The notes under the pieces were generated by a model that was not told where the DNA came from, did no database searches, and saw only the letters and a program-made list of their open reading frames with translations. Source: Candidatus Kapaibacterium sp. (GTDB taxonomy: Bacteria; Bacteroidota; Ignavibacteria; Kapaibacteriales; UBA2268). Taken from it: a DNA stretch of 64,000 bases. The stretch spans positions 1,856,001-1,920,000 of the forward strand of contig OY761611.1 in NCBI GenBank assembly GCA_963664875.1, in the 5' to 3' direction. Positions 1-64,000 of the stretch are shown here, one piece after another. Both the position numbers and the translations under genes were made by a program. Numbering within the stretch: the stretch's first letter is position 1; each line of letters begins with the position of its first letter.

Positions 1-513
1 AACATAATTGACAGGTTAAATGTAAAATCCCCAATTCTCATAGGGCATAGTGACGGTGCAACTATTGCATTGCTTTTCGCTGCCAAATATCCTGAAAAAG
101 CTAAAGCTATTGTAGCAATAGCAGCTCACATTTACTCTGAAGAAAAAACCGAACAAGGCATTGCAGAAACTTATATTCGATACTCAAAAGGAAATCTAAA
201 AGAAAAGCTTGAGCGACAACATGGCTTGAATACAGACCCTGTTTTTTACAAATGGCATAATTTCTGGTCACGAGCTCGAAAAGAAAACTGGAATATAAAA
301 AGCACACTTGCAAACATAAATATACCTGTACTCGCTATACAAGGCGAAAAAGACGAATATGCAACAGAACAGCACCTATTCGACATCAGAGACAATTTGC
401 CATGTTGCCAAGCAAATATTATCTCCGCCGCAGGGCATTTCCCCCATATCAGCCATAAAAACCAGGTATCCTCACTAATCAGGGATTTCCTGAACTCACA
501 TTTTGGTATTTAA
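1..513 (+). CDS. Alpha/beta hydrolase, 5'-truncated by window edge
   Basis: Frame is open from base 1 and reads LIGHSDGATIA (GxSxG nucleophile elbow); also QGEKD and AGHFPH catalytic Asp/His motifs. Confidence 0.85.
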   Translation, partial: NIIDRLNVKSPILIGHSDGATIALLFAAKYPEKAKAIVAIAAHIYSEEKTEQGIAETYIRYSKGNLKEKLERQHGLNTDPVFYKWHNFWSRARKENWNIKSTLANINIPVLAIQGEKDEYATEQHLFDIRDNLPCCQANIISAAGHFPHISHKNQVSSLIRDFLNSHFGI

Positions 514-548
514 AAAAAACTGTCTCCCTTCGCAAAAAAGAGAGACAG
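512..548 (-). terminator. Rho-independent terminator after dnaK
   Basis: CTGTCTC...GAGACAG stem followed by a T8 tract on the minus strand. Confidence 0.7.
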
Positions 549-581
549 CCTTTAGAGTGAGTGTAGTAAAGAGAATTTTTA

Positions 582-2489
582 TTATTTATCATCAACTACA
601 GTGTAATCAGCTTCTTCTACTCCGCCATCATCTTTTTTAGAATCATTCGGTTGTTGTGCACCACCTTGTGCTTGACCTTGGTCAGCACCCGGTTGTTGGT
701 AGATATGCTGAGATGCAGCACTCCAAGCTGAATTGAGCTCATCGATCGCTGCCTGCATATTAGGGCTGTTTTCTTTGATTGCAACCTCTAATTTTGCTTT
801 TGCATCTTCAATTTTTTGTTTCGCATCCGCCGGCAGCTTATCTCCCAATTCTTTAAGCTGTTTGTCAGTCGAATAAACAAGAGCGTCAGCCTGATTTCTA
901 CGGTCGATTTCTTCCTTGTGTTTTTTATCTTCTTCAGCGTGTTTAGCTGCTTCAGATTTCATTTTTTCTACTTCATCTTTAGCAAGACCGGAAGAAGATT
1001 CGATGCGAATATTCTGCTCTTTGTTTGTTGCTTTATCTTTAGCCGCAACAGACAAAATACCGTTTGCATCTATATCAAAAGTAACTTCTACCTGAGGAAC
1101 GCCTCTTGGTGCAGGTGGAATGCCATCGAGATGGAATCTGCCGAGAGATCTGTTGTCTCGTGCCATTGGTCTTTCACCTTGAAGTACATGGATTTCCACT
1201 GTGCTTTGGTTATCCTGCGCTGTAGAAAATATTTCTGATTTCCTTGTAGGGATAGTTGTGTTTGCCGGTATCATTGGAGTCATTACGCCACCCAATGTTT
1301 CGATACCTAAAGTCAGAGGAGTAACGTCCAAAAGCAATACATCATCAACATCGCCTGACAAAACACCACCCTGTACTGCAGCACCAATTGCTACTACTTC
1401 ATCAGGGTTTACTCCTTTTGATGGTTCTTTGCCAAAAAAGTTCTTTACTAATTCCTGAATCTTAGGGATACGTGTAGAACCACCTACCAGGATTACTTCA
1501 TCAATTTGGCTCGGAGTAAGCTTTGCTTCTTTCAATGCTATTTCGCAAGGTTCCAAAGTTTTTTCGAACAAATCACCGCAAAGATTTTCAAAAGTAGCTC
1601 TCGAAATTGTCATGTTAAAGTGCTTAGGACCGTCTGCAGTTGCAGTTATAAACGGCAAATTGACATCAGTCTGCATCATCTGCGAAAGTTCAACTTTTGC
1701 TTTTTCTGCAGCTTCTCTTAATCTCTGCAATGCCATAGCATCTTTGCGTAAATCAATACCTTCTTGCTTTTTAAATTCATCTGCCAAAAAGTCAATCAAT
1801 TTGTGATCGAAGTTATCACCTCCAAGGTGCGTATCGCCACTTGTAGATTTCACTTCAAATACACCATCGCCAATTTCAAGGATAGAAATATCAAAAGTAC
1901 CACCACCAAGGTCATAGACAGCTACTTTCATATTTTTGCCTTTTTTGTCAAGACCATAAGAAAGTGCAGCTGCAGTTGGCTCGTTGATAATACGACGAAC
2001 TGTCAGCCCAGCGATCTCACCTGCATCTTTAGTAGCTTGTCTTTGAGCATCGTTAAAGTAAGCAGGTACAGTGATAACAGCTTCGGTTACCTTTTGACCC
2101 AAAAAGTCTTCAGCAGTTTGTTTCATTTTTTGAAGAACCATAGCTGAGATTTCCGGTGGAGAGTATAGTTTTCCATCAATATCTACTCTTACAGTATCAT
2201 TGTCGCTCGAAGTAGTAACTTTGTAAGGTACCATTCTCGATTCTTCGTTTACTTCACTAATTCTGCGACCCATGAAACGCTTGATAGAATAAATAGTATT
2301 ATTAGGGTTTGTAATAGCCTGACGTTTTGCAGCCTGCCCTACTAATCTTTCACCATTTTTGGCGAAACCAACCATAGACGGGGTTGTTCTTTGTCCTTCT
2401 GCGTTTGCTATCACCGTAGGTGTGCTACCTTCCATCACTGCAACGCAGGAGTTGGTAGTTCCTAAGTCAATACCAATAATTTTTCCCAT
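582..2489 (-). CDS. dnaK: Chaperone DnaK (Hsp70)
   Basis: [17 protein letters not shown] and [11 protein letters not shown] signatures; AGGAG SD upstream. Confidence 0.99.
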
Positions 2490-2630
2490 TTCGTAAACTC
2501 CTAAATATAATATGTCATTTTGTCAAACAATTTATTTGTTACTTTGCATTTCTGTCAGTCTTTCTCAGACTGTGACATTATGGCTTATTTAATGTCAAAA
2601 TTGCATTGTTTGTTATGTATATATAACATT

Positions 2631-2647
2631 TACCAATACCGTGCCAA
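2631..2647 (-). promoter_or_regulatory. Putative sigma54-like (-24/-12) promoter of dnaK
   Basis: Minus strand TTGGCACGGTATTGGTA versus consensus TGGCAC-N5-TTGC; the -12 element is imperfect. Confidence 0.45.
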
Positions 2648-2856
2648 ATTGCAAACGCTAAGTATTATGACATTTTATTACCAAAAACAATTAGAAGCAC
2701 TTCAACTTTCAAATAAGCAAAAATTCTTGCAACTATAGCATTTCTATTACGTTTAAAATTGGTATTGAAATATAATATTTCTTATGTATATTGTTTTTTA
2801 TAAACTTACATTGCAAATACACCATGTACGGCATTATTACTTTAGAAACCTGCGAT

Positions 2857-3729
2857 ATGAAAACTCAAATCAAATCAACTCTGAGCTACCCTGACAGCGA
2901 AGAAGGATTTAACCGCTACCGCTTGGATTCGCTCGACAACTTGTGGGATAAATATCAGGAAAAACTCGCAAAATGCAGAAAAGAGTTTTCGGAAGACAGT
3001 GTGCATAAATTTAGAATCAGTGCGAGAAAGTTTCTTGCCATGATAGACATGGTTGATAATCTATACGAATCTAAATATATCGATGAGCTTAGAAAGTTGC
3101 TCAAAAAGCAGCTTAAAATATTTGCAAACCTGAGAGACACTCAGGTAATGATAAATGCCATTAATGAAATACGTAAAGAGTTTTCGGTATTCGATTTCTT
3201 TTATTATGAGCTACTTGCCCATGAGCAAACATATATCAAAAAGATTGAGAAAAAAATAAAAAGAGTCAGCAAAAAAGAAGTTGAAGCTCTTATTTTCTTT
3301 CTTCGTATGGATCTTGACGATACCTTTAAAAAGGACGATGCTACATTCAATGACGCATTGGCTGTCATAGACTCTGTTTTTGCGGATATGTCGGCAAAGC
3401 TTAAGCTTGTTGATCCTGAAAGACCTCAAACAATACATGATATTAGGTTGATGTTCAAAAAATTCAGATATATGATTGAAGCCTTTGCCATTTCTCTTGA
3501 CATTCCTGAACCATATCTGAAAAGTTTATCTGACTACCAGACTTTGATGGGCGAAGTGCAGGATGCTGAAGTTTTGATTTTGCGTTTCAAAGAATATATA
3601 CTTACTCAAGACAATCCAAATGATATAATTTGGTCGAATGCGATCAAAGTTTTGGAAGAAAGATTGGCTGAAAAAATTCGTAAGTTTGTGAATAACAAAG
3701 AGAGGTTGTTTACATTCTGGACTATATAA
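2857..3729 (+). CDS. CHAD-domain protein (polyphosphate-binding family)
   Basis: VHKFRISARK, LRDTQV, IHDIRLMFKKFRY and QTLMGEVQDAEV motifs; ATG at 2857 preferred over the ORF-track start at 2791. Confidence 0.85.
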   Translation: MKTQIKSTLSYPDSEEGFNRYRLDSLDNLWDKYQEKLAKCRKEFSEDSVHKFRISARKFLAMIDMVDNLYESKYIDELRKLLKKQLKIFANLRDTQVMINAINEIRKEFSVFDFFYYELLAHEQTYIKKIEKKIKRVSKKEVEALIFFLRMDLDDTFKKDDATFNDALAVIDSVFADMSAKLKLVDPERPQTIHDIRLMFKKFRYMIEAFAISLDIPEPYLKSLSDYQTLMGEVQDAEVLILRFKEYILTQDNPNDIIWSNAIKVLEERLAEKIRKFVNNKERLFTFWTI

Positions 3730-3730
3730 T

Positions 3731-5512
3731 TTGCTACCAATTTTTGATATAGAGCAGACAGACCGTATTAAGAAATGGCTTGACCGTTTCCTAATCATGC
3801 TAAGTATCTTAGCTATAGTTTCTTTGCTTATGATACTGGGTTACAATTTACCCGATTATCTATTCAACGTTCTTGTTTTCTCGACAGATGCTATCGTTAT
3901 TCTGTTCGCAGCTCAAGAGGTGTTTCGTTGGTTTCTGGTAAAAGATCACAAAAGGTACCTACGAGAAAGATATTTAGAGAATTTCTTTACTTTCCTGATT
4001 ATCACAGGAGTGATTTTTCCACAAGAAATTTACTTCTTTTTCGAGTTTCTTTTCCCGGAATTCAATCCGAAAAAGATTACAATCCTTTACCTTGCAACAT
4101 TTGAGCTTAGTGTACTCATCATCTCTTTTATAAAAGTGCTGCGGCACAATCATTTAATTTCAAAAATCAAGCTACACCCCGGGTCGCTTTTCGCTTTAAG
4201 CTTTTTCTTCCTTATAGCGATAGGAACTCTTTTACTTTCATTGCCTAAAGCAACTGTACCCGGTCAGGAATTAAGTTTTACCGATGCACTTTTTACTTCT
4301 ACCAGTGCAGTTTGTGTTACAGGACTTTCCACTATAATTGTACCCGAAACTCTTTCTACATTTGGCAAAGGAGTTCTGTTTTTGCTGATTCAAGTCGGCG
4401 GTCTGGGAGTTATGACGCTTACAACATTTTTTGCAGCTCTATTTGCCGGAGGATTATCATTTAGATTTAGGGTACTTATGCGCGATATGCTAAGCCAAGA
4501 CAATATAAGTCAGGTTTGGACAATTCTTTCAAAAATTATATTATTCACTGCTATTTTTGAAATTGGTGGTTCGATATTCCTATACTTATCACTTGGAGGC
4601 AGCTTCTTTGCATTTGACCGTACATTGTTTTATGATTGCTTTTTCCACAGTGTTTCTGCCTTTTGCAATGCAGGTTTTTCTCTCTATAGCGAAGGATTCA
4701 TGCAAGCAGACGTATCGAACAACTACACTTACCTTTCTACAATTATGGTACTTATTGTTGCAGGCGGGCTCGGATTTGGTCTTTTTGCAAATCTCATAGC
4801 AAAACGCCCGTGGCAATCAAAAATAAAACGAAATACATTGCGACTTACAATGCAATCCAAACTGGTGCTTTATACCACCATAGTGCTTATTATTGCAGGC
4901 ACTATACTGATTTATTTCTCTGACACAAATCATACCTTAGCAGGTCTAAATGAGTTCGAAAAGTTGTTCCACTCCCTGTTTTGGTCAGTAACTTCAAGGA
5001 CTGCAGGATTCAATGCAACCGACACTGCAGGATTAGCACCTGCTACCATGATGTTGATGATAATTCTGATGTGGATAGGTGCGTCTCCAGGTTCTACAGG
5101 CGGTGGTATCAAAACGACTACTATAGGCATTACATTTTTGGCATTGATCAATCAAATACGTGGCAATGAAAAAATAAGGCTGTTCAATAGGGAGCTTGCT
5201 CCGGAAAGTGTGAAGCGTGCATTTCTTGTTGTAATTTCTTCACTTTTAGCACTTGGCATTGGTTCAACTGCGCTAGTCTGGGTAGAACCCGGGAAAGATG
5301 CCATGGATCTGATTTTTGAAACTACTTCGGCTCTTGGCACTGTCGGACTCAGCAGAGGCATAACTGCCGATTTGTCAGTTGCCGGAAAATATATTATTAT
5401 CTTCCTTATGTTTATAGGAAGAATCGGCGTGCTTGCTTTCTTATTATCTTTCCATAACCCGGGCATGCCACCTAAATACAATTTACCTACAGAAAACATA
5501 ATAGTGGGATAA
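3731..5512 (+). CDS. ktrB: KtrB/TrkH potassium uptake membrane subunit
   Basis: SAVCVTGL, SAFCNAGF, RTAGF, GASPGSTGGGIK and SALGTVGLS pore motifs. Confidence 0.92.
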   Translation: MLPIFDIEQTDRIKKWLDRFLIMLSILAIVSLLMILGYNLPDYLFNVLVFSTDAIVILFAAQEVFRWFLVKDHKRYLRERYLENFFTFLIITGVIFPQEIYFFFEFLFPEFNPKKITILYLATFELSVLIISFIKVLRHNHLISKIKLHPGSLFALSFFFLIAIGTLLLSLPKATVPGQELSFTDALFTSTSAVCVTGLSTIIVPETLSTFGKGVLFLLIQVGGLGVMTLTTFFAALFAGGLSFRFRVLMRDMLSQDNISQVWTILSKIILFTAIFEIGGSIFLYLSLGGSFFAFDRTLFYDCFFHSVSAFCNAGFSLYSEGFMQADVSNNYTYLSTIMVLIVAGGLGFGLFANLIAKRPWQSKIKRNTLRLTMQSKLVLYTTIVLIIAGTILIYFSDTNHTLAGLNEFEKLFHSLFWSVTSRTAGFNATDTAGLAPATMMLMIILMWIGASPGSTGGGIKTTTIGITFLALINQIRGNEKIRLFNRELAPESVKRAFLVVISSLLALGIGSTALVWVEPGKDAMDLIFETTSALGTVGLSRGITADLSVAGKYIIIFLMFIGRIGVLAFLLSFHNPGMPPKYNLPTENIIVG

Positions 5513-5515
5513 ACT

Positions 5516-6202
5516 ATGTCAGTTAAAAAGTTCTGTATAATTGGTCTCGGATATTTTGGAGCTAACCTTGCATTAGACTTGACAGAAGAGGGTGCAGAGG
5601 TTGTTGCTGTCGATATTGATGTAGATAAAGTTGCTCCTTTGAAAGACAAAGTAACCATGGCAGTCCAAGCAGATGCAACTGACCCAAGAGCTCTTCAGGG
5701 GCTTGGGATTAGTGAAGTTGATGCTGTAATCGTAGCCATCGGCGAAGGATTTGAAAGCTCAATCACCACTACAGCAGCTTTACAGGAAATAGGTGTTAAG
5801 AAAATTATTAACCGCATCATCTCACCGGTACACGAAAGGCTACTGAAACTTATGGGTATTAAAGACCTAATAGTTCCGGAAGCTTATGCTGCCAACAAAA
5901 TGGCTGAAAGACTTATGATTCCCGGACTAATCGAATCCTTCGAAATCACTAAAGAATATGGTATTTTCGAAGTCGCTGTGCCTGAATATCTTATTGGAAA
6001 ATCTCTAACTGAAGTAGAATTACGCCAAAAATTTGATCTCAATCTTGTAACGGTCAAACGCAAAGCTATCGCTAAAGGCATTTTTACTTCCAAAGAAGAG
6101 TATATTGTAACCGGCGTACCGGAGCCAACTCTGATTTTCCAAAAACACGATATCTTAGTTCTCTTTGGTAAAGAAAAGAATTTTATTAAGCTCTTGGATT
6201 AG
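5516..6202 (+). CDS. ktrA: KtrA/TrkA potassium uptake regulatory subunit
   Basis: IIGLGYFG Rossmann/RCK motif and C-terminal TrkA_C region; 3 bp after ktrB. Confidence 0.92.
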   Translation: MSVKKFCIIGLGYFGANLALDLTEEGAEVVAVDIDVDKVAPLKDKVTMAVQADATDPRALQGLGISEVDAVIVAIGEGFESSITTTAALQEIGVKKIINRIISPVHERLLKLMGIKDLIVPEAYAANKMAERLMIPGLIESFEITKEYGIFEVAVPEYLIGKSLTEVELRQKFDLNLVTVKRKAIAKGIFTSKEEYIVTGVPEPTLIFQKHDILVLFGKEKNFIKLLD

Positions 6203-6222
6203 TAAACTCAAACCCATGTAAT

Positions 6223-6250
6223 AAAAAAGCCGGAATTTGAGTTCCGGCTT
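6223..6250. terminator. Terminator between convergent ktrA and PSP1 genes
   Basis: AAGCCGGAA-tttgag-TTCCGGCTT hairpin with an A-tract (T-tract on the minus strand). Confidence 0.7.
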
Positions 6251-6254
6251 CAAT

Positions 6255-7649
6255 TTATGAGTTAGCTTTTTTTTCTGATTCGGCTATGGGTGCATTATTG
6301 TCCCTTTGGCGTTCTCTATTATTTCCGCCCTGCCTACCGTTCGATTTTTGGTATTTCCCGTTGCCGCCGTTTCTGTTATTATTGAAACGTCTTTGCTGAT
6401 TATTCCCGTTTCCGTTGAAATGCTTTTTGTCATGCCTTTGCTTATTGTCGCCAGACAACAGATGATCAGTAAGTTCGCTGTTGCTCTGGCTGTGATTAGA
6501 ATCCTGCATCCTATTCATGATTCTTTCAACCTGTTGCTGCATAGCCGGTCTGCGTTTTTGCTGTTCGCCACCCTCAGGAGCATCTTCAAGTGCTTTGAGT
6601 TCAGCCAAAGCTCGCATTTCTTCTTCGTCGTACTCATAATTTCTAAATACTTTGCCCTTTTCCATGATGGCAAGTACTTCTGCTTTTTCCAAGGTCATAT
6701 ACTTCTTATGAGTCTCATTATAGACATGAGCCAAATCTTTGAAAACATCTACTTTTAGCAACTTCGCTTCCGAACCATCTTCGAGTATTAGTTTTGAACG
6801 CAATTCCGGATATTCTTCGAAGGCTGCTTCATAAGTGTCGTATTCGTAAAGCAGGCAACATTTCAATCTTCCGCAATAGCCACTTAGCTTTGCTACGTTA
6901 TTAGAAAGTTGCTGTTTGCGTGCGTGGTCTAATGTAACATGATTGAACTGTGGCAAAAACGAATTGCAACACAATTCTAATCCACAAGCACCGAAACCAC
7001 AGCCGATTCGCTTAGTTTCTTCTCTCGACGATATTTGACGCAATTCGATGCGTGTTCTAAAAGTGCGCGCCAAATCCTTTACAAGCTCACGAAAGTCGAT
7101 ACGCTGAGCAGCAGTAAAAAAGATAGTCAGTCTCTGCCTGTCAAACTGCCATTCCGCTTCGGTTATTTTCATGTCAAGATTGTATGACTCTACCATTTCT
7201 TTAGTTTTTTCGAGAGTCAGCTGCTCTTCTAATGAGATATTTTGCCTAATCTCATAGTCCTCAGCAGTAGCGTGTCTGATAACGATATAGTTTTCTTTTG
7301 CTTCGTCTTTGTAAATATTTTTTAGTTTGTTGGAAGCTACCTGTCCATTACAACATACAGATCCCATTTCGGTGCCGTTATCAGTTGATACAATAACGTC
7401 GTCGTAAAGTTCTATGTGTAACTTACTGGGATTCCTGAAAATATGCTTCCTATTGCCCTTGAATAAAACTTCTACAAACTCTGATTCGCCGGCAATATTA
7501 TAAGCCGGATGCACAGCACTGTTTTCTTCTATTCCAAGTCTCAGCGGAGCTTTTAGGATACGAAATTTTAAAGAATCTTTGTTAAATGGCTTTAGCTTCT
7601 CTCCTGTATTAGTGTTATCGTTATATGTGTCAGATCTATAGTCATTCAT
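6255..7649 (-). CDS. ricT: PSP1-domain protein (RicT/YaaT family)
   Basis: RIDFRELVKDLA, RIELRQI, CGLELCC and CGRLKCCL motifs; directly downstream of holB. Confidence 0.88.
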   Translation of the reverse strand: MNDYRSDTYNDNTNTGEKLKPFNKDSLKFRILKAPLRLGIEENSAVHPAYNIAGESEFVEVLFKGNRKHIFRNPSKLHIELYDDVIVSTDNGTEMGSVCCNGQVASNKLKNIYKDEAKENYIVIRHATAEDYEIRQNISLEEQLTLEKTKEMVESYNLDMKITEAEWQFDRQRLTIFFTAAQRIDFRELVKDLARTFRTRIELRQISSREETKRIGCGFGACGLELCCNSFLPQFNHVTLDHARKQQLSNNVAKLSGYCGRLKCCLLYEYDTYEAAFEEYPELRSKLILEDGSEAKLLKVDVFKDLAHVYNETHKKYMTLEKAEVLAIMEKGKVFRNYEYDEEEMRALAELKALEDAPEGGEQQKRRPAMQQQVERIMNRMQDSNHSQSNSELTDHLLSGDNKQRHDKKHFNGNGNNQQRRFNNNRNGGNGKYQKSNGRQGGNNRERQRDNNAPIAESEKKANS

Positions 7650-7747
7650 AGTAATTCCTTAGAGTAAAAAATCAAATCTATAATAGTCGATTTTATAGAA
7701 TATGTAGCAATAGGCTTACCTTTAGCCTATTTATGCAATTTAAAAAA

Positions 7748-8899
7748 TTATATCGTTTTATCAAGGAAAATATCTCTCAATTCTAAAAATAAAGTAACCA
7801 AAGCTAATTGTGGATTTATGTTTTGCCTAATTCTTTTTATAGCCTCTTCTATCTTTAGTATTGCAAGTGAAAAATCGCTGCCGTTATAATGAGCTGCAAA
7901 TTTCTGTATTACTTCCTTTTGGTCTATATTTATTACTTTAGGTTCGTTAGTAAGCGACGCCAGAGCCACGTCTCGCATCCAGACAAGTAATATATTCAAA
8001 GCTCTGTCTAATTTATTTTTATCCCGAGCTGCTGTCAGCTCATCTATTTTGTCTAATAGTTCTACTCTGAAGATATTTTTTTTCATAGCACTACGCAGCA
8101 AATCTATGATTCCAAAACGCATTTCTTTCATATCTTCATCTAACATATCTTTTGCAAGGCTCAGCGATCCCTGACCGAAAACAGCAGCTATGCGTGCATT
8201 TATCTCATCAAACTCATAGAATTTTTGTAGGCCTTCTACCACTTCATCGTCAGACAGGCGGCTGCATTTAATCTGCTGACACCTTGATTTGATAGTTTGA
8301 AGTATTTGGTCATGCCGAGAAGTGATTAGAAAAATGGTAACATTGCTGTGAGGTTCTTCTAGGTTTTTCAGAAACGCATTCGCAGATTCGACGCTCATCT
8401 CGTCTGATGCTAATATAATCAATATGCGTCTGCCTTTGCCGATACCTGAAAGAGCAAGATTTCTGTTAGCTTGTCTAATAGATGCAATCTTGATTTGGTT
8501 GGCATTTGTTATAGATAATTTATGGTATTTGTCTTTTGCTTTTAGTGCCAATTGCTCTTTGATTTCTTCGATTTGTTCGTCTGATAAAGTAGATAGCGGA
8601 TCTTCATCTTTCTTGGAAGAAGCTTTGCCAGCCGGCATAGAGTGAACAAACTGGAGATTATTATGACTTAGGGCATCCATTTGCCTGCAGCTTTTACATG
8701 AATCGCAGGCGTTGATAGTATCGGATTCTATTACAGGGCTTTCACAATTTACGGTTTTTGCAAATTCTATCGCAAGAGCATCTTTGCCAATTCCTTCGGG
8801 GCCCCAAAGTAGGTAAGCATGTGCCACACGCCCCTCAAGGATAGCTCTCTGCAATATTTTTTTTTCTCGTTCGTGCCCTAATATCTGATACCAAGCCAT
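7748..8899 (-). CDS. holB: DNA polymerase III delta-prime subunit
   Basis: HAYLLWGPEGIGK, Zn cysteines CDSCKSC, ANAFLKNLEEP, TIKSRCQ. Confidence 0.93.
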   Translation of the reverse strand: MAWYQILGHEREKKILQRAILEGRVAHAYLLWGPEGIGKDALAIEFAKTVNCESPVIESDTINACDSCKSCRQMDALSHNNLQFVHSMPAGKASSKKDEDPLSTLSDEQIEEIKEQLALKAKDKYHKLSITNANQIKIASIRQANRNLALSGIGKGRRILIILASDEMSVESANAFLKNLEEPHSNVTIFLITSRHDQILQTIKSRCQQIKCSRLSDDEVVEGLQKFYEFDEINARIAAVFGQGSLSLAKDMLDEDMKEMRFGIIDLLRSAMKKNIFRVELLDKIDELTAARDKNKLDRALNILLVWMRDVALASLTNEPKVINIDQKEVIQKFAAHYNGSDFSLAILKIEEAIKRIRQNINPQLALVTLFLELRDIFLDKTI

Positions 8900-9002
8900 A
8901 ATAAAATTTTAATAGTTTATAAAAGGCTAAATTTTCCAATTTCAGTCTAACAAATTAGCAAATAAATATGTTTAACTCAAATAAATTGTAAGAGATATTG
9001 AT

Positions 9003-11186
9003 ATGTCTAAGAAAAAAACAGAAAACGATTCGCAATTAGTGAACTCTTACGAAAGAGTAGTAGAATGGGAAATAATTCAAGACCAACCTATTGGCTCTAC
9101 ATGCCACCATGGCAGAGGTGACTCTTGTAATGTTGACAGAACTAAACTTGACAGATCTAAACCGCCACACGAAACTTTGAATCTTACTAAAGAAGATATG
9201 ATAGCAGCCCTCAAAAACATGATGATGGCTCGATACACTGACGAAAAACACCTAACATTAGTAAAACAAGGCAAATCTTTTTTCCATATTGGCGGTAGCG
9301 GTCACGAAACTGTACAAACTGCAGTAGCTTTAACTCTTCAGAAAAAGAAAGACTGGGGTTGGACTTATTATAGAGATATAGCATTCTCTTACGGTATGGG
9401 CTTTACTCCTAAAGATTACTTCTTACTCGCATTTGGAAAAGCAGATGATCCGGCAACCGGTGGCCGTCAGATGCCGGGACACTTCGGTCATCCGGAACTA
9501 AACCTGCCGACTCAATCTTCTTCCACAGGTACTCAATATTTGAATGCAGTTGGTACCGCACTTGCTTCACGCAAAAACGGAACTGATGAGATTACTTATG
9601 TTGCATCCGGCGAAGGTACTACTTCTCAGGGTGAATTTTATGAAGCAGTTAACTGGGCTACAAGACAGAAACTTCCTGTACTTTTCACCATTCAGGATAA
9701 CGGCTACGCTATTTCTGTACCAAGGGCTGACCAGTCTATGGGTTCAAGCGTCGTGCATTCTTTCTGTTGCTATCCTAATTTATTGATGAAAGAATTCGAC
9801 GGCACTGATTATTTCGAATCTCTCGCAGCTGCACGCGATGTCGCTGAATATATCAGAGCCGGCAAAGGCCCCGCACTTTTACATGCTGTTGTAGAGCGTT
9901 TGCTGCCTCACTCATCTTCTGATGATCAAAGAAAGTATAGAGATGCTGAAGAACTCGAACACGCGAAGGACAAAAAAGACGGTATTAAAAGATTATCAAA
10001 TTATCTTATTGAACATAATTTTGCCACAAAGGAAGAATTAGACAATCTTTGGGAATCAGTTAAAAATGATATAAATGAAGCAGCTGATCAAGCATGGAAT
10101 GCTCCTGATGTAAAAGCAGAAGATTCCACTAAGCACGTTTTTGCTGCTGACGAATCGCGTAACTTACCTTATGCTACTTCGGAGCCTACAGAAGGCGAAC
10201 CTATCGTACTTGTCGATGCAATAAACCATGCCCTCAAAGAAGAGATGGCAAGAAACGACAAAATGCTGATTTTTGGTGAAGATATTGGCGATCCAAAAGG
10301 TGGTGTGTTTACTGCAACTCGCGGCCTGACTGATATGTATGGAAAAGAAAGAGTATTTAACTCCCCATTGGCAGAGGCATCTATCATGGGTGTTGCTCTT
10401 GGTTTGGCAGTAAGAGGATACAAACCTGTAGTCGAAATTCAGTTTGCTGACTATATCTGGCCTGCATTTATGCAGTTTAGAAATGAAATTTCTACAATGA
10501 GATACCGCTCAAATGGCGGATTTAAAGCTCCTGTAGTTACTCGCGTAGCTACTGGTGGTTACATTCATGGTGGCTTGTGTCACTCTCAAAATATCGAAGG
10601 ATTTTTCTCGCATATACCGGGGATTATGATTGCATATCCTTCTAACGCTGCTGACGCTAAAGGCTTACTGAAAACTGCAATCAGAATGGACGACCCTGTA
10701 TTGTTCTTAGAGCATAAAGGTATGTACCGTCTCCCGTTTGCGAGAACTATCGAACCGGATGAAAACTATTTGATTCCGTTTGGTAAAGGTAAAATTATTA
10801 AAGAAGGCACAGATGCTACTGTCGTTACTTGGGGCATGGGAGTTAAAGATTCACTAAATGCTGCTAAGAAAATAGAAAAAGAAACCGGCAAATTAGTTGA
10901 AGTAATTGACTTAAGAACCATCATCCCTTGGGACAAAGAAATGGTACTCGAATCAGTCAAAAAAACCGGTAGAGTTCTTATTCAACACGAAGACACCCTA
11001 ACCGGTGGGTTCGGTGGAGAAATTGCTGCAGTGCTCGCTAAGGAAGCTTTTACTTACTTAGATGCACCTGTGATGAGAAACGCTGCTAAAGATACACATA
11101 TTCCATACGCACCTGTGTATGAAGATGATGTATTACCATCTGAATCTAAAATTTACGCTGATTTGATGGAATTATTGAACTTCTAA
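9003..11186 (+). CDS. 2-oxoacid dehydrogenase E1, fused alpha+beta subunits (likely branched-chain)
   Basis: GEGTTSQG...N ThDP motif, HSSSDD, GEDIG, VVEIQFADY, GHSQ-like CHSQ, EVIDLRT. Confidence 0.92.
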   Translation: MSKKKTENDSQLVNSYERVVEWEIIQDQPIGSTCHHGRGDSCNVDRTKLDRSKPPHETLNLTKEDMIAALKNMMMARYTDEKHLTLVKQGKSFFHIGGSGHETVQTAVALTLQKKKDWGWTYYRDIAFSYGMGFTPKDYFLLAFGKADDPATGGRQMPGHFGHPELNLPTQSSSTGTQYLNAVGTALASRKNGTDEITYVASGEGTTSQGEFYEAVNWATRQKLPVLFTIQDNGYAISVPRADQSMGSSVVHSFCCYPNLLMKEFDGTDYFESLAAARDVAEYIRAGKGPALLHAVVERLLPHSSSDDQRKYRDAEELEHAKDKKDGIKRLSNYLIEHNFATKEELDNLWESVKNDINEAADQAWNAPDVKAEDSTKHVFAADESRNLPYATSEPTEGEPIVLVDAINHALKEEMARNDKMLIFGEDIGDPKGGVFTATRGLTDMYGKERVFNSPLAEASIMGVALGLAVRGYKPVVEIQFADYIWPAFMQFRNEISTMRYRSNGGFKAPVVTRVATGGYIHGGLCHSQNIEGFFSHIPGIMIAYPSNAADAKGLLKTAIRMDDPVLFLEHKGMYRLPFARTIEPDENYLIPFGKGKIIKEGTDATVVTWGMGVKDSLNAAKKIEKETGKLVEVIDLRTIIPWDKEMVLESVKKTGRVLIQHEDTLTGGFGGEIAAVLAKEAFTYLDAPVMRNAAKDTHIPYAPVYEDDVLPSESKIYADLMELLNF

Positions 11187-11207
11187 TTACTGCTTTGAAT
11201 TATATAC

Positions 11208-11249
11208 AAAAACGGGTAATGATTTTGCTTAATCGTTACCCGTTTTTTT
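11208..11249. terminator. Bidirectional terminator
   Basis: AAAAACGGGTAATGATT...AATCGTTACCCGTTTTTTT between convergent genes. Confidence 0.8.
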
Positions 11250-11293
11250 GATTATTTATTTTACCCAAAGGATAAAAATCCAAATCACAGTGC

Positions 11294-12541
11294 CTAATTA
11301 ACAGACGCAGAAAGCTTAATCTTTGTAGCCACATCTTCAAACTTAGTTGTTTCTTTACCAACTAACTTGACATCAGCTTTGCGACCTTGGAAGTCACCTT
11401 CGTAACCGCCTTTGTATTTTTCAACTACTTTTTGAGTTTTATCATAGCTTACGATTTTTTCCTGATTGTAAGAGTAAGCTCTTGCTCCTGCGCAGTAGTG
11501 CTCAGCTACTTTTGCATTTGCTGTGAAAAGGAATTTTTGTTTGCCACTAACAAAATCTACTTCGCGGAAATCAAAATTCTGAGCGTCGTGGAATCTGTCA
11601 AACTCTTTAGTTTCGGCATTGTATCTGTGCTCTTCGATTTTATTTAGTTTCCCGTTGGCATCGTAGCTATATGTAAACTTCATATTTTTTGGAGTCAAAG
11701 TTTCCATCTTGTCGTCATTGTAGCCAATAATACTCACTACTCTACCTTTATCATCTTTTTCAATTTTGTACCATTCTTCTTTAGCGTGGTGTTCGCATTC
11801 TGCTTCGCCGGCTACCATGTGAGTAGGGATGCCTTGTTCGTCGAAATCAGTGTGAGCAACCCATTGCAAATCACCGACTTTAAACTCTTTCTCAGGTTTT
11901 TCGCCGGATTCTTTGATTTTTTCCTGATCTTCTTTTGTGAAATATGCTTTTATTTCATCTACGAAAAATGCAGCATCCTGAGGCCCTTCATGTCTGTATT
12001 CTGGTGCAGGGAAGTATCTGTATTTACTAACCATTTCAACATTTCTTCCCTCAACATTCTTGAACTCAGGGTCTTTGCTGAATTTAGTATATTCTTCAGA
12101 AATAAGATATCCTTTTTCAAAATGATAAACCAATGTATGTGATAGGTTTTCAGAGGCTTGCTCGCCATCGTAAACTGTTTTTTCTAATAAGAAATAGCTA
12201 TGAGGGCAGTATTTTGTAACTACTGTTTCTGTTATAGTTTCGAGTTCTTCTGTTATTTCTTTGATAGGCAGGCGATCTTCACCTAATTCTCTTTTGACAA
12301 CTTTATTGATAGTGCCGTCTTCTGCTTTATATTCTGCTTTAATCCAGAAGAAATCTTCCGGTTTTTCGTAAGTGTATTCAATGATTTCTTTCTCAGTGCC
12401 GTCTTCATTGATAGTTTCAACGATTTTTGTAATAGGTCTGATTTGAGTAATTGTCTCTTCTTCGACCTTAGTTTCCATATTGCCACAAGCAGAAATAAAT
12501 AGCATAGCTGCTAAAAATGCAAGTGATAAATACTTTTGCAT
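11294..12541 (-). CDS. Hypothetical lipoprotein with YD-like beta repeats
   Basis: 415-aa ORF, lipobox-like ISAC after a hydrophobic stretch, YSYDANGKL-type segments, GGGG SD. Confidence 0.7.
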   Translation of the reverse strand: MQKYLSLAFLAAMLFISACGNMETKVEEETITQIRPITKIVETINEDGTEKEIIEYTYEKPEDFFWIKAEYKAEDGTINKVVKRELGEDRLPIKEITEELETITETVVTKYCPHSYFLLEKTVYDGEQASENLSHTLVYHFEKGYLISEEYTKFSKDPEFKNVEGRNVEMVSKYRYFPAPEYRHEGPQDAAFFVDEIKAYFTKEDQEKIKESGEKPEKEFKVGDLQWVAHTDFDEQGIPTHMVAGEAECEHHAKEEWYKIEKDDKGRVVSIIGYNDDKMETLTPKNMKFTYSYDANGKLNKIEEHRYNAETKEFDRFHDAQNFDFREVDFVSGKQKFLFTANAKVAEHYCAGARAYSYNQEKIVSYDKTQKVVEKYKGGYEGDFQGRKADVKLVGKETTKFEDVATKIKLSASVN

Positions 12542-12617
12542 AAATAACCCCTTTGTAAAAAGTATGATTTGAATAATAACTAAATTTACACATTAGACTT
12601 GTAAGAAACAAAGAATT

Positions 12618-13973
12618 ATGATAAAAAATAGAATCTTTTGCCTAAATAGTATTCCTGTTCGAAAGGGTACTGTGATTTATCTTATGAGCAGAGACCAAAG
12701 AGTTGCTTATAATCATGCCCTACTGTATGCTATCGAAATCGCAAATTCGACTAAATCTGATTTGATTGTCTGCTTCAATTTGATGAGCAATTTTCTGAAT
12801 GCACCCCTTAGACATTTTGACTTTATGCTGCAGGGATTAAAGGAGACTGCAAAGGAGCTGGAGCTACTTAATATTCCTTTTACGATACTCTTTGGCGATG
12901 CAGGATCTAATATTCCATCCCTAATAGAACAAGCTCAGGCAGGGCTTCTTATTACAGATTTTGATCCGCTTAAAATCAAAGTTGAAAGAAATAATAAGAT
13001 TTTGGCAAAGATAAATATTGCTTTCCATGAGGTGGATACCCATAATATTATTCCTGCAAGATTCATTTCTCAGAAGGAAGAATTTGCGGCTTACACTTTG
13101 CGTCCTAAAATAAACAAGCTCAAAGCTGACTATCTCGAAAAAATGCCGGTTGTTGAAAGGTTTGACTTCGCTCGTAGTTCTGATTTAAATAACATTCAAC
13201 AATTCGATAAGATTGATTATTCCAAATTTGATAATTCAGTTTCCACTTTAACAACTATTAAGCCCGGGAGAAATGCAGCACTCGCAACCCTCGACGAATT
13301 TGTAAAATACAAACTAAAACACTATCACACATTAAGGAATCACCCTGAAACTGACTATCAGTCAGACCTGTCCCCGTATTTACACTTTGGAAATATATCT
13401 TCCCTTGAAACAGTACTTCGAGTCATGGAGGCAGATGCACCACAAGAAGCTAAGGATTCTTTTATAGAAGAAATCTTTGTTCGTAAAGAGCTTGCTGATA
13501 ACTTTTGTCTTTACAATAGCAATTACGACAACAGCCTCGGTTTCAAGGACTGGGCAAAACAGACACTTGCACAGCACCAACAGGATAGACGTGATTATCT
13601 CTATACTCTAAGTCAACTCGAACATGCAACTACGCATGATGTGTTTTGGAATGCAGCACAGATGGAAATGGTAACTAATGGAAAAATGCACGGCTATATG
13701 AGAATGTATTGGGCAAAAAAAATATTAGAATGGACTGAGTCTCCGGAGCAAGCTATGAGCTTTGCTATCTATCTCAATGACAGATATAGTATTGACGGCA
13801 GAGACCCTAACGGATACACAGGCATTGCTTGGAGCATTGGCGGCATACATGACAGAGCCTGGCAGGAACGCCCCATCTTTGGGAAAATACGTTATATGAA
13901 CGATAAAGGACTTACACGGAAATTTGATATGGAAGCATATCTCAGAAAAGTAAAACTAATAAAACTTATATGA
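12618..13973 (+). CDS. phr: Class II CPD DNA photolyase
   Basis: MSRDQR, LSPYLHFG, HGYMRMYWAKKILEW, DGRDPNGY, IFGKIRYMN. Confidence 0.95.
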   Translation: MIKNRIFCLNSIPVRKGTVIYLMSRDQRVAYNHALLYAIEIANSTKSDLIVCFNLMSNFLNAPLRHFDFMLQGLKETAKELELLNIPFTILFGDAGSNIPSLIEQAQAGLLITDFDPLKIKVERNNKILAKINIAFHEVDTHNIIPARFISQKEEFAAYTLRPKINKLKADYLEKMPVVERFDFARSSDLNNIQQFDKIDYSKFDNSVSTLTTIKPGRNAALATLDEFVKYKLKHYHTLRNHPETDYQSDLSPYLHFGNISSLETVLRVMEADAPQEAKDSFIEEIFVRKELADNFCLYNSNYDNSLGFKDWAKQTLAQHQQDRRDYLYTLSQLEHATTHDVFWNAAQMEMVTNGKMHGYMRMYWAKKILEWTESPEQAMSFAIYLNDRYSIDGRDPNGYTGIAWSIGGIHDRAWQERPIFGKIRYMNDKGLTRKFDMEAYLRKVKLIKLI

Positions 13974-14612
13974 CCAATTGATCCCAAAAATGCTGACAGT
14001 TTTATCTCTATGCAGCATATCTTCGAACATATAGCTTAGTTCTATATCGGAAAATCGGGTGATTTCTACCTGAGCACCTATTGCATAGCGTGCTTTATAG
14101 ATTCTTCCTTTATCTTCTCCGAGAGAGCTGTAAAATAAATCAACTGACACGAAAGGTTCCAACTTTTTGTCGTATTTGTATGCAATTTCAAACTTATTTC
14201 TATACTGCTCGGGCGAATCCGTGAGTTCGGAGTATTTCCTGTGATAGCGCAATCTATACGAAAAGTCAAAATCGCCTAATTCAAAACCAGTCGAGATGTT
14301 CCCATACAGCTCATGTCGGGCGTAAGAGCTGAATGATCTATATCTATAAGCACTGCTAATCTTTAAAAAGTCAAACAAATCATAGGACAAAGAAAAATCT
14401 GTTACACTTTGCCCAAAAGAATTGATATTATTATCAAATCGAAATTCCTGTGCTACTGCAAATTCAAAATCATTGGATATAACATAAGACAACTCCACGC
14501 CTGACCATAGCTCAGAATCAGTATTTGCTTTTTCGATGGGTTGCGAAAACGCAGGCACAGCCATCATTAGCAACAAAAAACTAATTATACCTGTTAACTT
14601 TTTCATCTTCAA
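13956..14612 (-). CDS. DUF2490-like outer-membrane beta-barrel protein
   Basis: Signal peptide, alternating aromatic beta-strands, YRLRY/YRNKF motifs, terminal aromatic residues. Confidence 0.7.
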   Translation of the reverse strand: MKMKKLTGIISFLLLMMAVPAFSQPIEKANTDSELWSGVELSYVISNDFEFAVAQEFRFDNNINSFGQSVTDFSLSYDLFDFLKISSAYRYRSFSSYARHELYGNISTGFELGDFDFSYRLRYHRKYSELTDSPEQYRNKFEIAYKYDKKLEPFVSVDLFYSSLGEDKGRIYKARYAIGAQVEITRFSDIELSYMFEDMLHRDKTVSIFGINWSYKFY

Positions 14613-15210
14613 AATAGAATATCTTGATTTGTGCTACATCTCTAAGAAAATCAATTTTACCAACTTCTGCACGGTGTATCTTCAACCCTGTTCTTTCTCT
14701 GAGATCTTCGATAAGTTGGTCATAATTCTCAGGTTTTATCAGATCGATTTTCTCATACAGCACTTCTCTTTTATACTCGTTTTTGACCCATGTTTTTTCC
14801 AATACAAAGGCAAACGAAATCAAAGCTATATTTGGAAAAAGCAGCTCCGCAAAGCTAATGCTTCCTGCAGTGAGCGAATTGATAATAGCCACACTTAAAG
14901 AAATAAACATATAGGTCATTTCTTTGATAGGCACGGTAGTTGTTCGATATCTCAAAATAGAGAATATAGCAAAAACACCAAAAGCAAAACCAATGGATAT
15001 TTTGGCACTGCTTAGCAAATAGCAGACAAAAAATACGACAAGATTGAAGATAAACAAAGTAAACAGATAATCTCTGTTTTGACGCAGCTTATAGTATATC
15101 AGCCTTGCTATTATATAAATCACTATTAAATTGAAAAAGAAACGAAATGCTAAACTGCCAAAGCCGGCAGCGTTAAATATATCCATCCCAATTAAGTCGC
15201 TAAAATTCAT
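14581..15210 (-). CDS. DUF4956 membrane protein
   Basis: GFAFGVFAIFSILRYRT, KEMTYMF and LIEDLRERTG motifs; adjacent to a VTC gene. Confidence 0.85.
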   Translation of the reverse strand: MNFSDLIGMDIFNAAGFGSLAFRFFFNLIVIYIIARLIYYKLRQNRDYLFTLFIFNLVVFFVCYLLSSAKISIGFAFGVFAIFSILRYRTTTVPIKEMTYMFISLSVAIINSLTAGSISFAELLFPNIALISFAFVLEKTWVKNEYKREVLYEKIDLIKPENYDQLIEDLRERTGLKIHRAEVGKIDFLRDVAQIKIFYFEDEKVNRYN

Positions 15211-15985
15211 AGTTTGAATCGCAAAGTTGGTTAATATAAAGTATCTTTTCTTTAAAACGATTGTATTTCACACCCGGAGTAGTCAAAACTATTCCCAGAC
15301 AGTATTTACTGATTTTTACAGGGCGAATGCCTTGCTGTTTCAAAATATTCGTAAATACTGTATGTGGTTTTAGTCTATCTAACTTTATTTCTATAATTGC
15401 CAAATCTTCCAGATGCTTTGTATTATTATAATTGTCAAAATTTAGATTATAGTCCAGAGTAATTTTTTCTTTTGATTCTAAATTCATCAAAGTTATTCTA
15501 TTGTAAGATATATCCAAAGTTGGGAACAGATTGTCTGCACTAATACCCAGTGAGTTTAGTATTATCTGATCTGCTCCTCCATTTATGCTTGTTTCAAAAC
15601 CCTTTTTGTTCATCCTTGTTTTTTCAGTCTTACTTTTGTTGGTCTTGAATTTCATCTCAAAAAAGTATCTGTCTATATCTACATAATGTCTGTATCTTAC
15701 TTTGTATCTATTGAGTTTGCCACTATGATGGATATTATACAGCATCAAATCTTTCGTATCAAAATATTGATTTTGGTACTCAAAATCACGTTTACCATCT
15801 ATATCTAAAACCTTATAATCAGATACAACAGAGGTAAGGACATCAATCAGTTGAGACTTTTTGACAATATATTTCGAATCATACCTATTGAGAAGCTTCA
15901 GGTTTTCCAAATCACCCAAAGAAGCAGGCTCAAAATCGGAATACAGTTTATCGTGTAACTTATTATTTAGTATATCTTTTTCCAT
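15200..15985 (-). CDS. VTC-domain (polyphosphate polymerase-like, CYTH fold) protein
   Basis: RYDSKY, YFDT, RYKVRYRHY, FFEMKFK, ITLD, IIEIK and ISKYC motifs. Confidence 0.87.
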   Translation of the reverse strand: MEKDILNNKLHDKLYSDFEPASLGDLENLKLLNRYDSKYIVKKSQLIDVLTSVVSDYKVLDIDGKRDFEYQNQYFDTKDLMLYNIHHSGKLNRYKVRYRHYVDIDRYFFEMKFKTNKSKTEKTRMNKKGFETSINGGADQIILNSLGISADNLFPTLDISYNRITLMNLESKEKITLDYNLNFDNYNNTKHLEDLAIIEIKLDRLKPHTVFTNILKQQGIRPVKISKYCLGIVLTTPGVKYNRFKEKILYINQLCDSNYEF

Positions 15986-16201
15986 AAATCTCTTAAAACA
16001 GCTCAAAAATCATGTTGGTGTTTATTGTAATCTATCATCCTGAAAATTTTTCCGTCATTTATTCTCACATCAATATAAACACCCCAGAGGCTAAAAGGTT
16101 TAGCTGAATTGCTAAAATAATTTTACAATTTACAAAATTTGAACATATAAATCTATAATATGCCAATAATTCGTAAAATTACTTGCTTTGTGTATTTGTG
16201 G

Positions 16202-16585
16202 TTAAATAATTTTGGAGCTTTGAAATCCGAGGTAGGCTAAAAGGATTCCACCAAAAAGAGAGAGGGACATATTCATAATTGCCTGTAATATTTGCCCGTC
16301 TATAAGCAGTTTGAGATTATCCAGACTAAATGAGGAAAACGTAGTAAACCCTCCTAATACTCCTACTATGAGAAACAAAGTAAATTTCTCATCAATATTA
16401 GGATTGTTGCTAAAGATACCCCAGAGCAAACCAATCAGATAAGAACCTGACAAATTTGCAAGCAGCACTCCAAAAGGGAATCTGTCGTTAGATAGCAGTC
16501 CGGATACAGCCAAGCCAAGCAAATACCTTGCTATTGCACCAAAAAAGCCACCTAAACCTACTAATAATATATTCATCATTGACAA
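16202..16585 (-). CDS. crcB: Fluoride channel CrcB/Fluc
   Basis: GGFFGAIARY, ANLSGS and GGFTTFSSF motifs. Confidence 0.95.
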   Translation of the reverse strand: MSMMNILLVGLGGFFGAIARYLLGLAVSGLLSNDRFPFGVLLANLSGSYLIGLLWGIFSNNPNIDEKFTLFLIVGVLGGFTTFSSFSLDNLKLLIDGQILQAIMNMSLSLFGGILLAYLGFQSSKII

Positions 16586-16664
16586 TATTGAACTTTGTTT
16601 TACGATATAAATATTTTATCTTGTATAGACGCAAATATAAGGAAATTTACCAAAAGGAGACATC

Positions 16665-17228
16665 ATGCTGAAAAGATACCTGATTTTAGCTTTACTATGT
16701 TTTGTTTCATTGCCCGCATTTGCTCAAAAGGGCGAAACATATAACGAGGACGTACCAAGCCTTTACGGAATCCATGCAGAACTGGGCTACGGTGCACCCG
16801 GCTTAGGTGCAGGACTCGGCTTTAGATACGAGTTTTTTAGCTTTACAGTAGGGCTTTCTGGATTTGCCAATTCTATTCCTAATTATCTTTCTTACAAAGA
16901 AGGAGAAAACTTGCAGCTCAATCAACCTTTGCCCGGAGGCTATGTCCAAGAAGAATATGAAGCTATCGTAGTTTCATTTGATGCTGCATATAATCATGAA
17001 TTTGATTGGGGTAATGTTTATGCCGGAGTTGGTTTTTATTCGCAGCAGGATACCGTTCTGGCAAAAGAAGTCAAAACAGGAGATTACTACACTCGAGGCG
17101 TTATCAACTCCAGCGGTATTTGCTTCAACTTTGGAGCAGATTATTACTGGTCTGAAAATATAGGTATTGGTTTAGCTATTCACACCAAAAAAGGTATCTT
17201 GGCGAGATTTTCTTACTATTGGTGGTAA
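16665..17228 (+). CDS. Hypothetical secreted/outer-membrane beta-barrel protein
   Basis: AFA signal peptide, amphipathic strands, ends in YYWW; AAGGAG SD. Confidence 0.65.
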   Translation: MLKRYLILALLCFVSLPAFAQKGETYNEDVPSLYGIHAELGYGAPGLGAGLGFRYEFFSFTVGLSGFANSIPNYLSYKEGENLQLNQPLPGGYVQEEYEAIVVSFDAAYNHEFDWGNVYAGVGFYSQQDTVLAKEVKTGDYYTRGVINSSGICFNFGADYYWSENIGIGLAIHTKKGILARFSYYWW

Positions 17229-17265
17229 GCTTCTTACCTTACTAATGATTAGTGGAATATGTACC

Positions 17266-17303
17266 AAAAAGAGGCACCCTTTGCTGTAGTGTCTCTTTTT
17301 TTT
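17266..17303 (+). terminator. Rho-independent terminator
   Basis: AAAAAGAGGCAC...GTGTCTCTTTTTTTT. Confidence 0.7.
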
Positions 17304-17329
17304 ATATATATCAACATCATAAAAATAAG

Positions 17330-17338
17330 TTATCCACA
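17330..17338 (+). promoter_or_regulatory. Perfect DnaA box upstream of dnaA
   Basis: TTATCCACA; a second near-consensus box TGTGGAAAA lies at 17755-17763. Confidence 0.65.
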
Positions 17339-18053
17339 ATTCGACACCTATAAGTTCTTTGAATGTTTACCTGATTCCATTTTTCCTGTTTATCTAAGTT
17401 TTGCTTTTATAAGCCATTCTGACAACAAAATATCCATTATTTTTATATTTTTTGATGTTACTTTTAGAATTTTACAATATATTTTGTCTTCAAACGATTG
17501 TTAATTTTTTTAACTTTTTAGCACATTCTAAGGCAGACCTAAAATGAATGAGAATTCAAGCCGAAATATTATTTTGAAAGAACTGAATAACAGCTCTATT
17601 TTCTTGTATATCAGTCATTTATAGGTATATTTACTTTCTGATACTCAAAATTCTTTGCCCTCAGAATATATTTTATTTGTAAATTGAGTATTAAGAAAAA
17701 GCCGCATTCTTAAGCGATTTTCGCAAGGCGTTGAAATAAAGAAGGATAAGTAAATGTGGAAAAATGCAAGAAAAAAAAGTTTCTTTTAGAATATTTTTTT
17801 CTTGTCAAAGTCAAAAAAAAATCCCATTTTGGAAACCATGATAATGAGATTGCCAAGAAGGCTTTGCTATTATCTGTTGGCTATATTTGATACAAAAGCA
17901 TAACAACGTTTTACAAAAAAATCTAAACAAAAGCTTTCCCCCATAAAAAAGTTTTTGTATGGATTTTTAACCCCCAATATTTAAAACGGTTTGCTTTTAT
18001 ATCAAACTAAAAAAAATTGTGTGTGTCTGTAAACCAAATTAAAAGAAGTAAAA

Positions 18054-19511
18054 GTGAAATCTATTGATACTTTATCACTGTTCCCAAAAGCAGAGGTCAG
18101 GAATACTCGCATTAAACCCAAAAGCCAGATTGTACCTGACAAAGAGGCTGTTTTATATTGGGAAAAATGTTTAAACATTATCCAAGATAATGTTTCACCT
18201 CATATTTTTGACACTTGGTTTAAACCTATACAAGCCCTCAAATGGGAAAACAATACATTGACGGTGCTTGCACCAAGTACTTTCTTCTACGAATGGATAG
18301 AAACCAAGTTTAATAATCTTTTGAGAGTTACTATTGACAAAGTTATCGGTCATAATGCTAAACTTAATTATGACATCGTAGTTGATAACAGCTCTCAGGC
18401 TCCTGATAAATTGACTTTAAAAATTCCTGCATTTCAGCATGGCAAAGAGTCTGCGGATTTGATTAAACCTGTAAAAGAGTCTTTCGAATCTAATCTGCAC
18501 CACCGCTATTCGCTTGATAATTATATTACCGGTGATGCTAACCAATTGGCAGCTTCTGCAGCAATGGCTGTAAGCCAAAATCCTGGAGGCACCCGTTTCA
18601 ATCCTTTGGTTGTCTATGGCGATACAGGATTAGGCAAAACTCACCTCGTGCAGGGTATTGGCAATAAAATAATTCAAAGTCGCCCTGATGCTAAGGTACT
18701 TTATACTAATTCAGAAAAATTTACAATGGACTTTATCAGTGCTATCCAAAACAATAGCACAACTGACTTCATAAATCACTACAGAAGCGTTGATGTCCTA
18801 ATTGTAGATGATATTCAGTTCTTTGCCGGCAAAGAGAAAACTCAGGATAATTTCTTCCATACTTTCAATGCTTTGCACCAGGCAGGCAAACAGCTTATTC
18901 TGACTTCAGACGTAGCTCCTAAAGAGCTTAAAGATGTTGACGATAGACTTATTTCAAGATTCCAATGGGGATTGACTGTGGATATTCAGTCGCCTGACCT
19001 TGAAATGAGAATGGCGATTCTTCAGAAAAAATCCTTAGACGAAGGTCTGGAGCTTCCTGTTGAAATCTTAGAATTTATAGCAAGAAACATTACCAGTAGC
19101 ATTCGCGAACTCGAAGGCGTTCTAATCAGCCTAATTGCGAAAGTTACTTTGGACAAACGCCAGCTTAATATGGATGTTGCTAAAGAAGTAGTGTACGGTG
19201 TTGCTAACGTAAGACCAAAAACTCTAACTATAGACGACATCAAAGACGTTGTCTCAGCTTATTATAAATTGCCTGTCGAGATTTTAGAATCAAAATCAAG
19301 AAAGCATGAAATAGCTTTGGCTCGCCAAATGTCTATGTATCTGACCAAGCAGCTTACTCAGATGTCGCTCAAATCAATTGGCCAGAGCTTTGGCGGTAGA
19401 GATCACTCTACAGTGCTTCACTCTTGCCAAACCATTGAAAACTATCTCGTTACAGACAAAACTGTCAAAAACTCTTACGAGATGCTTTTCAGACAGCTAA
19501 AAGGTGAGTAA
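18054..19511 (+). CDS. dnaA: Chromosomal replication initiator DnaA
   Basis: FNPLVVYGDTGLGKTHL, LIVDDIQF, RLISRF, RELEG, FGGRDHSTVLHS. Confidence 0.99.
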   Translation: MKSIDTLSLFPKAEVRNTRIKPKSQIVPDKEAVLYWEKCLNIIQDNVSPHIFDTWFKPIQALKWENNTLTVLAPSTFFYEWIETKFNNLLRVTIDKVIGHNAKLNYDIVVDNSSQAPDKLTLKIPAFQHGKESADLIKPVKESFESNLHHRYSLDNYITGDANQLAASAAMAVSQNPGGTRFNPLVVYGDTGLGKTHLVQGIGNKIIQSRPDAKVLYTNSEKFTMDFISAIQNNSTTDFINHYRSVDVLIVDDIQFFAGKEKTQDNFFHTFNALHQAGKQLILTSDVAPKELKDVDDRLISRFQWGLTVDIQSPDLEMRMAILQKKSLDEGLELPVEILEFIARNITSSIRELEGVLISLIAKVTLDKRQLNMDVAKEVVYGVANVRPKTLTIDDIKDVVSAYYKLPVEILESKSRKHEIALARQMSMYLTKQLTQMSLKSIGQSFGGRDHSTVLHSCQTIENYLVTDKTVKNSYEMLFRQLKGE

Positions 19512-19608
19512 ATCTTATAATTTTTGCTATTGACTTCTTGTTGTCATTTGGCAGCATATTTGATTTTTTAACTTAAATAGCAAAATAAAGCTCTTTTCAA
19601 TCTCAAAC

Positions 19609-19625
19609 ATGACATAATATGTCAT
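19609..19625. promoter_or_regulatory. Palindromic operator-like site upstream of rmuC
   Basis: ATGACAT-AAT-ATGTCAT with perfect 7-bp arms. Confidence 0.35.
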
Positions 19626-19676
19626 AATCAAAAGTATATTTGTATATTCTTAACAACCATCAGATATGGAGCGAAT

Positions 19677-21062
19677 ATGGAAATATACTCAAGCTTAGTA
19701 ATCATTGTATTGATTGTAGTGCAAATCCTACTGCTTCTTTTTAAAAAGCAGCAAGCCGGATTTGACACTACTTCTTTCAATGAGCGCCTAATCAGATTTG
19801 AAGCAGAATTAGCTTCTATCAAAGAAAATGTAGCTTCGTCTGCAGCAACAGGCAGACAGGAAATTGCCGAAAACAACAAAATTATACTTGAAACTCTTCT
19901 CGCTAACCTAAAACGTGCTGATGATTCTATGCGTTCAGGTTTTGACACCTTTTCTGCAAGAATTTCTGATTTTAGTGCCTCTCTCAATACAAACTTTATG
20001 ACTTTTCGCGAGATTATTGAAAACAGTAACTTCAATAGCCGCAATGAAATAAACTCTTCTTTCAAAACTTTTGAAGAAAAATTTTCTTCGTCCACTGCCA
20101 AATCATTAAAAGAAATTGCCGAAGTATTGCAATCAAGCATTGCCCTACTCAGCACTGAAAATGCAGGAAAGCTCGAACAAATGAGAATTGTAGTAGAAGA
20201 AAAGCTACAATCTACATTAGAAAGGAGACTCGGCGAATCTTTCAGACTTGTGAGCGACAGGCTGGAAAAAGTACAGCAGGGCTTAGGCGAAATGCAAAAT
20301 CTTGCAACCGGAGTTGGCGATTTAAAAAAAGTACTCTCTAATGTCAAAAACCGAGGAATGATAGGTGAGTATCAATTAGAAAATATTTTGGCACAAATCC
20401 TTTCACCCGAGCAATATGTCAAAAATGCTCACATCAATAATTCAAGCAAAGTTGTTGAGTTTGCTGTCAAACTTCCCGGCAGACTTTCAAATTCAGCGGT
20501 TCTACTTCCAATTGATTCAAAATTCCCTATCGAAAGCTATCAATCTCTTTTAGATGCCTACGACTCTGCAGATACGATCACAATAGAAACCAATAGGAAA
20601 AAGCTTCTTAGCTCTATTAAGAGTTTTGCAAAAGATATCTCAGATAAATATCTCCAACCACCTTTTACTACAGACTTTGCAGTTATGTTTCTTCCTGTGG
20701 AAGGTCTTTATGCTGAAGTATTGCGTAATGCAGGCTTATTCGAACAGCTCCAGACAGAATACAAAATAATTGTAGCTGGCCCAACTACACTTTCAGCATT
20801 GCTAAACAGCCTTTCTATGGGCTTTAAAACTCTTGCTATCGAAAAAAGAAGCTCTGAGGTCTGGGAAGTATTGAGTGGTGTCAAATCCGAATTCAACAAA
20901 TTTGAAGAAATACTCGAAAAAGCAAAGTCTAAGATTTTCCAAGCCGGCGATGAAATTGAAAAATTGGTGGGTACACGCACAAGAGCAATTAGCAGAAAGC
21001 TGAAAGATGTAGAAATAACTGACTACACTTCCGGGTCGGAACACTATCTCAAGGGAGATTAG
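19677..21062 (+). CDS. rmuC: DNA recombination protein RmuC
   Basis: N-terminal TM helix plus coiled coil; RGMIGEYQL, PIDSKFP, TDFAVMFLPVEGLYAE, GPTTL. Confidence 0.95.
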   Translation: MEIYSSLVIIVLIVVQILLLLFKKQQAGFDTTSFNERLIRFEAELASIKENVASSAATGRQEIAENNKIILETLLANLKRADDSMRSGFDTFSARISDFSASLNTNFMTFREIIENSNFNSRNEINSSFKTFEEKFSSSTAKSLKEIAEVLQSSIALLSTENAGKLEQMRIVVEEKLQSTLERRLGESFRLVSDRLEKVQQGLGEMQNLATGVGDLKKVLSNVKNRGMIGEYQLENILAQILSPEQYVKNAHINNSSKVVEFAVKLPGRLSNSAVLLPIDSKFPIESYQSLLDAYDSADTITIETNRKKLLSSIKSFAKDISDKYLQPPFTTDFAVMFLPVEGLYAEVLRNAGLFEQLQTEYKIIVAGPTTLSALLNSLSMGFKTLAIEKRSSEVWEVLSGVKSEFNKFEEILEKAKSKIFQAGDEIEKLVGTRTRAISRKLKDVEITDYTSGSEHYLKGD

Positions 21063-21316
21063 CGAAACTCAACATTTTTATTAATGTTTTGTTTATAGTG
21101 GGATTTCTTGTATATTATATTTCTATTTGGCACAAGTGAAGAGCATGAAACAACGGCAGTTAGCTTAGATGCTCCTTTTTTCTTGCCAAATAGATTATCA
21201 TTCCTTGACAAAGCCGGATTGAGCAGAATATTTTGCTAATTGAATTTAGACAATTGCCGGTTTTGAAAGAAAGTATATCTAATATCAATTTTCTATAACA
21301 AATAATTGAAATTGCC

Positions 21317-21862
21317 ATGAAAAGACCAAGCTGGGACGAACTATATATTACTATGTGCTATTTAGTTGGCATGCGAAGCAAAGACGAACACACTCATGTT
21401 GGATCAGTTATTGTCGATTCGGACAATATACTTGTTTCTACGGGATACAACTCTTTACCTCGCGGTGTCGAACCCGACCCAAACCGCACAAGACTTTCCA
21501 GAGATGGAGGAGAAAAATATTTTTGGGTTGAGCACGCAGAAAGAAATGCAATCTACAATGCAGCCAGAAGAGGAATTAATCTCAAAGGTTGCAAACTTTA
21601 TGTGCCTTGGACTCCCTGCAATGACTGTGCAAGAGGAATAATTCAAAGCGGAATAGCAGAGGTAGTTATTCATCAAAATGGGCAGGATTTTTACGACGAA
21701 CTTACCAATAATAAGTGGTCAGACGCCTACGAAAGAACATACACTATGTTCAGAGAATCGGGAGTAAAGCTCAGATTCGAAAAATGTGACGTCATAGTGC
21801 CCGAAATATACATGAATGGCAAAATGCACGATGCATTGGTTCATCTCAATCATAAGGAATAA
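21317..21862 (+). CDS. dCMP deaminase (ComEB-like)
   Basis: RPSWD, GYN, HAERNA and PCNDC Zn-deaminase motifs. Confidence 0.92.
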   Translation: MKRPSWDELYITMCYLVGMRSKDEHTHVGSVIVDSDNILVSTGYNSLPRGVEPDPNRTRLSRDGGEKYFWVEHAERNAIYNAARRGINLKGCKLYVPWTPCNDCARGIIQSGIAEVVIHQNGQDFYDELTNNKWSDAYERTYTMFRESGVKLRFEKCDVIVPEIYMNGKMHDALVHLNHKE

Positions 21863-21869
21863 TAAAAAA

Positions 21870-21915
21870 ATGGTATATCTACCACAACAGAGAAGTCTAA
21901 GGTTAGATATACCAT
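21870..21915. terminator. Inverted repeat between convergent genes
   Basis: 12-bp arms ATGGTATATCTA / TAGATATACCAT with an adjacent A-tract. Confidence 0.6.
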
Positions 21916-21933
21916 CTTTCTTATTATATCAAA

Positions 21934-22596
21934 TCATCTTTCCGATTGATTTCCAAATAGAGCAAAATCTTTTTTGTGTTTGCTAAGAATCAAACAGGCA
22001 ACTATTGTAATTAAAGCTTTTATCAACAAAGGATCGCTTGGCAATACAGCAAATAAATAAATTGCGGAATCAGGAAGTACCCAAATCAAAAACAATGTGA
22101 AGGTAGCTATAATATTTGCTTTATTTATGTCTCTGAAAATAAGTTTGTAAGATAAAAGCCAGATTGCAACCCACAAAACAATAGGCAAAAGATTGAAAAA
22201 TGCAAAAATACCAACTGCAGTAGCAAGCCCTTTGCCTCCTTTAAGCTTTAAGAAAGCAGAATAATTATGTCCGAATATCAAAGCTATAGCTGCAAGTGCC
22301 ATTTCAATTTCACCTGCATTAAGAAAGCTAAGTAGTAGCATAGGCAGCAAGCCTTTTAGGAAGTCTGCAATAAAAACCAGCACACCTATATACTTTTTGC
22401 CTGTACTTTCATAACTGTTCATGGCTCCTACATTCCCACTACCCACTTCTGTGATATTCTTGCCGGCTAATACTCTGACAAGAATAAAAGCAGAAGGAAC
22501 TGAACCAATTAGATAAGCAGCAATAACTATTAGAATCATAATTATACCAAAATCATTATCTTGATTATTTATGCTCAAGTTCGAGATAGAAATCAT
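21934..22596 (-). CDS. plsY: Glycerol-3-phosphate acyltransferase PlsY
   Basis: YLIGS, GSGNVGA, DFLKG, GHNYS, GGKGLAT; true start may lie a few codons downstream. Confidence 0.92.
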   Translation of the reverse strand: MISISNLSINNQDNDFGIIMILIVIAAYLIGSVPSAFILVRVLAGKNITEVGSGNVGAMNSYESTGKKYIGVLVFIADFLKGLLPMLLLSFLNAGEIEMALAAIALIFGHNYSAFLKLKGGKGLATAVGIFAFFNLLPIVLWVAIWLLSYKLIFRDINKANIIATFTLFLIWVLPDSAIYLFAVLPSDPLLIKALITIVACLILSKHKKDFALFGNQSER

Positions 22597-22636
22597 CTAA
22601 ACCAAACAATATTTGAGTAGCTATCAGATAGAATCT

Positions 22637-23800
22637 TTACCATTTAATTGCTTGTGCAGCAGATTCTGCAATCTGGTGGGCTTCGGCAGCACTTGGTGCT
22701 ACAGCCGTAATATGCCCCATTTTTCTGCCTCGGCGGCTCTGTTTTTTGTTGTATAAATGAAGCCAGACTTTTTTGTGTCGCATTAGTTCAATTATACTTT
22801 CAGGCACTCCCGCACCATCTCGCTCTCCTAAAAGATTAACCATCGCTGCTCCACCAGCAACTAATTTAGAAGAACCAAGCGGAAGGTTGCAGACAGCTCG
22901 AATGCCGTTTTCAAATTGCGAAGTATAACAACCTTCAATAGTATAATGACCGGAGTTATGAGGACGGGGAGCTATCTCGTTAATCAAAATTTTGTTGTCT
23001 GAAGTCAAAAAGAGTTCAACACCAAAAACACCAATGCCGTTTATAGATTCTACTGCTTTCAGAGCCATTTCTCTTGCATTTTGTCTCAATTCATCGCTAA
23101 TCTCTGCCTCTGCAATTACGGCATGGCAAATATGCTTGTACTGTATTGTCTCCACACAAGGATATACTTCTGTTTCGCCGGATACGTTCCGAGCTACTAT
23201 TACAGCAAGCTCTTTAGTAAAATCAACAAACTTTTCTGCCATCAAATCTCTTTTTTGATTGTCTCCTTTGAATCTTTCCCAAGCAGTATCCACATCTTCA
23301 GCTGAAAAAACGGTTGCATTTCCGTATCCGTCATAGCCATATTTTCTTGCTTTAATGACATAGGGATAACCGTTCGCAGCACCAAAAGCCTTAGCTTCTT
23401 CTGCAGTATTTATCTCTGCAAATTTTGGAACAGGAATGCCTGCATTTTCGAAAGTCTGCTTTTGGATATACTTATCCTGAACTAATCGCATTGTTGCCGG
23501 AGAGGGATATACAGGTTTTTTTTGAAGAATATAATCAAGAATTTCGGGATCTATAAACTCATTTTCTAAAGTAATGATATCCGATGCTTCTATAAATTTA
23601 TCCAAATTAGCTCTATCCGACCATCCGCCGGGGAAGTCTTGTTTTGTCATATCACCTGCCGGTGTATCAGTATCGTTTTCAATTACAGCTACATTAAGTC
23701 CCATTCTGTATGCGTCCAAAGCAAGCATTTTAGCAAGCTGACCTCCGCCAAGTATGCCAAGTGTCAAAGGTTTTTCGGGGTTAGTATATGAAAAAAGCAT
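22637..23800 (-). CDS. purK: N5-carboxyaminoimidazole ribonucleotide synthase
   Basis: GILGGGQL, GYDGYG, NEIAPRPHNSGH, RKMGH. Confidence 0.96.
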   Translation of the reverse strand: MLFSYTNPEKPLTLGILGGGQLAKMLALDAYRMGLNVAVIENDTDTPAGDMTKQDFPGGWSDRANLDKFIEASDIITLENEFIDPEILDYILQKKPVYPSPATMRLVQDKYIQKQTFENAGIPVPKFAEINTAEEAKAFGAANGYPYVIKARKYGYDGYGNATVFSAEDVDTAWERFKGDNQKRDLMAEKFVDFTKELAVIVARNVSGETEVYPCVETIQYKHICHAVIAEAEISDELRQNAREMALKAVESINGIGVFGVELFLTSDNKILINEIAPRPHNSGHYTIEGCYTSQFENGIRAVCNLPLGSSKLVAGGAAMVNLLGERDGAGVPESIIELMRHKKVWLHLYNKKQSRRGRKMGHITAVAPSAAEAHQIAESAAQAIKW

Positions 23801-23913
23801 AGAGCCTCAACTAATTTTTTACATCACATATTTATCCATATTCTCAAAGATACGGTATTTTTACTTTAGTAAAAAGTATATTCAATTCTACGGTAGAAAA
23901 CACTAAATATTTC

Positions 23914-23940
23914 GTAACCTTTTGGCTGCTTAAGCGTCTA
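23914..23940 (+). promoter_or_regulatory. Putative ECF sigma promoter 1
   Basis: GTAAC-N16-CGTCTA. Confidence 0.55.
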
Positions 23941-23992
23941 TATATTGAGAAACAAATCCATGTTTTTGACTCATCATTTTGAGGTAAGCGTC

Positions 23993-24208
23993 ATGTCAAC
24001 ATTTAATTTCAAATATCCGCTATTGACTTCTCTTTTTGGAATAGGCTGCATCTTACTACTCACAGGTAGAGTATTTGAAACCGAAATATCTGAATTTATG
24101 CTCGGATTTTTGGATGGTATGTCTGCAGTTTTTATCTTCTGTGGAGTTTCATACCTCTCCTATTGTGCATTCAAAAGAATTAATCCTCTAACTTTTGACA
24201 AAAATTAA
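23993..24208 (+). CDS. Small two-TM hypothetical membrane protein
   Basis: GAGG SD before ATG 23993, two hydrophobic helices, promoter-like motif upstream. Confidence 0.55.
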   Translation: MSTFNFKYPLLTSLFGIGCILLLTGRVFETEISEFMLGFLDGMSAVFIFCGVSYLSYCAFKRINPLTFDKN

Positions 24209-24333
24209 TACTACAAATTCTCGTAACAACTTGGGAATCATCCTCTCAAGCAGATTGTATCTGGAATGCTTGAAGGCACAATTCTGATTATTTGCACCCC
24301 TCCCCATATTGAATATTTTTTACAATACTAAAT

Positions 24334-24361
24334 GTAACCTTTTGTACTTTTGAAGTGTCTA
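24334..24361 (+). promoter_or_regulatory. Putative ECF sigma promoter 2
   Basis: GTAAC-N17-TGTCTA; shares GTAACCTTTTG and AAGYGTCTA with promoter 1. Confidence 0.5.
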
Positions 24362-24606
24362 ATGGGTGTATTCACATTTACAATTATCACTAATATATAC
24401 TTTGAGAGCAGATGTTTGCTTCTCATAGCTTCGTTCTATTCAATTAAATAATCCGGGCTTGTCTTGCTATGTGTTTAAAGGGAAAAGCGACAAGGTGTCG
24501 CAAAACAAAGCAAAATAAGATTTTCGCTTAGATAGTAGAGATTACCTTATTATCGGTATGCCTAATCTGCTATCGAAGCTATCAAAAACAGAAAGGATCA
24601 TTTATT

Positions 24607-27600
24607 ATGAGATTCCCAATTGCAATGAAAGCAGTTATTATTCTAATAATCGCTGCATCATACTCAGGCATGGCGAATATAAACAACGAAGCCGAATTCT
24701 ATACTTTCAAAACAAGAACTGTACAAACAAACAAAGGAGTATTCGGAGCAGCATCAATTAAAATTGAGCGCGCTCCCGAGCAATATTTTGAAAACGCAAT
24801 AATAATTAAAACTATTGAAAATACAGTAGTTAGCAGCAATCAAAAATCATTTTCGGGGACATCCCTAACTCAGGCTATAATTGATTTGAATATCAAATCA
24901 ATAAGGAATCCTATTGCTTCTTCTCTAAAGGCAGAAGACCCATTTGCATTGTCAAACATCTACGAGGTCTATTTTGACTCACCTGTAGATCCTTATGATG
25001 TATGTCGAGAGCTTATGAAAAATCCTGAAATTGAGTATGCTTCTCCTATTTACAAGAGAGAAATACATAAGGCAGTCAGCGATCCTCAGGCAGGTGTCCA
25101 ATATCATCTGAAAGAAATGAATGCTGAAGCCGCATGGGACATCACAACTGGTGATAAAAATGTAGTGATTGCTATTGTTGATTCCGGAGTTCAGACCGAT
25201 CATCCGGATTTAGCTGCTAACATTTGGACTAATCCCGATGAAATTGCAAATGATGGCATAGACAACGATGGAAACGGTAAAATTGATGATATTCATGGAT
25301 GGGATATGGTAGGCAATATTAGTCAGTCTGATATTGCTTACGGCAGATGGGCAGAAGACAACAACCCAAGCCCCGGAGTAACAACTCTCAACCACGGCAC
25401 TCATGTGGCAGGTTGTGCTGCTGCGGTTACTGATAATGCTATCGGTATTGCTTCGCTTGGTTTCAATTGTAGTATTTTGCCGGTAAAATGCTCTTCCGAA
25501 TCATCTTCGAGTGGCATCTATCGAGGTTACGAAGGTATTGCTTATGCTGCTGATTTAGGTGCTGATATAATTAACTGCTCATGGGGTGGCTTAGGTCAGG
25601 CTGCTTATGAACAGGAAATTATAGATGATGCAACATCAAAAGGCTCACTTGTTATTACCTCTGCCGGCAACGAATCATCTTATATTGATTTAAGTCCGAC
25701 TTACCCTGCCAATTACAAAAATGTTCTTACTGTGGGTGCTACTAAAGCCGGTGGGGATGTTACATTCTTCTCAAACTATGGCATTAGAGTTGATGTCTAT
25801 GCAGCTGGTAATGATATTTATTCCACTTTGCCAGGCAGCAAATATGGAAAGGAAAGCGGAACTTCTATGTCATCTCCGATTGTTTCGGGTTTGGCAGGTC
25901 TTATCAAATCACTTCACCCTGATTGGGAAGCTATGCAGGTGGCTGCTCAAATCAGAGCAACTGCAGACTTAGTAAGTAAAGAAAAAAATATGGATAATAA
26001 ATTTTATTGCATTGCAAATGCATATAAAGCCCTATCTGTGAATAATCCTATCAATAATAAGAACGGTGAAACAACACCCGGACTTAAAATCTTTACTTAC
26101 AACCAAGGCAATAACATGGATTTTGTTTTTGATGGATATGCGGAGAAAAATCTAAATATTTACGTCATCAATTATCTGTCTGATGCTACAAATGTTACTG
26201 TTGAGCTCGAACCCTTAGATAACTTTATCAAACTTTCGGAGACTTCATTCAAGTTCAGCGATATAGAATCACTGTATGATGAGAAAATCAGCTTGAAAGC
26301 AACTTTGCTCGATAACTGTCCTTGGTCTGAAGGCTATGCGTATGTGCTGGTCAAATACAAAGCAGATAATTACGAAGATTTTGAGCTTATGAAACTTGAT
26401 ATTAAAACAAATCAAAAAACAACATTTTCAAAGCTATCTACCAAAGGAGATGCTCCTGATTTTACAGATTGGACAGATATTGCAAGTGCAGACGGCTCTA
26501 ATTTCTGGTGCGTAGGAGCCGGCGAGGAAGCATATTACGGCTACCTTCTGAAGTATAACAAAGTAGGTGGTATAAGTGCTTCTTATTTGCAAACTCCGGC
26601 TTACGATATTGAAGTAATTAACTCAAGTACAGCGTTTGTAGCTTCAAACGGAAGATATGATATTTCCAAGGTTTCTAAAACTACTAATGGTGGTACTTCC
26701 TGGACTAATTGCCTGACAGATTCTCTGACTGATTTTATCAATCAAATTCATTTTTATAGTGCTAAAAACGGCATTTTCCTGGGAAACCCCAAAGACGGTA
26801 AGTGGTGCGTGGCATCAACTACTGACGCAGGAGAGACATGGCAAAGATATTCATCGTTTGAAGCACTAAGCGATGAAATAAGCTATCCAAAATCAAATTG
26901 CTTCAATTTCGGAGATATTTATTTTGGAACTTCTGAAGGAAGGTTATTCTTCTCTGAGGACGCTGGAGCAGCGTGGTCTGTAAAAACAGTATTGCCCGGC
27001 AAAGAGATTCATTTTGTGGAATATATAGATAAAAACAGGGGCATTATAATATATTCGAACAAAGGAGATGCTTCTCGTCAGTTTATAGCTAAAACTAACG
27101 ACGGTGGCAATAATTGGACAACTGAAATTAAATCTTTCTCTGGTGATAATAAGATTATAAATACATTCAGGGCTCAAGACGGAGATGAAATATATGTAGT
27201 TAATCACAAGGGTGAAGTATTTTCTTCGAATAACTTATTTGATTCGATGCAGCCAATATTGTCAAAAAGAACTCAACAAGTTGCTGTAAATGGATTGTAT
27301 GCTAAATCAGGCAAGGGTACTCTACTTCAATTTGGAGATTTTATCACAAGCCTTGAGTTCAACTACGACAAGAAAGATGCAAAATCAGATTTGTCAGTTG
27401 TTACTTCCAGAGATTTGAATTTTGGATATGTAGCACCGGGAACTTCATCTTCGCAGCAAGTCATACTACTTGCTTCAGGTAACCAAAACTCTTACATTTC
27501 AACGTCTGAAATAGAAAATGTAGATTGCGAAGACGGAGAGTTTTCTATAGAGTCTAACTTCCCAATAAATATGAATTCAGGAACTTATGCAGCAGGTATA

Positions 27601-27993
27601 ATTAAATTTACTCCTAATAGCAAAGGTTTGAAGACTGCGAGACTAATCATAAATAACAATTCCGACGAGAGTAGGATTGTTGTTAATCTCAAAGGTGCCG
27701 GTGACCCTATTTCTTCAGTGGATAGAGGGGTTGCTCTCAAAAAAGCAATTTCTGTTTTCCCAAATCCTGCTAAAGAAAAAGTTAGCTTCAAATTTGAAAT
27801 TGCTCTTCTATCTGAAACAGCAAATGTTAAAATCAATGACATAAAAGGACAAAATGTCTTGACATTTGACAATCTTCAGCTGAATGATAAGCAAATTACT
27901 GTAGATTGCTCCGAGTTGAATTCAGGAACATATTTTGCTGATTTCGAAATTGGCGGCAAAAAATACTTAACGAAATTTGTTATTTCGAAATAG
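24607..27993 (+). CDS. Secreted S8 subtilase with Asp-box propeller, Ig-like domain and T9SS C-terminal sorting domain
   Basis: Catalytic triad AIVDSG / NHGTHVAG / SGTSMSSP; Asp-boxes KTTNGGTSW, STTDAGETW, SEDAGAAW, KTNDGGNNW; C-terminal SVFPNPA...GTYF...KFVISK. Confidence 0.92.
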   Translation: MRFPIAMKAVIILIIAASYSGMANINNEAEFYTFKTRTVQTNKGVFGAASIKIERAPEQYFENAIIIKTIENTVVSSNQKSFSGTSLTQAIIDLNIKSIRNPIASSLKAEDPFALSNIYEVYFDSPVDPYDVCRELMKNPEIEYASPIYKREIHKAVSDPQAGVQYHLKEMNAEAAWDITTGDKNVVIAIVDSGVQTDHPDLAANIWTNPDEIANDGIDNDGNGKIDDIHGWDMVGNISQSDIAYGRWAEDNNPSPGVTTLNHGTHVAGCAAAVTDNAIGIASLGFNCSILPVKCSSESSSSGIYRGYEGIAYAADLGADIINCSWGGLGQAAYEQEIIDDATSKGSLVITSAGNESSYIDLSPTYPANYKNVLTVGATKAGGDVTFFSNYGIRVDVYAAGNDIYSTLPGSKYGKESGTSMSSPIVSGLAGLIKSLHPDWEAMQVAAQIRATADLVSKEKNMDNKFYCIANAYKALSVNNPINNKNGETTPGLKIFTYNQGNNMDFVFDGYAEKNLNIYVINYLSDATNVTVELEPLDNFIKLSETSFKFSDIESLYDEKISLKATLLDNCPWSEGYAYVLVKYKADNYEDFELMKLDIKTNQKTTFSKLSTKGDAPDFTDWTDIASADGSNFWCVGAGEEAYYGYLLKYNKVGGISASYLQTPAYDIEVINSSTAFVASNGRYDISKVSKTTNGGTSWTNCLTDSLTDFINQIHFYSAKNGIFLGNPKDGKWCVASTTDAGETWQRYSSFEALSDEISYPKSNCFNFGDIYFGTSEGRLFFSEDAGAAWSVKTVLPGKEIHFVEYIDKNRGIIIYSNKGDASRQFIAKTNDGGNNWTTEIKSFSGDNKIINTFRAQDGDEIYVVNHKGEVFSSNNLFDSMQPILSKRTQQVAVNGLYAKSGKGTLLQFGDFITSLEFNYDKKDAKSDLSVVTSRDLNFGYVAPGTSSSQQVILLASGNQNSYISTSEIENVDCEDGEFSIESNFPINMNSGTYAAGIIKFTPNSKGLKTARLIINNNSDESRIVVNLKGAGDPISSVDRGVALKKAISVFPNPAKEKVSFKFEIALLSETANVKINDIKGQNVLTFDNLQLNDKQITVDCSELNSGTYFADFEIGGKKYLTKFVISK

Positions 27994-28042
27994 CATGCTA
28001 TATGCAAATTAAGTATATCTAACGATATTTATTACTTAAACT

Positions 28043-28083
28043 ATCAAACTGAGGGGGACTTTGAGTCCTCCTTGTTTGATTTT
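28043..28083 (+). terminator. Terminator after the S8 protease
   Basis: ATCAAAC..GAGGGGGACT-ttg-AGTCCTCCTT..GTTTGAT hairpin. Confidence 0.55.
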
Positions 28084-28239
28084 CACCACCCATCCTCTAA
28101 TTATTCTCACTCCGCATTATATCCAACTATCTCAGACGGCATCGAAATACTCTATCATATTTTGTGTCTTTGTATGTTTTTAGTATAAAAAATACTTATA
28201 TTCGTAAATTCTAAAAAGAGTTAACGGAGAGTAAATAAA

Positions 28240-29127
28240 GTGAGTGAATTAGTAAAAAGAATTAGCGTTGCTTTGGTGGGTATTCCTTTATTCATAGGGA
28301 TGTTATATATGGGTGAATGGTGGTTTACGGCTTTTGTAACACTAATTTCGCTCGGTGCGCTTATCGAATATTACAATATGGAAAAGCACAAAGACGCTCA
28401 GGCTGTCAAGCGACCATCTATAGCCATTGGTGCCTTACTACCAATTTCTTTTTATTACTCGCTGGTAAATATTTCTGCTACTGCCTCTTTTGCAATAGTT
28501 ATCGCATTATTGTTTGCTATTCCTGCATTATCTCTGATATTTGAAATTTTTTCCGGCAGAAAAAATTCTGTTTTGAATTTTTCCGCATCGCTCTCAGGCA
28601 TATTTTATATCTCGCTTCCTATGGTTTCAATGATTATGTTGCGAAATTTTAACGGAGTTACTTCAATATTCCCTGAGGGAACTTATTCTTATTTTGCTTC
28701 ATGGGCGTATTCCGATTTCGCTTGGTTGGTCTTGCTTGTGCTTTCTGCTATCTGGATTTGCGACTCTGCAGCTTACTTTGGCGGTATGGCTATGGGCAAA
28801 CACAAATTATTTGAAAGAGTAAGCCCAAAAAAAACTTGGGAAGGTGCTCTATGGGGCTTTGTCGGAGCCGTTGCAGGTTCATACTTTCTTGGTGAAGCTA
28901 TTTTGCCGGAGCACCCTTCATTCCTGACTATAATAATCGGAATTGTTGCGGGAGTTTTTGGGCAAATAGGTGATCTTGGAGAATCCCTTTTAAAAAGAGA
29001 CGCCGGCATCAAAGACAGTTCCAACTTTTTCCCCGGCCATGGAGGATTTTTAGATAGATTTGACAGTGTCCTTTTTGTTTTTCCGATACTTACAGCAGCA
29101 TTGATTTTGTTCGGCTATTTTCTTTAA
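28240..29127 (+). CDS. cdsA: Phosphatidate cytidylyltransferase
   Basis: DSAAYFGG, SPKKTWEG, GDLGESLLKR, KDSSNFFPGHGGFLDRFDS. Confidence 0.96.
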   Translation: MSELVKRISVALVGIPLFIGMLYMGEWWFTAFVTLISLGALIEYYNMEKHKDAQAVKRPSIAIGALLPISFYYSLVNISATASFAIVIALLFAIPALSLIFEIFSGRKNSVLNFSASLSGIFYISLPMVSMIMLRNFNGVTSIFPEGTYSYFASWAYSDFAWLVLLVLSAIWICDSAAYFGGMAMGKHKLFERVSPKKTWEGALWGFVGAVAGSYFLGEAILPEHPSFLTIIIGIVAGVFGQIGDLGESLLKRDAGIKDSSNFFPGHGGFLDRFDSVLFVFPILTAALILFGYFL

Positions 29128-29162
29128 TTAGTTACTAGATTTTTTTTTAAATGCCGAATTTT

Positions 29163-30056
29163 TTATTCGCAATCAAGCATATTTTTAATACCTGTTTGTA
29201 AATCTGACGGAGCAAAATCTATTTCTCGGAGAGTTTTAATATTTGTAAGCCCACCGCTTTCAGGTCGTTGTGCTTTTTGAACAAGTGAAGAAGACGGCAC
29301 AGGACTAATAAGAGAACTATCCAAACCGATAGCCCGAGCTGTTTCAAGTGCAATATTGTACCTATCAGCAAGAAATGAGCCTGCTACATTAAAAATGCCC
29401 ATACTGTTTTTTTGAATAAATCTCAGAACTGCCTCGGCTATATCCTGCGAATAAGTTGGATTGCCTGATTGTCCTGTGATAATATTCAATTTCCTGTTCT
29501 GTCTAAGGTTATCAATTATCCAGCGTATGAAATCACTTTTCCCATAGCTTGAATTACCATATACGATATTGGTACGGATAATCAGAAAATTCGTGTGATT
29601 AGCCCGAATTAGATTTTCACCTGCAAGTTTCGATTTACCATAAAAAGACAAAGGATTGGGCAATTCATCTTCTGTATAGGGACCATTTTTACCGTCAAAA
29701 ATGTAATCCGTAGAAAAATGTATGAGTTTGCTGTCGAGTGATCTTGAAATTTTTGCTAATGTTTCCGGCAACTCAGCATTGATTGACATTGCTTCGTGTT
29801 TGTTATCCTCACATGCATCTACATTAGTATATGCAGCTGCATTTATGATTATAGATGGAGTGAACTCTCGTATAGTCTGACGTAAAGACTTTTTGTCTGT
29901 AAGGTTTACATTTGCTATTGATACATTAGGCAAAAAACTATGCTCAGAACGATTGCTGATTATTAAAATTTCGCTTTCTGTTCTCGATTTTAATACTTTG
30001 CAAACGGCTTCACCTACTTTTCCGGTAGCACCCAAAAGCACTATTTTGTGTTTCAT
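29163..30056 (-). CDS. rfbD: dTDP-4-dehydrorhamnose reductase
   Basis: GATGKVG, AAAYTNVD, STDYIFDG, YGKSKLAGE. Confidence 0.9.
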   Translation of the reverse strand: MKHKIVLLGATGKVGEAVCKVLKSRTESEILIISNRSEHSFLPNVSIANVNLTDKKSLRQTIREFTPSIIINAAAYTNVDACEDNKHEAMSINAELPETLAKISRSLDSKLIHFSTDYIFDGKNGPYTEDELPNPLSFYGKSKLAGENLIRANHTNFLIIRTNIVYGNSSYGKSDFIRWIIDNLRQNRKLNIITGQSGNPTYSQDIAEAVLRFIQKNSMGIFNVAGSFLADRYNIALETARAIGLDSSLISPVPSSSLVQKAQRPESGGLTNIKTLREIDFAPSDLQTGIKNMLDCE

Positions 30057-30206
30057 CTCAAGTCAGACCCAATGATTCAGAAAAAAGTCAACTCACAAAC
30101 TTAGTAAAACTTTACTAAAAATTGGCCTCGAAATCAGTAAAACCGGTATTTAACGTTGTACGTAGGGCAATATCAGTTTTTTGGATATTCCCGGATTTGC
30201 TGCTTA

Positions 30207-30974
30207 TCAAAACGTACTTACATATTCAAATACTAAACTCCTTCTAAAACCTGCTGCATGTTGATAATGTTCCAAAACGTCTCTTGCCTGAAGCTCTACA
30301 GTAATGCCGTTATAGATTGACCAACGTAATGATAGATTGAGCATCCCTTTTTTATTCATTACTTCTGTATTATATTCATCCATTGTCGGATTGAACTCCA
30401 AATTAAGCGAACCTTTGCTACCGAGAGATTGCTCCATACCGACATAGAAGTTTGGTGAGCGATTGTCTGAGGGAGGATCAAAAGAATAGTTGATGCCACC
30501 GTGAAAAGCAATATTGCCAAGAGCCCAAATATAGTTTTTACTTAACGCAAGATAAATTCCTGCTGAGTTAGTCATAAATCTTTCCGAGCCCTTCAGATAT
30601 GATTCTCTGCCCTGAGTATTGACCCCAATTAATATAGCAGGTAAACTAACTCGTTCATCAAACAGGCGAAGTTTGAGCTGAATCCCGGGTATATTTTGCC
30701 ACTCGACACTTCCCATTCCGATAATGTTAGTACCGCTGTAGCTAAAGCCCATATTGAAATTTGTAAAAGGAGCAGCACTCAGAGCAACCATCACTCCACC
30801 TTGAGGATAGGTTTGAGTATAAATCGAAAAATCCCCTTTGCGAAGCACGCCGGCTGTTGCTTGATCAATTATGTATATGGACTCGTAGCTCGCACCGTCA
30901 CCTGCTGAACCTTGAGCAAAAGATATCGGCAGCGAAGTCAAAAAGATAAGAATACAAGTTAATATTAAACGCAT
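30207..30974 (-). CDS. Hypothetical outer-membrane protein (YjbH-like possible)
   Basis: Signal peptide, PTA-like ATAGVL, beta-rich sequence, terminal Phe. Confidence 0.6.
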   Translation of the reverse strand: MRLILTCILIFLTSLPISFAQGSAGDGASYESIYIIDQATAGVLRKGDFSIYTQTYPQGGVMVALSAAPFTNFNMGFSYSGTNIIGMGSVEWQNIPGIQLKLRLFDERVSLPAILIGVNTQGRESYLKGSERFMTNSAGIYLALSKNYIWALGNIAFHGGINYSFDPPSDNRSPNFYVGMEQSLGSKGSLNLEFNPTMDEYNTEVMNKKGMLNLSLRWSIYNGITVELQARDVLEHYQHAAGFRRSLVFEYVSTF

Positions 30975-31136
30975 TTTCCCCCCGTTGTAGCTTGTTTTAT
31001 TCTGAATTTTAAAAATATCAAAAAATATTGAAAATTTTATGCCAATTATCTTATTTTATTTCTTTGGTTTTTTTTATATTCTATAATATTATGATGCAAT
31101 ATCAGATGTCTTTTAGAAAGAGGGGGAAGAAAAGAG

Positions 31137-31952
31137 ATGAAACTTAGAAAAATAGCATTATTGTTTGTCCTATTTTCGTTTTTTGCAGGTTGTGGTGGAG
31201 TCAATTTCAATTCGATTGATAATATACCTTTGCCGCCGGATATAACTATTCATTCTGAAGGCAAATCTGCCAAAATCACTATATCATGGCTATTCGAAGG
31301 CAATAAAAATAACGAGCTATATAGAGCTGTTCGCTCATTTAATAAAGTTGAAGCTGCAATCGGCGAATGGACAGACGGCAATATAAAAGAAATCAAACCT
31401 GTAAAATCTTCTTTTGCTCCCGGCAAAGATGAAAAAGAACTTGTGTCATATTTTGCACAGGGTACTCTACCTAAGTCTGAAAATTTTTCTGCTGAAACAC
31501 CGATTTTTATAAAATTTACGGCGGGGGAAAAAGTCTATAAATTTATATCAACTGTAAAAGATGCAACTCCGGATAAAGAAAATAAGCCGACAGCTCTTAC
31601 TCTCATTCCATACTTTGAAAAGACGCTACGCGGTTTGAATATTTATACTTTAGTATTCCGCAAATTTACAGTTAAAGATGAGTACCACCCCGACGGTGAA
31701 AAATATAGAGTTCGCATTTACAATCAAAAAGGCAAAATGGTTTGGGCTTCTGATTACAATGCAGATTTTACTCAGGCATTAGAAAAAGTTAAACCTGAAG
31801 AGGAAGGTGCTAACTATTTGTACAACCAATATTGGGACGGTAAAGATATCAGTGGCGAAAAAGCTGAGCCGGGTCTGTATGAGTTTAGAATAACTATACC
31901 TGCTTTCCCTATTCCTTACCAGACATCAGTTTATTACCAATGGGGTAAATAA
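31137..31952 (+). CDS. Lipoprotein with C-terminal BsuPI/FlgD-like Ig domain
   Basis: Lipobox FAGC; FTQAL...WDGKD..G....PGLY motif; stop codon overlaps the ribD start. Confidence 0.65.
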   Translation: MKLRKIALLFVLFSFFAGCGGVNFNSIDNIPLPPDITIHSEGKSAKITISWLFEGNKNNELYRAVRSFNKVEAAIGEWTDGNIKEIKPVKSSFAPGKDEKELVSYFAQGTLPKSENFSAETPIFIKFTAGEKVYKFISTVKDATPDKENKPTALTLIPYFEKTLRGLNIYTLVFRKFTVKDEYHPDGEKYRVRIYNQKGKMVWASDYNADFTQALEKVKPEEEGANYLYNQYWDGKDISGEKAEPGLYEFRITIPAFPIPYQTSVYYQWGK

Positions 31953-33055
31953 TGTCCGAAATTGAAGCTATGCGTCGTGCGATTATGCTCGCTCTCAAGG
32001 GTAGTGGCTACGTAAGCCCTAATCCGAGGGTGGGAGCAGTGATATTAGACGAAAATAATGAAGTTATTGCCGAAGGTTGGCATCATGAATTTGGTGCTTT
32101 CCATGCAGAAATTGACGCTATAAATAATAGTAGCAGAGATACTTTCGAAGGTTGCACTATGGTAGTCAATCTCGAGCCATGCACCCATGAAGGCAAGACT
32201 CCCCCTTGTGCTCCTGAGCTTATCAATCGAAGATTTTCCAAAGTTGTAGTCGGCATGGAAGACCCCAACACTCTTGTAGCAGGTAGCGGCATCAGAATGA
32301 TGAAAGAAGCCGGAATTGAAGTCATAACAGGCGTACTCGAAGAGGAGGCAAAATGGGTCAATCGCTTTTTTGCTAAGCATATTACAACAGGAATGCCCTA
32401 TGTTATAGCCAAAATGGCTCAGACCATTGACGGATGCATCGCCACTAAACTTGGCAGCTCAAAATGGATTAGCTGTGAAGAAAGCAGAAAAAGAGGGCAT
32501 GCCCTGAGAGCTCAAACAGACGGAATTTTGATAGGAAGAAATACGGCACAAACCGACAATCCACAGCTTACTGTCAGAAATGTTGAAGGAAGAAATCCTA
32601 AAAGAATCGTATTCGATACCAAACTCAATCTACTGTTAGATTTAAATATCTTTAAAGGTGACCTTAGAGAAAACACTGTTGTATGTTGCTCCAAAGATGC
32701 CAATGCAAGAAAAATTGAAACACTTAAGATGGCTGGCCTGACTGTAGTAAAACTTGACACAGGTGCAGATGGTAAAATTGATTTAAAAAATGCGCTTAAA
32801 ACACTTTCAGAGCAATGCGGTCTAACTTCGATTTTGCTCGAAGGCGGCGCCTCAATGTACTCCTCCTTTTTCGATCAGGACTTAATAGACGAATACCACA
32901 TATTTATGGCACCCAAAGCATTCGGAACAGGCGTGCATACATTTAATGATTTGAAGGTAAACTATGTCAATCAGGCAAAAAACTTCAAAATCAAAGCAGT
33001 CTCTAAATGTGGCGAAGATATTCACATAATTGGTTTACGAGACGACAATAAATAG
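31952..33055 (+). CDS. ribD: Riboflavin biosynthesis deaminase/reductase RibD
   Basis: PNPRVGAV, HAE, LEPCTH..TPPC, DNPQLTVR, LEGG. Confidence 0.97.
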   Translation: MSEIEAMRRAIMLALKGSGYVSPNPRVGAVILDENNEVIAEGWHHEFGAFHAEIDAINNSSRDTFEGCTMVVNLEPCTHEGKTPPCAPELINRRFSKVVVGMEDPNTLVAGSGIRMMKEAGIEVITGVLEEEAKWVNRFFAKHITTGMPYVIAKMAQTIDGCIATKLGSSKWISCEESRKRGHALRAQTDGILIGRNTAQTDNPQLTVRNVEGRNPKRIVFDTKLNLLLDLNIFKGDLRENTVVCCSKDANARKIETLKMAGLTVVKLDTGADGKIDLKNALKTLSEQCGLTSILLEGGASMYSSFFDQDLIDEYHIFMAPKAFGTGVHTFNDLKVNYVNQAKNFKIKAVSKCGEDIHIIGLRDDNK

Positions 33056-33094
33056 AGAAATCAATTTCGACTACTCTTAAAAAAACTTTCGCAC

Positions 33095-33130
33095 AGAGCA
33101 GAGGAAATGAATAATTCCTTTGCTCTTTTT
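33095..33130 (+). terminator. Terminator after ribD
   Basis: AGAGCAGAGGAA...TTCCTTTGCTCT followed by a T-tract. Confidence 0.7.
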
Positions 33131-33532
33131 GTATTATATATGCTATTTTTGTAATATCATTTTGACATTATTTTTTGGTATTGCATTAGCATTGGTAATG
33201 ATGCCTGCAATTTTTTTATCTGTTGTTTCTTTAATGATTTGAATGCCTGCTCACCGGACAGCATCAGTAAGTCCACAGGAATTGCTCAAATCTTTAATAT
33301 TTCGCCTAAATTGACTTGTTTTTTCTGTTTTTTCGTTCTATCACTCCTTTATAATGTCAATAATTACCAATACCCATATATACGTAAGAATTGAAATAAA
33401 TCTTGATTTATTGCCTTTTTTTTTATATAATGTAGGTCTAATTAAGTAATTACGGACTGTTATGTCCTCCGAGGGCTAACTACTAAAGGGTAATTTATGG
33501 TAAGTTGAATCTTATAATCGGGAGAAAGGTAT

Positions 33533-35470
33533 ATGAGCTATTCTATAGCTATACCCGGACAGCAAAGCGTTCAGGAGCTGGGGAAAAACAATTTTATCCT
33601 GAATACGGAAGTATGCCAAAGGCTATTGGCTGATGAGATAGAAGCAATGGAGATTGATTTCAAAGGTACTATTCAAGATTTATTGCAGATTTTGTGGTTT
33701 GTAAACAAACCAATACACGACGTACTGATTTCAGATAAAAATTTGACAGACAAGAGAAATTATCTCTACTACTATCTAAGCAAGCGAGAAATGGATTTGC
33801 TATCTGCAGATAACCATTTGCACGCACTCGAAAATGCAACAATACAAAATGCAATCACCGCTTGTAAAAATATTTTTGGTCCTCTGTACGAAAAACAAAC
33901 CGGCGTTTCTGCTTTAGAAATATTGGTTAATCTGGCACAGAATAATTTTCAGCATCCCGAAAATGAGGTTTCCGCCGCATTTTTGATGGAATTTATTATG
34001 CTTTTTAAAGCTTTAGAGGGCAATTCTCACATTTACCGTCATTCTGTAGTTAGCGAAGAAATACCTGTATTTTTAGAGCTGCACGGCAGAGAAGCTGCTC
34101 TTAAAAGAATGGAACTTCTGGACGGTATCGGCGAAAAACAGTTGAGCTACATAAACAAATTCCCTTCAGGTCTGCAATTTGATGTGATCGAGAAAAGAGA
34201 AGAAAACAAGAAAAGGATTTTGGATTACTTCAATGCAGACGAAGAAAATTGGGACGATTATATATGGCAGACAACTCATGTAATAAAATCCGCCGAGCCC
34301 ATTTTAGATCTAATTGATTTGCCGGACGAATACAAAGAAGCTGTAAAAATAGCCGTTGATAATAAAATACCTTTTGGTATCACTCCGTACTATTTGTCGC
34401 TCATGGATAAAAATCCTGAGAGTGGTGATGACCATGCAGTTCGCTCCATGGTGTTACCTCCTTTGGACTTTGTCAATGCCATGGTAGAACACCGCTCTGA
34501 TAGAGATATGGCGTTTGACTTCATGGGTGAGCACGATACTTCGCCTGTGGATTTGGTTACTCGCCGCTATCCGAGGATTGCTATTGTCAAACCCTTCAAT
34601 ACTTGTGCACAAATATGTGTTTATTGCCAGAGGAATTGGGAGATAGACGAATGCCTTGACCCTCATGCTATGGCTCCCAAACAGACAATTGATAATGCTT
34701 TTGCATGGTTAGATGATCATCCTAGCGTAGGCGATGTGCTTATTACAGGCGGCGATCCTCTGGTAATGAAAGATAGCCAGATAGAAAGAATGCTCCAGAT
34801 TTGCTCTGAAAAAGAGCAGGTTTACCGTGTACGATTTGGTACTCGAACTCCTGTGGTAATGCCTCAGAGATGGACTGATAATCTTTTGGAAATTATCGAA
34901 AAATACCACAATCCACCAAAGTTAGAGATAGCAATAGTTACTCACTTCGAACATTCCTATGAAATAACTCCGGAAGCTCTAAAAGCTATTCGAAAGATTA
35001 GAAAAGCCGGCGTTTCTGTTTATAATCAGGAAGTGTTCACCATCGAAAATTCACGTCGCTTCGAATCAGTAAAACTTAGACGCGATTTGAAGTCAATAGG
35101 CATCGATCCCTACTATACTTTCAATATGAAAGGTAAAGGCGAGACCAAAAGATATATGGTACCTATCGCAAGATTATTACAGGAAAGGAAAGAGGAAGCC
35201 CGCTTACTTCCGGGACTTGACAGAACAGACGAGCCTGTATTTAATGTACCTCGTCTGGGGAAAAATCACCTCAGGGCAGGTCAAGACCATAAATTGATAA
35301 TGATTAAACCAAACGGTTCACGTGTTTATGAATTTCATCCGTGGGAAAAAAATATCTCTGCTGTGCCGTCTTACAATTACACAGATGTCCCAATCTACAA
35401 CTATCTTGTAGAGCTTCATAACAGAGGCGAAGATGTTATAGACTATCACACCATCTGGTACTACTACTAA
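33533..35470 (+). CDS. KamA-family radical SAM protein, long form
   Basis: CAQICVYC (CxxxCxxC), RRYP, ITGGDPL, RFGTRTP, PFGITPYY; N-terminal extension of about 200 aa. Confidence 0.88.
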   Translation: MSYSIAIPGQQSVQELGKNNFILNTEVCQRLLADEIEAMEIDFKGTIQDLLQILWFVNKPIHDVLISDKNLTDKRNYLYYYLSKREMDLLSADNHLHALENATIQNAITACKNIFGPLYEKQTGVSALEILVNLAQNNFQHPENEVSAAFLMEFIMLFKALEGNSHIYRHSVVSEEIPVFLELHGREAALKRMELLDGIGEKQLSYINKFPSGLQFDVIEKREENKKRILDYFNADEENWDDYIWQTTHVIKSAEPILDLIDLPDEYKEAVKIAVDNKIPFGITPYYLSLMDKNPESGDDHAVRSMVLPPLDFVNAMVEHRSDRDMAFDFMGEHDTSPVDLVTRRYPRIAIVKPFNTCAQICVYCQRNWEIDECLDPHAMAPKQTIDNAFAWLDDHPSVGDVLITGGDPLVMKDSQIERMLQICSEKEQVYRVRFGTRTPVVMPQRWTDNLLEIIEKYHNPPKLEIAIVTHFEHSYEITPEALKAIRKIRKAGVSVYNQEVFTIENSRRFESVKLRRDLKSIGIDPYYTFNMKGKGETKRYMVPIARLLQERKEEARLLPGLDRTDEPVFNVPRLGKNHLRAGQDHKLIMIKPNGSRVYEFHPWEKNISAVPSYNYTDVPIYNYLVELHNRGEDVIDYHTIWYYY

Positions 35471-35530
35471 ACTTACTAAAATAAAGTAGAATAAGACATC
35501 GCAATAATATAAACAGATTCCCAATACACC

Positions 35531-35576
35531 TACCCTCAAAAGTTAGTCAATACAACTTTTGAGGGTATTCTTTTTT
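35531..35576 (+). terminator. 14-bp perfect inverted repeat with T-tract
   Basis: TACCCTCAAAAGTT-N9-AACTTTTGAGGGTA followed by TTCTTTTTT. Confidence 0.65.
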
Positions 35577-35772
35577 AAAGTGATACAGTTCAATAATAGA
35601 AACCAACAAATAACTATCTTCATCTGTTGTCGCATCATAAGAAAACCTACGAAATTACTGCTGCAAGCATGGAATTATCATCAGAACCATAAAGAATAAA
35701 GAACCTGTTAAAATTGAATAAATAATCATAAGAGCTTTTCGTGTTAAATATATATATAAAAAGGAGCTTGTT

Positions 35773-36588
35773 ATGATTGATAAGTCAGACCCTAAAAAGT
35801 ATGATGAAAATGGTAGAATCAAATCGAAATTCTACCATCAGGAACTTCAAAATTTGCAAATGGAACTTGTAAAACTTCAGCATTGGGTTCATCATCAAAA
35901 GTTAAAAGTAGTTATCATTTTTGAGGGCAGAGATGCCGCCGGAAAAGGTGGAATCATCAAAAGGATACTCGAGCCTCTCAATCCCAGAATAGCAAGAGTT
36001 GTGGCTCTGACTAAGCCATCTGACAAAGAGCAGACACAATGGTATTTCCAGAGGTATGTTTCTCATCTTCCGGCTGGTGGTGAAATTGTAGTGTTCGACA
36101 GAAGCTGGTACAACAGAGCCGGTGTCGAACGCGTTATGGGATTTTGCTCAGATGCTGAGTATGAAGAGTTTTTGCGCTCCTGCCCCGAATTTGAAAGAAT
36201 GCTTATCCGTTCCGGCGTAATACTTCTGAAATATTGGATTTCAGTCAGCGAAGACGAACAGGAAAGAAGATTCAGAGACAGAGCAATAGACCCTAAAAAG
36301 CGTTGGAAACTATCTCCAATAGATCTGGCTTCATTTGATAAATGGGTAGAATACAGCAGGGCTAAAGACGAAATGTTTAAATATACTGACACAAAAAAAT
36401 CCCCTTGGTACGATGTGATAGCTGATGATAAAAAAAGAGCAAGGCTTAACGTCATCGCTCACATTCTTTCCAAAATTCAATATGAAAATGTTATTCCTGA
36501 GCCGTTCGAGTTCCCTGAAAGGACTCTGCGCTCAGCTACAGTGCGTATTCCAATAGAAGATATTAATTTTGTACCTGAAGTGTACTAA
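35773..36588 (+). CDS. ppk2: Polyphosphate kinase 2
   Basis: EGRDAAGKGG, QWYFQRY, FDRSWYNRAGVERVMGFC, WKLSP. Confidence 0.96.
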   Translation: MIDKSDPKKYDENGRIKSKFYHQELQNLQMELVKLQHWVHHQKLKVVIIFEGRDAAGKGGIIKRILEPLNPRIARVVALTKPSDKEQTQWYFQRYVSHLPAGGEIVVFDRSWYNRAGVERVMGFCSDAEYEEFLRSCPEFERMLIRSGVILLKYWISVSEDEQERRFRDRAIDPKKRWKLSPIDLASFDKWVEYSRAKDEMFKYTDTKKSPWYDVIADDKKRARLNVIAHILSKIQYENVIPEPFEFPERTLRSATVRIPIEDINFVPEVY

Positions 36589-36630
36589 TATACAAGTACA
36601 AAGAGAATCTAAATATATACTTTAAAGAAA

Positions 36631-36675
36631 TGGCAGCAATATGCAAGGAAGTTTGTATTAGCGTGCCATTTTTTT
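36631..36675 (+). terminator. Terminator after ppk2
   Basis: TGGCA-GC-AATATGCAA...TTGTATT-AGCG-TGCCA followed by T7. Confidence 0.5.
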
Positions 36676-36796
36676 ATTGAAAAATAAAACAAATCAAAGT
36701 TATTATATGGTTATTAATTCTTGCATATAGTAAACATATTTATTATCTTGTTTTTACGCTTTTACAATTTTCATTTATCAATTCAGGTTATTAAAT

Positions 36797-37411
36797 ATGC
36801 TTCGAATCCTGACCTTATTATTTATTTGTTTTTTAACTTCATCTCAAGTGATGGCTCAAAAGCAAGAAAATAATAGTGCCAAACATTGGGCTATTGTTCT
36901 ATCTGCCGGATATCAATCACACAATGTCCCCGATTTCGCTTTAATCAAGAGTAGTAGAGGGCTTAATTTGCAATTAGAAAATTTCAGATATGATAACTTT
37001 GGATTCTACGCAGGCTATTCTTTCTTCTTTTCAGAAGAAACTCCTTATACTGCATCAGATGAATTTGGTCATATTTTGGGAAACCGAGAATTTCATATTG
37101 AGTTGCATTCTCTCTACTTTGGTTCTAACTGGTTTTTCCTTTCCGGAAATAAAACAAAAGACTTTTCACCTTTCATTGGGGCTGAGCTATCTCTCAATGC
37201 TGTAAATGACATTAGCTCTGTTGATCAAGTGAATAAGCTAAATATTGCATTCGCGCCGGTTTTGGGGCTAAACGTGCCCATTTATGGCTCTTTTGGATTA
37301 AAATTGGATGCAAAATACAAAATCCCGTTTTTGCATATAGAAGTTGATGGTAATTATCGTGCTGAATTTGAATATTTTCAGTTCGACCTTGGTGTAATGT
37401 TTGCCTTTTAA
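36797..37411 (+). CDS. Outer-membrane beta-barrel protein (OmpW/OmpA-TM-like)
   Basis: Signal peptide, SPFIGA strand, terminal GVMFAF. Confidence 0.7.
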   Translation: MLRILTLLFICFLTSSQVMAQKQENNSAKHWAIVLSAGYQSHNVPDFALIKSSRGLNLQLENFRYDNFGFYAGYSFFFSEETPYTASDEFGHILGNREFHIELHSLYFGSNWFFLSGNKTKDFSPFIGAELSLNAVNDISSVDQVNKLNIAFAPVLGLNVPIYGSFGLKLDAKYKIPFLHIEVDGNYRAEFEYFQFDLGVMFAF

Positions 37412-37465
37412 TGTAAGTGATTCAAAACATATTGAAATATACTTGTTGTTTTGATTTTATCACCT

Positions 37466-39022
37466 TCACACTAAAGTTTCTATCAAAAAATTTCTGTTTG
37501 TGGCATTTGAGAAAATATCTTTAAAAGAAGTAAAATCGGTAGCGAGATGATAATCAAGTCCAAACATCTCAGCTGCACCTTTGAAATTGAAGCTGTGTGG
37601 TGTTTGCCAGTAGCCGAATTCTTCTTTGTATTTGCTTACCGGTAGTTTTGAGAATATGCTACCACCGTGGTTATTAATAACTACAATAGTTACTGGCATA
37701 CCTGCATATTGGATTGTAGATAGTGAGTTCAGGTCGTGTATTGCTGTTAGATCACCAACTACGCAGATTAGTCTCTTGGCTTTAGTTCCTAAGCCTGTTG
37801 CCATACCTATTGCTGAGGAGATATTCCCGTCTATTCCGCTTACTCCGCGGTTTGCTGCTAAGAATATAGACTCACCTTGATTTTCCGAATAAGTATCAAA
37901 ATTTCTGATACTCATACTGTTACCTGAAAAGATGCAGCTTTGTTCCTCGGCATTTTCAAAAACATACTTGCATATATTATAGTCTGTATAGGTGCTATCT
38001 ATCTCTGTAGTGTTATCTTCATTAGAAGCAATATCTATATTAGAGCTATTATTTATTTTAACATTATCATGTATAGAAATATGAGAAATTGATTCTGCTT
38101 TTGCGAATATTTCAGATTTCTGTTCACGGAAAGTAAAGACCGATAGAGATATGTTTTCAAGTGATGAAATCGTATCTGTAAGCTTCTGATTAACAAGCTT
38201 GCCACCGATGAATGCAAGGTTTAGCTGCTGCTTCTCGGACTGTTGTCTGAGCAATTTTTCTAATGCAACTACAATGTTTTTTCTGCCAAAATTCCTTAAT
38301 CCGGAGCGAATATCGGCATAAACCGGAATTTCTGATTTAGATAATACATCTTTGATAAATTGAGACTCAACGTAGTTAAGCTCGCCTATAATGAGTACGT
38401 CTGCGTCTATATTTATTGCTTTAGAGGGAATTTCATTGACCGAAACATTTGGCTCGAACTCTTTGTAGAAATTATAATCTTCACTCGGCTCCAAAGGTTT
38501 TTTATACATGAGATTGATTTGAACCGGCTTGCTGCTCTGAAAAGCATAATTTACAGCAGCTTTCGCCTTATCCAAACCTCCCTTATCTGCAGAGTTGTAA
38601 GTCTCAATATTTGCAAATTTGCCGGCATGAGAGCCATATAAATTTTGCTGATTAACAGTTTGGTTTGCACCTGTCTCATAAAGCTCGAACGGTCTGTCTG
38701 CACTAAGAATTATCATTGGCAGGCAGTCATTATTAGCTTCCATCACTGCAGGAAAGTAATTGGCAGGTGCAGTGCCCGAAGTACACACCAATACCGCAGG
38801 TTTGCCTGTAGCTCTGGCATAACCGACAGCATGATAGCCCGCAGCCCTTTCGTCATAGAATATAGCTTTTTTAGCTCTTGTCTCTTTAGCCAATGAAAGG
38901 GTAATCGGTGTCGAGCGCGATCCGGGAGAGATACAGAAATAATCAATACCCAATGCAACAAGATACTGAATTAATTCACGGGAAACATCATACTGCCTAT
39001 CTCTGTACATAGCCCATCGCAT
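37466..39022 (-). CDS. menD: SEPHCHC synthase MenD
   Basis: SPGSRSTP, DERAAG, CTSGTA, SADRP, NRGVSGIDG, GDL...NN.GG. Confidence 0.93.
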   Translation of the reverse strand: MRWAMYRDRQYDVSRELIQYLVALGIDYFCISPGSRSTPITLSLAKETRAKKAIFYDERAAGYHAVGYARATGKPAVLVCTSGTAPANYFPAVMEANNDCLPMIILSADRPFELYETGANQTVNQQNLYGSHAGKFANIETYNSADKGGLDKAKAAVNYAFQSSKPVQINLMYKKPLEPSEDYNFYKEFEPNVSVNEIPSKAINIDADVLIIGELNYVESQFIKDVLSKSEIPVYADIRSGLRNFGRKNIVVALEKLLRQQSEKQQLNLAFIGGKLVNQKLTDTISSLENISLSVFTFREQKSEIFAKAESISHISIHDNVKINNSSNIDIASNEDNTTEIDSTYTDYNICKYVFENAEEQSCIFSGNSMSIRNFDTYSENQGESIFLAANRGVSGIDGNISSAIGMATGLGTKAKRLICVVGDLTAIHDLNSLSTIQYAGMPVTIVVINNHGGSIFSKLPVSKYKEEFGYWQTPHSFNFKGAAEMFGLDYHLATDFTSFKDIFSNATNRNFLIETLV

Positions 39023-40256
39023 TTATAAAGTTGTCTAATTTGTTATTGGTTTCTAGCCATTCGTTCACTGCCTTCGAACCGGGAACTATGCCTGCTCCGG
39101 CGAATATATATGCTTTATCATCTCTTATAAGAGCTGAGCGAATAGCCACCGCAAATTCGGAATAATCCTTACTAACGATGCCAAATGGAGCAGCGTAAAG
39201 ACCACGATGATAGTCTTCGTACTCTCTGATAAAAGCCATTGCTTGATCAGTTGGCATCCCTCCTACTGCCGGAGTCGGATGAAGTACTTTCAAAAGCTTA
39301 TGATCATTAATATCTCTAAGCTCAGCTTTGATAGGAGTATGTAAATGTTGCAATGTTGCATATCGTCTGATAGATGGCTGAGTATCAGATTTGACTGATA
39401 CTGATAAGTTCTTTATATTATCTATAATATATTCTTTTACTATCTTGTGTTCGTTTAGCTCTTTCTCGTCTGAGAGCAACTCATCTTCCATTTTCTTATC
39501 CAATTCTTCCTCACCATATACGGGACGAGTCCCTGCCAGAGCGTCAATATACAATTTATTATTTTCTCTTCTGAAAAGAGTCTCAGGGCTTGCTGTAATG
39601 AAATAATCACCATTTGGCAACTCAGCAAAAGCCAAATAAGAATTTTCCGAATTAGAGCGAAGTAGCTCCATTACATCAAAAATGCAAACTTTAGCCTCAA
39701 AATCAGCGATAGACATACGAGAAAGAACTATTTTGGAAGTGCTGCCATTTTGGAACTCTTCCAATGCGGCTGCGATCATCTCCGCCCAATGCATTTCCCC
39801 TGTAAAATCAGATATATCCATTACTCTCACTGCCGGCACATATTTCCTTGGCTCTGAAAGATGCAACAAACCGTCAACGTTATCAATACTCTTAGATTTA
39901 TAAAAATATACAGAGTTATTGACTTTACAATATGCAATAATAGGCATATAGAAGAGCTCTTGTGCCATTTGTTCCCATGGGAATTTAAACTCAGCACCAA
40001 AAAAATTTGCTGTATAAAAGTAAAAATCTGCATTTGGCGAGATTTTTTCTTGTATATTAAAGAACCCAAAAAGTTCAAAGTCTCCATCTTTGGATTTCCA
40101 GTATATCTTTTTACCGGATTTCACTTTATCGGGAAACATGTCAAAATCAGGCAACAGCCTGATTAAATCAGTGTTGGCATTGTCTGTGATTAGATTTGCA
40201 TTAATACTATTTAGAAATTTTGTATTCATAGTCAATTTCAGCAATAAAATCCGCAC
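38997..40256 (-). CDS. menF: Isochorismate synthase MenF
   Basis: KIVLSR, ASPETL, ALAGT, KELNEH, LHPTPAVGG, FAGAGIV; overlaps menD. Confidence 0.9.
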   Translation of the reverse strand: MRILLLKLTMNTKFLNSINANLITDNANTDLIRLLPDFDMFPDKVKSGKKIYWKSKDGDFELFGFFNIQEKISPNADFYFYTANFFGAEFKFPWEQMAQELFYMPIIAYCKVNNSVYFYKSKSIDNVDGLLHLSEPRKYVPAVRVMDISDFTGEMHWAEMIAAALEEFQNGSTSKIVLSRMSIADFEAKVCIFDVMELLRSNSENSYLAFAELPNGDYFITASPETLFRRENNKLYIDALAGTRPVYGEEELDKKMEDELLSDEKELNEHKIVKEYIIDNIKNLSVSVKSDTQPSIRRYATLQHLHTPIKAELRDINDHKLLKVLHPTPAVGGMPTDQAMAFIREYEDYHRGLYAAPFGIVSKDYSEFAVAIRSALIRDDKAYIFAGAGIVPGSKAVNEWLETNNKLDNFINAMGYVQR

Positions 40257-40338
40257 TAAGTCAGTCTTTAAGACACTAAAGTAAGGATTTTAATTTAATT
40301 TAAAAAAGTCTTAGTTTTGTACTATTGTTCTGTATCCC

Positions 40339-41115
40339 TTGCGAAAAAAGAATTTGGATAAAAATACGAAAATATGGCAAGAACTAACAGCCGGAAAAAC
40401 AATTATTGCCGGCCCGTGTTCTGTAGAAAATAAAGAGCAGATTTCACTACTTGGCGATTTGATTGCCGATATGGGACTTAGATTCTTGCGCGGTGGCTCT
40501 TATAAACCTCGTACCAATCCCACTTCTTTTCAGGGATTGGGAGCTGAGGCTGTGCAGCTTTTACGGGAAGTAGCGGACAGACACAATCTTTTTACCGTGA
40601 CTGAAGTGCTTGACACAGAACAGCTCGTAGAACATTACGACAAAATTGACATGATACAAATCGGCAGCAGAAACATGGCTTCTTACGGCTTTTTGAAGCA
40701 CGTTGGGAACATGACTGCCAAAGATAACAAACCTGTATTGCTAAAAAGAGGATTCGCTTCTACATTGAACGAACTTGTAATGGCAGCCGAATATATCAGA
40801 AATGCCGGCAATCCGAATGTTGTGCTGTGCCTTAGAGGTATCCGTACATTCGAGCAGGTTGACTCACTTTTCCGTTTTACACCTGATTTGGGTTCTATCA
40901 TCGAGCTAAAAGCAATGACAGATATGCCTGTCTATTTTGACCCGTCTCACGCAGCCGGGAAAGCAGAATACGTGCCTGCGCTCGCAAAAGCCGCCTTGGC
41001 AATGGGAGCAGACGGTCTGATGATAGAAACGCACCACGAGCCACAATGCGCTCTTAGCGACGGCATGCAATCTATTTTACCCGAGGTTTTGAGAGAGATT
41101 GTAGAGGGGATTTAG
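40339..41115 (+). CDS. aroF: DAHP synthase type I-beta (catalytic barrel only)
   Basis: IAGPCSVE, KPRT, QIGSRNM, LLKRG, RGIRTFE, DPSH, SDG. Confidence 0.88.
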   Translation: MRKKNLDKNTKIWQELTAGKTIIAGPCSVENKEQISLLGDLIADMGLRFLRGGSYKPRTNPTSFQGLGAEAVQLLREVADRHNLFTVTEVLDTEQLVEHYDKIDMIQIGSRNMASYGFLKHVGNMTAKDNKPVLLKRGFASTLNELVMAAEYIRNAGNPNVVLCLRGIRTFEQVDSLFRFTPDLGSIIELKAMTDMPVYFDPSHAAGKAEYVPALAKAALAMGADGLMIETHHEPQCALSDGMQSILPEVLREIVEGI

Positions 41116-41168
41116 ATTTTTTTAGAATTATTTTTTAGTTGTTGCAACATTCATCTGTCGAAGAATTG

Positions 41169-41345
41169 CTATTCGATATTATTGAGACATATTATGTCAG
41201 TATTCGAGTAATCTTCTGCATCAAGAACTAAATCCTCATTTTTGTACATCATAGTAACTTTTTCAATAGCTTCTTCACTACTATCAGCTTCGATTTCTAC
41301 TACCCGAGATAGTACTTCTCTTACTACGATTTCATAAGTTTTCAT
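41169..41345 (-). CDS. DpnD/PcfM-like small protein
   Basis: MKTYEIVVREVLSRVVEIEADSSEEAIEKV..MY..EDLVLDAED pattern; overlaps the end of the DpnI gene by 14 nt. Confidence 0.75.
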   Translation of the reverse strand: MKTYEIVVREVLSRVVEIEADSSEEAIEKVTMMYKNEDLVLDAEDYSNTDIICLNNIE

Positions 41346-42117
41346 TTTGAACCTTTTTGTAATTCCCATTACCTAAAAACTCAATTATACCTTGATCTCT
41401 TAAATATTGTAATTGCTGTCTTATTTTATCTTTGACGAAGTTATTATTTGGGTATTTCTTTTTAAGTTCTGTTTCAAATTTATACATCTCTTGAAGATTG
41501 AAAATATCTTTGGGAATTTGGTCTAAGCACTTCATTATATCAAGAAGCCAGCCACGCCTCTCGTGTTTGGTTTTTCTTAAAAATAAAGTATTTTGCCAAT
41601 GATTTATAACTCTTTCTTTTAATGTAGAAATTCCATTCTGAATGAGATATATTTTACCGTGATTTGGTATCTGAGCTAAGCTAATATTACACCCTATCCA
41701 ACCTGCTCGACGAGCAGTTGACGGTAATGGATTCCTTTTTTCTATCATGTTTTCAGTCATGAAGTGCTTCGGGACTAACATAAAGTTGGTAACTTTACTG
41801 TTCCGTTTGTCATAAGTCAGAAAGAAAAAGTTTGGGTTGTTATCAGCTTGAATCCTATCAATCATAGTGGAAAATGCACCATCTGCAATTTTGGAACCGA
41901 AACTAATTGCATTTTTACTTTTTAGTTCAAATTCTTCTCTACAATTATGACACGCAAAATCTGCAACTGGGCTATTATTGGGCATTGCGTTTAAGCTTTC
42001 CGCTCCACAAACTGGACAATAACTATTTCTTTTAACCCAGTCTTCAGTCAATACTCTTGCTTTTTGTGAGTTGCTCTTATAATTCTCTGCTACTGATAAA
42101 TCAAAATATATGTTCAT
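41332..42117 (-). CDS. DpnI/Dam-replacing family methyl-directed (Gm6ATC) restriction endonuclease
   Basis: SQKARVLTEDW, CPVC..CHNC Zn site, EFELKSK, ARRAGWIGCNI, winged helix KIRQQLQYLRD. Confidence 0.92.
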   Translation of the reverse strand: MNIYFDLSVAENYKSNSQKARVLTEDWVKRNSYCPVCGAESLNAMPNNSPVADFACHNCREEFELKSKNAISFGSKIADGAFSTMIDRIQADNNPNFFFLTYDKRNSKVTNFMLVPKHFMTENMIEKRNPLPSTARRAGWIGCNISLAQIPNHGKIYLIQNGISTLKERVINHWQNTLFLRKTKHERRGWLLDIMKCLDQIPKDIFNLQEMYKFETELKKKYPNNNFVKDKIRQQLQYLRDQGIIEFLGNGNYKKVQNENL

Positions 42118-42287
42118 ATTACACTATTCTGTTAAGCTAATTTTTCAATATACAATTTTATCTTTAAGATAGACATAGATATTCATGCTGTTGAAAATTT
42201 TTAAAAGTAGCAGAACTACTTTTTGATTTGACCCAACCTAAAATTATCTGAAGAAACTGCTCACTTTCCAATTACAAATCAAATTTT

Positions 42288-42321
42288 AAAAAAAACGCAC
42301 CCCAAATCTGAGATGCGTCTT
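42288..42321 (-). terminator. Terminator of VIT-vWA copy 1 (homologues at 45276-45309 and 48249-48280)
   Basis: GACGCATCTC-agattt-GGGGTGCGTT plus a T-tract on the minus strand. Confidence 0.8.
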
Positions 42322-42333
42322 CTTTTTCGCCAT

Positions 42334-45159
42334 TTATTTAGTTTTGCCGACTACTCCTTTAAGCCTAATGAAGTATTTGATATACTTATTCAAAGTTGTT
42401 TTTCCAAGATTGAGTTCGGAGTTAAAACTGATATAATGCATACAAAACTCATCTTTCGGAATTTCTACTTTACCATCAGCATTTTTTCTGAATGGATTAG
42501 TTTGGTTCATCACATTATCAATAGCGCCTTTGGTAAGCCGTGTTCCTTTCTCATCCCAGATCTCGAAGTAGAGTGTATAATTTTCTCCCTCTGGAACAAG
42601 TTTCATATTATCTGTTTTTTCTTTCCAAAGATTACCATGTTGGTATGTTTGGTAATTTTTGCCACCTAATTCAAATTTTCCAGAGGGAATAATAGTAAAT
42701 TTTGAGTTATATATACTATTTGGCTTCAATTCTCCCATTGATGTTCCTATAGCTTCAATCATTTCTTTTAGAAAATCAGAACTACTATATTCAGACTTAA
42801 TATCTTGGGCCTCCAACTCTATCGCAAAAATATTACTATTGTTGTCAGTCATAATTGAAACAGAAATATCTTTAAACAAAAATGCCTTTTGTTTTATATA
42901 CTTTGCAATTACATTATCAATATTGTCTCTGCGTTTCAAAACGAAATTGTCATATCGATAATTAACTTGGAATAAAGTAAATTCAAATATATCTCCATCT
43001 TGGAATGACTTGTCTAATTGACCATTTTTTATAGGAAATAAATGGAATCTTTGATTACTATTAATCTTATAGCAAATAGTATCTATATATTTTACGGAAT
43101 CTCTTATCCACTTTAAGTCTGACTCGTATGGCCAGTTCTCTGTGCTATATGGTCGTCTGCTAGGAGTCAACGCACTTAAGCTATACTCAACGTCTTCTCT
43201 ACCAAGCTCATACACTACATCCTCTGAAACATTATCTTTACTTACAAAGTCTTCTATATCGACTTCTTCAATGTCCTTATTTGCATTGGCTTCTTCCGGT
43301 ATTTCTGCATCTACAGCTACAAAGGAAGTGTGGTTTGTCATGAGGTGATATTTCAAACCAAGATTGATGATTTCCTCTTTGTTTCGGTCTCTGTTGTTAT
43401 AAGAATTTTCGCCGGGAAAGTCCTGGATAGTTTGCAATTTTCTTCTCGCCCAGAGGTACTTGAGTACTTTAGTGGTGTCAAGTTCTGCAAAGCGTTCCAC
43501 TTGGAAATATGTTTTCATTTCCTGCTTGCCGTTTAAGCCTGAAACACGAACAATTCCGGATGGATGCCCTTTGTATTTACCGCTAATAATAATTGGTCTT
43601 TGAGCAAATACGTCAGGAATTTTCTCAGGTACTAAGTCATAAGCATCAAAGCCTTCAAACTCGATTTTTATATCTGTCATTATAGGCGAATCGATATATT
43701 CTTTAAACTTTTTAGCTTCGCTTAGAGCTTCGTCCATGTCAGTGATAATAAATGGTTCACTCATAGAAATATTTGCAAGCCCTTCTATGATGTAACGATT
43801 GACAGAAGTACCGATACCAAACGGGAATATATTGCCTTTATCTAATTTTTGCGAAACGTATTCAATCACCTCAAGATCCGCTGTAATGAAGCCGTCAGTT
43901 ATCAAAATCACGGAACGTGAATAGCCGTCTGTTTTTGGCAAGTCCATAGCTCTTTTGAGAGCAGGAAGGAGCTGTGTTCCGCCACCACCTCTTTCATTAG
44001 AAAGGAAATCAAAGCCTTCTTGGAGGTTATCTAATGTTGCAGGCATAGACTTATCAGATAAAACTTCATTGCTACCTGCGAACTTGATTACATTAAACAT
44101 ATCAGTTTCGTTTGTGCCTTCAAGAAGATTACCGTATAGCTCGATTGCTGTCTGAATTGGCTTCCCGTTCATAGAACCGGAAACATCCACAACAAACACA
44201 TATTCTCTCGGCAAAATCTCTTCTGCCGGCACACGGCGAGGTGCTTGAAGCATAAGTAGGAAGAAGTTTTCTTCTTCGCCTTCGTGAATCATTAGTCCGG
44301 TCTCTACTTTTTGACTTTCCATCTCGTAATTGAGAATAAAGTCTCTGTTCAGCTCAGTTTCGTTATTTAAACGAATAGTAGTTTTGCCGTCTTTTTTCTC
44401 AGTTGCAACATTGTGTGATTTGCACGATACTTTTGCAATATCGAAAATAGAAGATATACTAACATTTATATCAAAGTCGATTTTCTTGTTCGCATACATA
44501 TTCTCATATAACTTATATTCACCTCGTTCTCCGACTTCCTCAAACACATTCTGATATCTTTTACCAATTTTTGTTGGCAGCACAAAACTATAGACATAAT
44601 CTTTGTATTGGATTATCTCAGAGTATTCCACAACAACCTGAATAGTATCACCGGGATAAATATTTGCAACTTCAGTAGTAAATATATTTGGTTTTACCTG
44701 AGAGAGGAGTGAGGCACGCTTGCCTTCAGACTTCGCTTTTTCAAAAGTCTCCTTTGCTTCCTGCTTTTCCTGAATCTGAGCATAAATGATTCTATCTTTT
44801 ATTTTCATCATCATGCCATGCACCGCAGCCTGAGTTGAACCCGGGAAGCGGTAAATAGCATCAATCTTTTCTTTGGAAGTATTGACAAAAGTCTGAGTCA
44901 GCTTAACACTTGCAATGTTTCCAACTATGTCAACATCTGCCTTATAAGCTTTGAGAGGAAATTCTATTGTTTCCCGGTCGATTGTGTAGTACATAATAGG
45001 CATAGATACATCTTCATCATTGTATCCATAATATCCGCCACCATAATAACTTGGAGCTGGTGGGCTACTCACAGCCTCATTTTCTCTTATCTCGAAAAAT
45101 AACACTGCCGCTGTCAAAACAAAAAACGCAATCAAAAAATTCTTCATTAACTTCTCCAT
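42334..45159 (-). CDS. Secreted VIT + vWA domain protein, copy 1
   Basis: Signal peptide; VIT region (VKLTQTFVN..YRFP..ASLLSQ..NIF..VANI); vWA MIDAS DVSGS, GGGGT, LITDG, FGIG. Confidence 0.92.
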   Translation of the reverse strand: MEKLMKNFLIAFFVLTAAVLFFEIRENEAVSSPPAPSYYGGGYYGYNDEDVSMPIMYYTIDRETIEFPLKAYKADVDIVGNIASVKLTQTFVNTSKEKIDAIYRFPGSTQAAVHGMMMKIKDRIIYAQIQEKQEAKETFEKAKSEGKRASLLSQVKPNIFTTEVANIYPGDTIQVVVEYSEIIQYKDYVYSFVLPTKIGKRYQNVFEEVGERGEYKLYENMYANKKIDFDINVSISSIFDIAKVSCKSHNVATEKKDGKTTIRLNNETELNRDFILNYEMESQKVETGLMIHEGEEENFFLLMLQAPRRVPAEEILPREYVFVVDVSGSMNGKPIQTAIELYGNLLEGTNETDMFNVIKFAGSNEVLSDKSMPATLDNLQEGFDFLSNERGGGGTQLLPALKRAMDLPKTDGYSRSVILITDGFITADLEVIEYVSQKLDKGNIFPFGIGTSVNRYIIEGLANISMSEPFIITDMDEALSEAKKFKEYIDSPIMTDIKIEFEGFDAYDLVPEKIPDVFAQRPIIISGKYKGHPSGIVRVSGLNGKQEMKTYFQVERFAELDTTKVLKYLWARRKLQTIQDFPGENSYNNRDRNKEEIINLGLKYHLMTNHTSFVAVDAEIPEEANANKDIEEVDIEDFVSKDNVSEDVVYELGREDVEYSLSALTPSRRPYSTENWPYESDLKWIRDSVKYIDTICYKINSNQRFHLFPIKNGQLDKSFQDGDIFEFTLFQVNYRYDNFVLKRRDNIDNVIAKYIKQKAFLFKDISVSIMTDNNSNIFAIELEAQDIKSEYSSSDFLKEMIEAIGTSMGELKPNSIYNSKFTIIPSGKFELGGKNYQTYQHGNLWKEKTDNMKLVPEGENYTLYFEIWDEKGTRLTKGAIDNVMNQTNPFRKNADGKVEIPKDEFCMHYISFNSELNLGKTTLNKYIKYFIRLKGVVGKTK

Positions 45160-45224
45160 ACTTACCTCTCTCGAGATATTTTATAATAAGTTTTCAAAAT
45201 CAAGTGTTGGATTGAGGCTTGTGT

Positions 45225-45254
45225 TTTATACAACTAAGGACATCCATCTTTCAA
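45225..45254 (-). promoter_or_regulatory. Putative sigma70 promoter of VIT-vWA copy 1 (homologue at 48197-48226)
   Basis: TTGAAA-N18-TATAAA conserved in both duplicated units; GAGAGG SD before the ATG. Confidence 0.45.
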
Positions 45255-45257
45255 TTT

Positions 45258-48230
45258 AATTACAAATCAAATTTTAAAAAAAACGCACCCCAAATTTGAG
45301 ATGCGTCTTCTTTTTCGCCATTTATTTAGTTTTGCCGACTACTCCTTTAAGCCTAATGAAGTATTTGATATACTTATTCAAAGTTGTTTTTCCAAGATTG
45401 AGTTCGGAGTTAAAACTGATATAATGCATACAAAACTCATCTTTCGGAATTTCTACTTTACCATCAGCATTTTTGATAAACGGATTAGTTTGGTTCATCA
45501 CATTATCAATAGCCCCTTTGGCAAGCTGCCTTCCTTCCTCATCCCATATCTCGAAGTAGAGTGTGTAATTTTCTCTCTCTGGAATAAGTTTCATATTATC
45601 TGTGTTTTCTTTCCAAAGATTACCATGTTGGTATGTTTGGTAATTTTTGCCAAAAAATTGAAACTTGCCGGATGGCTCTATTTTGAAGGTTAATGGATAA
45701 ATTGTATTAGGTTTTGTATCCTTTAATTCTTTCGCTATTGTTCTAATTAGATCATCTACAAGATTAGACAAATTCTTAGCATTAATAAATTTATCTTTTG
45801 CGATTTTGATTGCATAAAACTGATTGTTTTCGTCAATAACTATTTCCATATTGTAAATGGATTCTACGAAAGTGTACTTCCCAAATTCGTCTGTTAAGCG
45901 CTTAACGATAGAGTTTCTATCCTTCAAGATTTCAGTTTCTATGTCGTAATTTGGCTGTCTAATTAGTTTTCTTGATGTATCATTCATAGTATTAGGTTTG
46001 TCCGACACACTGTTTCTAACTATGAAAAGTGAATCAGGATAAGCTCCTTCATTATACATTTTACTTTCAAAATCAACATTATAAGCACACCCCAACACTT
46101 CCCTTAGATTGACTCCCGGAGCTGCTGCACTACTCATTACATCCATACAAGCAAACTCTTGAAGTTTCTCTCTTCCAAGCTCATACACTACATCCTCTGA
46201 ACTATTACCTGTACTTACAAAGTCTTCTATATCGACTTCATCAATGTCCTTATTTGCATTGGCTTCTTCCGGTATTTCTGCATCTACAGCCACAAAAGAA
46301 GTGTGGTTTGTCATGAGGTGATATTTCAAACCAAGATTGATGATTTCCTCTTTGTTTCGGTCTCTGTTGTTATAAGAATTTTCGCCGGGAAAGTCCTGGA
46401 TAGTTTGCAATTTTCTTCTCGCCCAGAGGTACTTGAGTACTTTAGTGGTGTCAAGTTCTGCAAAGCGTTCCACTTGAAAATATGTTTTCATTTCCTGCTT
46501 GCCGTTTGAGCCTGAAACACGAACAATTCCGGATGGATGCCCCTTGTATTTACCGCTAATAATAATTGGTCTTTGAGCAAATACGTCAGGAATTTTCTCA
46601 GGTACTAAGTCATAAGCTTCAAAGTTTTCAAACTCTATCTTAATATCTGTCATCAACGGTGAATCGATATATTCTTTAAACTTTTTGGCTTCACTCAGAG
46701 CTTCGTCCATGTCCGTGATTATAAATGGTTCACTCATAGAAATATTTGCAAGACCTTCTATGATGTAACGATTGACAGAAGTCCCAATGCCAAACGGAAA
46801 TATATTGCCTTTATCTAAGTTTTGCGAAACGTATTCAATCACCTCAAGATCCGCTGTGATAAAGCCGTCAGTTATCAAAATCACGGAACGTGAATAGCCG
46901 TCTGTTTTTGGCAAGTCCATAGCTCTTTTGAGAGCAGGAAGGAGCTCTGTTCCGCCACCACCTCTTTCATTAGAAAGGAAATCAAAGCCTTCTTGGAGGT
47001 TATCTTTTGTTGCAGGCATAGACTTATCAGCTAATACTTCATTGCTACCTGCGAATTTGATTACATTGAACATATCAGTTTCGTTTGTACCTTCAAGAAG
47101 ATTGCCGTATAGCTCGATTGCTGTCTGAATTGGCTTCCCGTTCATAGAACCGGAAACATCCACAACAAACACATATTCTCTTGGCAAAATCTCTTCGGCA
47201 GGCACACGGCGAGGCGCTTGAAGCATAAGAAGGAAGAAGTTTTCTTCTTCGCCTTCGTGAATAATTAGTCCGGTCTCTACTTTTTGACTTTCCATCTCGT
47301 AATTGAGAATAAAGTCTCTGTCCAGCTCAGTTTCTTCATTTAATCTAATAATAGTTTTGCCGTCTTTTTTCTCTGTTATAACATTATGTGATTTGCACGA
47401 TGCTTTTGCAATATCGAAGATAGAAGAAATGCTGACATTTATATCAAAGTCGATTTTCTTGTTCGCATACATATTCTCATATAACTTATATTCACCTCTT
47501 TCTCCGACTTCCTCAAACACATTCTGATATCTTTTACCAATTTTTGTTGGCAGCACAAAGCTATAAACATAATCTTTGTATTGGATTATCTCAGAGTATT
47601 CCACAACAACCTGAATAGTATCACCGGGATAGATATTTGCTACTTCAGTAGTAAAGATATTTGGTTTTACCTGAGAGAGGAGTGAGGCACGCTTGCCTTC
47701 AGACTTCGCTTTTTCAAAAGTCTCTTTTGCCTCCTGCTTTTCCTGAATCTGAGCATATATGATTCTATCTTTTATTTTCATCATCATGCCATGCACAGCA
47801 GCCTGAGTTGAGCCCGGGAAGCGGTAAATAGCATCAATCTTTTCTTTGGAAGTATTGACAAAAGTCTGAGTCAGCTTAACACTTGCAATGTTTCCAACTA
47901 TGTCAACATCTGCCTTATAAGCTTTGAGAGGAAATTCTATTGTTTCCCTGTCGATTGTGTAATACATAATAGGCATAGATACATCTTCATCATTGTATCC
48001 ATAATATCCACCACCATAATAACTTGGTGCTGGGGGGCTACTCACAGCCTCATTTTCTCTTATCTCGAAAAATAACACTGCCGCTGTAAAAACAAAAAAT
48101 GCAATCAAAAAATTCTTCATTAACTTCTCCATACTTACCTCTCTCGAGATATTTTATAATATGTTTTAGATTCAAGTGTGGGAGTGAGGCTTGTGTTTTA
48201 TACAACTAAGCACATCTATCTTTCAATTTA
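45258..48230. repeat. Tandem duplication unit 2
   Basis: Direct repeat of 42270-45257 except for the internal segment 45652-46167. Confidence 0.95.
45322..48132 (-). CDS. Secreted VIT + vWA domain protein, copy 2
   Basis: Same architecture as copy 1, MIDAS intact. Confidence 0.92.
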   Translation of the reverse strand: MEKLMKNFLIAFFVFTAAVLFFEIRENEAVSSPPAPSYYGGGYYGYNDEDVSMPIMYYTIDRETIEFPLKAYKADVDIVGNIASVKLTQTFVNTSKEKIDAIYRFPGSTQAAVHGMMMKIKDRIIYAQIQEKQEAKETFEKAKSEGKRASLLSQVKPNIFTTEVANIYPGDTIQVVVEYSEIIQYKDYVYSFVLPTKIGKRYQNVFEEVGERGEYKLYENMYANKKIDFDINVSISSIFDIAKASCKSHNVITEKKDGKTIIRLNEETELDRDFILNYEMESQKVETGLIIHEGEEENFFLLMLQAPRRVPAEEILPREYVFVVDVSGSMNGKPIQTAIELYGNLLEGTNETDMFNVIKFAGSNEVLADKSMPATKDNLQEGFDFLSNERGGGGTELLPALKRAMDLPKTDGYSRSVILITDGFITADLEVIEYVSQNLDKGNIFPFGIGTSVNRYIIEGLANISMSEPFIITDMDEALSEAKKFKEYIDSPLMTDIKIEFENFEAYDLVPEKIPDVFAQRPIIISGKYKGHPSGIVRVSGSNGKQEMKTYFQVERFAELDTTKVLKYLWARRKLQTIQDFPGENSYNNRDRNKEEIINLGLKYHLMTNHTSFVAVDAEIPEEANANKDIDEVDIEDFVSTGNSSEDVVYELGREKLQEFACMDVMSSAAAPGVNLREVLGCAYNVDFESKMYNEGAYPDSLFIVRNSVSDKPNTMNDTSRKLIRQPNYDIETEILKDRNSIVKRLTDEFGKYTFVESIYNMEIVIDENNQFYAIKIAKDKFINAKNLSNLVDDLIRTIAKELKDTKPNTIYPLTFKIEPSGKFQFFGKNYQTYQHGNLWKENTDNMKLIPERENYTLYFEIWDEEGRQLAKGAIDNVMNQTNPFIKNADGKVEIPKDEFCMHYISFNSELNLGKTTLNKYIKYFIRLKGVVGKTK

Positions 48231-48294
48231 ATGACAAATTATACAAAGAAAACGCACCCCATGCTATGAGAATGCGTCTTCTCGGTTTACTTAT

Positions 48295-51228
48295 CTATTC
48301 ATTGCCGGCTTCTGACATAATGCCTTTTAATTTGATATAGTAATTTTGGTATTGCTTTAGCTCCTCATCTCCCAGCTTAAAGCTGTTTTGAAGTTGAGCG
48401 TAGTGCATGCAGAATTTATCCTGCGGTATCGAGATATTCCCTTGTAAGTTTCTGACAAATGGATTTGTCTCGTTCATCAAATTATCAATCGTACCTTTGG
48501 CAACAAGCTTTTTGTCTTTGTCCCATATCTCAAAGTATAGAGTGTAAGTTCTTCCGCCTTTTATCATAGTCATATCGTCTATGCTTTCACGCCAGAAGAG
48601 ATTCTGTTCAAATGCAGTTTCGTAATCTATACCTTCTAAATTAAATTTACCCGAAGGATTGAGTTTGATAGAAGCACCGTAAATAGTATTGGCTTGAGGA
48701 TCATCCAATTCATCAGCTATAGTTTCAATTATTTCTTTTATGAATGCCTGCATATCCTTCACTTCTGTAAAACTACTTACAGGTAATTCAATCAGGCACA
48801 AATCATCATTGTTATCAACAATAAATTCAATATTATACTTGTTCCAAGTAAAGGAAGGCAATCCAAGGTGTTTAATAAACACTTTTTCTAATGGCTTCAA
48901 ATCATCCATAACAGATTCAATATTTTGATATTCCAAATCGACTATGTCTAATTGTACTGTATCGCCAACATTAAATGACTCGTCTAACTTACCGTCTTTT
49001 ATAGGATAACTTTGAGCAACTGCTCCGGAGCTTCCAAAATCAATTTTATCAAGGAAATTGCCTTTTGAATCCCCGACTACTATATTCCCGTATCCGCTAC
49101 TTATATTACTTTTCATAGGAAAGTATTTTGAACCACTAATTCCCATTCCGCCGGTAAACTTATTGGTCATATCTAAACCATCAACTAAGATTTGTGTTTC
49201 CGAATCTCTTGAACCTGAGCCGGAGTTAGGTCCTAGAATCGCTACTATGTTTTCACTCACAACTTTAGACATTTTTTCTGCTGTTATCACATTTGGAGCA
49301 GCTGTTTTAGGAAGATGTGCTTTCTTGTTGTTATAATCCGGTTCTTCATTCTGATTTTCTTCTTTTTCGATAACTTCAGTGTCCACCGCCACAAACGAAG
49401 TGTGGTTTGTCATAAGATGATATTTCAAACCAAGATTTATGATTTCCTCTTTGTTTCGGTCTTGTCTGACATAATGATATACGCCCGGGAAGTCCTGAAT
49501 AGTTTGCAGTTTTCTTCTCGCCCAGAGGTATTTCAATGTTTGTGAAGTGTCGAGTTCTGCAAAGCGTTCCACTTGGAAATATGTTTTCATTTCCTGCTTG
49601 CCGTTTAAGCCCGAAACACGAACTATTCCGGATGGATGCCCTTTGTATTTACCACTAATAATAATCGGTCTTTGAGCAAATACATCAGGAATTTTCTCAG
49701 GAACTAAGTCATAAGCATCAAAGTTTTCAAACTCAATTTTTATATCAGTCATTACAGGTGAGTCGATATATTCTTTAAACTTTTTGGCTTCACTTAGCGC
49801 TTCGTCCATGTCCGTGATTATAAATGGTTCACTCATAGATAGGTTTGAAAGCCCTTCTATTAAGTACCTGTTTACAGAGTTTCCGATACCAAACGGAAAT
49901 ATATTTCCTTTGTCTAAATTTTTAGAAACGTACTCTATAACATCTATATCAGCAGTTATAAAGCCGTCAGTTATCAAAATCACGGAGCGGGAATAGCCGT
50001 CTGTTTTTGGCAAATCCATAGCCCTTTTGAGAGCAGGAAGAAGCTCTGTTCCGCCACCACCTCTTTCATTTGAAAGGAAGTCGAAACCTTTTTGGAGGTT
50101 ATCTTTTGTTGCAGGCATTGATTTTTCAGCTAATACTTCATTACTGCCTGCAAATTTGATTACATTGAACATATCAGTTTCGTTTGTGCCTTCAAGAAGA
50201 TTGCCATATAGCTCAATTGCTGTCTGAATTGGCTTACCGTTCATAGATCCTGAAACATCCACAACAAACACATATTCTCTTGGTAAGATCTCTTCTGCCG
50301 GCACACGGCGAGGCGCTTGAAGCATAAGAAGGAAGAAGTTTTCTTCTTCGCCTTCGTGAATCATTAGTCCGGTCTCTACTTTTTGACTTTCCATCTCGTA
50401 ATTGAGAATAAAGTCTCTATCGAGCGGTGTAGGTGTGTCCATTTTGATAATAGTTTTGCCGTCTTTTTCATCTTTTTTTATTTGATGAGTTTTAGAATAA
50501 ACATTGGCTATATCAAAAATCGAAGAGATATTGACATTGATATCGAAGTCAATGTATTTGCCTGCATAAATATTTGCATACACATCATATTCACCTCTTG
50601 TGCCGGTCTTTTCATACATACCCTGATATCGTTCGCCTATTTTGGTAGGTAAAACAAAGCTATAAGTATAGTCTTTGTAGGTAATAATTTCAGAATAATC
50701 TACTATAACCTGAATAGTATCGCCGGGGTAGATATTAGCAACTTCAGTAGTGAATACATTAGGTCTTTCTTGCGAGAGTAATGATGCACGCTTGCCTTCG
50801 GACTTTGCTATTTCGTAAGTCTGTCTTGCTTCCTGTTTCTCCTGAATCTGAGCATAGATGACTCTGTCTTTTATTTTCATAGTCATGCCATGCACAGCAG
50901 CTTGAGTTGAGCCCGGGAAGCGATAAGTAGCATCAATCTTTTCTTTCGAAGTATTGACAAAAGTCTGAGTCAGCTTAACGCTCGCGATATTGCCAACAAT
51001 GTCAACATCTGCATTATAGGCTTTGAGAGGAAATTCGCGAGGCTCGTTATCCAAAATGTAATACATAATCGGAATTGAAAACTCATCGCCGTAATAATTT
51101 GCATAAGGGTTATATGCATAAGCTTTTTCGGGTTGTCCTTTAAAAAACATTGCAGCACATAAAACTAAAATCAAAGCAAAAATATTCTTCATAATCCTGT
51201 CTCCATAATTGGCTTTCTTATAAGACAT
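48295..51228 (-). CDS. Secreted VIT + vWA domain protein, copy 3 (more diverged)
   Basis: vWA core nearly identical to copies 1/2, termini diverged; likely start ATG 51192 (MKNIFAL). Confidence 0.92.
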   Translation of the reverse strand: MSYKKANYGDRIMKNIFALILVLCAAMFFKGQPEKAYAYNPYANYYGDEFSIPIMYYILDNEPREFPLKAYNADVDIVGNIASVKLTQTFVNTSKEKIDATYRFPGSTQAAVHGMTMKIKDRVIYAQIQEKQEARQTYEIAKSEGKRASLLSQERPNVFTTEVANIYPGDTIQVIVDYSEIITYKDYTYSFVLPTKIGERYQGMYEKTGTRGEYDVYANIYAGKYIDFDINVNISSIFDIANVYSKTHQIKKDEKDGKTIIKMDTPTPLDRDFILNYEMESQKVETGLMIHEGEEENFFLLMLQAPRRVPAEEILPREYVFVVDVSGSMNGKPIQTAIELYGNLLEGTNETDMFNVIKFAGSNEVLAEKSMPATKDNLQKGFDFLSNERGGGGTELLPALKRAMDLPKTDGYSRSVILITDGFITADIDVIEYVSKNLDKGNIFPFGIGNSVNRYLIEGLSNLSMSEPFIITDMDEALSEAKKFKEYIDSPVMTDIKIEFENFDAYDLVPEKIPDVFAQRPIIISGKYKGHPSGIVRVSGLNGKQEMKTYFQVERFAELDTSQTLKYLWARRKLQTIQDFPGVYHYVRQDRNKEEIINLGLKYHLMTNHTSFVAVDTEVIEKEENQNEEPDYNNKKAHLPKTAAPNVITAEKMSKVVSENIVAILGPNSGSGSRDSETQILVDGLDMTNKFTGGMGISGSKYFPMKSNISSGYGNIVVGDSKGNFLDKIDFGSSGAVAQSYPIKDGKLDESFNVGDTVQLDIVDLEYQNIESVMDDLKPLEKVFIKHLGLPSFTWNKYNIEFIVDNNDDLCLIELPVSSFTEVKDMQAFIKEIIETIADELDDPQANTIYGASIKLNPSGKFNLEGIDYETAFEQNLFWRESIDDMTMIKGGRTYTLYFEIWDKDKKLVAKGTIDNLMNETNPFVRNLQGNISIPQDKFCMHYAQLQNSFKLGDEELKQYQNYYIKLKGIMSEAGNE

Positions 51229-51257
51229 TATAAATCAGAAATTAGTTACAAAAAAAT

Positions 51258-51644
51258 TTAAATATTTACAACGTATATCCAATTTATAATAACAAGTAAG
51301 ATTATTGCTATTGTAATCTTTAAAGGAAATGGTTTTATAAGGGCAGGTAACAAAGTTTCTTTATTTCGAATTATGTCAGTAATAATCCAAAGGGTGGATG
51401 CAATAATAAGAAAGTTAGTTACTAAGCTAAGGGGATTTATGCATAAAGCCTCTTCAAATTGCATTTTTAGCAACAGTAATGTGGCTTCTGTAGTTCCACA
51501 AGCAGGACATTTAAATCCATAAATTGTCCTAAAAGGGCATTTGAACCAGATGTTACTATGCGATAGGTATAGTGGTATCAAATAATAACTAGACAGCACT
51601 ATACCTACGTAAATAATATATAATATTCTTCTTCTAAATGGCAT
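51258..51644 (-). CDS. DUF2752 membrane protein
   Basis: CPFRTIYGFKCPACGTT...A...NP motif. Confidence 0.88.
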   Translation of the reverse strand: MPFRRRILYIIYVGIVLSSYYLIPLYLSHSNIWFKCPFRTIYGFKCPACGTTEATLLLLKMQFEEALCINPLSLVTNFLIIASTLWIITDIIRNKETLLPALIKPFPLKITIAIILLVIINWIYVVNI

Positions 51645-51972
51645 TTATCATAATCTTCTGGTAATTGACATCTTTTGTCTTACCCATTATGATAAATAAA
51701 TCAATCAGTGCCCAAACTCCTATGCCACCACAAGTAAGCAATTTAGCAACACCCAAGCCAGACTGCCCAAGCATAAATCGATCCACTCCTAATCCTCCAA
51801 GAAATATCGAAACAATCAGCATAGTCGTTGGACTTTTCAACTCTATAGATTGGATAAAGCCAAATTTGTTGTCTTCCAACTTTTCTAACTGATTTCTGAT
51901 TAACATAATTTTCTCTGAAGGAAATTTGTCTTGATTGGCAGACATATACATGTCAATTTTTACTTGTTCCAT
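51634..51972 (-). CDS. TM2-domain membrane protein
   Basis: SIFLGGLGVDRFMLGQSGLGVAKLLTCGGIGVWALID. Confidence 0.92.
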   Translation of the reverse strand: MEQVKIDMYMSANQDKFPSEKIMLIRNQLEKLEDNKFGFIQSIELKSPTTMLIVSIFLGGLGVDRFMLGQSGLGVAKLLTCGGIGVWALIDLFIIMGKTKDVNYQKIMINAI

Positions 51973-52356
51973 TAGAATCTCAATAAGTAGTAATGAAAAT
52001 GTATTTATATGTCAATATAGTTAAAGTTATAGTAATATCAAAGAAAAACATTGCAATGAATCCATTATCTTATATAACATTATCATCTTAAAAGGTTGAC
52101 TTATAGCACTTGTGAAATAATAAATATGTTGAATAACATTAAATAAGTCATTTTTCAAGAGTTCATAATTTCAAAAACAAATTGCGAATATGGCTGTTTT
52201 TGTCAAACTATCAGAATATAATTTTCCAAACCCTCCTAATCATATTTCCAAACGATTGAACATCTCGTCATTTTTTCGAACGTAGTTTGCATAATATTGT
52301 ATAAATTGCTGTCAGTAATTCTTCATATATAGCAATTTTAAATTAGAGGCAATTCA

Positions 52357-54711
52357 ATGTTCTTTTGTTTTTCAAAAACATCCAAATTGTTAGTCTTTCT
52401 TTTAAGTGCGATTCTGTGTTTTTCTATTCCTAAGTTCGCTTTTGGTGCAGATATTTCTGGCACCGTCAAAGAAAAACTTTCGGGGGAATATGTTATCAGT
52501 GCCACGGCCGCTCTCTATAAAGACAGCATCTACAAAGGGGCGAAACCAATAGCGGGTGCATATACTAACAAGTTTGGTTTTTTTTCAATCCCCAACGTTC
52601 CTTCAGGTAAATACAAACTTATTTTTTCAAGAGTTGATAAAAATATTACTTTATTAGATATTGAAATGAAAGATGAAAACATCTCTTTGCAGGTCGAAAT
52701 GTCTGACAAGACTACTCGCACTGAAAAGGTTGTTGTGGAAGCACAAAGAGAGCTAAAATCTACAAAAACTATCAGTACGGTTGAAATCAGCACTGAACTC
52801 GTTAGCAAAATGCCCTCTCTGGGAGGCGAGACTGATATTTTCAGGACTTTGCAACTCCTGCCAGGGGTACAGCAAAATTCCGAGCTTTCAAGCGGCTTAT
52901 ATGTAAGAGGTGGCAGCCCTGATCAAAACCTTACTTTACTGGATGGCGTGATTGTTTACAATCCATCCCACCTTGGCGGCTTTTTGAGCTCATTTAATGC
53001 TGATGCTATCAGAAATATTACTCTAATCAAAGGGGCGTTTCCGGCAGAGTACGGAGGCAGAATTTCATCTGTACTTGATATGAGCATGAAAGAAGGTACA
53101 AAAGAAAAAGTCAGCGGACAGGGCGGAATTAGCATGATAAGTTCCCGTCTGACATTAGAGGGGCCTATATCAGAAAACTCTACTTTTATGATTTCGGGTA
53201 GAAGAATGTATCTTGATTTACTTCTTGCTCTGGGCGATGTGGAAGATGCACCGCAGTATTATTTTTATGATTGGAATGCTAAAACCAATATCCAGTTAGG
53301 CGAAAATGACAGACTTTTTATAAGCGGATATTTTGGAAGCGATGTCTTAAACGCTCCGGAAGATGAGTACGACGATGATGATTTTTCGATAGATTGGGGC
53401 AATAAAACAGCTAATATCAGATGGCTACACATCGCATCTTCGAAGCTGTTTACAAACTTTTCTTTTATTTATACAAATTACAATTTCAAATCTGTATTGG
53501 AAGAAAACAAGAATACTTCTTTCAAAACAGAAAGCGGAATAGAAGATATTATGTTGAAAGCTGATGCAGAGTATTTCCCTACCACTCAACATAAAATTAA
53601 AACAGGAATAGAGGGCATCTATCATCTTTATAAAGTTAATACAATAGAAGGTATAGCCGAAAGTATTGATAAACAGTTTGACAACAGACGTGACATCAAT
53701 TCGACAGATATTGCTTTCTACCTACAAGATGAATGGACCGCAACGAATAATCTGACTACCAACATCGGCCTGAGAGCTAATTACTTCACATCAGGCAGCT
53801 ATTTCAATGTTGAACCAAGACTTTCTGCTACTTATGATTTAGGAGACCAGAACATACTCAAAGCTGCTTTAGCTTGGTGCCATCAGCCAATGCACTTATT
53901 AGTCCGTTCAGAAATTACTTTGCCCACCGATGCATGGATTCCTGTCAGTGATAAAATCAAGCCAGCAGAGTCATGGCAGGCTGTTTTAGGTTACCAAACT
54001 ACATTTGACAATGACCAATACCTCTTTTCAGTAGAAGGCTACTATAAGCACATGGACAATTTGTACGAATATGCCGAGGATACAAAGTTTTGGGATTCCG
54101 ATAAAATTGAAGAACAGTTAGTACAAGGCGGAGGAAAGGCATACGGTTTAGAAGTGTTTCTTAATAGACAGATTGGCGATTTTACAGGTTGGGTGGGTTA
54201 TACATTAGCCTGGACAAAAAGGAAATTTGATGATTTGAATAATGGTGAGGAATTTTCCCCTCGCCACGACAGAAGGCATGACGTTAGTGTCGTCCTAACA
54301 TACAAACTCGGTAAAAAATGGGAACTCGGTTTGTCATGGGTCTATGGGACAGGTCAGGCTTATACTTTGCCAACAGGCAGATACTATACAAACATAGATA
54401 ATTATTACGGTGGTTATTACGGTAACGACAAATACATCTACTCAAAACGAAACGAATACAGAATGCCTGCTTACCACAAATTAGACCTCAACTTTATGTA
54501 CAAATATGAGTGGTTTGGTATTCCTTTCGAATTCTCAATTAATATCTATAATGCCTATAATCACTTAAATCCGTTTGCTGTCTATTTAGATGATGAATGG
54601 GTAAATCCCGGCGTTATTGAAGAGTTACCTAATGGTGGAGTGATTACAAAACTTAAGACAATAACACTATTCCCGATTATTCCAAGCTTTGGCATGAGTT
54701 TCAAATTCTAA
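52357..54711 (+). CDS. TonB-dependent receptor with N-terminal carboxypeptidase-regulatory-like domain
   Basis: ISGTVKE, plug LQLLPGV..VRGGSPDQNL.LLDG..AEYGGR, barrel EPRLS and YHKLDL, terminal Phe. Confidence 0.93.
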   Translation: MFFCFSKTSKLLVFLLSAILCFSIPKFAFGADISGTVKEKLSGEYVISATAALYKDSIYKGAKPIAGAYTNKFGFFSIPNVPSGKYKLIFSRVDKNITLLDIEMKDENISLQVEMSDKTTRTEKVVVEAQRELKSTKTISTVEISTELVSKMPSLGGETDIFRTLQLLPGVQQNSELSSGLYVRGGSPDQNLTLLDGVIVYNPSHLGGFLSSFNADAIRNITLIKGAFPAEYGGRISSVLDMSMKEGTKEKVSGQGGISMISSRLTLEGPISENSTFMISGRRMYLDLLLALGDVEDAPQYYFYDWNAKTNIQLGENDRLFISGYFGSDVLNAPEDEYDDDDFSIDWGNKTANIRWLHIASSKLFTNFSFIYTNYNFKSVLEENKNTSFKTESGIEDIMLKADAEYFPTTQHKIKTGIEGIYHLYKVNTIEGIAESIDKQFDNRRDINSTDIAFYLQDEWTATNNLTTNIGLRANYFTSGSYFNVEPRLSATYDLGDQNILKAALAWCHQPMHLLVRSEITLPTDAWIPVSDKIKPAESWQAVLGYQTTFDNDQYLFSVEGYYKHMDNLYEYAEDTKFWDSDKIEEQLVQGGGKAYGLEVFLNRQIGDFTGWVGYTLAWTKRKFDDLNNGEEFSPRHDRRHDVSVVLTYKLGKKWELGLSWVYGTGQAYTLPTGRYYTNIDNYYGGYYGNDKYIYSKRNEYRMPAYHKLDLNFMYKYEWFGIPFEFSINIYNAYNHLNPFAVYLDDEWVNPGVIEELPNGGVITKLKTITLFPIIPSFGMSFKF

Positions 54712-54724
54712 ATAGAGGACAACA

Positions 54725-55534
54725 ATGAAGTATATATATGCAATTTTAGCTCTTTTCATTTTTTCTGCTTGTGAAAAAACCTTAGATGATACAGTAATCC
54801 CTTATGTGGAACAGCTGGTTGTGTTCTCTGTTTTAGAACCGGGGACTCAGGATTTGCAACTTCAAATATCTAAAACAGTTCCGGTGCTGGGTGTAGCTAA
54901 TCCTGAAGACGCCATTATTTCTAATGTTAAAGGCTTCATCACAGACGGTAAAAATACATGGAATGTCGTATATATTTCGGGTGTAAACTATGAAGCTAAA
55001 GGCTTTGAGGGCGTGCCCGGTCAAAGTTACGAATTGTTTTTGGAATGGCAGGGTAAAAAAGTCAATTCTGTAACTACAATACCGAATCCGACTGAAATAT
55101 ATGCAGATAATTATTACTTATTTTATGAGCCCCCAACATGGGAATGGGATGATTACGGCTCTTACTTCCTGATGGGACATTTGACAGGTAGCAGGAATTA
55201 TGTTTATCAAACATACTACGAGAATGACTATTACTCTTACTACGGAGACTATTTTACCCTACAGAGCGGCAGAAGCGTTGTAACCTTAGAGGAGTTTTGG
55301 GATCGCTACGAAAATTTGATACAACGAAAATACGAACTTACTTTATCAATCACTGATATTGCTTATTATGATTACCTTGAAGAACTTAGCGGAAATAATG
55401 ATGATTTTGATTTTTTTAGCATAGGTGGTTTGAATGTTGATTGGAACGTGAAAGGAGAAGGTATCGGTATGTTTGTAGGCAGGAACTATTGGAAAGATAC
55501 CGTTGATTTGGGCGGACTGAAAGTAGTAAATTAG
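54725..55534 (+). CDS. DUF4249-like lipoprotein
   Basis: Lipobox FSAC, PGQSYEL..TTIP, NVKGEGIGMF; directly follows a TonB receptor. Confidence 0.75.
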   Translation: MKYIYAILALFIFSACEKTLDDTVIPYVEQLVVFSVLEPGTQDLQLQISKTVPVLGVANPEDAIISNVKGFITDGKNTWNVVYISGVNYEAKGFEGVPGQSYELFLEWQGKKVNSVTTIPNPTEIYADNYYLFYEPPTWEWDDYGSYFLMGHLTGSRNYVYQTYYENDYYSYYGDYFTLQSGRSVVTLEEFWDRYENLIQRKYELTLSITDIAYYDYLEELSGNNDDFDFFSIGGLNVDWNVKGEGIGMFVGRNYWKDTVDLGGLKVVN

Positions 55535-55613
55535 CAGCAGTTTCAAAAAAATAATTTTAACTGCTTCGATTTTGTCCTATTTTGCTATGGTATTTTTCAG
55601 TGAGGTAAAAAAG

Positions 55614-56264
55614 ATGAAATGGAAAAAGTCAATATCTGATATCAGACATGATTACGGTAAATTTAGATTAGATGAAAGCTCCATAAAAAGTGACCCTTTA
55701 GAGCAATTTAAAATATGGTTCGACGAAGCAGTCGAAAGCAAAGAGTTTGTCGATCCAAATGCGGTGGCTCTTGCAACTGTCAATAAAGAAGGAATGCCGG
55801 ATAGCCGCATTGTACTTTTGAAGCAATATACCGAAGACGGTTTTATCTTTTTTACAAACTATGAAAGCCAAAAAGGCAAGGAGCTTTTAGAAAACCCACA
55901 GGCTTCTATGCTGTTTTTTTGGGATAAATACGAAAGACAAATAAGAATAAACGGCACTGTAGCTAAAATTTCAGCCGAAGATTCTGATTTATATTTTCAG
56001 ACCAGACCTTATGCAAGCCGTGTCGGAGCGTGGGCATCAGCTCAGTCCGAAGTGCTCAAAAGTCGTTTTACATTGATGAGAAAAGTGGCTCAGCTTACTT
56101 TGAAGTACAAAACAAATGTACCTCTACCTCCTTTTTGGGGCGGTTATATTTTGAGACCGACTAAGTTCGAATTCTGGCAAGGAAGAGAAAGCCGCCTGCA
56201 CGATCGCTTCCGCTTCCTTTTACAAGAGGATAACAGCTGGCAAATAGATAGACTATCACCATAA
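55614..56264 (+). CDS. pdxH: Pyridoxamine 5'-phosphate oxidase
   Basis: RIVLLK, FFTNYESQKG, WASAQS, WGGY, EFWQGRESRLHDR. Confidence 0.96.
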   Translation: MKWKKSISDIRHDYGKFRLDESSIKSDPLEQFKIWFDEAVESKEFVDPNAVALATVNKEGMPDSRIVLLKQYTEDGFIFFTNYESQKGKELLENPQASMLFFWDKYERQIRINGTVAKISAEDSDLYFQTRPYASRVGAWASAQSEVLKSRFTLMRKVAQLTLKYKTNVPLPPFWGGYILRPTKFEFWQGRESRLHDRFRFLLQEDNSWQIDRLSP

Positions 56265-56273
56265 AAAATTATT

Positions 56274-56310
56274 AAACTCCAAAGACATTGCATCCTTGGA
56301 GTTTTTTTTT
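56274..56310 (+). terminator. Terminator after pdxH
   Basis: AAACTCCAA...TTGGAGTTT followed by a T-tract. Confidence 0.75.
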
Positions 56311-56411
56311 GCGTAAGCCTTTAGCAGATAATTTATCCTGTAGAAACTCATTTTTTGAGCTCACAATACTTATAACTACTTTTATTTTCAGAGTAAAATG
56401 TAGAGACTGAC

Positions 56412-56451
56412 CCTTCGACTCACGATATCCGCTCAGGGAGCTGAGCTACCG
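56412..56451 (+). repeat. REP-like repeat copy 1
   Basis: CCTTCGACTCAC-N7-GCTCAGGGAGCTGAGCT. Confidence 0.6.
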
Positions 56452-56762
56452 ATTTTTATTCTATAACTCAAGACAGCGAACAACCTCATTTGAGATATTG
56501 AGACTAAACAAAATCATAGGATGTGAAAGAGAAAAAGCGTTCTTTTTTCTTTTTCTTTGGTTTCCGTTTCTTTTTCTTTTTTTCCGCAAAAAAAAAGAAA
56601 AAGAAATGGAAAAACGAACCACCAGTCATTCTCCTAAAATAATCAGATAGTCTCAACTATATCAGAAGTAAGAGTCCTCAAAAATAAAATATTTTTAGTT
56701 GCTTTGATTACTAATCTTGTCGAAATATCGCACAATCCAATCCAAAGAGCTGTGTACCCCAG

Positions 56763-56802
56763 CCTTCGACTCACTCCATTGGCTCAGGGAGCTGAGCTTC
56801 CG
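56763..56802 (+). repeat. REP-like repeat copy 2
   Basis: Same 12-nt and 17-nt blocks with a different 7-nt spacer, 351 bp downstream. Confidence 0.6.
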
Positions 56803-56863
56803 CTCCTCTTTATTCCTAAAAAATCATCCTTCTTTAGCCTAATTTCAGATAACAAATCGAATA

Positions 56864-57385
56864 TCATCTGTTGCCTAAAATAAAACTAAGATTAGACGGC
56901 ATTTTTATAAAGCCCGAAAATAAATCTTCTGATTTGGTTTCAAAAACTTTTTGCTTGTAGAGCTTCCTGTATCTCGGAGATTTCAACTTCATATTCAACT
57001 CTTCTCTATCCTGAACATAGCAGCAATAAAGAAAAATAATATACTCATCTCGGATACTTTGCCAGATTTCGGCTCTGTCTTCTATAAGTCTGCAGTAATC
57101 ATATTTATTTTTGTCGCTATATATCTGTGAGGAGACCTCTTCAGAGCTAATATGATTTACTTCAAGTATTTTTATCTCGTCGCTCAGCAGCACATCTTCA
57201 ATCATATCTATAAATGAGAGAAGCTCCACTTCGTAAACAAAAGTCTCTTTACCCATTTTTTCACTGTAAAACAGGTCGTCGATTGTGTTATAGATTTTAA
57301 AATTTACACTGTTGCTTTCAGCTTTTAATACTTGATTTTTTGAAAATCTTTGAGTGCTTGCGTAATATCCGATGACCAATCCCAT
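56864..57385 (-). CDS. Hypothetical protein
   Basis: 173-aa ORF with AAGGAG SD; no family recognised. Confidence 0.6.
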   Translation of the reverse strand: MGLVIGYYASTQRFSKNQVLKAESNSVNFKIYNTIDDLFYSEKMGKETFVYEVELLSFIDMIEDVLLSDEIKILEVNHISSEEVSSQIYSDKNKYDYCRLIEDRAEIWQSIRDEYIIFLYCCYVQDREELNMKLKSPRYRKLYKQKVFETKSEDLFSGFIKMPSNLSFILGNR

Positions 57386-57670
57386 TTTACTTTCTCCTTT
57401 AGTATAGATAATTGATTTTTCTTCTTATACTAAAATACCTGCACATCTGACACATTATGTCGCAGGTAATTCGAAAAGTGGGATAATCCGTTAGAATGGT
57501 AAAAAATCTATTGAAACTACTTTCCAACATCTCACTAAATACTTTTATACATGGCACTTAGCAAGTTTATAAAAAATAAAGTCAACTCAAATTATCCGGC
57601 AAAATAAAACAATAACTAAAGCTCTGCTTAAGTAATTATTCTACTCTGCCGGCATTGTACACAATTAGCT

Positions 57671-58216
57671 TTAAGGTTTCCAGATTATATCTTCTCTGCC
57701 GTCGGTTTTGTTAGCATATCTTGCAGCAACAAACAAGAAGTCAGACAGTCTGTTGAGATATTTAACCACAAAATCCCCCAGATTTTCCACTTCTCCAAGC
57801 TCTGTAGCCAAACGCTCAGCACGGCGGCATACTGTCCTTGCCTGATGCAAAAAAGAAGCAGAATGTGAGCCTCCCGGCAAAATAAAGTATTTCAATTTTG
57901 GGAGCTCAGAGTCAAACTTATCTATGAGATTCTCCAATTCTTCAATGTGCTCCGCTCCTATGCGCGGCACTTCAAACTTTGGTTTAGGCTCAAGAGGCGT
58001 AGCGAGGTCAGAACCAAGATTAAAAAGATTGAGACTAAGTTTTTGCAATATCTCAGAAAAATTTTTATTGTTGCAAAACGACAAAGCAATACCAATAATT
58101 GAATTCAATTCGTCCACAGTGCCATATAGATTGACACGGGCGTTATGTTTTTTTACGCGGCTTCCGTTAAATAAGCTTGTTTCGCCTGCGTCTCCGGTTT
58201 TAGTATATATTTTCAT
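57671..58216 (-). CDS. ATP:cob(I)alamin adenosyltransferase (PduO type)
   Basis: MKIYTKTGDAGET, YGTVDELNS, FILPGG, RTVCRRAER, YLNRLSDFLF. Confidence 0.95.
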   Translation of the reverse strand: MKIYTKTGDAGETSLFNGSRVKKHNARVNLYGTVDELNSIIGIALSFCNNKNFSEILQKLSLNLFNLGSDLATPLEPKPKFEVPRIGAEHIEELENLIDKFDSELPKLKYFILPGGSHSASFLHQARTVCRRAERLATELGEVENLGDFVVKYLNRLSDFLFVAARYANKTDGREDIIWKP

Positions 58217-58304
58217 TTTTTATAATAAAATTATTGAATAAGGTTTCAGAACGTTTCCTAATTTAGTAAATTGCAAAGTATTCTAAATAAGTATTGGAAA
58301 AAAA

Positions 58305-59126
58305 ATGTCCGAAAAAATTAGCATTCTTTTTATTGGTGATGTAGTGGGCGACCCAGGCATCAACTCATGCAAAGAATTTATACCTCAACTAAAAGAAAAA
58401 TATAAACCTGACTTTATCATAATTAACGGTGAAAACTCAGCCGGCGGAAAAGGACTTACCAAAACAGAAGCCGATATTTTTTTTGAACTCGGAGCAGATG
58501 TATTGACCACAGGCAATCATGTTTGGGATAACTGGGGCGGCAAACCTCTTTTGTCTTCAAACAATAATGTATTGCGTCCATTAAACTATCCTCCCGGCAA
58601 TGTGGGCAGAGGGTTTACTATTATCGAAAAAGAAGGTAAAAAGCTCGCTGTGCTTCAGCTGCAAGGCAGGACATTTATGAATTCGATAGATTGTCCTTTC
58701 AGAGCAGCAGATGCTGCTTTGAAAACAATCAGTGAGCAAACTAAAAATATTTTTGTTGATTTCCATGCCGATGCTACTGCTGAAAAAATGTCTATGGGCT
58801 GGCATCTGGACGGAAAAGTTTCTGCTATGTGCGGCACTCACACCCATATACAGACTGCCGACGCAAACATACTCCCCAACGGAACAGCTTACATTACAGA
58901 TGTGGGCATGACCGGACCTTATGATTCGGTGGTGGGCATGGATAAAGAAATTGCTTACAAACGCTTCCGTTTTCAGGTAGCCCATAAATATAAATTAGCA
59001 GAAAACGACTCAAAAATTTGCGGTGTAAATATTGTCATAGACAATGAAACAGGCCAAGCTGAAAAAATCGAACCTTTCACTTTGCCAAAGTTCATTCGCT
59101 CTATATATGAGCAGTTAGAAGTATAG
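58305..59126 (+). CDS. YmdB-like metallophosphoesterase (TIGR00282)
   Basis: IGDVVG, NGENSAGG, TGNH, DFHA, GTHTH, DVGMTGP. Confidence 0.93.
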   Translation: MSEKISILFIGDVVGDPGINSCKEFIPQLKEKYKPDFIIINGENSAGGKGLTKTEADIFFELGADVLTTGNHVWDNWGGKPLLSSNNNVLRPLNYPPGNVGRGFTIIEKEGKKLAVLQLQGRTFMNSIDCPFRAADAALKTISEQTKNIFVDFHADATAEKMSMGWHLDGKVSAMCGTHTHIQTADANILPNGTAYITDVGMTGPYDSVVGMDKEIAYKRFRFQVAHKYKLAENDSKICGVNIVIDNETGQAEKIEPFTLPKFIRSIYEQLEV

Positions 59127-59338
59127 CAGATAATTGTTCATATTTTCGCACCGACTATTTGGCTTAACTTTCTATGCCATTTTGGTGCTAAGTATGCTAA
59201 ACTCCCCAGAGTTTAAAATATGTAGTAATACAGTGTTTATTCTAACAAGGTTATTCTTTGTTTCCTACAATTAAACGAGGGATATTTCTTCTTTCAAGTA
59301 TCTATCAGGCACATTGATCATATAAAATATAAGAGTAG

Positions 59339-60733
59339 ATGATTATGATAAAATTCGGTACAGATGGATGGCGCGGTTTAATTGCCCGCGACTTTACTTT
59401 CGAAAATATTCGCTTTGTTGCTTTGGCTACTGCACGCTATATGCAAAAAAACAGCATGAAAAAGCTTATGATTGGTTACGACACCCGCTTCCTTGGCAAA
59501 GACTTTACTGCCGAAACAGCTATGGTCTTGGCTGAAAACGGCATAGAAGTGCTAATGAGCGAAAAGTTTGCAGCTACTCCGCAGCTTTCTTTCCAAACTC
59601 TGAAAATGGGTTGCGATTTGGGCGTTGTGATTACAGCAAGCCACAACCCAGCGGAATACAACGGATATAAATTAAAAGCTGCTTTCGGCGGTCCGGCTAC
59701 TCCTGAGCAGGTTAAAGAATTGGAAGCAGAACTAAAATCAATATTAGAAGAAAAACCTGAAATACCTTTAAAACCATTTCAAGAATACGTGAATGCCGGC
59801 TCAATCCAATTGATTGATGTCCAGTCTTCTTATCTCGAACATGTCAAATCTAATATTGATTTAGAAGCAATACGAAAAGGTGGCTTTAAAATCCTTTTTG
59901 ACCCAATGCACGGTGCCGGAATAGGAGTACTCAACGAAATATTGCCGGATATCGATCAGGTAAATTCTGATTTGAATCCCGGCTTCGGCAATGTTGACCA
60001 CCCTGAGCCAATCGGCGAATGTTTGAGCGAAACTATGCAGAAAGTAAAGGATGGCCCTTATACAATTGGATTCGCTACAGACGGAGATGCGGACAGACTT
60101 GGAGCTATTGACGAGGATGGTAACTTTGTAGATTCTCACAGAGTATTTATGATTCTAATGAGATATCTTTACGAGCAAAAAGGTCTTCGCGGCGAAGTAG
60201 TTAAAACTGTATCGCTTACTAATATGGTAAATATATACTGCGAAGAAAAAGGAATCACATTACATGAAACACCTGTCGGCTTTAAATACACTGCTGAGCT
60301 TATGGCACAAGGCAAAGTCCTTATTGGTGGCGAAGAGTCAGGCGGTCTTGGTACGAAGCTCCATATCCCGGAAAGAGATGGTGTCTTCAATGGTTTATTG
60401 TTACTGGAAGTAATGGCTAAACGGAATATGACGCTAAAAGAGCTATGCGAAGAGCTTGATAATGATTTTGGCATACATCGCTACGCTCGTCGCGACGTAA
60501 AAGTTACTCAGGAAGTAAAAGACAGAGTGCTTACATCTGCTAAAAATGCTCCGAAAACTCTTGCCGGCTACGAAGTGAAAAGCATTAACACAAAAGACGG
60601 ATTCAAATTTATAGTTGATGGTGGCTGGTTGCTAATTAGAGCTTCCGGAACGGAACCTCTTCTACGCTTCTACTCAGAAGCAAAATCTATTGATATGGTC
60701 AATGAGCTATTGGATGCAGGATTGAATTTGTAA
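59339..60733 (+). CDS. Phosphoglucomutase/phosphomannomutase
   Basis: FGTDGWRG, TASHNP, DGDADR, GEESGG, RASGTEP. Confidence 0.95.
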   Translation: MIMIKFGTDGWRGLIARDFTFENIRFVALATARYMQKNSMKKLMIGYDTRFLGKDFTAETAMVLAENGIEVLMSEKFAATPQLSFQTLKMGCDLGVVITASHNPAEYNGYKLKAAFGGPATPEQVKELEAELKSILEEKPEIPLKPFQEYVNAGSIQLIDVQSSYLEHVKSNIDLEAIRKGGFKILFDPMHGAGIGVLNEILPDIDQVNSDLNPGFGNVDHPEPIGECLSETMQKVKDGPYTIGFATDGDADRLGAIDEDGNFVDSHRVFMILMRYLYEQKGLRGEVVKTVSLTNMVNIYCEEKGITLHETPVGFKYTAELMAQGKVLIGGEESGGLGTKLHIPERDGVFNGLLLLEVMAKRNMTLKELCEELDNDFGIHRYARRDVKVTQEVKDRVLTSAKNAPKTLAGYEVKSINTKDGFKFIVDGGWLLIRASGTEPLLRFYSEAKSIDMVNELLDAGLNL

Positions 60734-60754
60734 TATGCTTCTAAACACAGATCG

Positions 60755-60794
60755 AAAAACAGAGCATATTTTCGGATATGCTCTGTTTTTTTTT
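60755..60794. terminator. Bidirectional terminator
   Basis: AAAAACAGAGCATAT-tttcgg-ATATGCTCTGTTTTTTTTT. Confidence 0.85.
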
Positions 60795-60966
60795 GATTTG
60801 CCATTAGTAAAATATAAACTGATAACTATCTATTGGTTGCTAAGAAACTGATGCCCTAACATTCAGACATTATAAAGGTTTAGCCGGACTTCCTATTATT
60901 TAATTACTAAACCTTATCTTTCGTTCGACTGAAAAAAAACAAACAGCGGTTCGATCCTAATGCCGC

Positions 60967-62175
60967 CTAAGCAACAATTCTTATAGAATCGTATTTGACA
61001 TAGACATTGCCGATAATTGGATCTTCCACTGTCATATTTAGAATTTTTTCTAAAAGTACATTATCCAATCTCGCTCCGGCAGAAACTATTTTGATACCTG
61101 ATTCGGTATAGATATTTCGAGTTATCACCATTCCCTGTTTCAAATCTTTCAATTTGATTGGGCTTTCCCTTTTGTCTCGGCTGTCTTTAGTTTTATATGC
61201 AAAATACTGATCGAAAAGTACCAACAATTTAAAATCATATAATCGGCGGGCTTCTTTTTCCAAAAGCTCAATTACTTTAATGTGCGGTTTTCCTGTTTTC
61301 ATCATTTCTTCGTAATCAAGCACAATTCTTAATATTCTCGCACCCAAAGGAATCTCCCAAGCTTTTTTGCCGGCGGGCATTCCTGTTCCGTCATAGTTTT
61401 CATAAATAGACGAGACAATATCTGTGGTCTCGGAAAAAATGGAAATGCTGCCAAGTATTTTAGCTACGTTTTCAGGAATAAGTTTCGCTTTGTCTCCATT
61501 TGGCATACCGTCTTTCATTGCCGGCATGTTCATATCTTTGGGGTCAAGCAACAAACGCCCTACCATAGAGACAGATGCCGCTTTAGCAATTTTTGCTGCT
61601 TCCTGCTCAGTCAATTTATTTGCTTGATTTGCTATCCAAACTGTAGATTCTGCAATCCTAAACATAGTTCCGTCATCATAACCAAGAAGCTGTTTCTGCT
61701 GATTATTCAGAAAGTTCACAAAACCTGATTCCAGCTCACCTGCAACTTTTTCAAGTTCATTTTGTTGAGCTTTCATTTTTATTTCTAAGCTAACTGTGTT
61801 GATAGCAATTCGGAGTTTACCTATTAAATAGTCCATACTTAGAGGTTTTACAAGGAAATCATTTGCCCCGCTCTGCAGCACCTTTAGGTTAATATCAGGG
61901 GTCTGTGCAGACGTCATAACCAAAGCATAACTATTCTGCAACTGCTCAAGTTTTTTATAATTTTTTATAATTTGAATTGCCCCTATTCTCGGAAGATTAG
62001 CATCGATAATGGCAACAAACATCCTTGTTTCTTTTTGCATCGCTTCCCACAAATCTTCCCCATCCGTAAACTTACGTATCGGAGAACTTGGGAATGCCTT
62101 TCCTATAATACCTGAAAGAGTATTTATTATACTCGCATTCTCGTCTGCTATATAAAATGGAATAGTAGATTGCAT
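60967..62175 (-). CDS. Response regulator with degenerate HD-GYP output domain
   Basis: Receiver IIDANLP...GANDFLVKP; YENYDGTGMP..EIPLGARIL; C-terminal LKQGMVITRNIY tail. Confidence 0.8.
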   Translation of the reverse strand: MQSTIPFYIADENASIINTLSGIIGKAFPSSPIRKFTDGEDLWEAMQKETRMFVAIIDANLPRIGAIQIIKNYKKLEQLQNSYALVMTSAQTPDINLKVLQSGANDFLVKPLSMDYLIGKLRIAINTVSLEIKMKAQQNELEKVAGELESGFVNFLNNQQKQLLGYDDGTMFRIAESTVWIANQANKLTEQEAAKIAKAASVSMVGRLLLDPKDMNMPAMKDGMPNGDKAKLIPENVAKILGSISIFSETTDIVSSIYENYDGTGMPAGKKAWEIPLGARILRIVLDYEEMMKTGKPHIKVIELLEKEARRLYDFKLLVLFDQYFAYKTKDSRDKRESPIKLKDLKQGMVITRNIYTESGIKIVSAGARLDNVLLEKILNMTVEDPIIGNVYVKYDSIRIVA

Positions 62176-62411
62176 TTCTTTTTTATAACTGTAAAACTGA
62201 CATATTTTGTGAACAACAATATAACTAAATAGAATAATTATTCCATTAGTAAAAATATCATTCTAGCTCTAATATCGTCTAAAACCGCTCTATACTTTAC
62301 TTTTAAAGACGAGTTGTTGAAAACTTTTATTTTCATTCTTGCTTCGCTACTATTGTGAATATTTGTAATTGCAGTATCACTAATACAACATAATTCCTGA
62401 TTTGTACCAAT

Positions 62412-62441
62412 AAAAAAATCCCGCAATTATTACGGGATTTT
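62412..62441 (-). terminator. Terminator after manC
   Basis: AAAATCCCG-caattatta-CGGGATTTT hairpin flanked by A/T tracts. Confidence 0.7.
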
Positions 62442-62480
62442 GTATTTTTGTTAAAATCACTTAAGTAAGTGCAGGTAGGA

Positions 62481-63602
62481 TTAAAGCCACTCTTCTCCGT
62501 ACTCATCTCTGATTTTTTCTACCTGTTTTTTGACATCCTGCACTCTATCCTTAGGGCAAATCATTAAAGCATCGCCGGTATCGACTACAACAATGTTGTC
62601 AAGCCCCATAATAGATATAATTTTATTATCGCCACTTTCATTCAATATAATAGAATCTTTAGTATCGATTAAAGATACTTTCCCGATACAAATATTATTG
62701 CTCTCGTCTGATTCATGTGTCCTGTGGAGACTATCCCATGAGCCAATGTCGTCCCAGCTGAAATCAGCTTTCGCTACGGAAACGCTGTCGGCTTTTTCCA
62801 TCAAACCAAAATCAATCGAAATGCTTGGGAATGCAGCAAACAAGGATTCAAGATTCCCTAATAAAGCATCATGAAATCGGGTTGTATGATGATTGAGTCT
62901 TGACTGCATATCAAGTATTTTGCTTCCTACTTCAGGCAAATGTTTTTCAAGCTGAGCATTAAAGTAGTCTAATCTCCAAAAGAACATTCCGCTATTCCAT
63001 AGGAAATTGCGGGCTTCTAAAAACTCCTGTGCTGTCTGTAGATTTGGTTTCTCGCGAAAGCGCTTCACATTCCGGATTTGGTTTGGCTGCAATGCCTCAC
63101 CCTCATACTCTATATAGCCATACCCTGTTTCCGGTCTGCTCGGAGTGATTCCTATGGTGCAAATTGTATCATTTTGCTCTACATATTCCATAGATGTTCT
63201 TACAGTATTGATAAACCCATCAGTAGGATAAATTCTCTGATCTGCTGTCAGCACAGCCACAGAGATTTTGTCAGGGGTAATACCTTCGTCATCGTAGCGA
63301 GCTGCAATAAAGGACGAAGCTAAAGCAAGACACGGAGCAGTATTCCGTTTCGCTGGTTCTGCCACTATGTTTTCAGGAGGCAAATCCGGCAAAGCGTTCC
63401 TCAAAGGTTCCAAAAGCATATAGCTTGTGATAATAAAAATGTCTTGAGCTGGTATCAAATCCCTGATTCTATCTATTGACTCCTGAATCATACTCTTATC
63501 TTTAGAGTTCAGATTCAACAGCTGCTTAGGTTTTCTTTTTCTGGAGAGTGGCCAAAATCTTTCACCTGTGCCACCTGCCATAATAACTGCTACTCTTTTC
63601 AT
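62481..63602 (-). CDS. manC: Mannose-1-phosphate guanylyltransferase
   Basis: IMAGGTGERFWPLSR..PKQ, EPAKRNTAP, PETGYGYI, FREKP, WNSGMF, WDDIGSW. Confidence 0.93.
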   Translation of the reverse strand: MKRVAVIMAGGTGERFWPLSRKRKPKQLLNLNSKDKSMIQESIDRIRDLIPAQDIFIITSYMLLEPLRNALPDLPPENIVAEPAKRNTAPCLALASSFIAARYDDEGITPDKISVAVLTADQRIYPTDGFINTVRTSMEYVEQNDTICTIGITPSRPETGYGYIEYEGEALQPNQIRNVKRFREKPNLQTAQEFLEARNFLWNSGMFFWRLDYFNAQLEKHLPEVGSKILDMQSRLNHHTTRFHDALLGNLESLFAAFPSISIDFGLMEKADSVSVAKADFSWDDIGSWDSLHRTHESDESNNICIGKVSLIDTKDSIILNESGDNKIISIMGLDNIVVVDTGDALMICPKDRVQDVKKQVEKIRDEYGEEWL

Positions 63603-63639
63603 AAAATATCCGTTGTATTATAAGTCCATCCGGTATAAT

Positions 63640-64000
63640 CTATACCAAATCATATTCTGTAATTTTTCTATAAAGCGTTCTTTCGCTAATACCTAATTCT
63701 TTAGCAGCATTTCTTCTGTTGCCATGGTTGCGTGCTAAAGCCTTTTCTATCATTATTTTTTCTATTTCGTTTATAGTCTTGCTTTCCAGCTCCCCTGTGT
63801 AGTCATCCATTTGTGCTACGGGTTCTTCGAATCTATAAACAAATTCAGGTTCTTTTTCTTTAAGAACTGCAATTTCGTCATATATACCGGCTATAGATCT
63901 TTTAATATCCAAAACTTCAGACTTAATTTCAAGCAGAGTTCTAAATATTAAGCCAAGCTCTAAACTTGGAGTTTCGGGTTGCTCTTTTTCTACACGCACC
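63640..64000 (-). CDS. C-terminal Fis-type HTH, probably of a sigma54-dependent regulator (truncated by window edge)
   Basis: EIEKIMIEKALARNHGNRRNAAKELGISERTLYRKI. Confidence 0.8.
   Translation of the reverse strand, partial: VRVEKEQPETPSLELGLIFRTLLEIKSEVLDIKRSIAGIYDEIAVLKEKEPEFVYRFEEPVAQMDDYTGELESKTINEIEKIMIEKALARNHGNRRNAAKELGISERTLYRKITEYDLV

Follow-up and report, generated by a model that had tools for sequence, protein, structure and literature searches.

A divergent internal block in otherwise near-identical tandem VIT-vWA genes of a Candidatus Kapaibacterium genome that probably escaped segmental gene conversion

Two neighboring genes of an uncultured Candidatus Kapaibacterium, hereafter W1 and W2, are mosaics that are nearly identical along most of their length and are interrupted by one sharply bounded block of 516-531 nt (W2/W1) in which silent sites are saturated. 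Across three genomes, the bodies of the encoded proteins group by genome and their C-terminal parts group by paralogue type. We consider it probable that segmental gene conversion between old tandem paralogues produced this pattern, and that conversion left the block untouched.

A tandem array of three VIT-vWA genes

The window analyzed here, a 64-kb stretch (64,000 nt) of contig OY761611.1, holds an array of three tandem VIT+vWA genes, of which W1 and W2 are the last two.

42334..45159, minus strand: W1 (P0001), 941 aa, from the open reading frame and its translation
45322..48132, minus strand: W2 (P0002), 936 aa, built like its tandem paralogue W1, from the open reading frame, translation and Pfam
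48295..51228, minus strand: W3 (P0003), 977 aa, third tandem paralogue, more diverged

All three reading frames are intact and full-length, and all encode secreted VIT-vWA proteins. The W1 protein has a signal-peptide-like N-terminus, a VIT domain (aa 69-179), a vWA domain (aa 321-476), an acidic linker, and a C-terminal module. Membership in the VIT-vWA group was defined as a match to PF08487 followed by one to PF13768 or PF00092, each above the Pfam gathering score. W1, W2, and W3 all pass, with 112.6-115.9 bits for VIT (gathering score 26.5) and 58.3-60.7 bits for VWA_3 (gathering score 27); the W1 E-values are 1.4e-32 and 1.2e-15, respectively. The vWA pattern DxSxS..T..D (D325, S327, S329, T395, and D422), which we take to be the MIDAS motif of the domain, is unchanged across the three proteins. 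The body of W3 is itself a mosaic, with stretches that are 93-100% identical to W1/W2 and others that are 65-80% identical; compared with W1, it has low-dS patches of 0.33-0.47 and a dS of at least 0.8 elsewhere.

Assignment to TIGR03788, the marine proteobacterial sortase target family, was ruled out. The score of 395.6 bits falls short of the 551.65 cut-off, the match spans aa 73-631 only, and inspection by eye of the C-termini of W1-W3 revealed no LPXTG-like motif and no hydrophobic tail, thus no sortase sorting signal.

A block with exact edges

The divergent blocks and the tails that follow them are located as follows.

42664..43194, minus strand: W1 divergent block, type a, aa 656-832, 177 aa, from MaxChi breakpoints, dS, and an outside match
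45652..46167, minus strand: W2 divergent block, 172 aa, very diverged
42337..42663, minus strand: W1 shared tail domain, aa 833-941, beta-rich, 93% identical to the W2 tail
45325..45651, minus strand: W2 shared tail domain

With the repeat units aligned, a maximum chi-square scan for two breakpoints placed them at W1 positions 43195 and 42664, with a chi-square of 1059.9 compared with a maximum of 24.5 over 30 column permutations. A first-pass annotation, made from the letters alone, had given both blocks these coordinates and lengths exactly, and the abrupt loss and return of identity that it described is borne out, since divergence is not gradual on the DNA alignment. W1 and W2 differ in 311 of 534 alignment columns within the block and in 107 of 2458 outside it. 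At the 5' edge, 26 of 27 nt are identical before a sudden collapse, and at the 3' edge a run of 44 identical nt starts at GGCAAAAATTACC. The by-eye count of about 27 differing residues in about 764 outside the block is exactly 27/764, comprising 19/655 on the N-terminal side and 8/109 on the C-terminal side.

Within the C-terminal module, the W1 block forms the N-terminal subdomain, and it shares 41 identical residues with the W2 block. The two halves behave as had been described: the first is barely alignable between W1 and W2 (z 3.0, a score reached by 1 of 300 shuffles), and the second is clearly homologous (z 10.2, reached by 0 of 300). The W2 block does not have the FP[IV]K[ND]GxLD motif that is present in the other copies, its first half is predicted with low structural confidence, its end branch amounts to 2.46 substitutions per site, and its assignment to type b is based on two short motifs only. 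The best outside match of the W1 block is L004a/P0008 (38.5% identity over 179 aa, E 2e-41), and because a full-length counterpart exists in another genome, the W1 block type is older than the separation of these lineages. The GC content of the blocks is 0.30-0.33, compared with 0.34 in the adjoining tail, without the mark of a foreign island. Judged from these comparisons, the block appears to be a diverged homologue of one subdomain rather than foreign DNA or an unrelated swapped cassette; a true exchange is kept alive by a second mosaic and by the order of paralogue types (see below).

Silent-site divergence changes abruptly at the breakpoints

For the W1/W2 pair, the left flank has 57.5 synonymous differences in 408.5 sites (dS 0.156) and the tail has a dS of 0.114, versus about 2.5 (saturated) in the block, where dN is 0.93. 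Accelerated protein evolution cannot explain a silent-site change of more than 15-fold across the breakpoints, and the contrast thus identifies W1/W2 as a recombinational mosaic and not a product of fast local evolution. Other genomes have the same contrast: L004a and L004b differ by a dS of 0.27 in the body and 2.08 in the C-terminus, and L003a and L003b by 0.18 in the body with a saturated C-terminus. Taking the three genomes together, body dS is 0.16-0.27 within a genome and 1.9-2.3 between genomes. In the orthologous pair L001/L002, the whole C-terminal module has a dN of 0.017 and a dS of 0.135, indicating purifying selection.

The flanks are not uniformly young, and the repeat unit extends into non-coding DNA.

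42270..42486, minus strand: youngest tract shared with W2, made up of the final 51 codons of W1 and the terminator
45160..45257, minus strand: non-coding DNA upstream of W1 that belongs to its repeat unit, with its homologue at 48133-48230, upstream of W2
42288..42325, minus strand: terminator-like hairpin and U tract after W1, from folding compared with shuffles
45276-45313 and 48246-48283, minus strand: equivalent hairpins after W2 and W3

Within the youngest tract, only 1 of 217 columns differs from W2 (45258-45474), compared with 15 of 178 just upstream (Fisher p 4e-5, with the split picked after inspecting the data), and elsewhere in the flanks 8 of 408 columns differ in one part versus 22 of 243 in another. 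The conservation of the non-coding flanks, already remarked on in the first-pass annotation, amounts to 8 differences in the 98 nt of the upstream spacer and a single difference in the 64 nt past the stop codon, the terminator hairpin included; W1/W2 homology stops at 42270. Each of the three genes has its own terminator, with folding z-scores of -4.9, -4.5, and -4.1, and 0 of 200 shuffles folded equally well. A promoter scan was uninformative (44 sites versus 38.9 expected). The uneven flank divergence and the low-dS patches of W3 fit several conversion events of different ages.

Bodies cluster by genome, C-terminal parts by paralogue type

The family sample comprised 14 sequences from about 6 genomes; public protein sets contained only about a dozen family members, and no further allele between the W1/W2 flanks was found among them. 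In the body tree (561 columns, 14 rows), sequences cluster by genome, with W1, W2, and W3 together, the copies of L004 and P0007-P0009 together, and L003a with L003b (98-100% support). In the tail tree (110 columns, 13 rows), W3 joins the type c copies from four other sources (support 96/95), and W1 and W2 are placed among types a and b, their tails being sisters outside the a+b pair. The block likewise places W3 with the c copies. AU tests of clades that were named after the trees had been inspected rejected a type c clade for the body (p 2e-36), a W1+W2+W3 clade for the tail (p 0.018) and for the block (p 0.0006), and a single clade of the L004-group copies for the tail (p 0.002); a W1+W2 clade for the block was not rejected (p 0.17).

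In the body, paralogues of one genome are thus closer to each other than to their orthologues, which is the pattern of concerted evolution, and the relationships of types across genomes are kept for type c and for W1 with type a. The blocks of close strains are 99% (L001/L002), 100% (L004a/P0008), 99% (L004b/P0007), and 97% (L004c/P0009) identical, and the bodies in these pairs agree at 96-100%. A second mosaic, P0006, has a W3-like block (72%) between a body (91%) and a tail (73%) that resemble L003b, and it switches at its 3' side directly after PSGKF, the same place as in W1/W2. Read in the direction of transcription, the paralogue types follow each other as c-b?-a in this array, as a-b-c in L004, and as b-c in L003. 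No gene flanking the arrays of L001-L004 matches the 30-64 kb part of the window, and because of this lack of synteny gene position cannot settle orthology.

The C-terminal module is restricted to few genomes

The N-terminal VIT+vWA body is widespread, with at least 4571 of the 7999 scored candidates reaching E<=1e-50; these relatives are 39-47% identical over about 60% of the query and have different C-terminal domains attached. The C-terminal module of about 300 aa, made up of the variable subdomain and the tail, was detected only in a few Kapaibacterium/Chlorobiota-like genomes. It had no match in Pfam at E up to 0.1, none in a PDB sequence profile search at E up to 1, and no usable match in an ESM Atlas feature search. 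An exhaustive search of 1.84 billion representatives with a profile of the C-terminal alignment returned its own cluster and one 37-aa fragment only, a word-based search with W1 residues 630-941 returned P0001 and P0002 only, and an alignment search limited to longer proteins returned 6 proteins among the 8000 candidates listed, all already known. Foldseek likeness to FKBP folds was weak (target-normalized TM 0.26-0.62 over about 100-137 columns, 5-14% identity) and refers to whole C-terminal models with a mean pLDDT of 69 and 66. A comparison with the FKBP-bearing relative P0048 by hhalign was not significant (probability 0.11). The best 8-12 of 21 to 30,104 literature matches on VIT-vWA proteins with sortase, Kapaibacteria, or gene conversion contained nothing on this family.

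Segmental gene conversion as the probable explanation

The first-pass annotation had offered two recombinational origins, cassette exchange or homogenized flanks with a variable domain preserved by selection. The silent-site contrast supports recombination as such, and the grouping of bodies by genome and C-terminal parts by type, together with the return of the body versus C-terminus dS contrast in two other genomes, favors homogenized flanks over cassette exchange. Under segmental conversion, W1, W2, and W3 would be old tandem paralogues whose VIT-vWA body of roughly 2 kb is overwritten again and again by homologous recombination, as gene conversion or unequal exchange, between the direct repeats. 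The tail, terminator, and upstream spacer of W1 and W2 would have been overwritten too in this genome, and all of these parts would look young because of it. The block would not have been overwritten and would still show how far two paralogue types had diverged long ago. The ends of conversion tracts would then account for its sharp edges, and silent-site divergence does change abruptly there, as expected of gene conversion. Tracts most likely stop at these points for two reasons: the identity of about 42% within the block may be too low to carry a heteroduplex across, and copies that lose a distinct subdomain might lose a distinct partner or ligand specificity, so selection may also contribute. 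The mosaic, its exact breakpoints, the dS contrast, and the disagreement of body and C-terminal trees in three genomes are direct observations, from which we infer RecA-type conversion as the mechanism, the direction of transfer, a role of selection, and the biochemical role of the block.

Alternative explanations

Three observations sit less easily with conversion of the flanks, and they speak for a recent tandem duplication of the whole gene, after which the middle block of one copy was replaced in frame, a true cassette exchange by double crossover with a diverged donor, either a paralogue elsewhere in the genome or DNA of a related organism. The similar flank dS values are also expected from a single duplication with a replaced middle, the differing type orders are not explained by flank conversion alone, and P0006 shows that a block of similar extent, with an identical 3' boundary, can sit in a foreign body-and-tail context. 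The sister position of the W1 and W2 tails and the orphan long branch of the W2 block point the same way. Against it, no donor was found: the window contains no second or template-like copy of either block, no further family copy, and no promoterless partial cassette, tblastn against 72,556 plasmid and 50,697 phage records gave no match to the W2 block, and the protein searches yielded none. The GC content of the block resembles that of the tail, and in L004 and L003 the bodies are homogenized but the tails are not, so flank conversion does operate in this family. On balance, we regard a duplication with a replaced middle as unlikely, though with real points in its favor; if the donor was a paralogue within the array, such an exchange and flank conversion would be one process seen from opposite sides. 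A stronger form, in which the segment from the EDVxYxL linker motif to PSGKF is an exchangeable specificity cassette that moved as a unit between paralogues or lineages at conserved edges, seems quite improbable to us. If true, W1/W2 and P0006 would be two independent products of it, the scrambled type order would be its footprint, and it would amount to a recombination-based re-sorting of partner specificities on a conserved VIT-vWA scaffold.

Programmed diversity, with the block as the variable region of a diversity-generating retroelement, a shufflon, or a switch between an expression site and silent cassettes, would suit the sharp in-frame boundaries, a host protein that is probably a surface or envelope binding protein, and the recurrence of the 3' boundary in P0006. 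The 47 ORFs of the window that were scanned (38 against Pfam, 9 against NCBIfam only) include no reverse transcriptase, transposase, integrase, or invertase, as the first-pass annotation had anticipated, and with no template copy in the window a diversity-generating retroelement was rejected for this stretch. An invertase shufflon or site-specific switch was also rejected here, given that no recombinase was found among these ORFs and that none of the 15 inverted-repeat pairs (14-24 nt, 71-93% complementary) lies at the block boundaries. All three genes are full-length with terminators of their own, the blocks are stable between close strains, and nothing points to programmed variation, which we consider very improbable. 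An RmuC gene is located at 19677-21062, about 21 kb away. Divergence in place, that is, very fast evolution of the block after a recent duplication under positive selection or relaxed constraint, might be read from the high dN of the block and from the poorly predicted, motif-lacking first half of the W2 block, but it is refuted by the saturated synonymous sites and has next to nothing to recommend it: the change is abrupt, within a few bases, and the W1 block groups with type a of another genome. An assembly artefact, a repeat collapsed or stitched from several strains, deserves mention because 3-kb tandem repeats at 96% identity are hard for short reads, yet we give it hardly any credence. 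The 107 differing positions are spread along the flanks, every reading frame is intact, the proteins are recorded on a 3.83-Mb contig, and independent assemblies (L004, L003, and the 711-kb contig of P0007-P0009) have the same homogenized body with distinct C-termini.

Comparison with known systems and implications

Bacterial VIT-vWA proteins are known with interchangeable C-termini on the same body (TIGR03788, and TonB_C-, FKBP-, OmpA-, PEP-CTERM-, and T9SS-tailed forms), and the C-terminal module described here differs from these forms in having no Pfam or PDB sequence match. In Leptospira, ligA and ligB share an N-terminal region that is identical over several hundred residues, after which the C-termini diverge, a pattern commonly read as the result of partial duplication or conversion; they form a Big-domain family, and the divergence is terminal there and internal here.

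One study describes homA/homB and babA/babB of Helicobacter pylori as three-segment outer-membrane paralogues with partial concerted evolution, citing Pride & Blaser 2002 for babA/babB (PMC2795765). As described there for homA/homB, and in common with the genes studied here, paralogues within a genome share near-identical segments via intragenomic gene conversion, a divergent middle segment defines the allele, and the converted segment clusters by strain (PMC2795765). Those genes are dispersed and encode Hop/Hom porin-like adhesins, in contrast to the tandem VIT-vWA genes of an uncultured environmental lineage here, which are known from few genomes and have a block that is stable between close strains. 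Wang & Chen 2018 (PMC6053082) report long-lasting concerted evolution of 26 prokaryotic genes, mostly of core pathways. Its definition, a greater likeness of within-genome paralogues than of orthologues that recurs in several lineages, describes our case as well, with the difference that only part of the gene is homogenized here (PMC6053082). In tpsA of Neisseria meningitidis, the 3' domain is reportedly exchanged with downstream promoterless cassettes, and the region concerned is, as here, an in-frame C-terminal specificity region between conserved flanks (PMC3848433); no such cassettes were found in the 64-kb window.

The genes thus represent a known kind of evolution, as in babA/babB and homA/homB, in a new family, and no new mechanism. 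They provide a base-resolved case of partial concerted evolution from a little-studied lineage of the Bacteroidota/Chlorobiota group: the tandem copies are kept alike in their VIT-vWA body, and old differences persist in a small subdomain. The block is a likely specificity determinant of a lineage-restricted C-terminal module, which makes this module a sensible target for structural and binding studies. Because the segments have different histories, whole-protein trees of this VIT-vWA family would mislead, and mosaic VIT-vWA paralogues call for caution in annotation and phylogeny.

The tandem VIT-vWA array and its surroundings

Three tandem genes, all on the minus strand, occupy 42334-51228 of the window and encode the VIT-vWA paralogues W1, W2 and W3. 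The proteins have hydrophobic, signal-peptide-like N-termini and the domain order VIT (aa 69-179), vWA (aa 321-476), acidic linker and then about 300 aa for which no Pfam family was matched. D325, S327, S329, T395 and D422, which we take to be the MIDAS motif residues of the vWA domain, are the same in all three copies. Each gene is followed on its 3' side by a strong terminator-like hairpin (z -4.1 to -4.9; none of 200 shuffles folded equally well). The locus falls outside TIGR03788, since it scored 395.6 bits and the cut-off is 551.65.

Features of the array and its neighbourhood
18054-21062, plus: DnaA (at 18 kb), then RmuC
24607-27993, plus: subtilase of 1128 aa with BNR-like repeats and a T9SS C-terminal sorting domain (Por_Secre_tail, 7.3e-13)
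41332-42117, minus: DpnI-like methyl-directed restriction endonuclease (Pfam DpnI 1.2e-80, DpnI_C 4.8e-34), directly downstream of W1
42334-45159, minus: W1, 941 aa
45322-48132, minus: W2, 936 aa
48295-51228, minus: W3, 977 aa
51258-51972, minus: two small membrane proteins, DUF2752 (128 aa) and TM2 domain (112 aa), directly upstream of W3 on the same strand

The array lies in ordinary chromosomal surroundings, which include menF/menD, a DAHP synthase gene and a TonB-dependent receptor. The DUF2752 and TM2 proteins could be co-transcribed with the array or functionally linked to it. DnaA and RmuC hint that the replication origin could be close to the window; the cumulative GC skew fell overall from -0.11 to -1.07 with some reversals, and at 2-kb resolution no clear origin signal was seen across the window. 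The organism has type IX secretion, because the subtilase bears the T9SS sorting domain, which is absent from W1, W2 and W3.

W1 and W2 are a recombinational mosaic

The first-pass annotation had reported a sharply bounded divergent block within otherwise near-identical W1 and W2, and its placement (42664-43194 in W1, 177 aa; 45652-46167 in W2, 172 aa) proved exact. A two-breakpoint maximum chi-square scan put the breakpoints at 43195 and 42664 (chi-square 1059.9; maximum of 30 permutations, 24.5), and in the alignment identity is lost within a few bases at either edge. Outside the block 27 of 764 residues differ (19/655 before it and 8/109 in the shared tail), as had been counted by eye, and the non-coding flanks are conserved as claimed, with 8 differences in the 98-nt upstream spacer and one in the 64 nt past the stop codon; homology extends through the terminator and ends at 42270. 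Differing columns number 311/534 within the block and 107/2458 elsewhere. In 60-nt sliding windows, identity was 85-100% over most of the coding flanks and 20-52% within the block, the two windows immediately ahead of the 5' breakpoint reaching 81% and 68%.

The block had been described as unalignable in its first half and only weakly similar in its second; the first half is barely homologous (z 3.0) and the second clearly so (z 10.2). With 41 identical residues in all, the blocks are diverged forms of one subdomain, and unrelated inserts are ruled out.

Nei-Gojobori estimates for W1 against W2 gave a dS of 0.156 (dN 0.017) in the left flank and 0.114 (dN 0.033) in the tail, against a saturated dS of about 2.5 (dN 0.93) in the block. 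Fast local evolution of the block is thereby excluded, since silent-site divergence jumps more than 15-fold across a few bases, which selection on the protein cannot bring about. W1 and W2 are a recombinational mosaic. Their flank divergence is itself uneven in splits picked with the data already seen: the last 217 columns hold one difference and the 178 before them 15, and 8/408 positions differ in 43238-43645 and 22/243 in 43646-43888. W3 compared with W1 and W2 is a patchwork in which stretches 93-100% identical (dS 0.33-0.47) adjoin others with dS 0.8 or saturated.

Among the longest DNA runs invariant in all three genes are 44290-44347 (57 nt) and 43504-43535 (31 nt), with two 33-nt runs between them. 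The 57-nt run belongs to the ...LMIHEGEEENFFLLMLQAP... segment, a short way upstream of the region of the vWA metal site. These two runs are candidate starting sites of conversion.

Relatives and probable concerted evolution of the array

Four related loci (L001-L004) came from one scan of 185,579 species genomes; their metagenome-assembled genomes are labelled Chlorobiota, Candidatus Kapaibacterium or, in one case, only 'uncultured bacterium'. Three copies lie in tandem in L004 (a, b, c, which name the C-terminal types); L003 has two, one of them truncated, and L001 and L002 show one each in the examined stretch. P0006 and another strain with three copies (P0007-P0009) were obtained from protein searches. 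The truncated L003 paralogue (P0011, 7628-9745, 702 aa) has a body near-identical to its neighbour's (dS 0.18), and in place of the C-terminal module about 85 residues with a short motif common to the W2 block and a hydrophobic, membrane-anchor-like end.

Separate trees were built for body, tail and block. In the body tree, of 14 sequences, copies cluster by genome with 98-100% support. In the tail tree the partners of W3 are type c copies from four other sources (96/95), and those of W1 and W2 are types a and b. The block tree again puts W3 with type c and W1 near type a, and W2 forms a very long branch (2.46 substitutions per site). Type a includes a sequence that matches the W1 block over its full length (38.5% over 179 aa, E 2e-41). 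AU tests, on clades named with the trees already seen, rejected a type c clade for the body (p 2e-36), a W1+W2+W3 clade for the tail (p 0.018) and block (p 0.0006), and a clade of L004-group copies for the tail (p 0.002); a W1+W2 clade for the block was not rejected (p 0.17).

In DNA comparisons dS was 0.27 in the body and 2.08 in the C-terminus between L004a and L004b, and 0.18 and saturated between L003a and L003b, against 1.9-2.3 for bodies between genomes. Therefore neighbouring bodies were homogenised after the lineage split in at least three genomes, and the C-terminal parts are older than that split. This is probably classical segmental concerted evolution; new here is that W1 and W2 also have tail and terminator in common, so the unconverted part is an internal island. 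The closest described cases are the homA/homB and babA/babB paralogues of Helicobacter pylori, presented in PMC2795765 as three-segment genes with one or both outer segments evolving in concert via intragenomic conversion and alleles defined by the middle segment. That paralogues of prokaryotes recurrently evolve in concert is described more generally in PMC6053082. Among the best 8-12 literature matches none concerned this family or VIT-vWA proteins of Kapaibacterium.

Two further comparisons concern close relatives. Between L001 (9869-12733) and L002 (9905-12739) dS is higher in the body (0.35) than in the C-terminal module (0.135), the reverse of the order expected for the more conserved region, suggesting conversion of one copy's body by a paralogue beyond the examined stretch. 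P0007 and P0010, type b copies of two close strains, are 99% identical in the block core and 100% in the tail; their linker and first part of the block are only 68% identical, and in the linker P0007 looks like P0008, the type-a copy beside it, so conversion tract ends differ between close strains.

Homogenised flanks or a moving block

Recombination had been read in two ways, as in-frame cassette exchange or as homogenisation of the flanks; it is supported, and flank homogenisation is favoured over cassette import. True exchange, in which the block itself moved, is the less likely alternative, kept alive by several observations. P0006 (969 aa, from a 10-kb contig, protein only) is a second mosaic in the family: its body and tail match L003b at 91% and 73% identity, whereas in the block core identity is 72% to W3 and only 43% to L003b, and its 3' switch directly follows PSGKF, the same place as the 3' breakpoint of W1/W2. 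Types run c, b (doubtfully) and a along transcription in the window, a, b, c in L004 and b, c in L003, which is no cyclic permutation; both flanks of W1/W2 are alike in dS; and the doubled EDVxYxL at the W1 5' breakpoint suggests an out-of-register junction. These points can be explained by repeated flank conversion whose tracts end at a domain boundary or by movement of the block; about 12 sequences do not separate the two, and they are the same process if the donor is a paralogue of the same array. The EDVxYxL pair itself (W1 43168-43222, aa 647-664) spans the breakpoint in tandem, its first copy common to W2 and its second like type a of L004 and P0008; it may be the footprint of such a junction.

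No sign of programmed variation of the block was seen in the window or among the close strains compared. As the first-pass annotation had stated, no reverse transcriptase or recombinase is nearby: none of 47 ORFs (38 scanned against Pfam, nine more against NCBIfam only) is a reverse transcriptase, transposase, integrase or invertase. The 64-kb window holds no second copy of either block, no inverted repeats bracket them, and the W2 block had no match in plasmid or phage collections. Close strains are 97-100% identical in the block and 96-100% in the bodies, and the whole C-terminal module is under purifying selection in the L001/L002 pair (dN 0.017, dS 0.135).

A lineage-restricted C-terminal module

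The VIT-vWA body is very widespread, with at least 4571 matches at E<=1e-50 among 7999 candidates scored, and elsewhere is joined to many kinds of C-terminal domain (TonB_C, FKBP, OmpA, PEP-CTERM, T9SS sorting domain). Searched as a profile against 1.84 billion cluster representatives, the C-terminal module found nothing but its own cluster and a single 37-aa fragment; the module is lineage-restricted. AlphaFold models of the W1 and W2 C-terminal regions, each from a 9-row alignment, had mean pLDDT of 69 and 66, with a disordered linker and a beta-rich tail (pLDDT 83-91). Both models show a helix-strand-strand-helix-strand unit in the second half of the block; the first half has three strands in W1 and is mostly low-confidence in W2. 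Each model, compared as a whole, gave weak FKBP-fold matches in the PDB (target-normalised TM-scores about 0.26-0.62, 5-14% identity), and sequence-level comparison gave no support for that fold in the module.

The W1/W2 pattern is a known kind of evolution, here in a lineage-restricted protein module. We tentatively infer a secreted, metal-dependent binding scaffold (VIT-vWA) coupled to the C-terminal module, in which the variable subdomain would set partner or site specificity.
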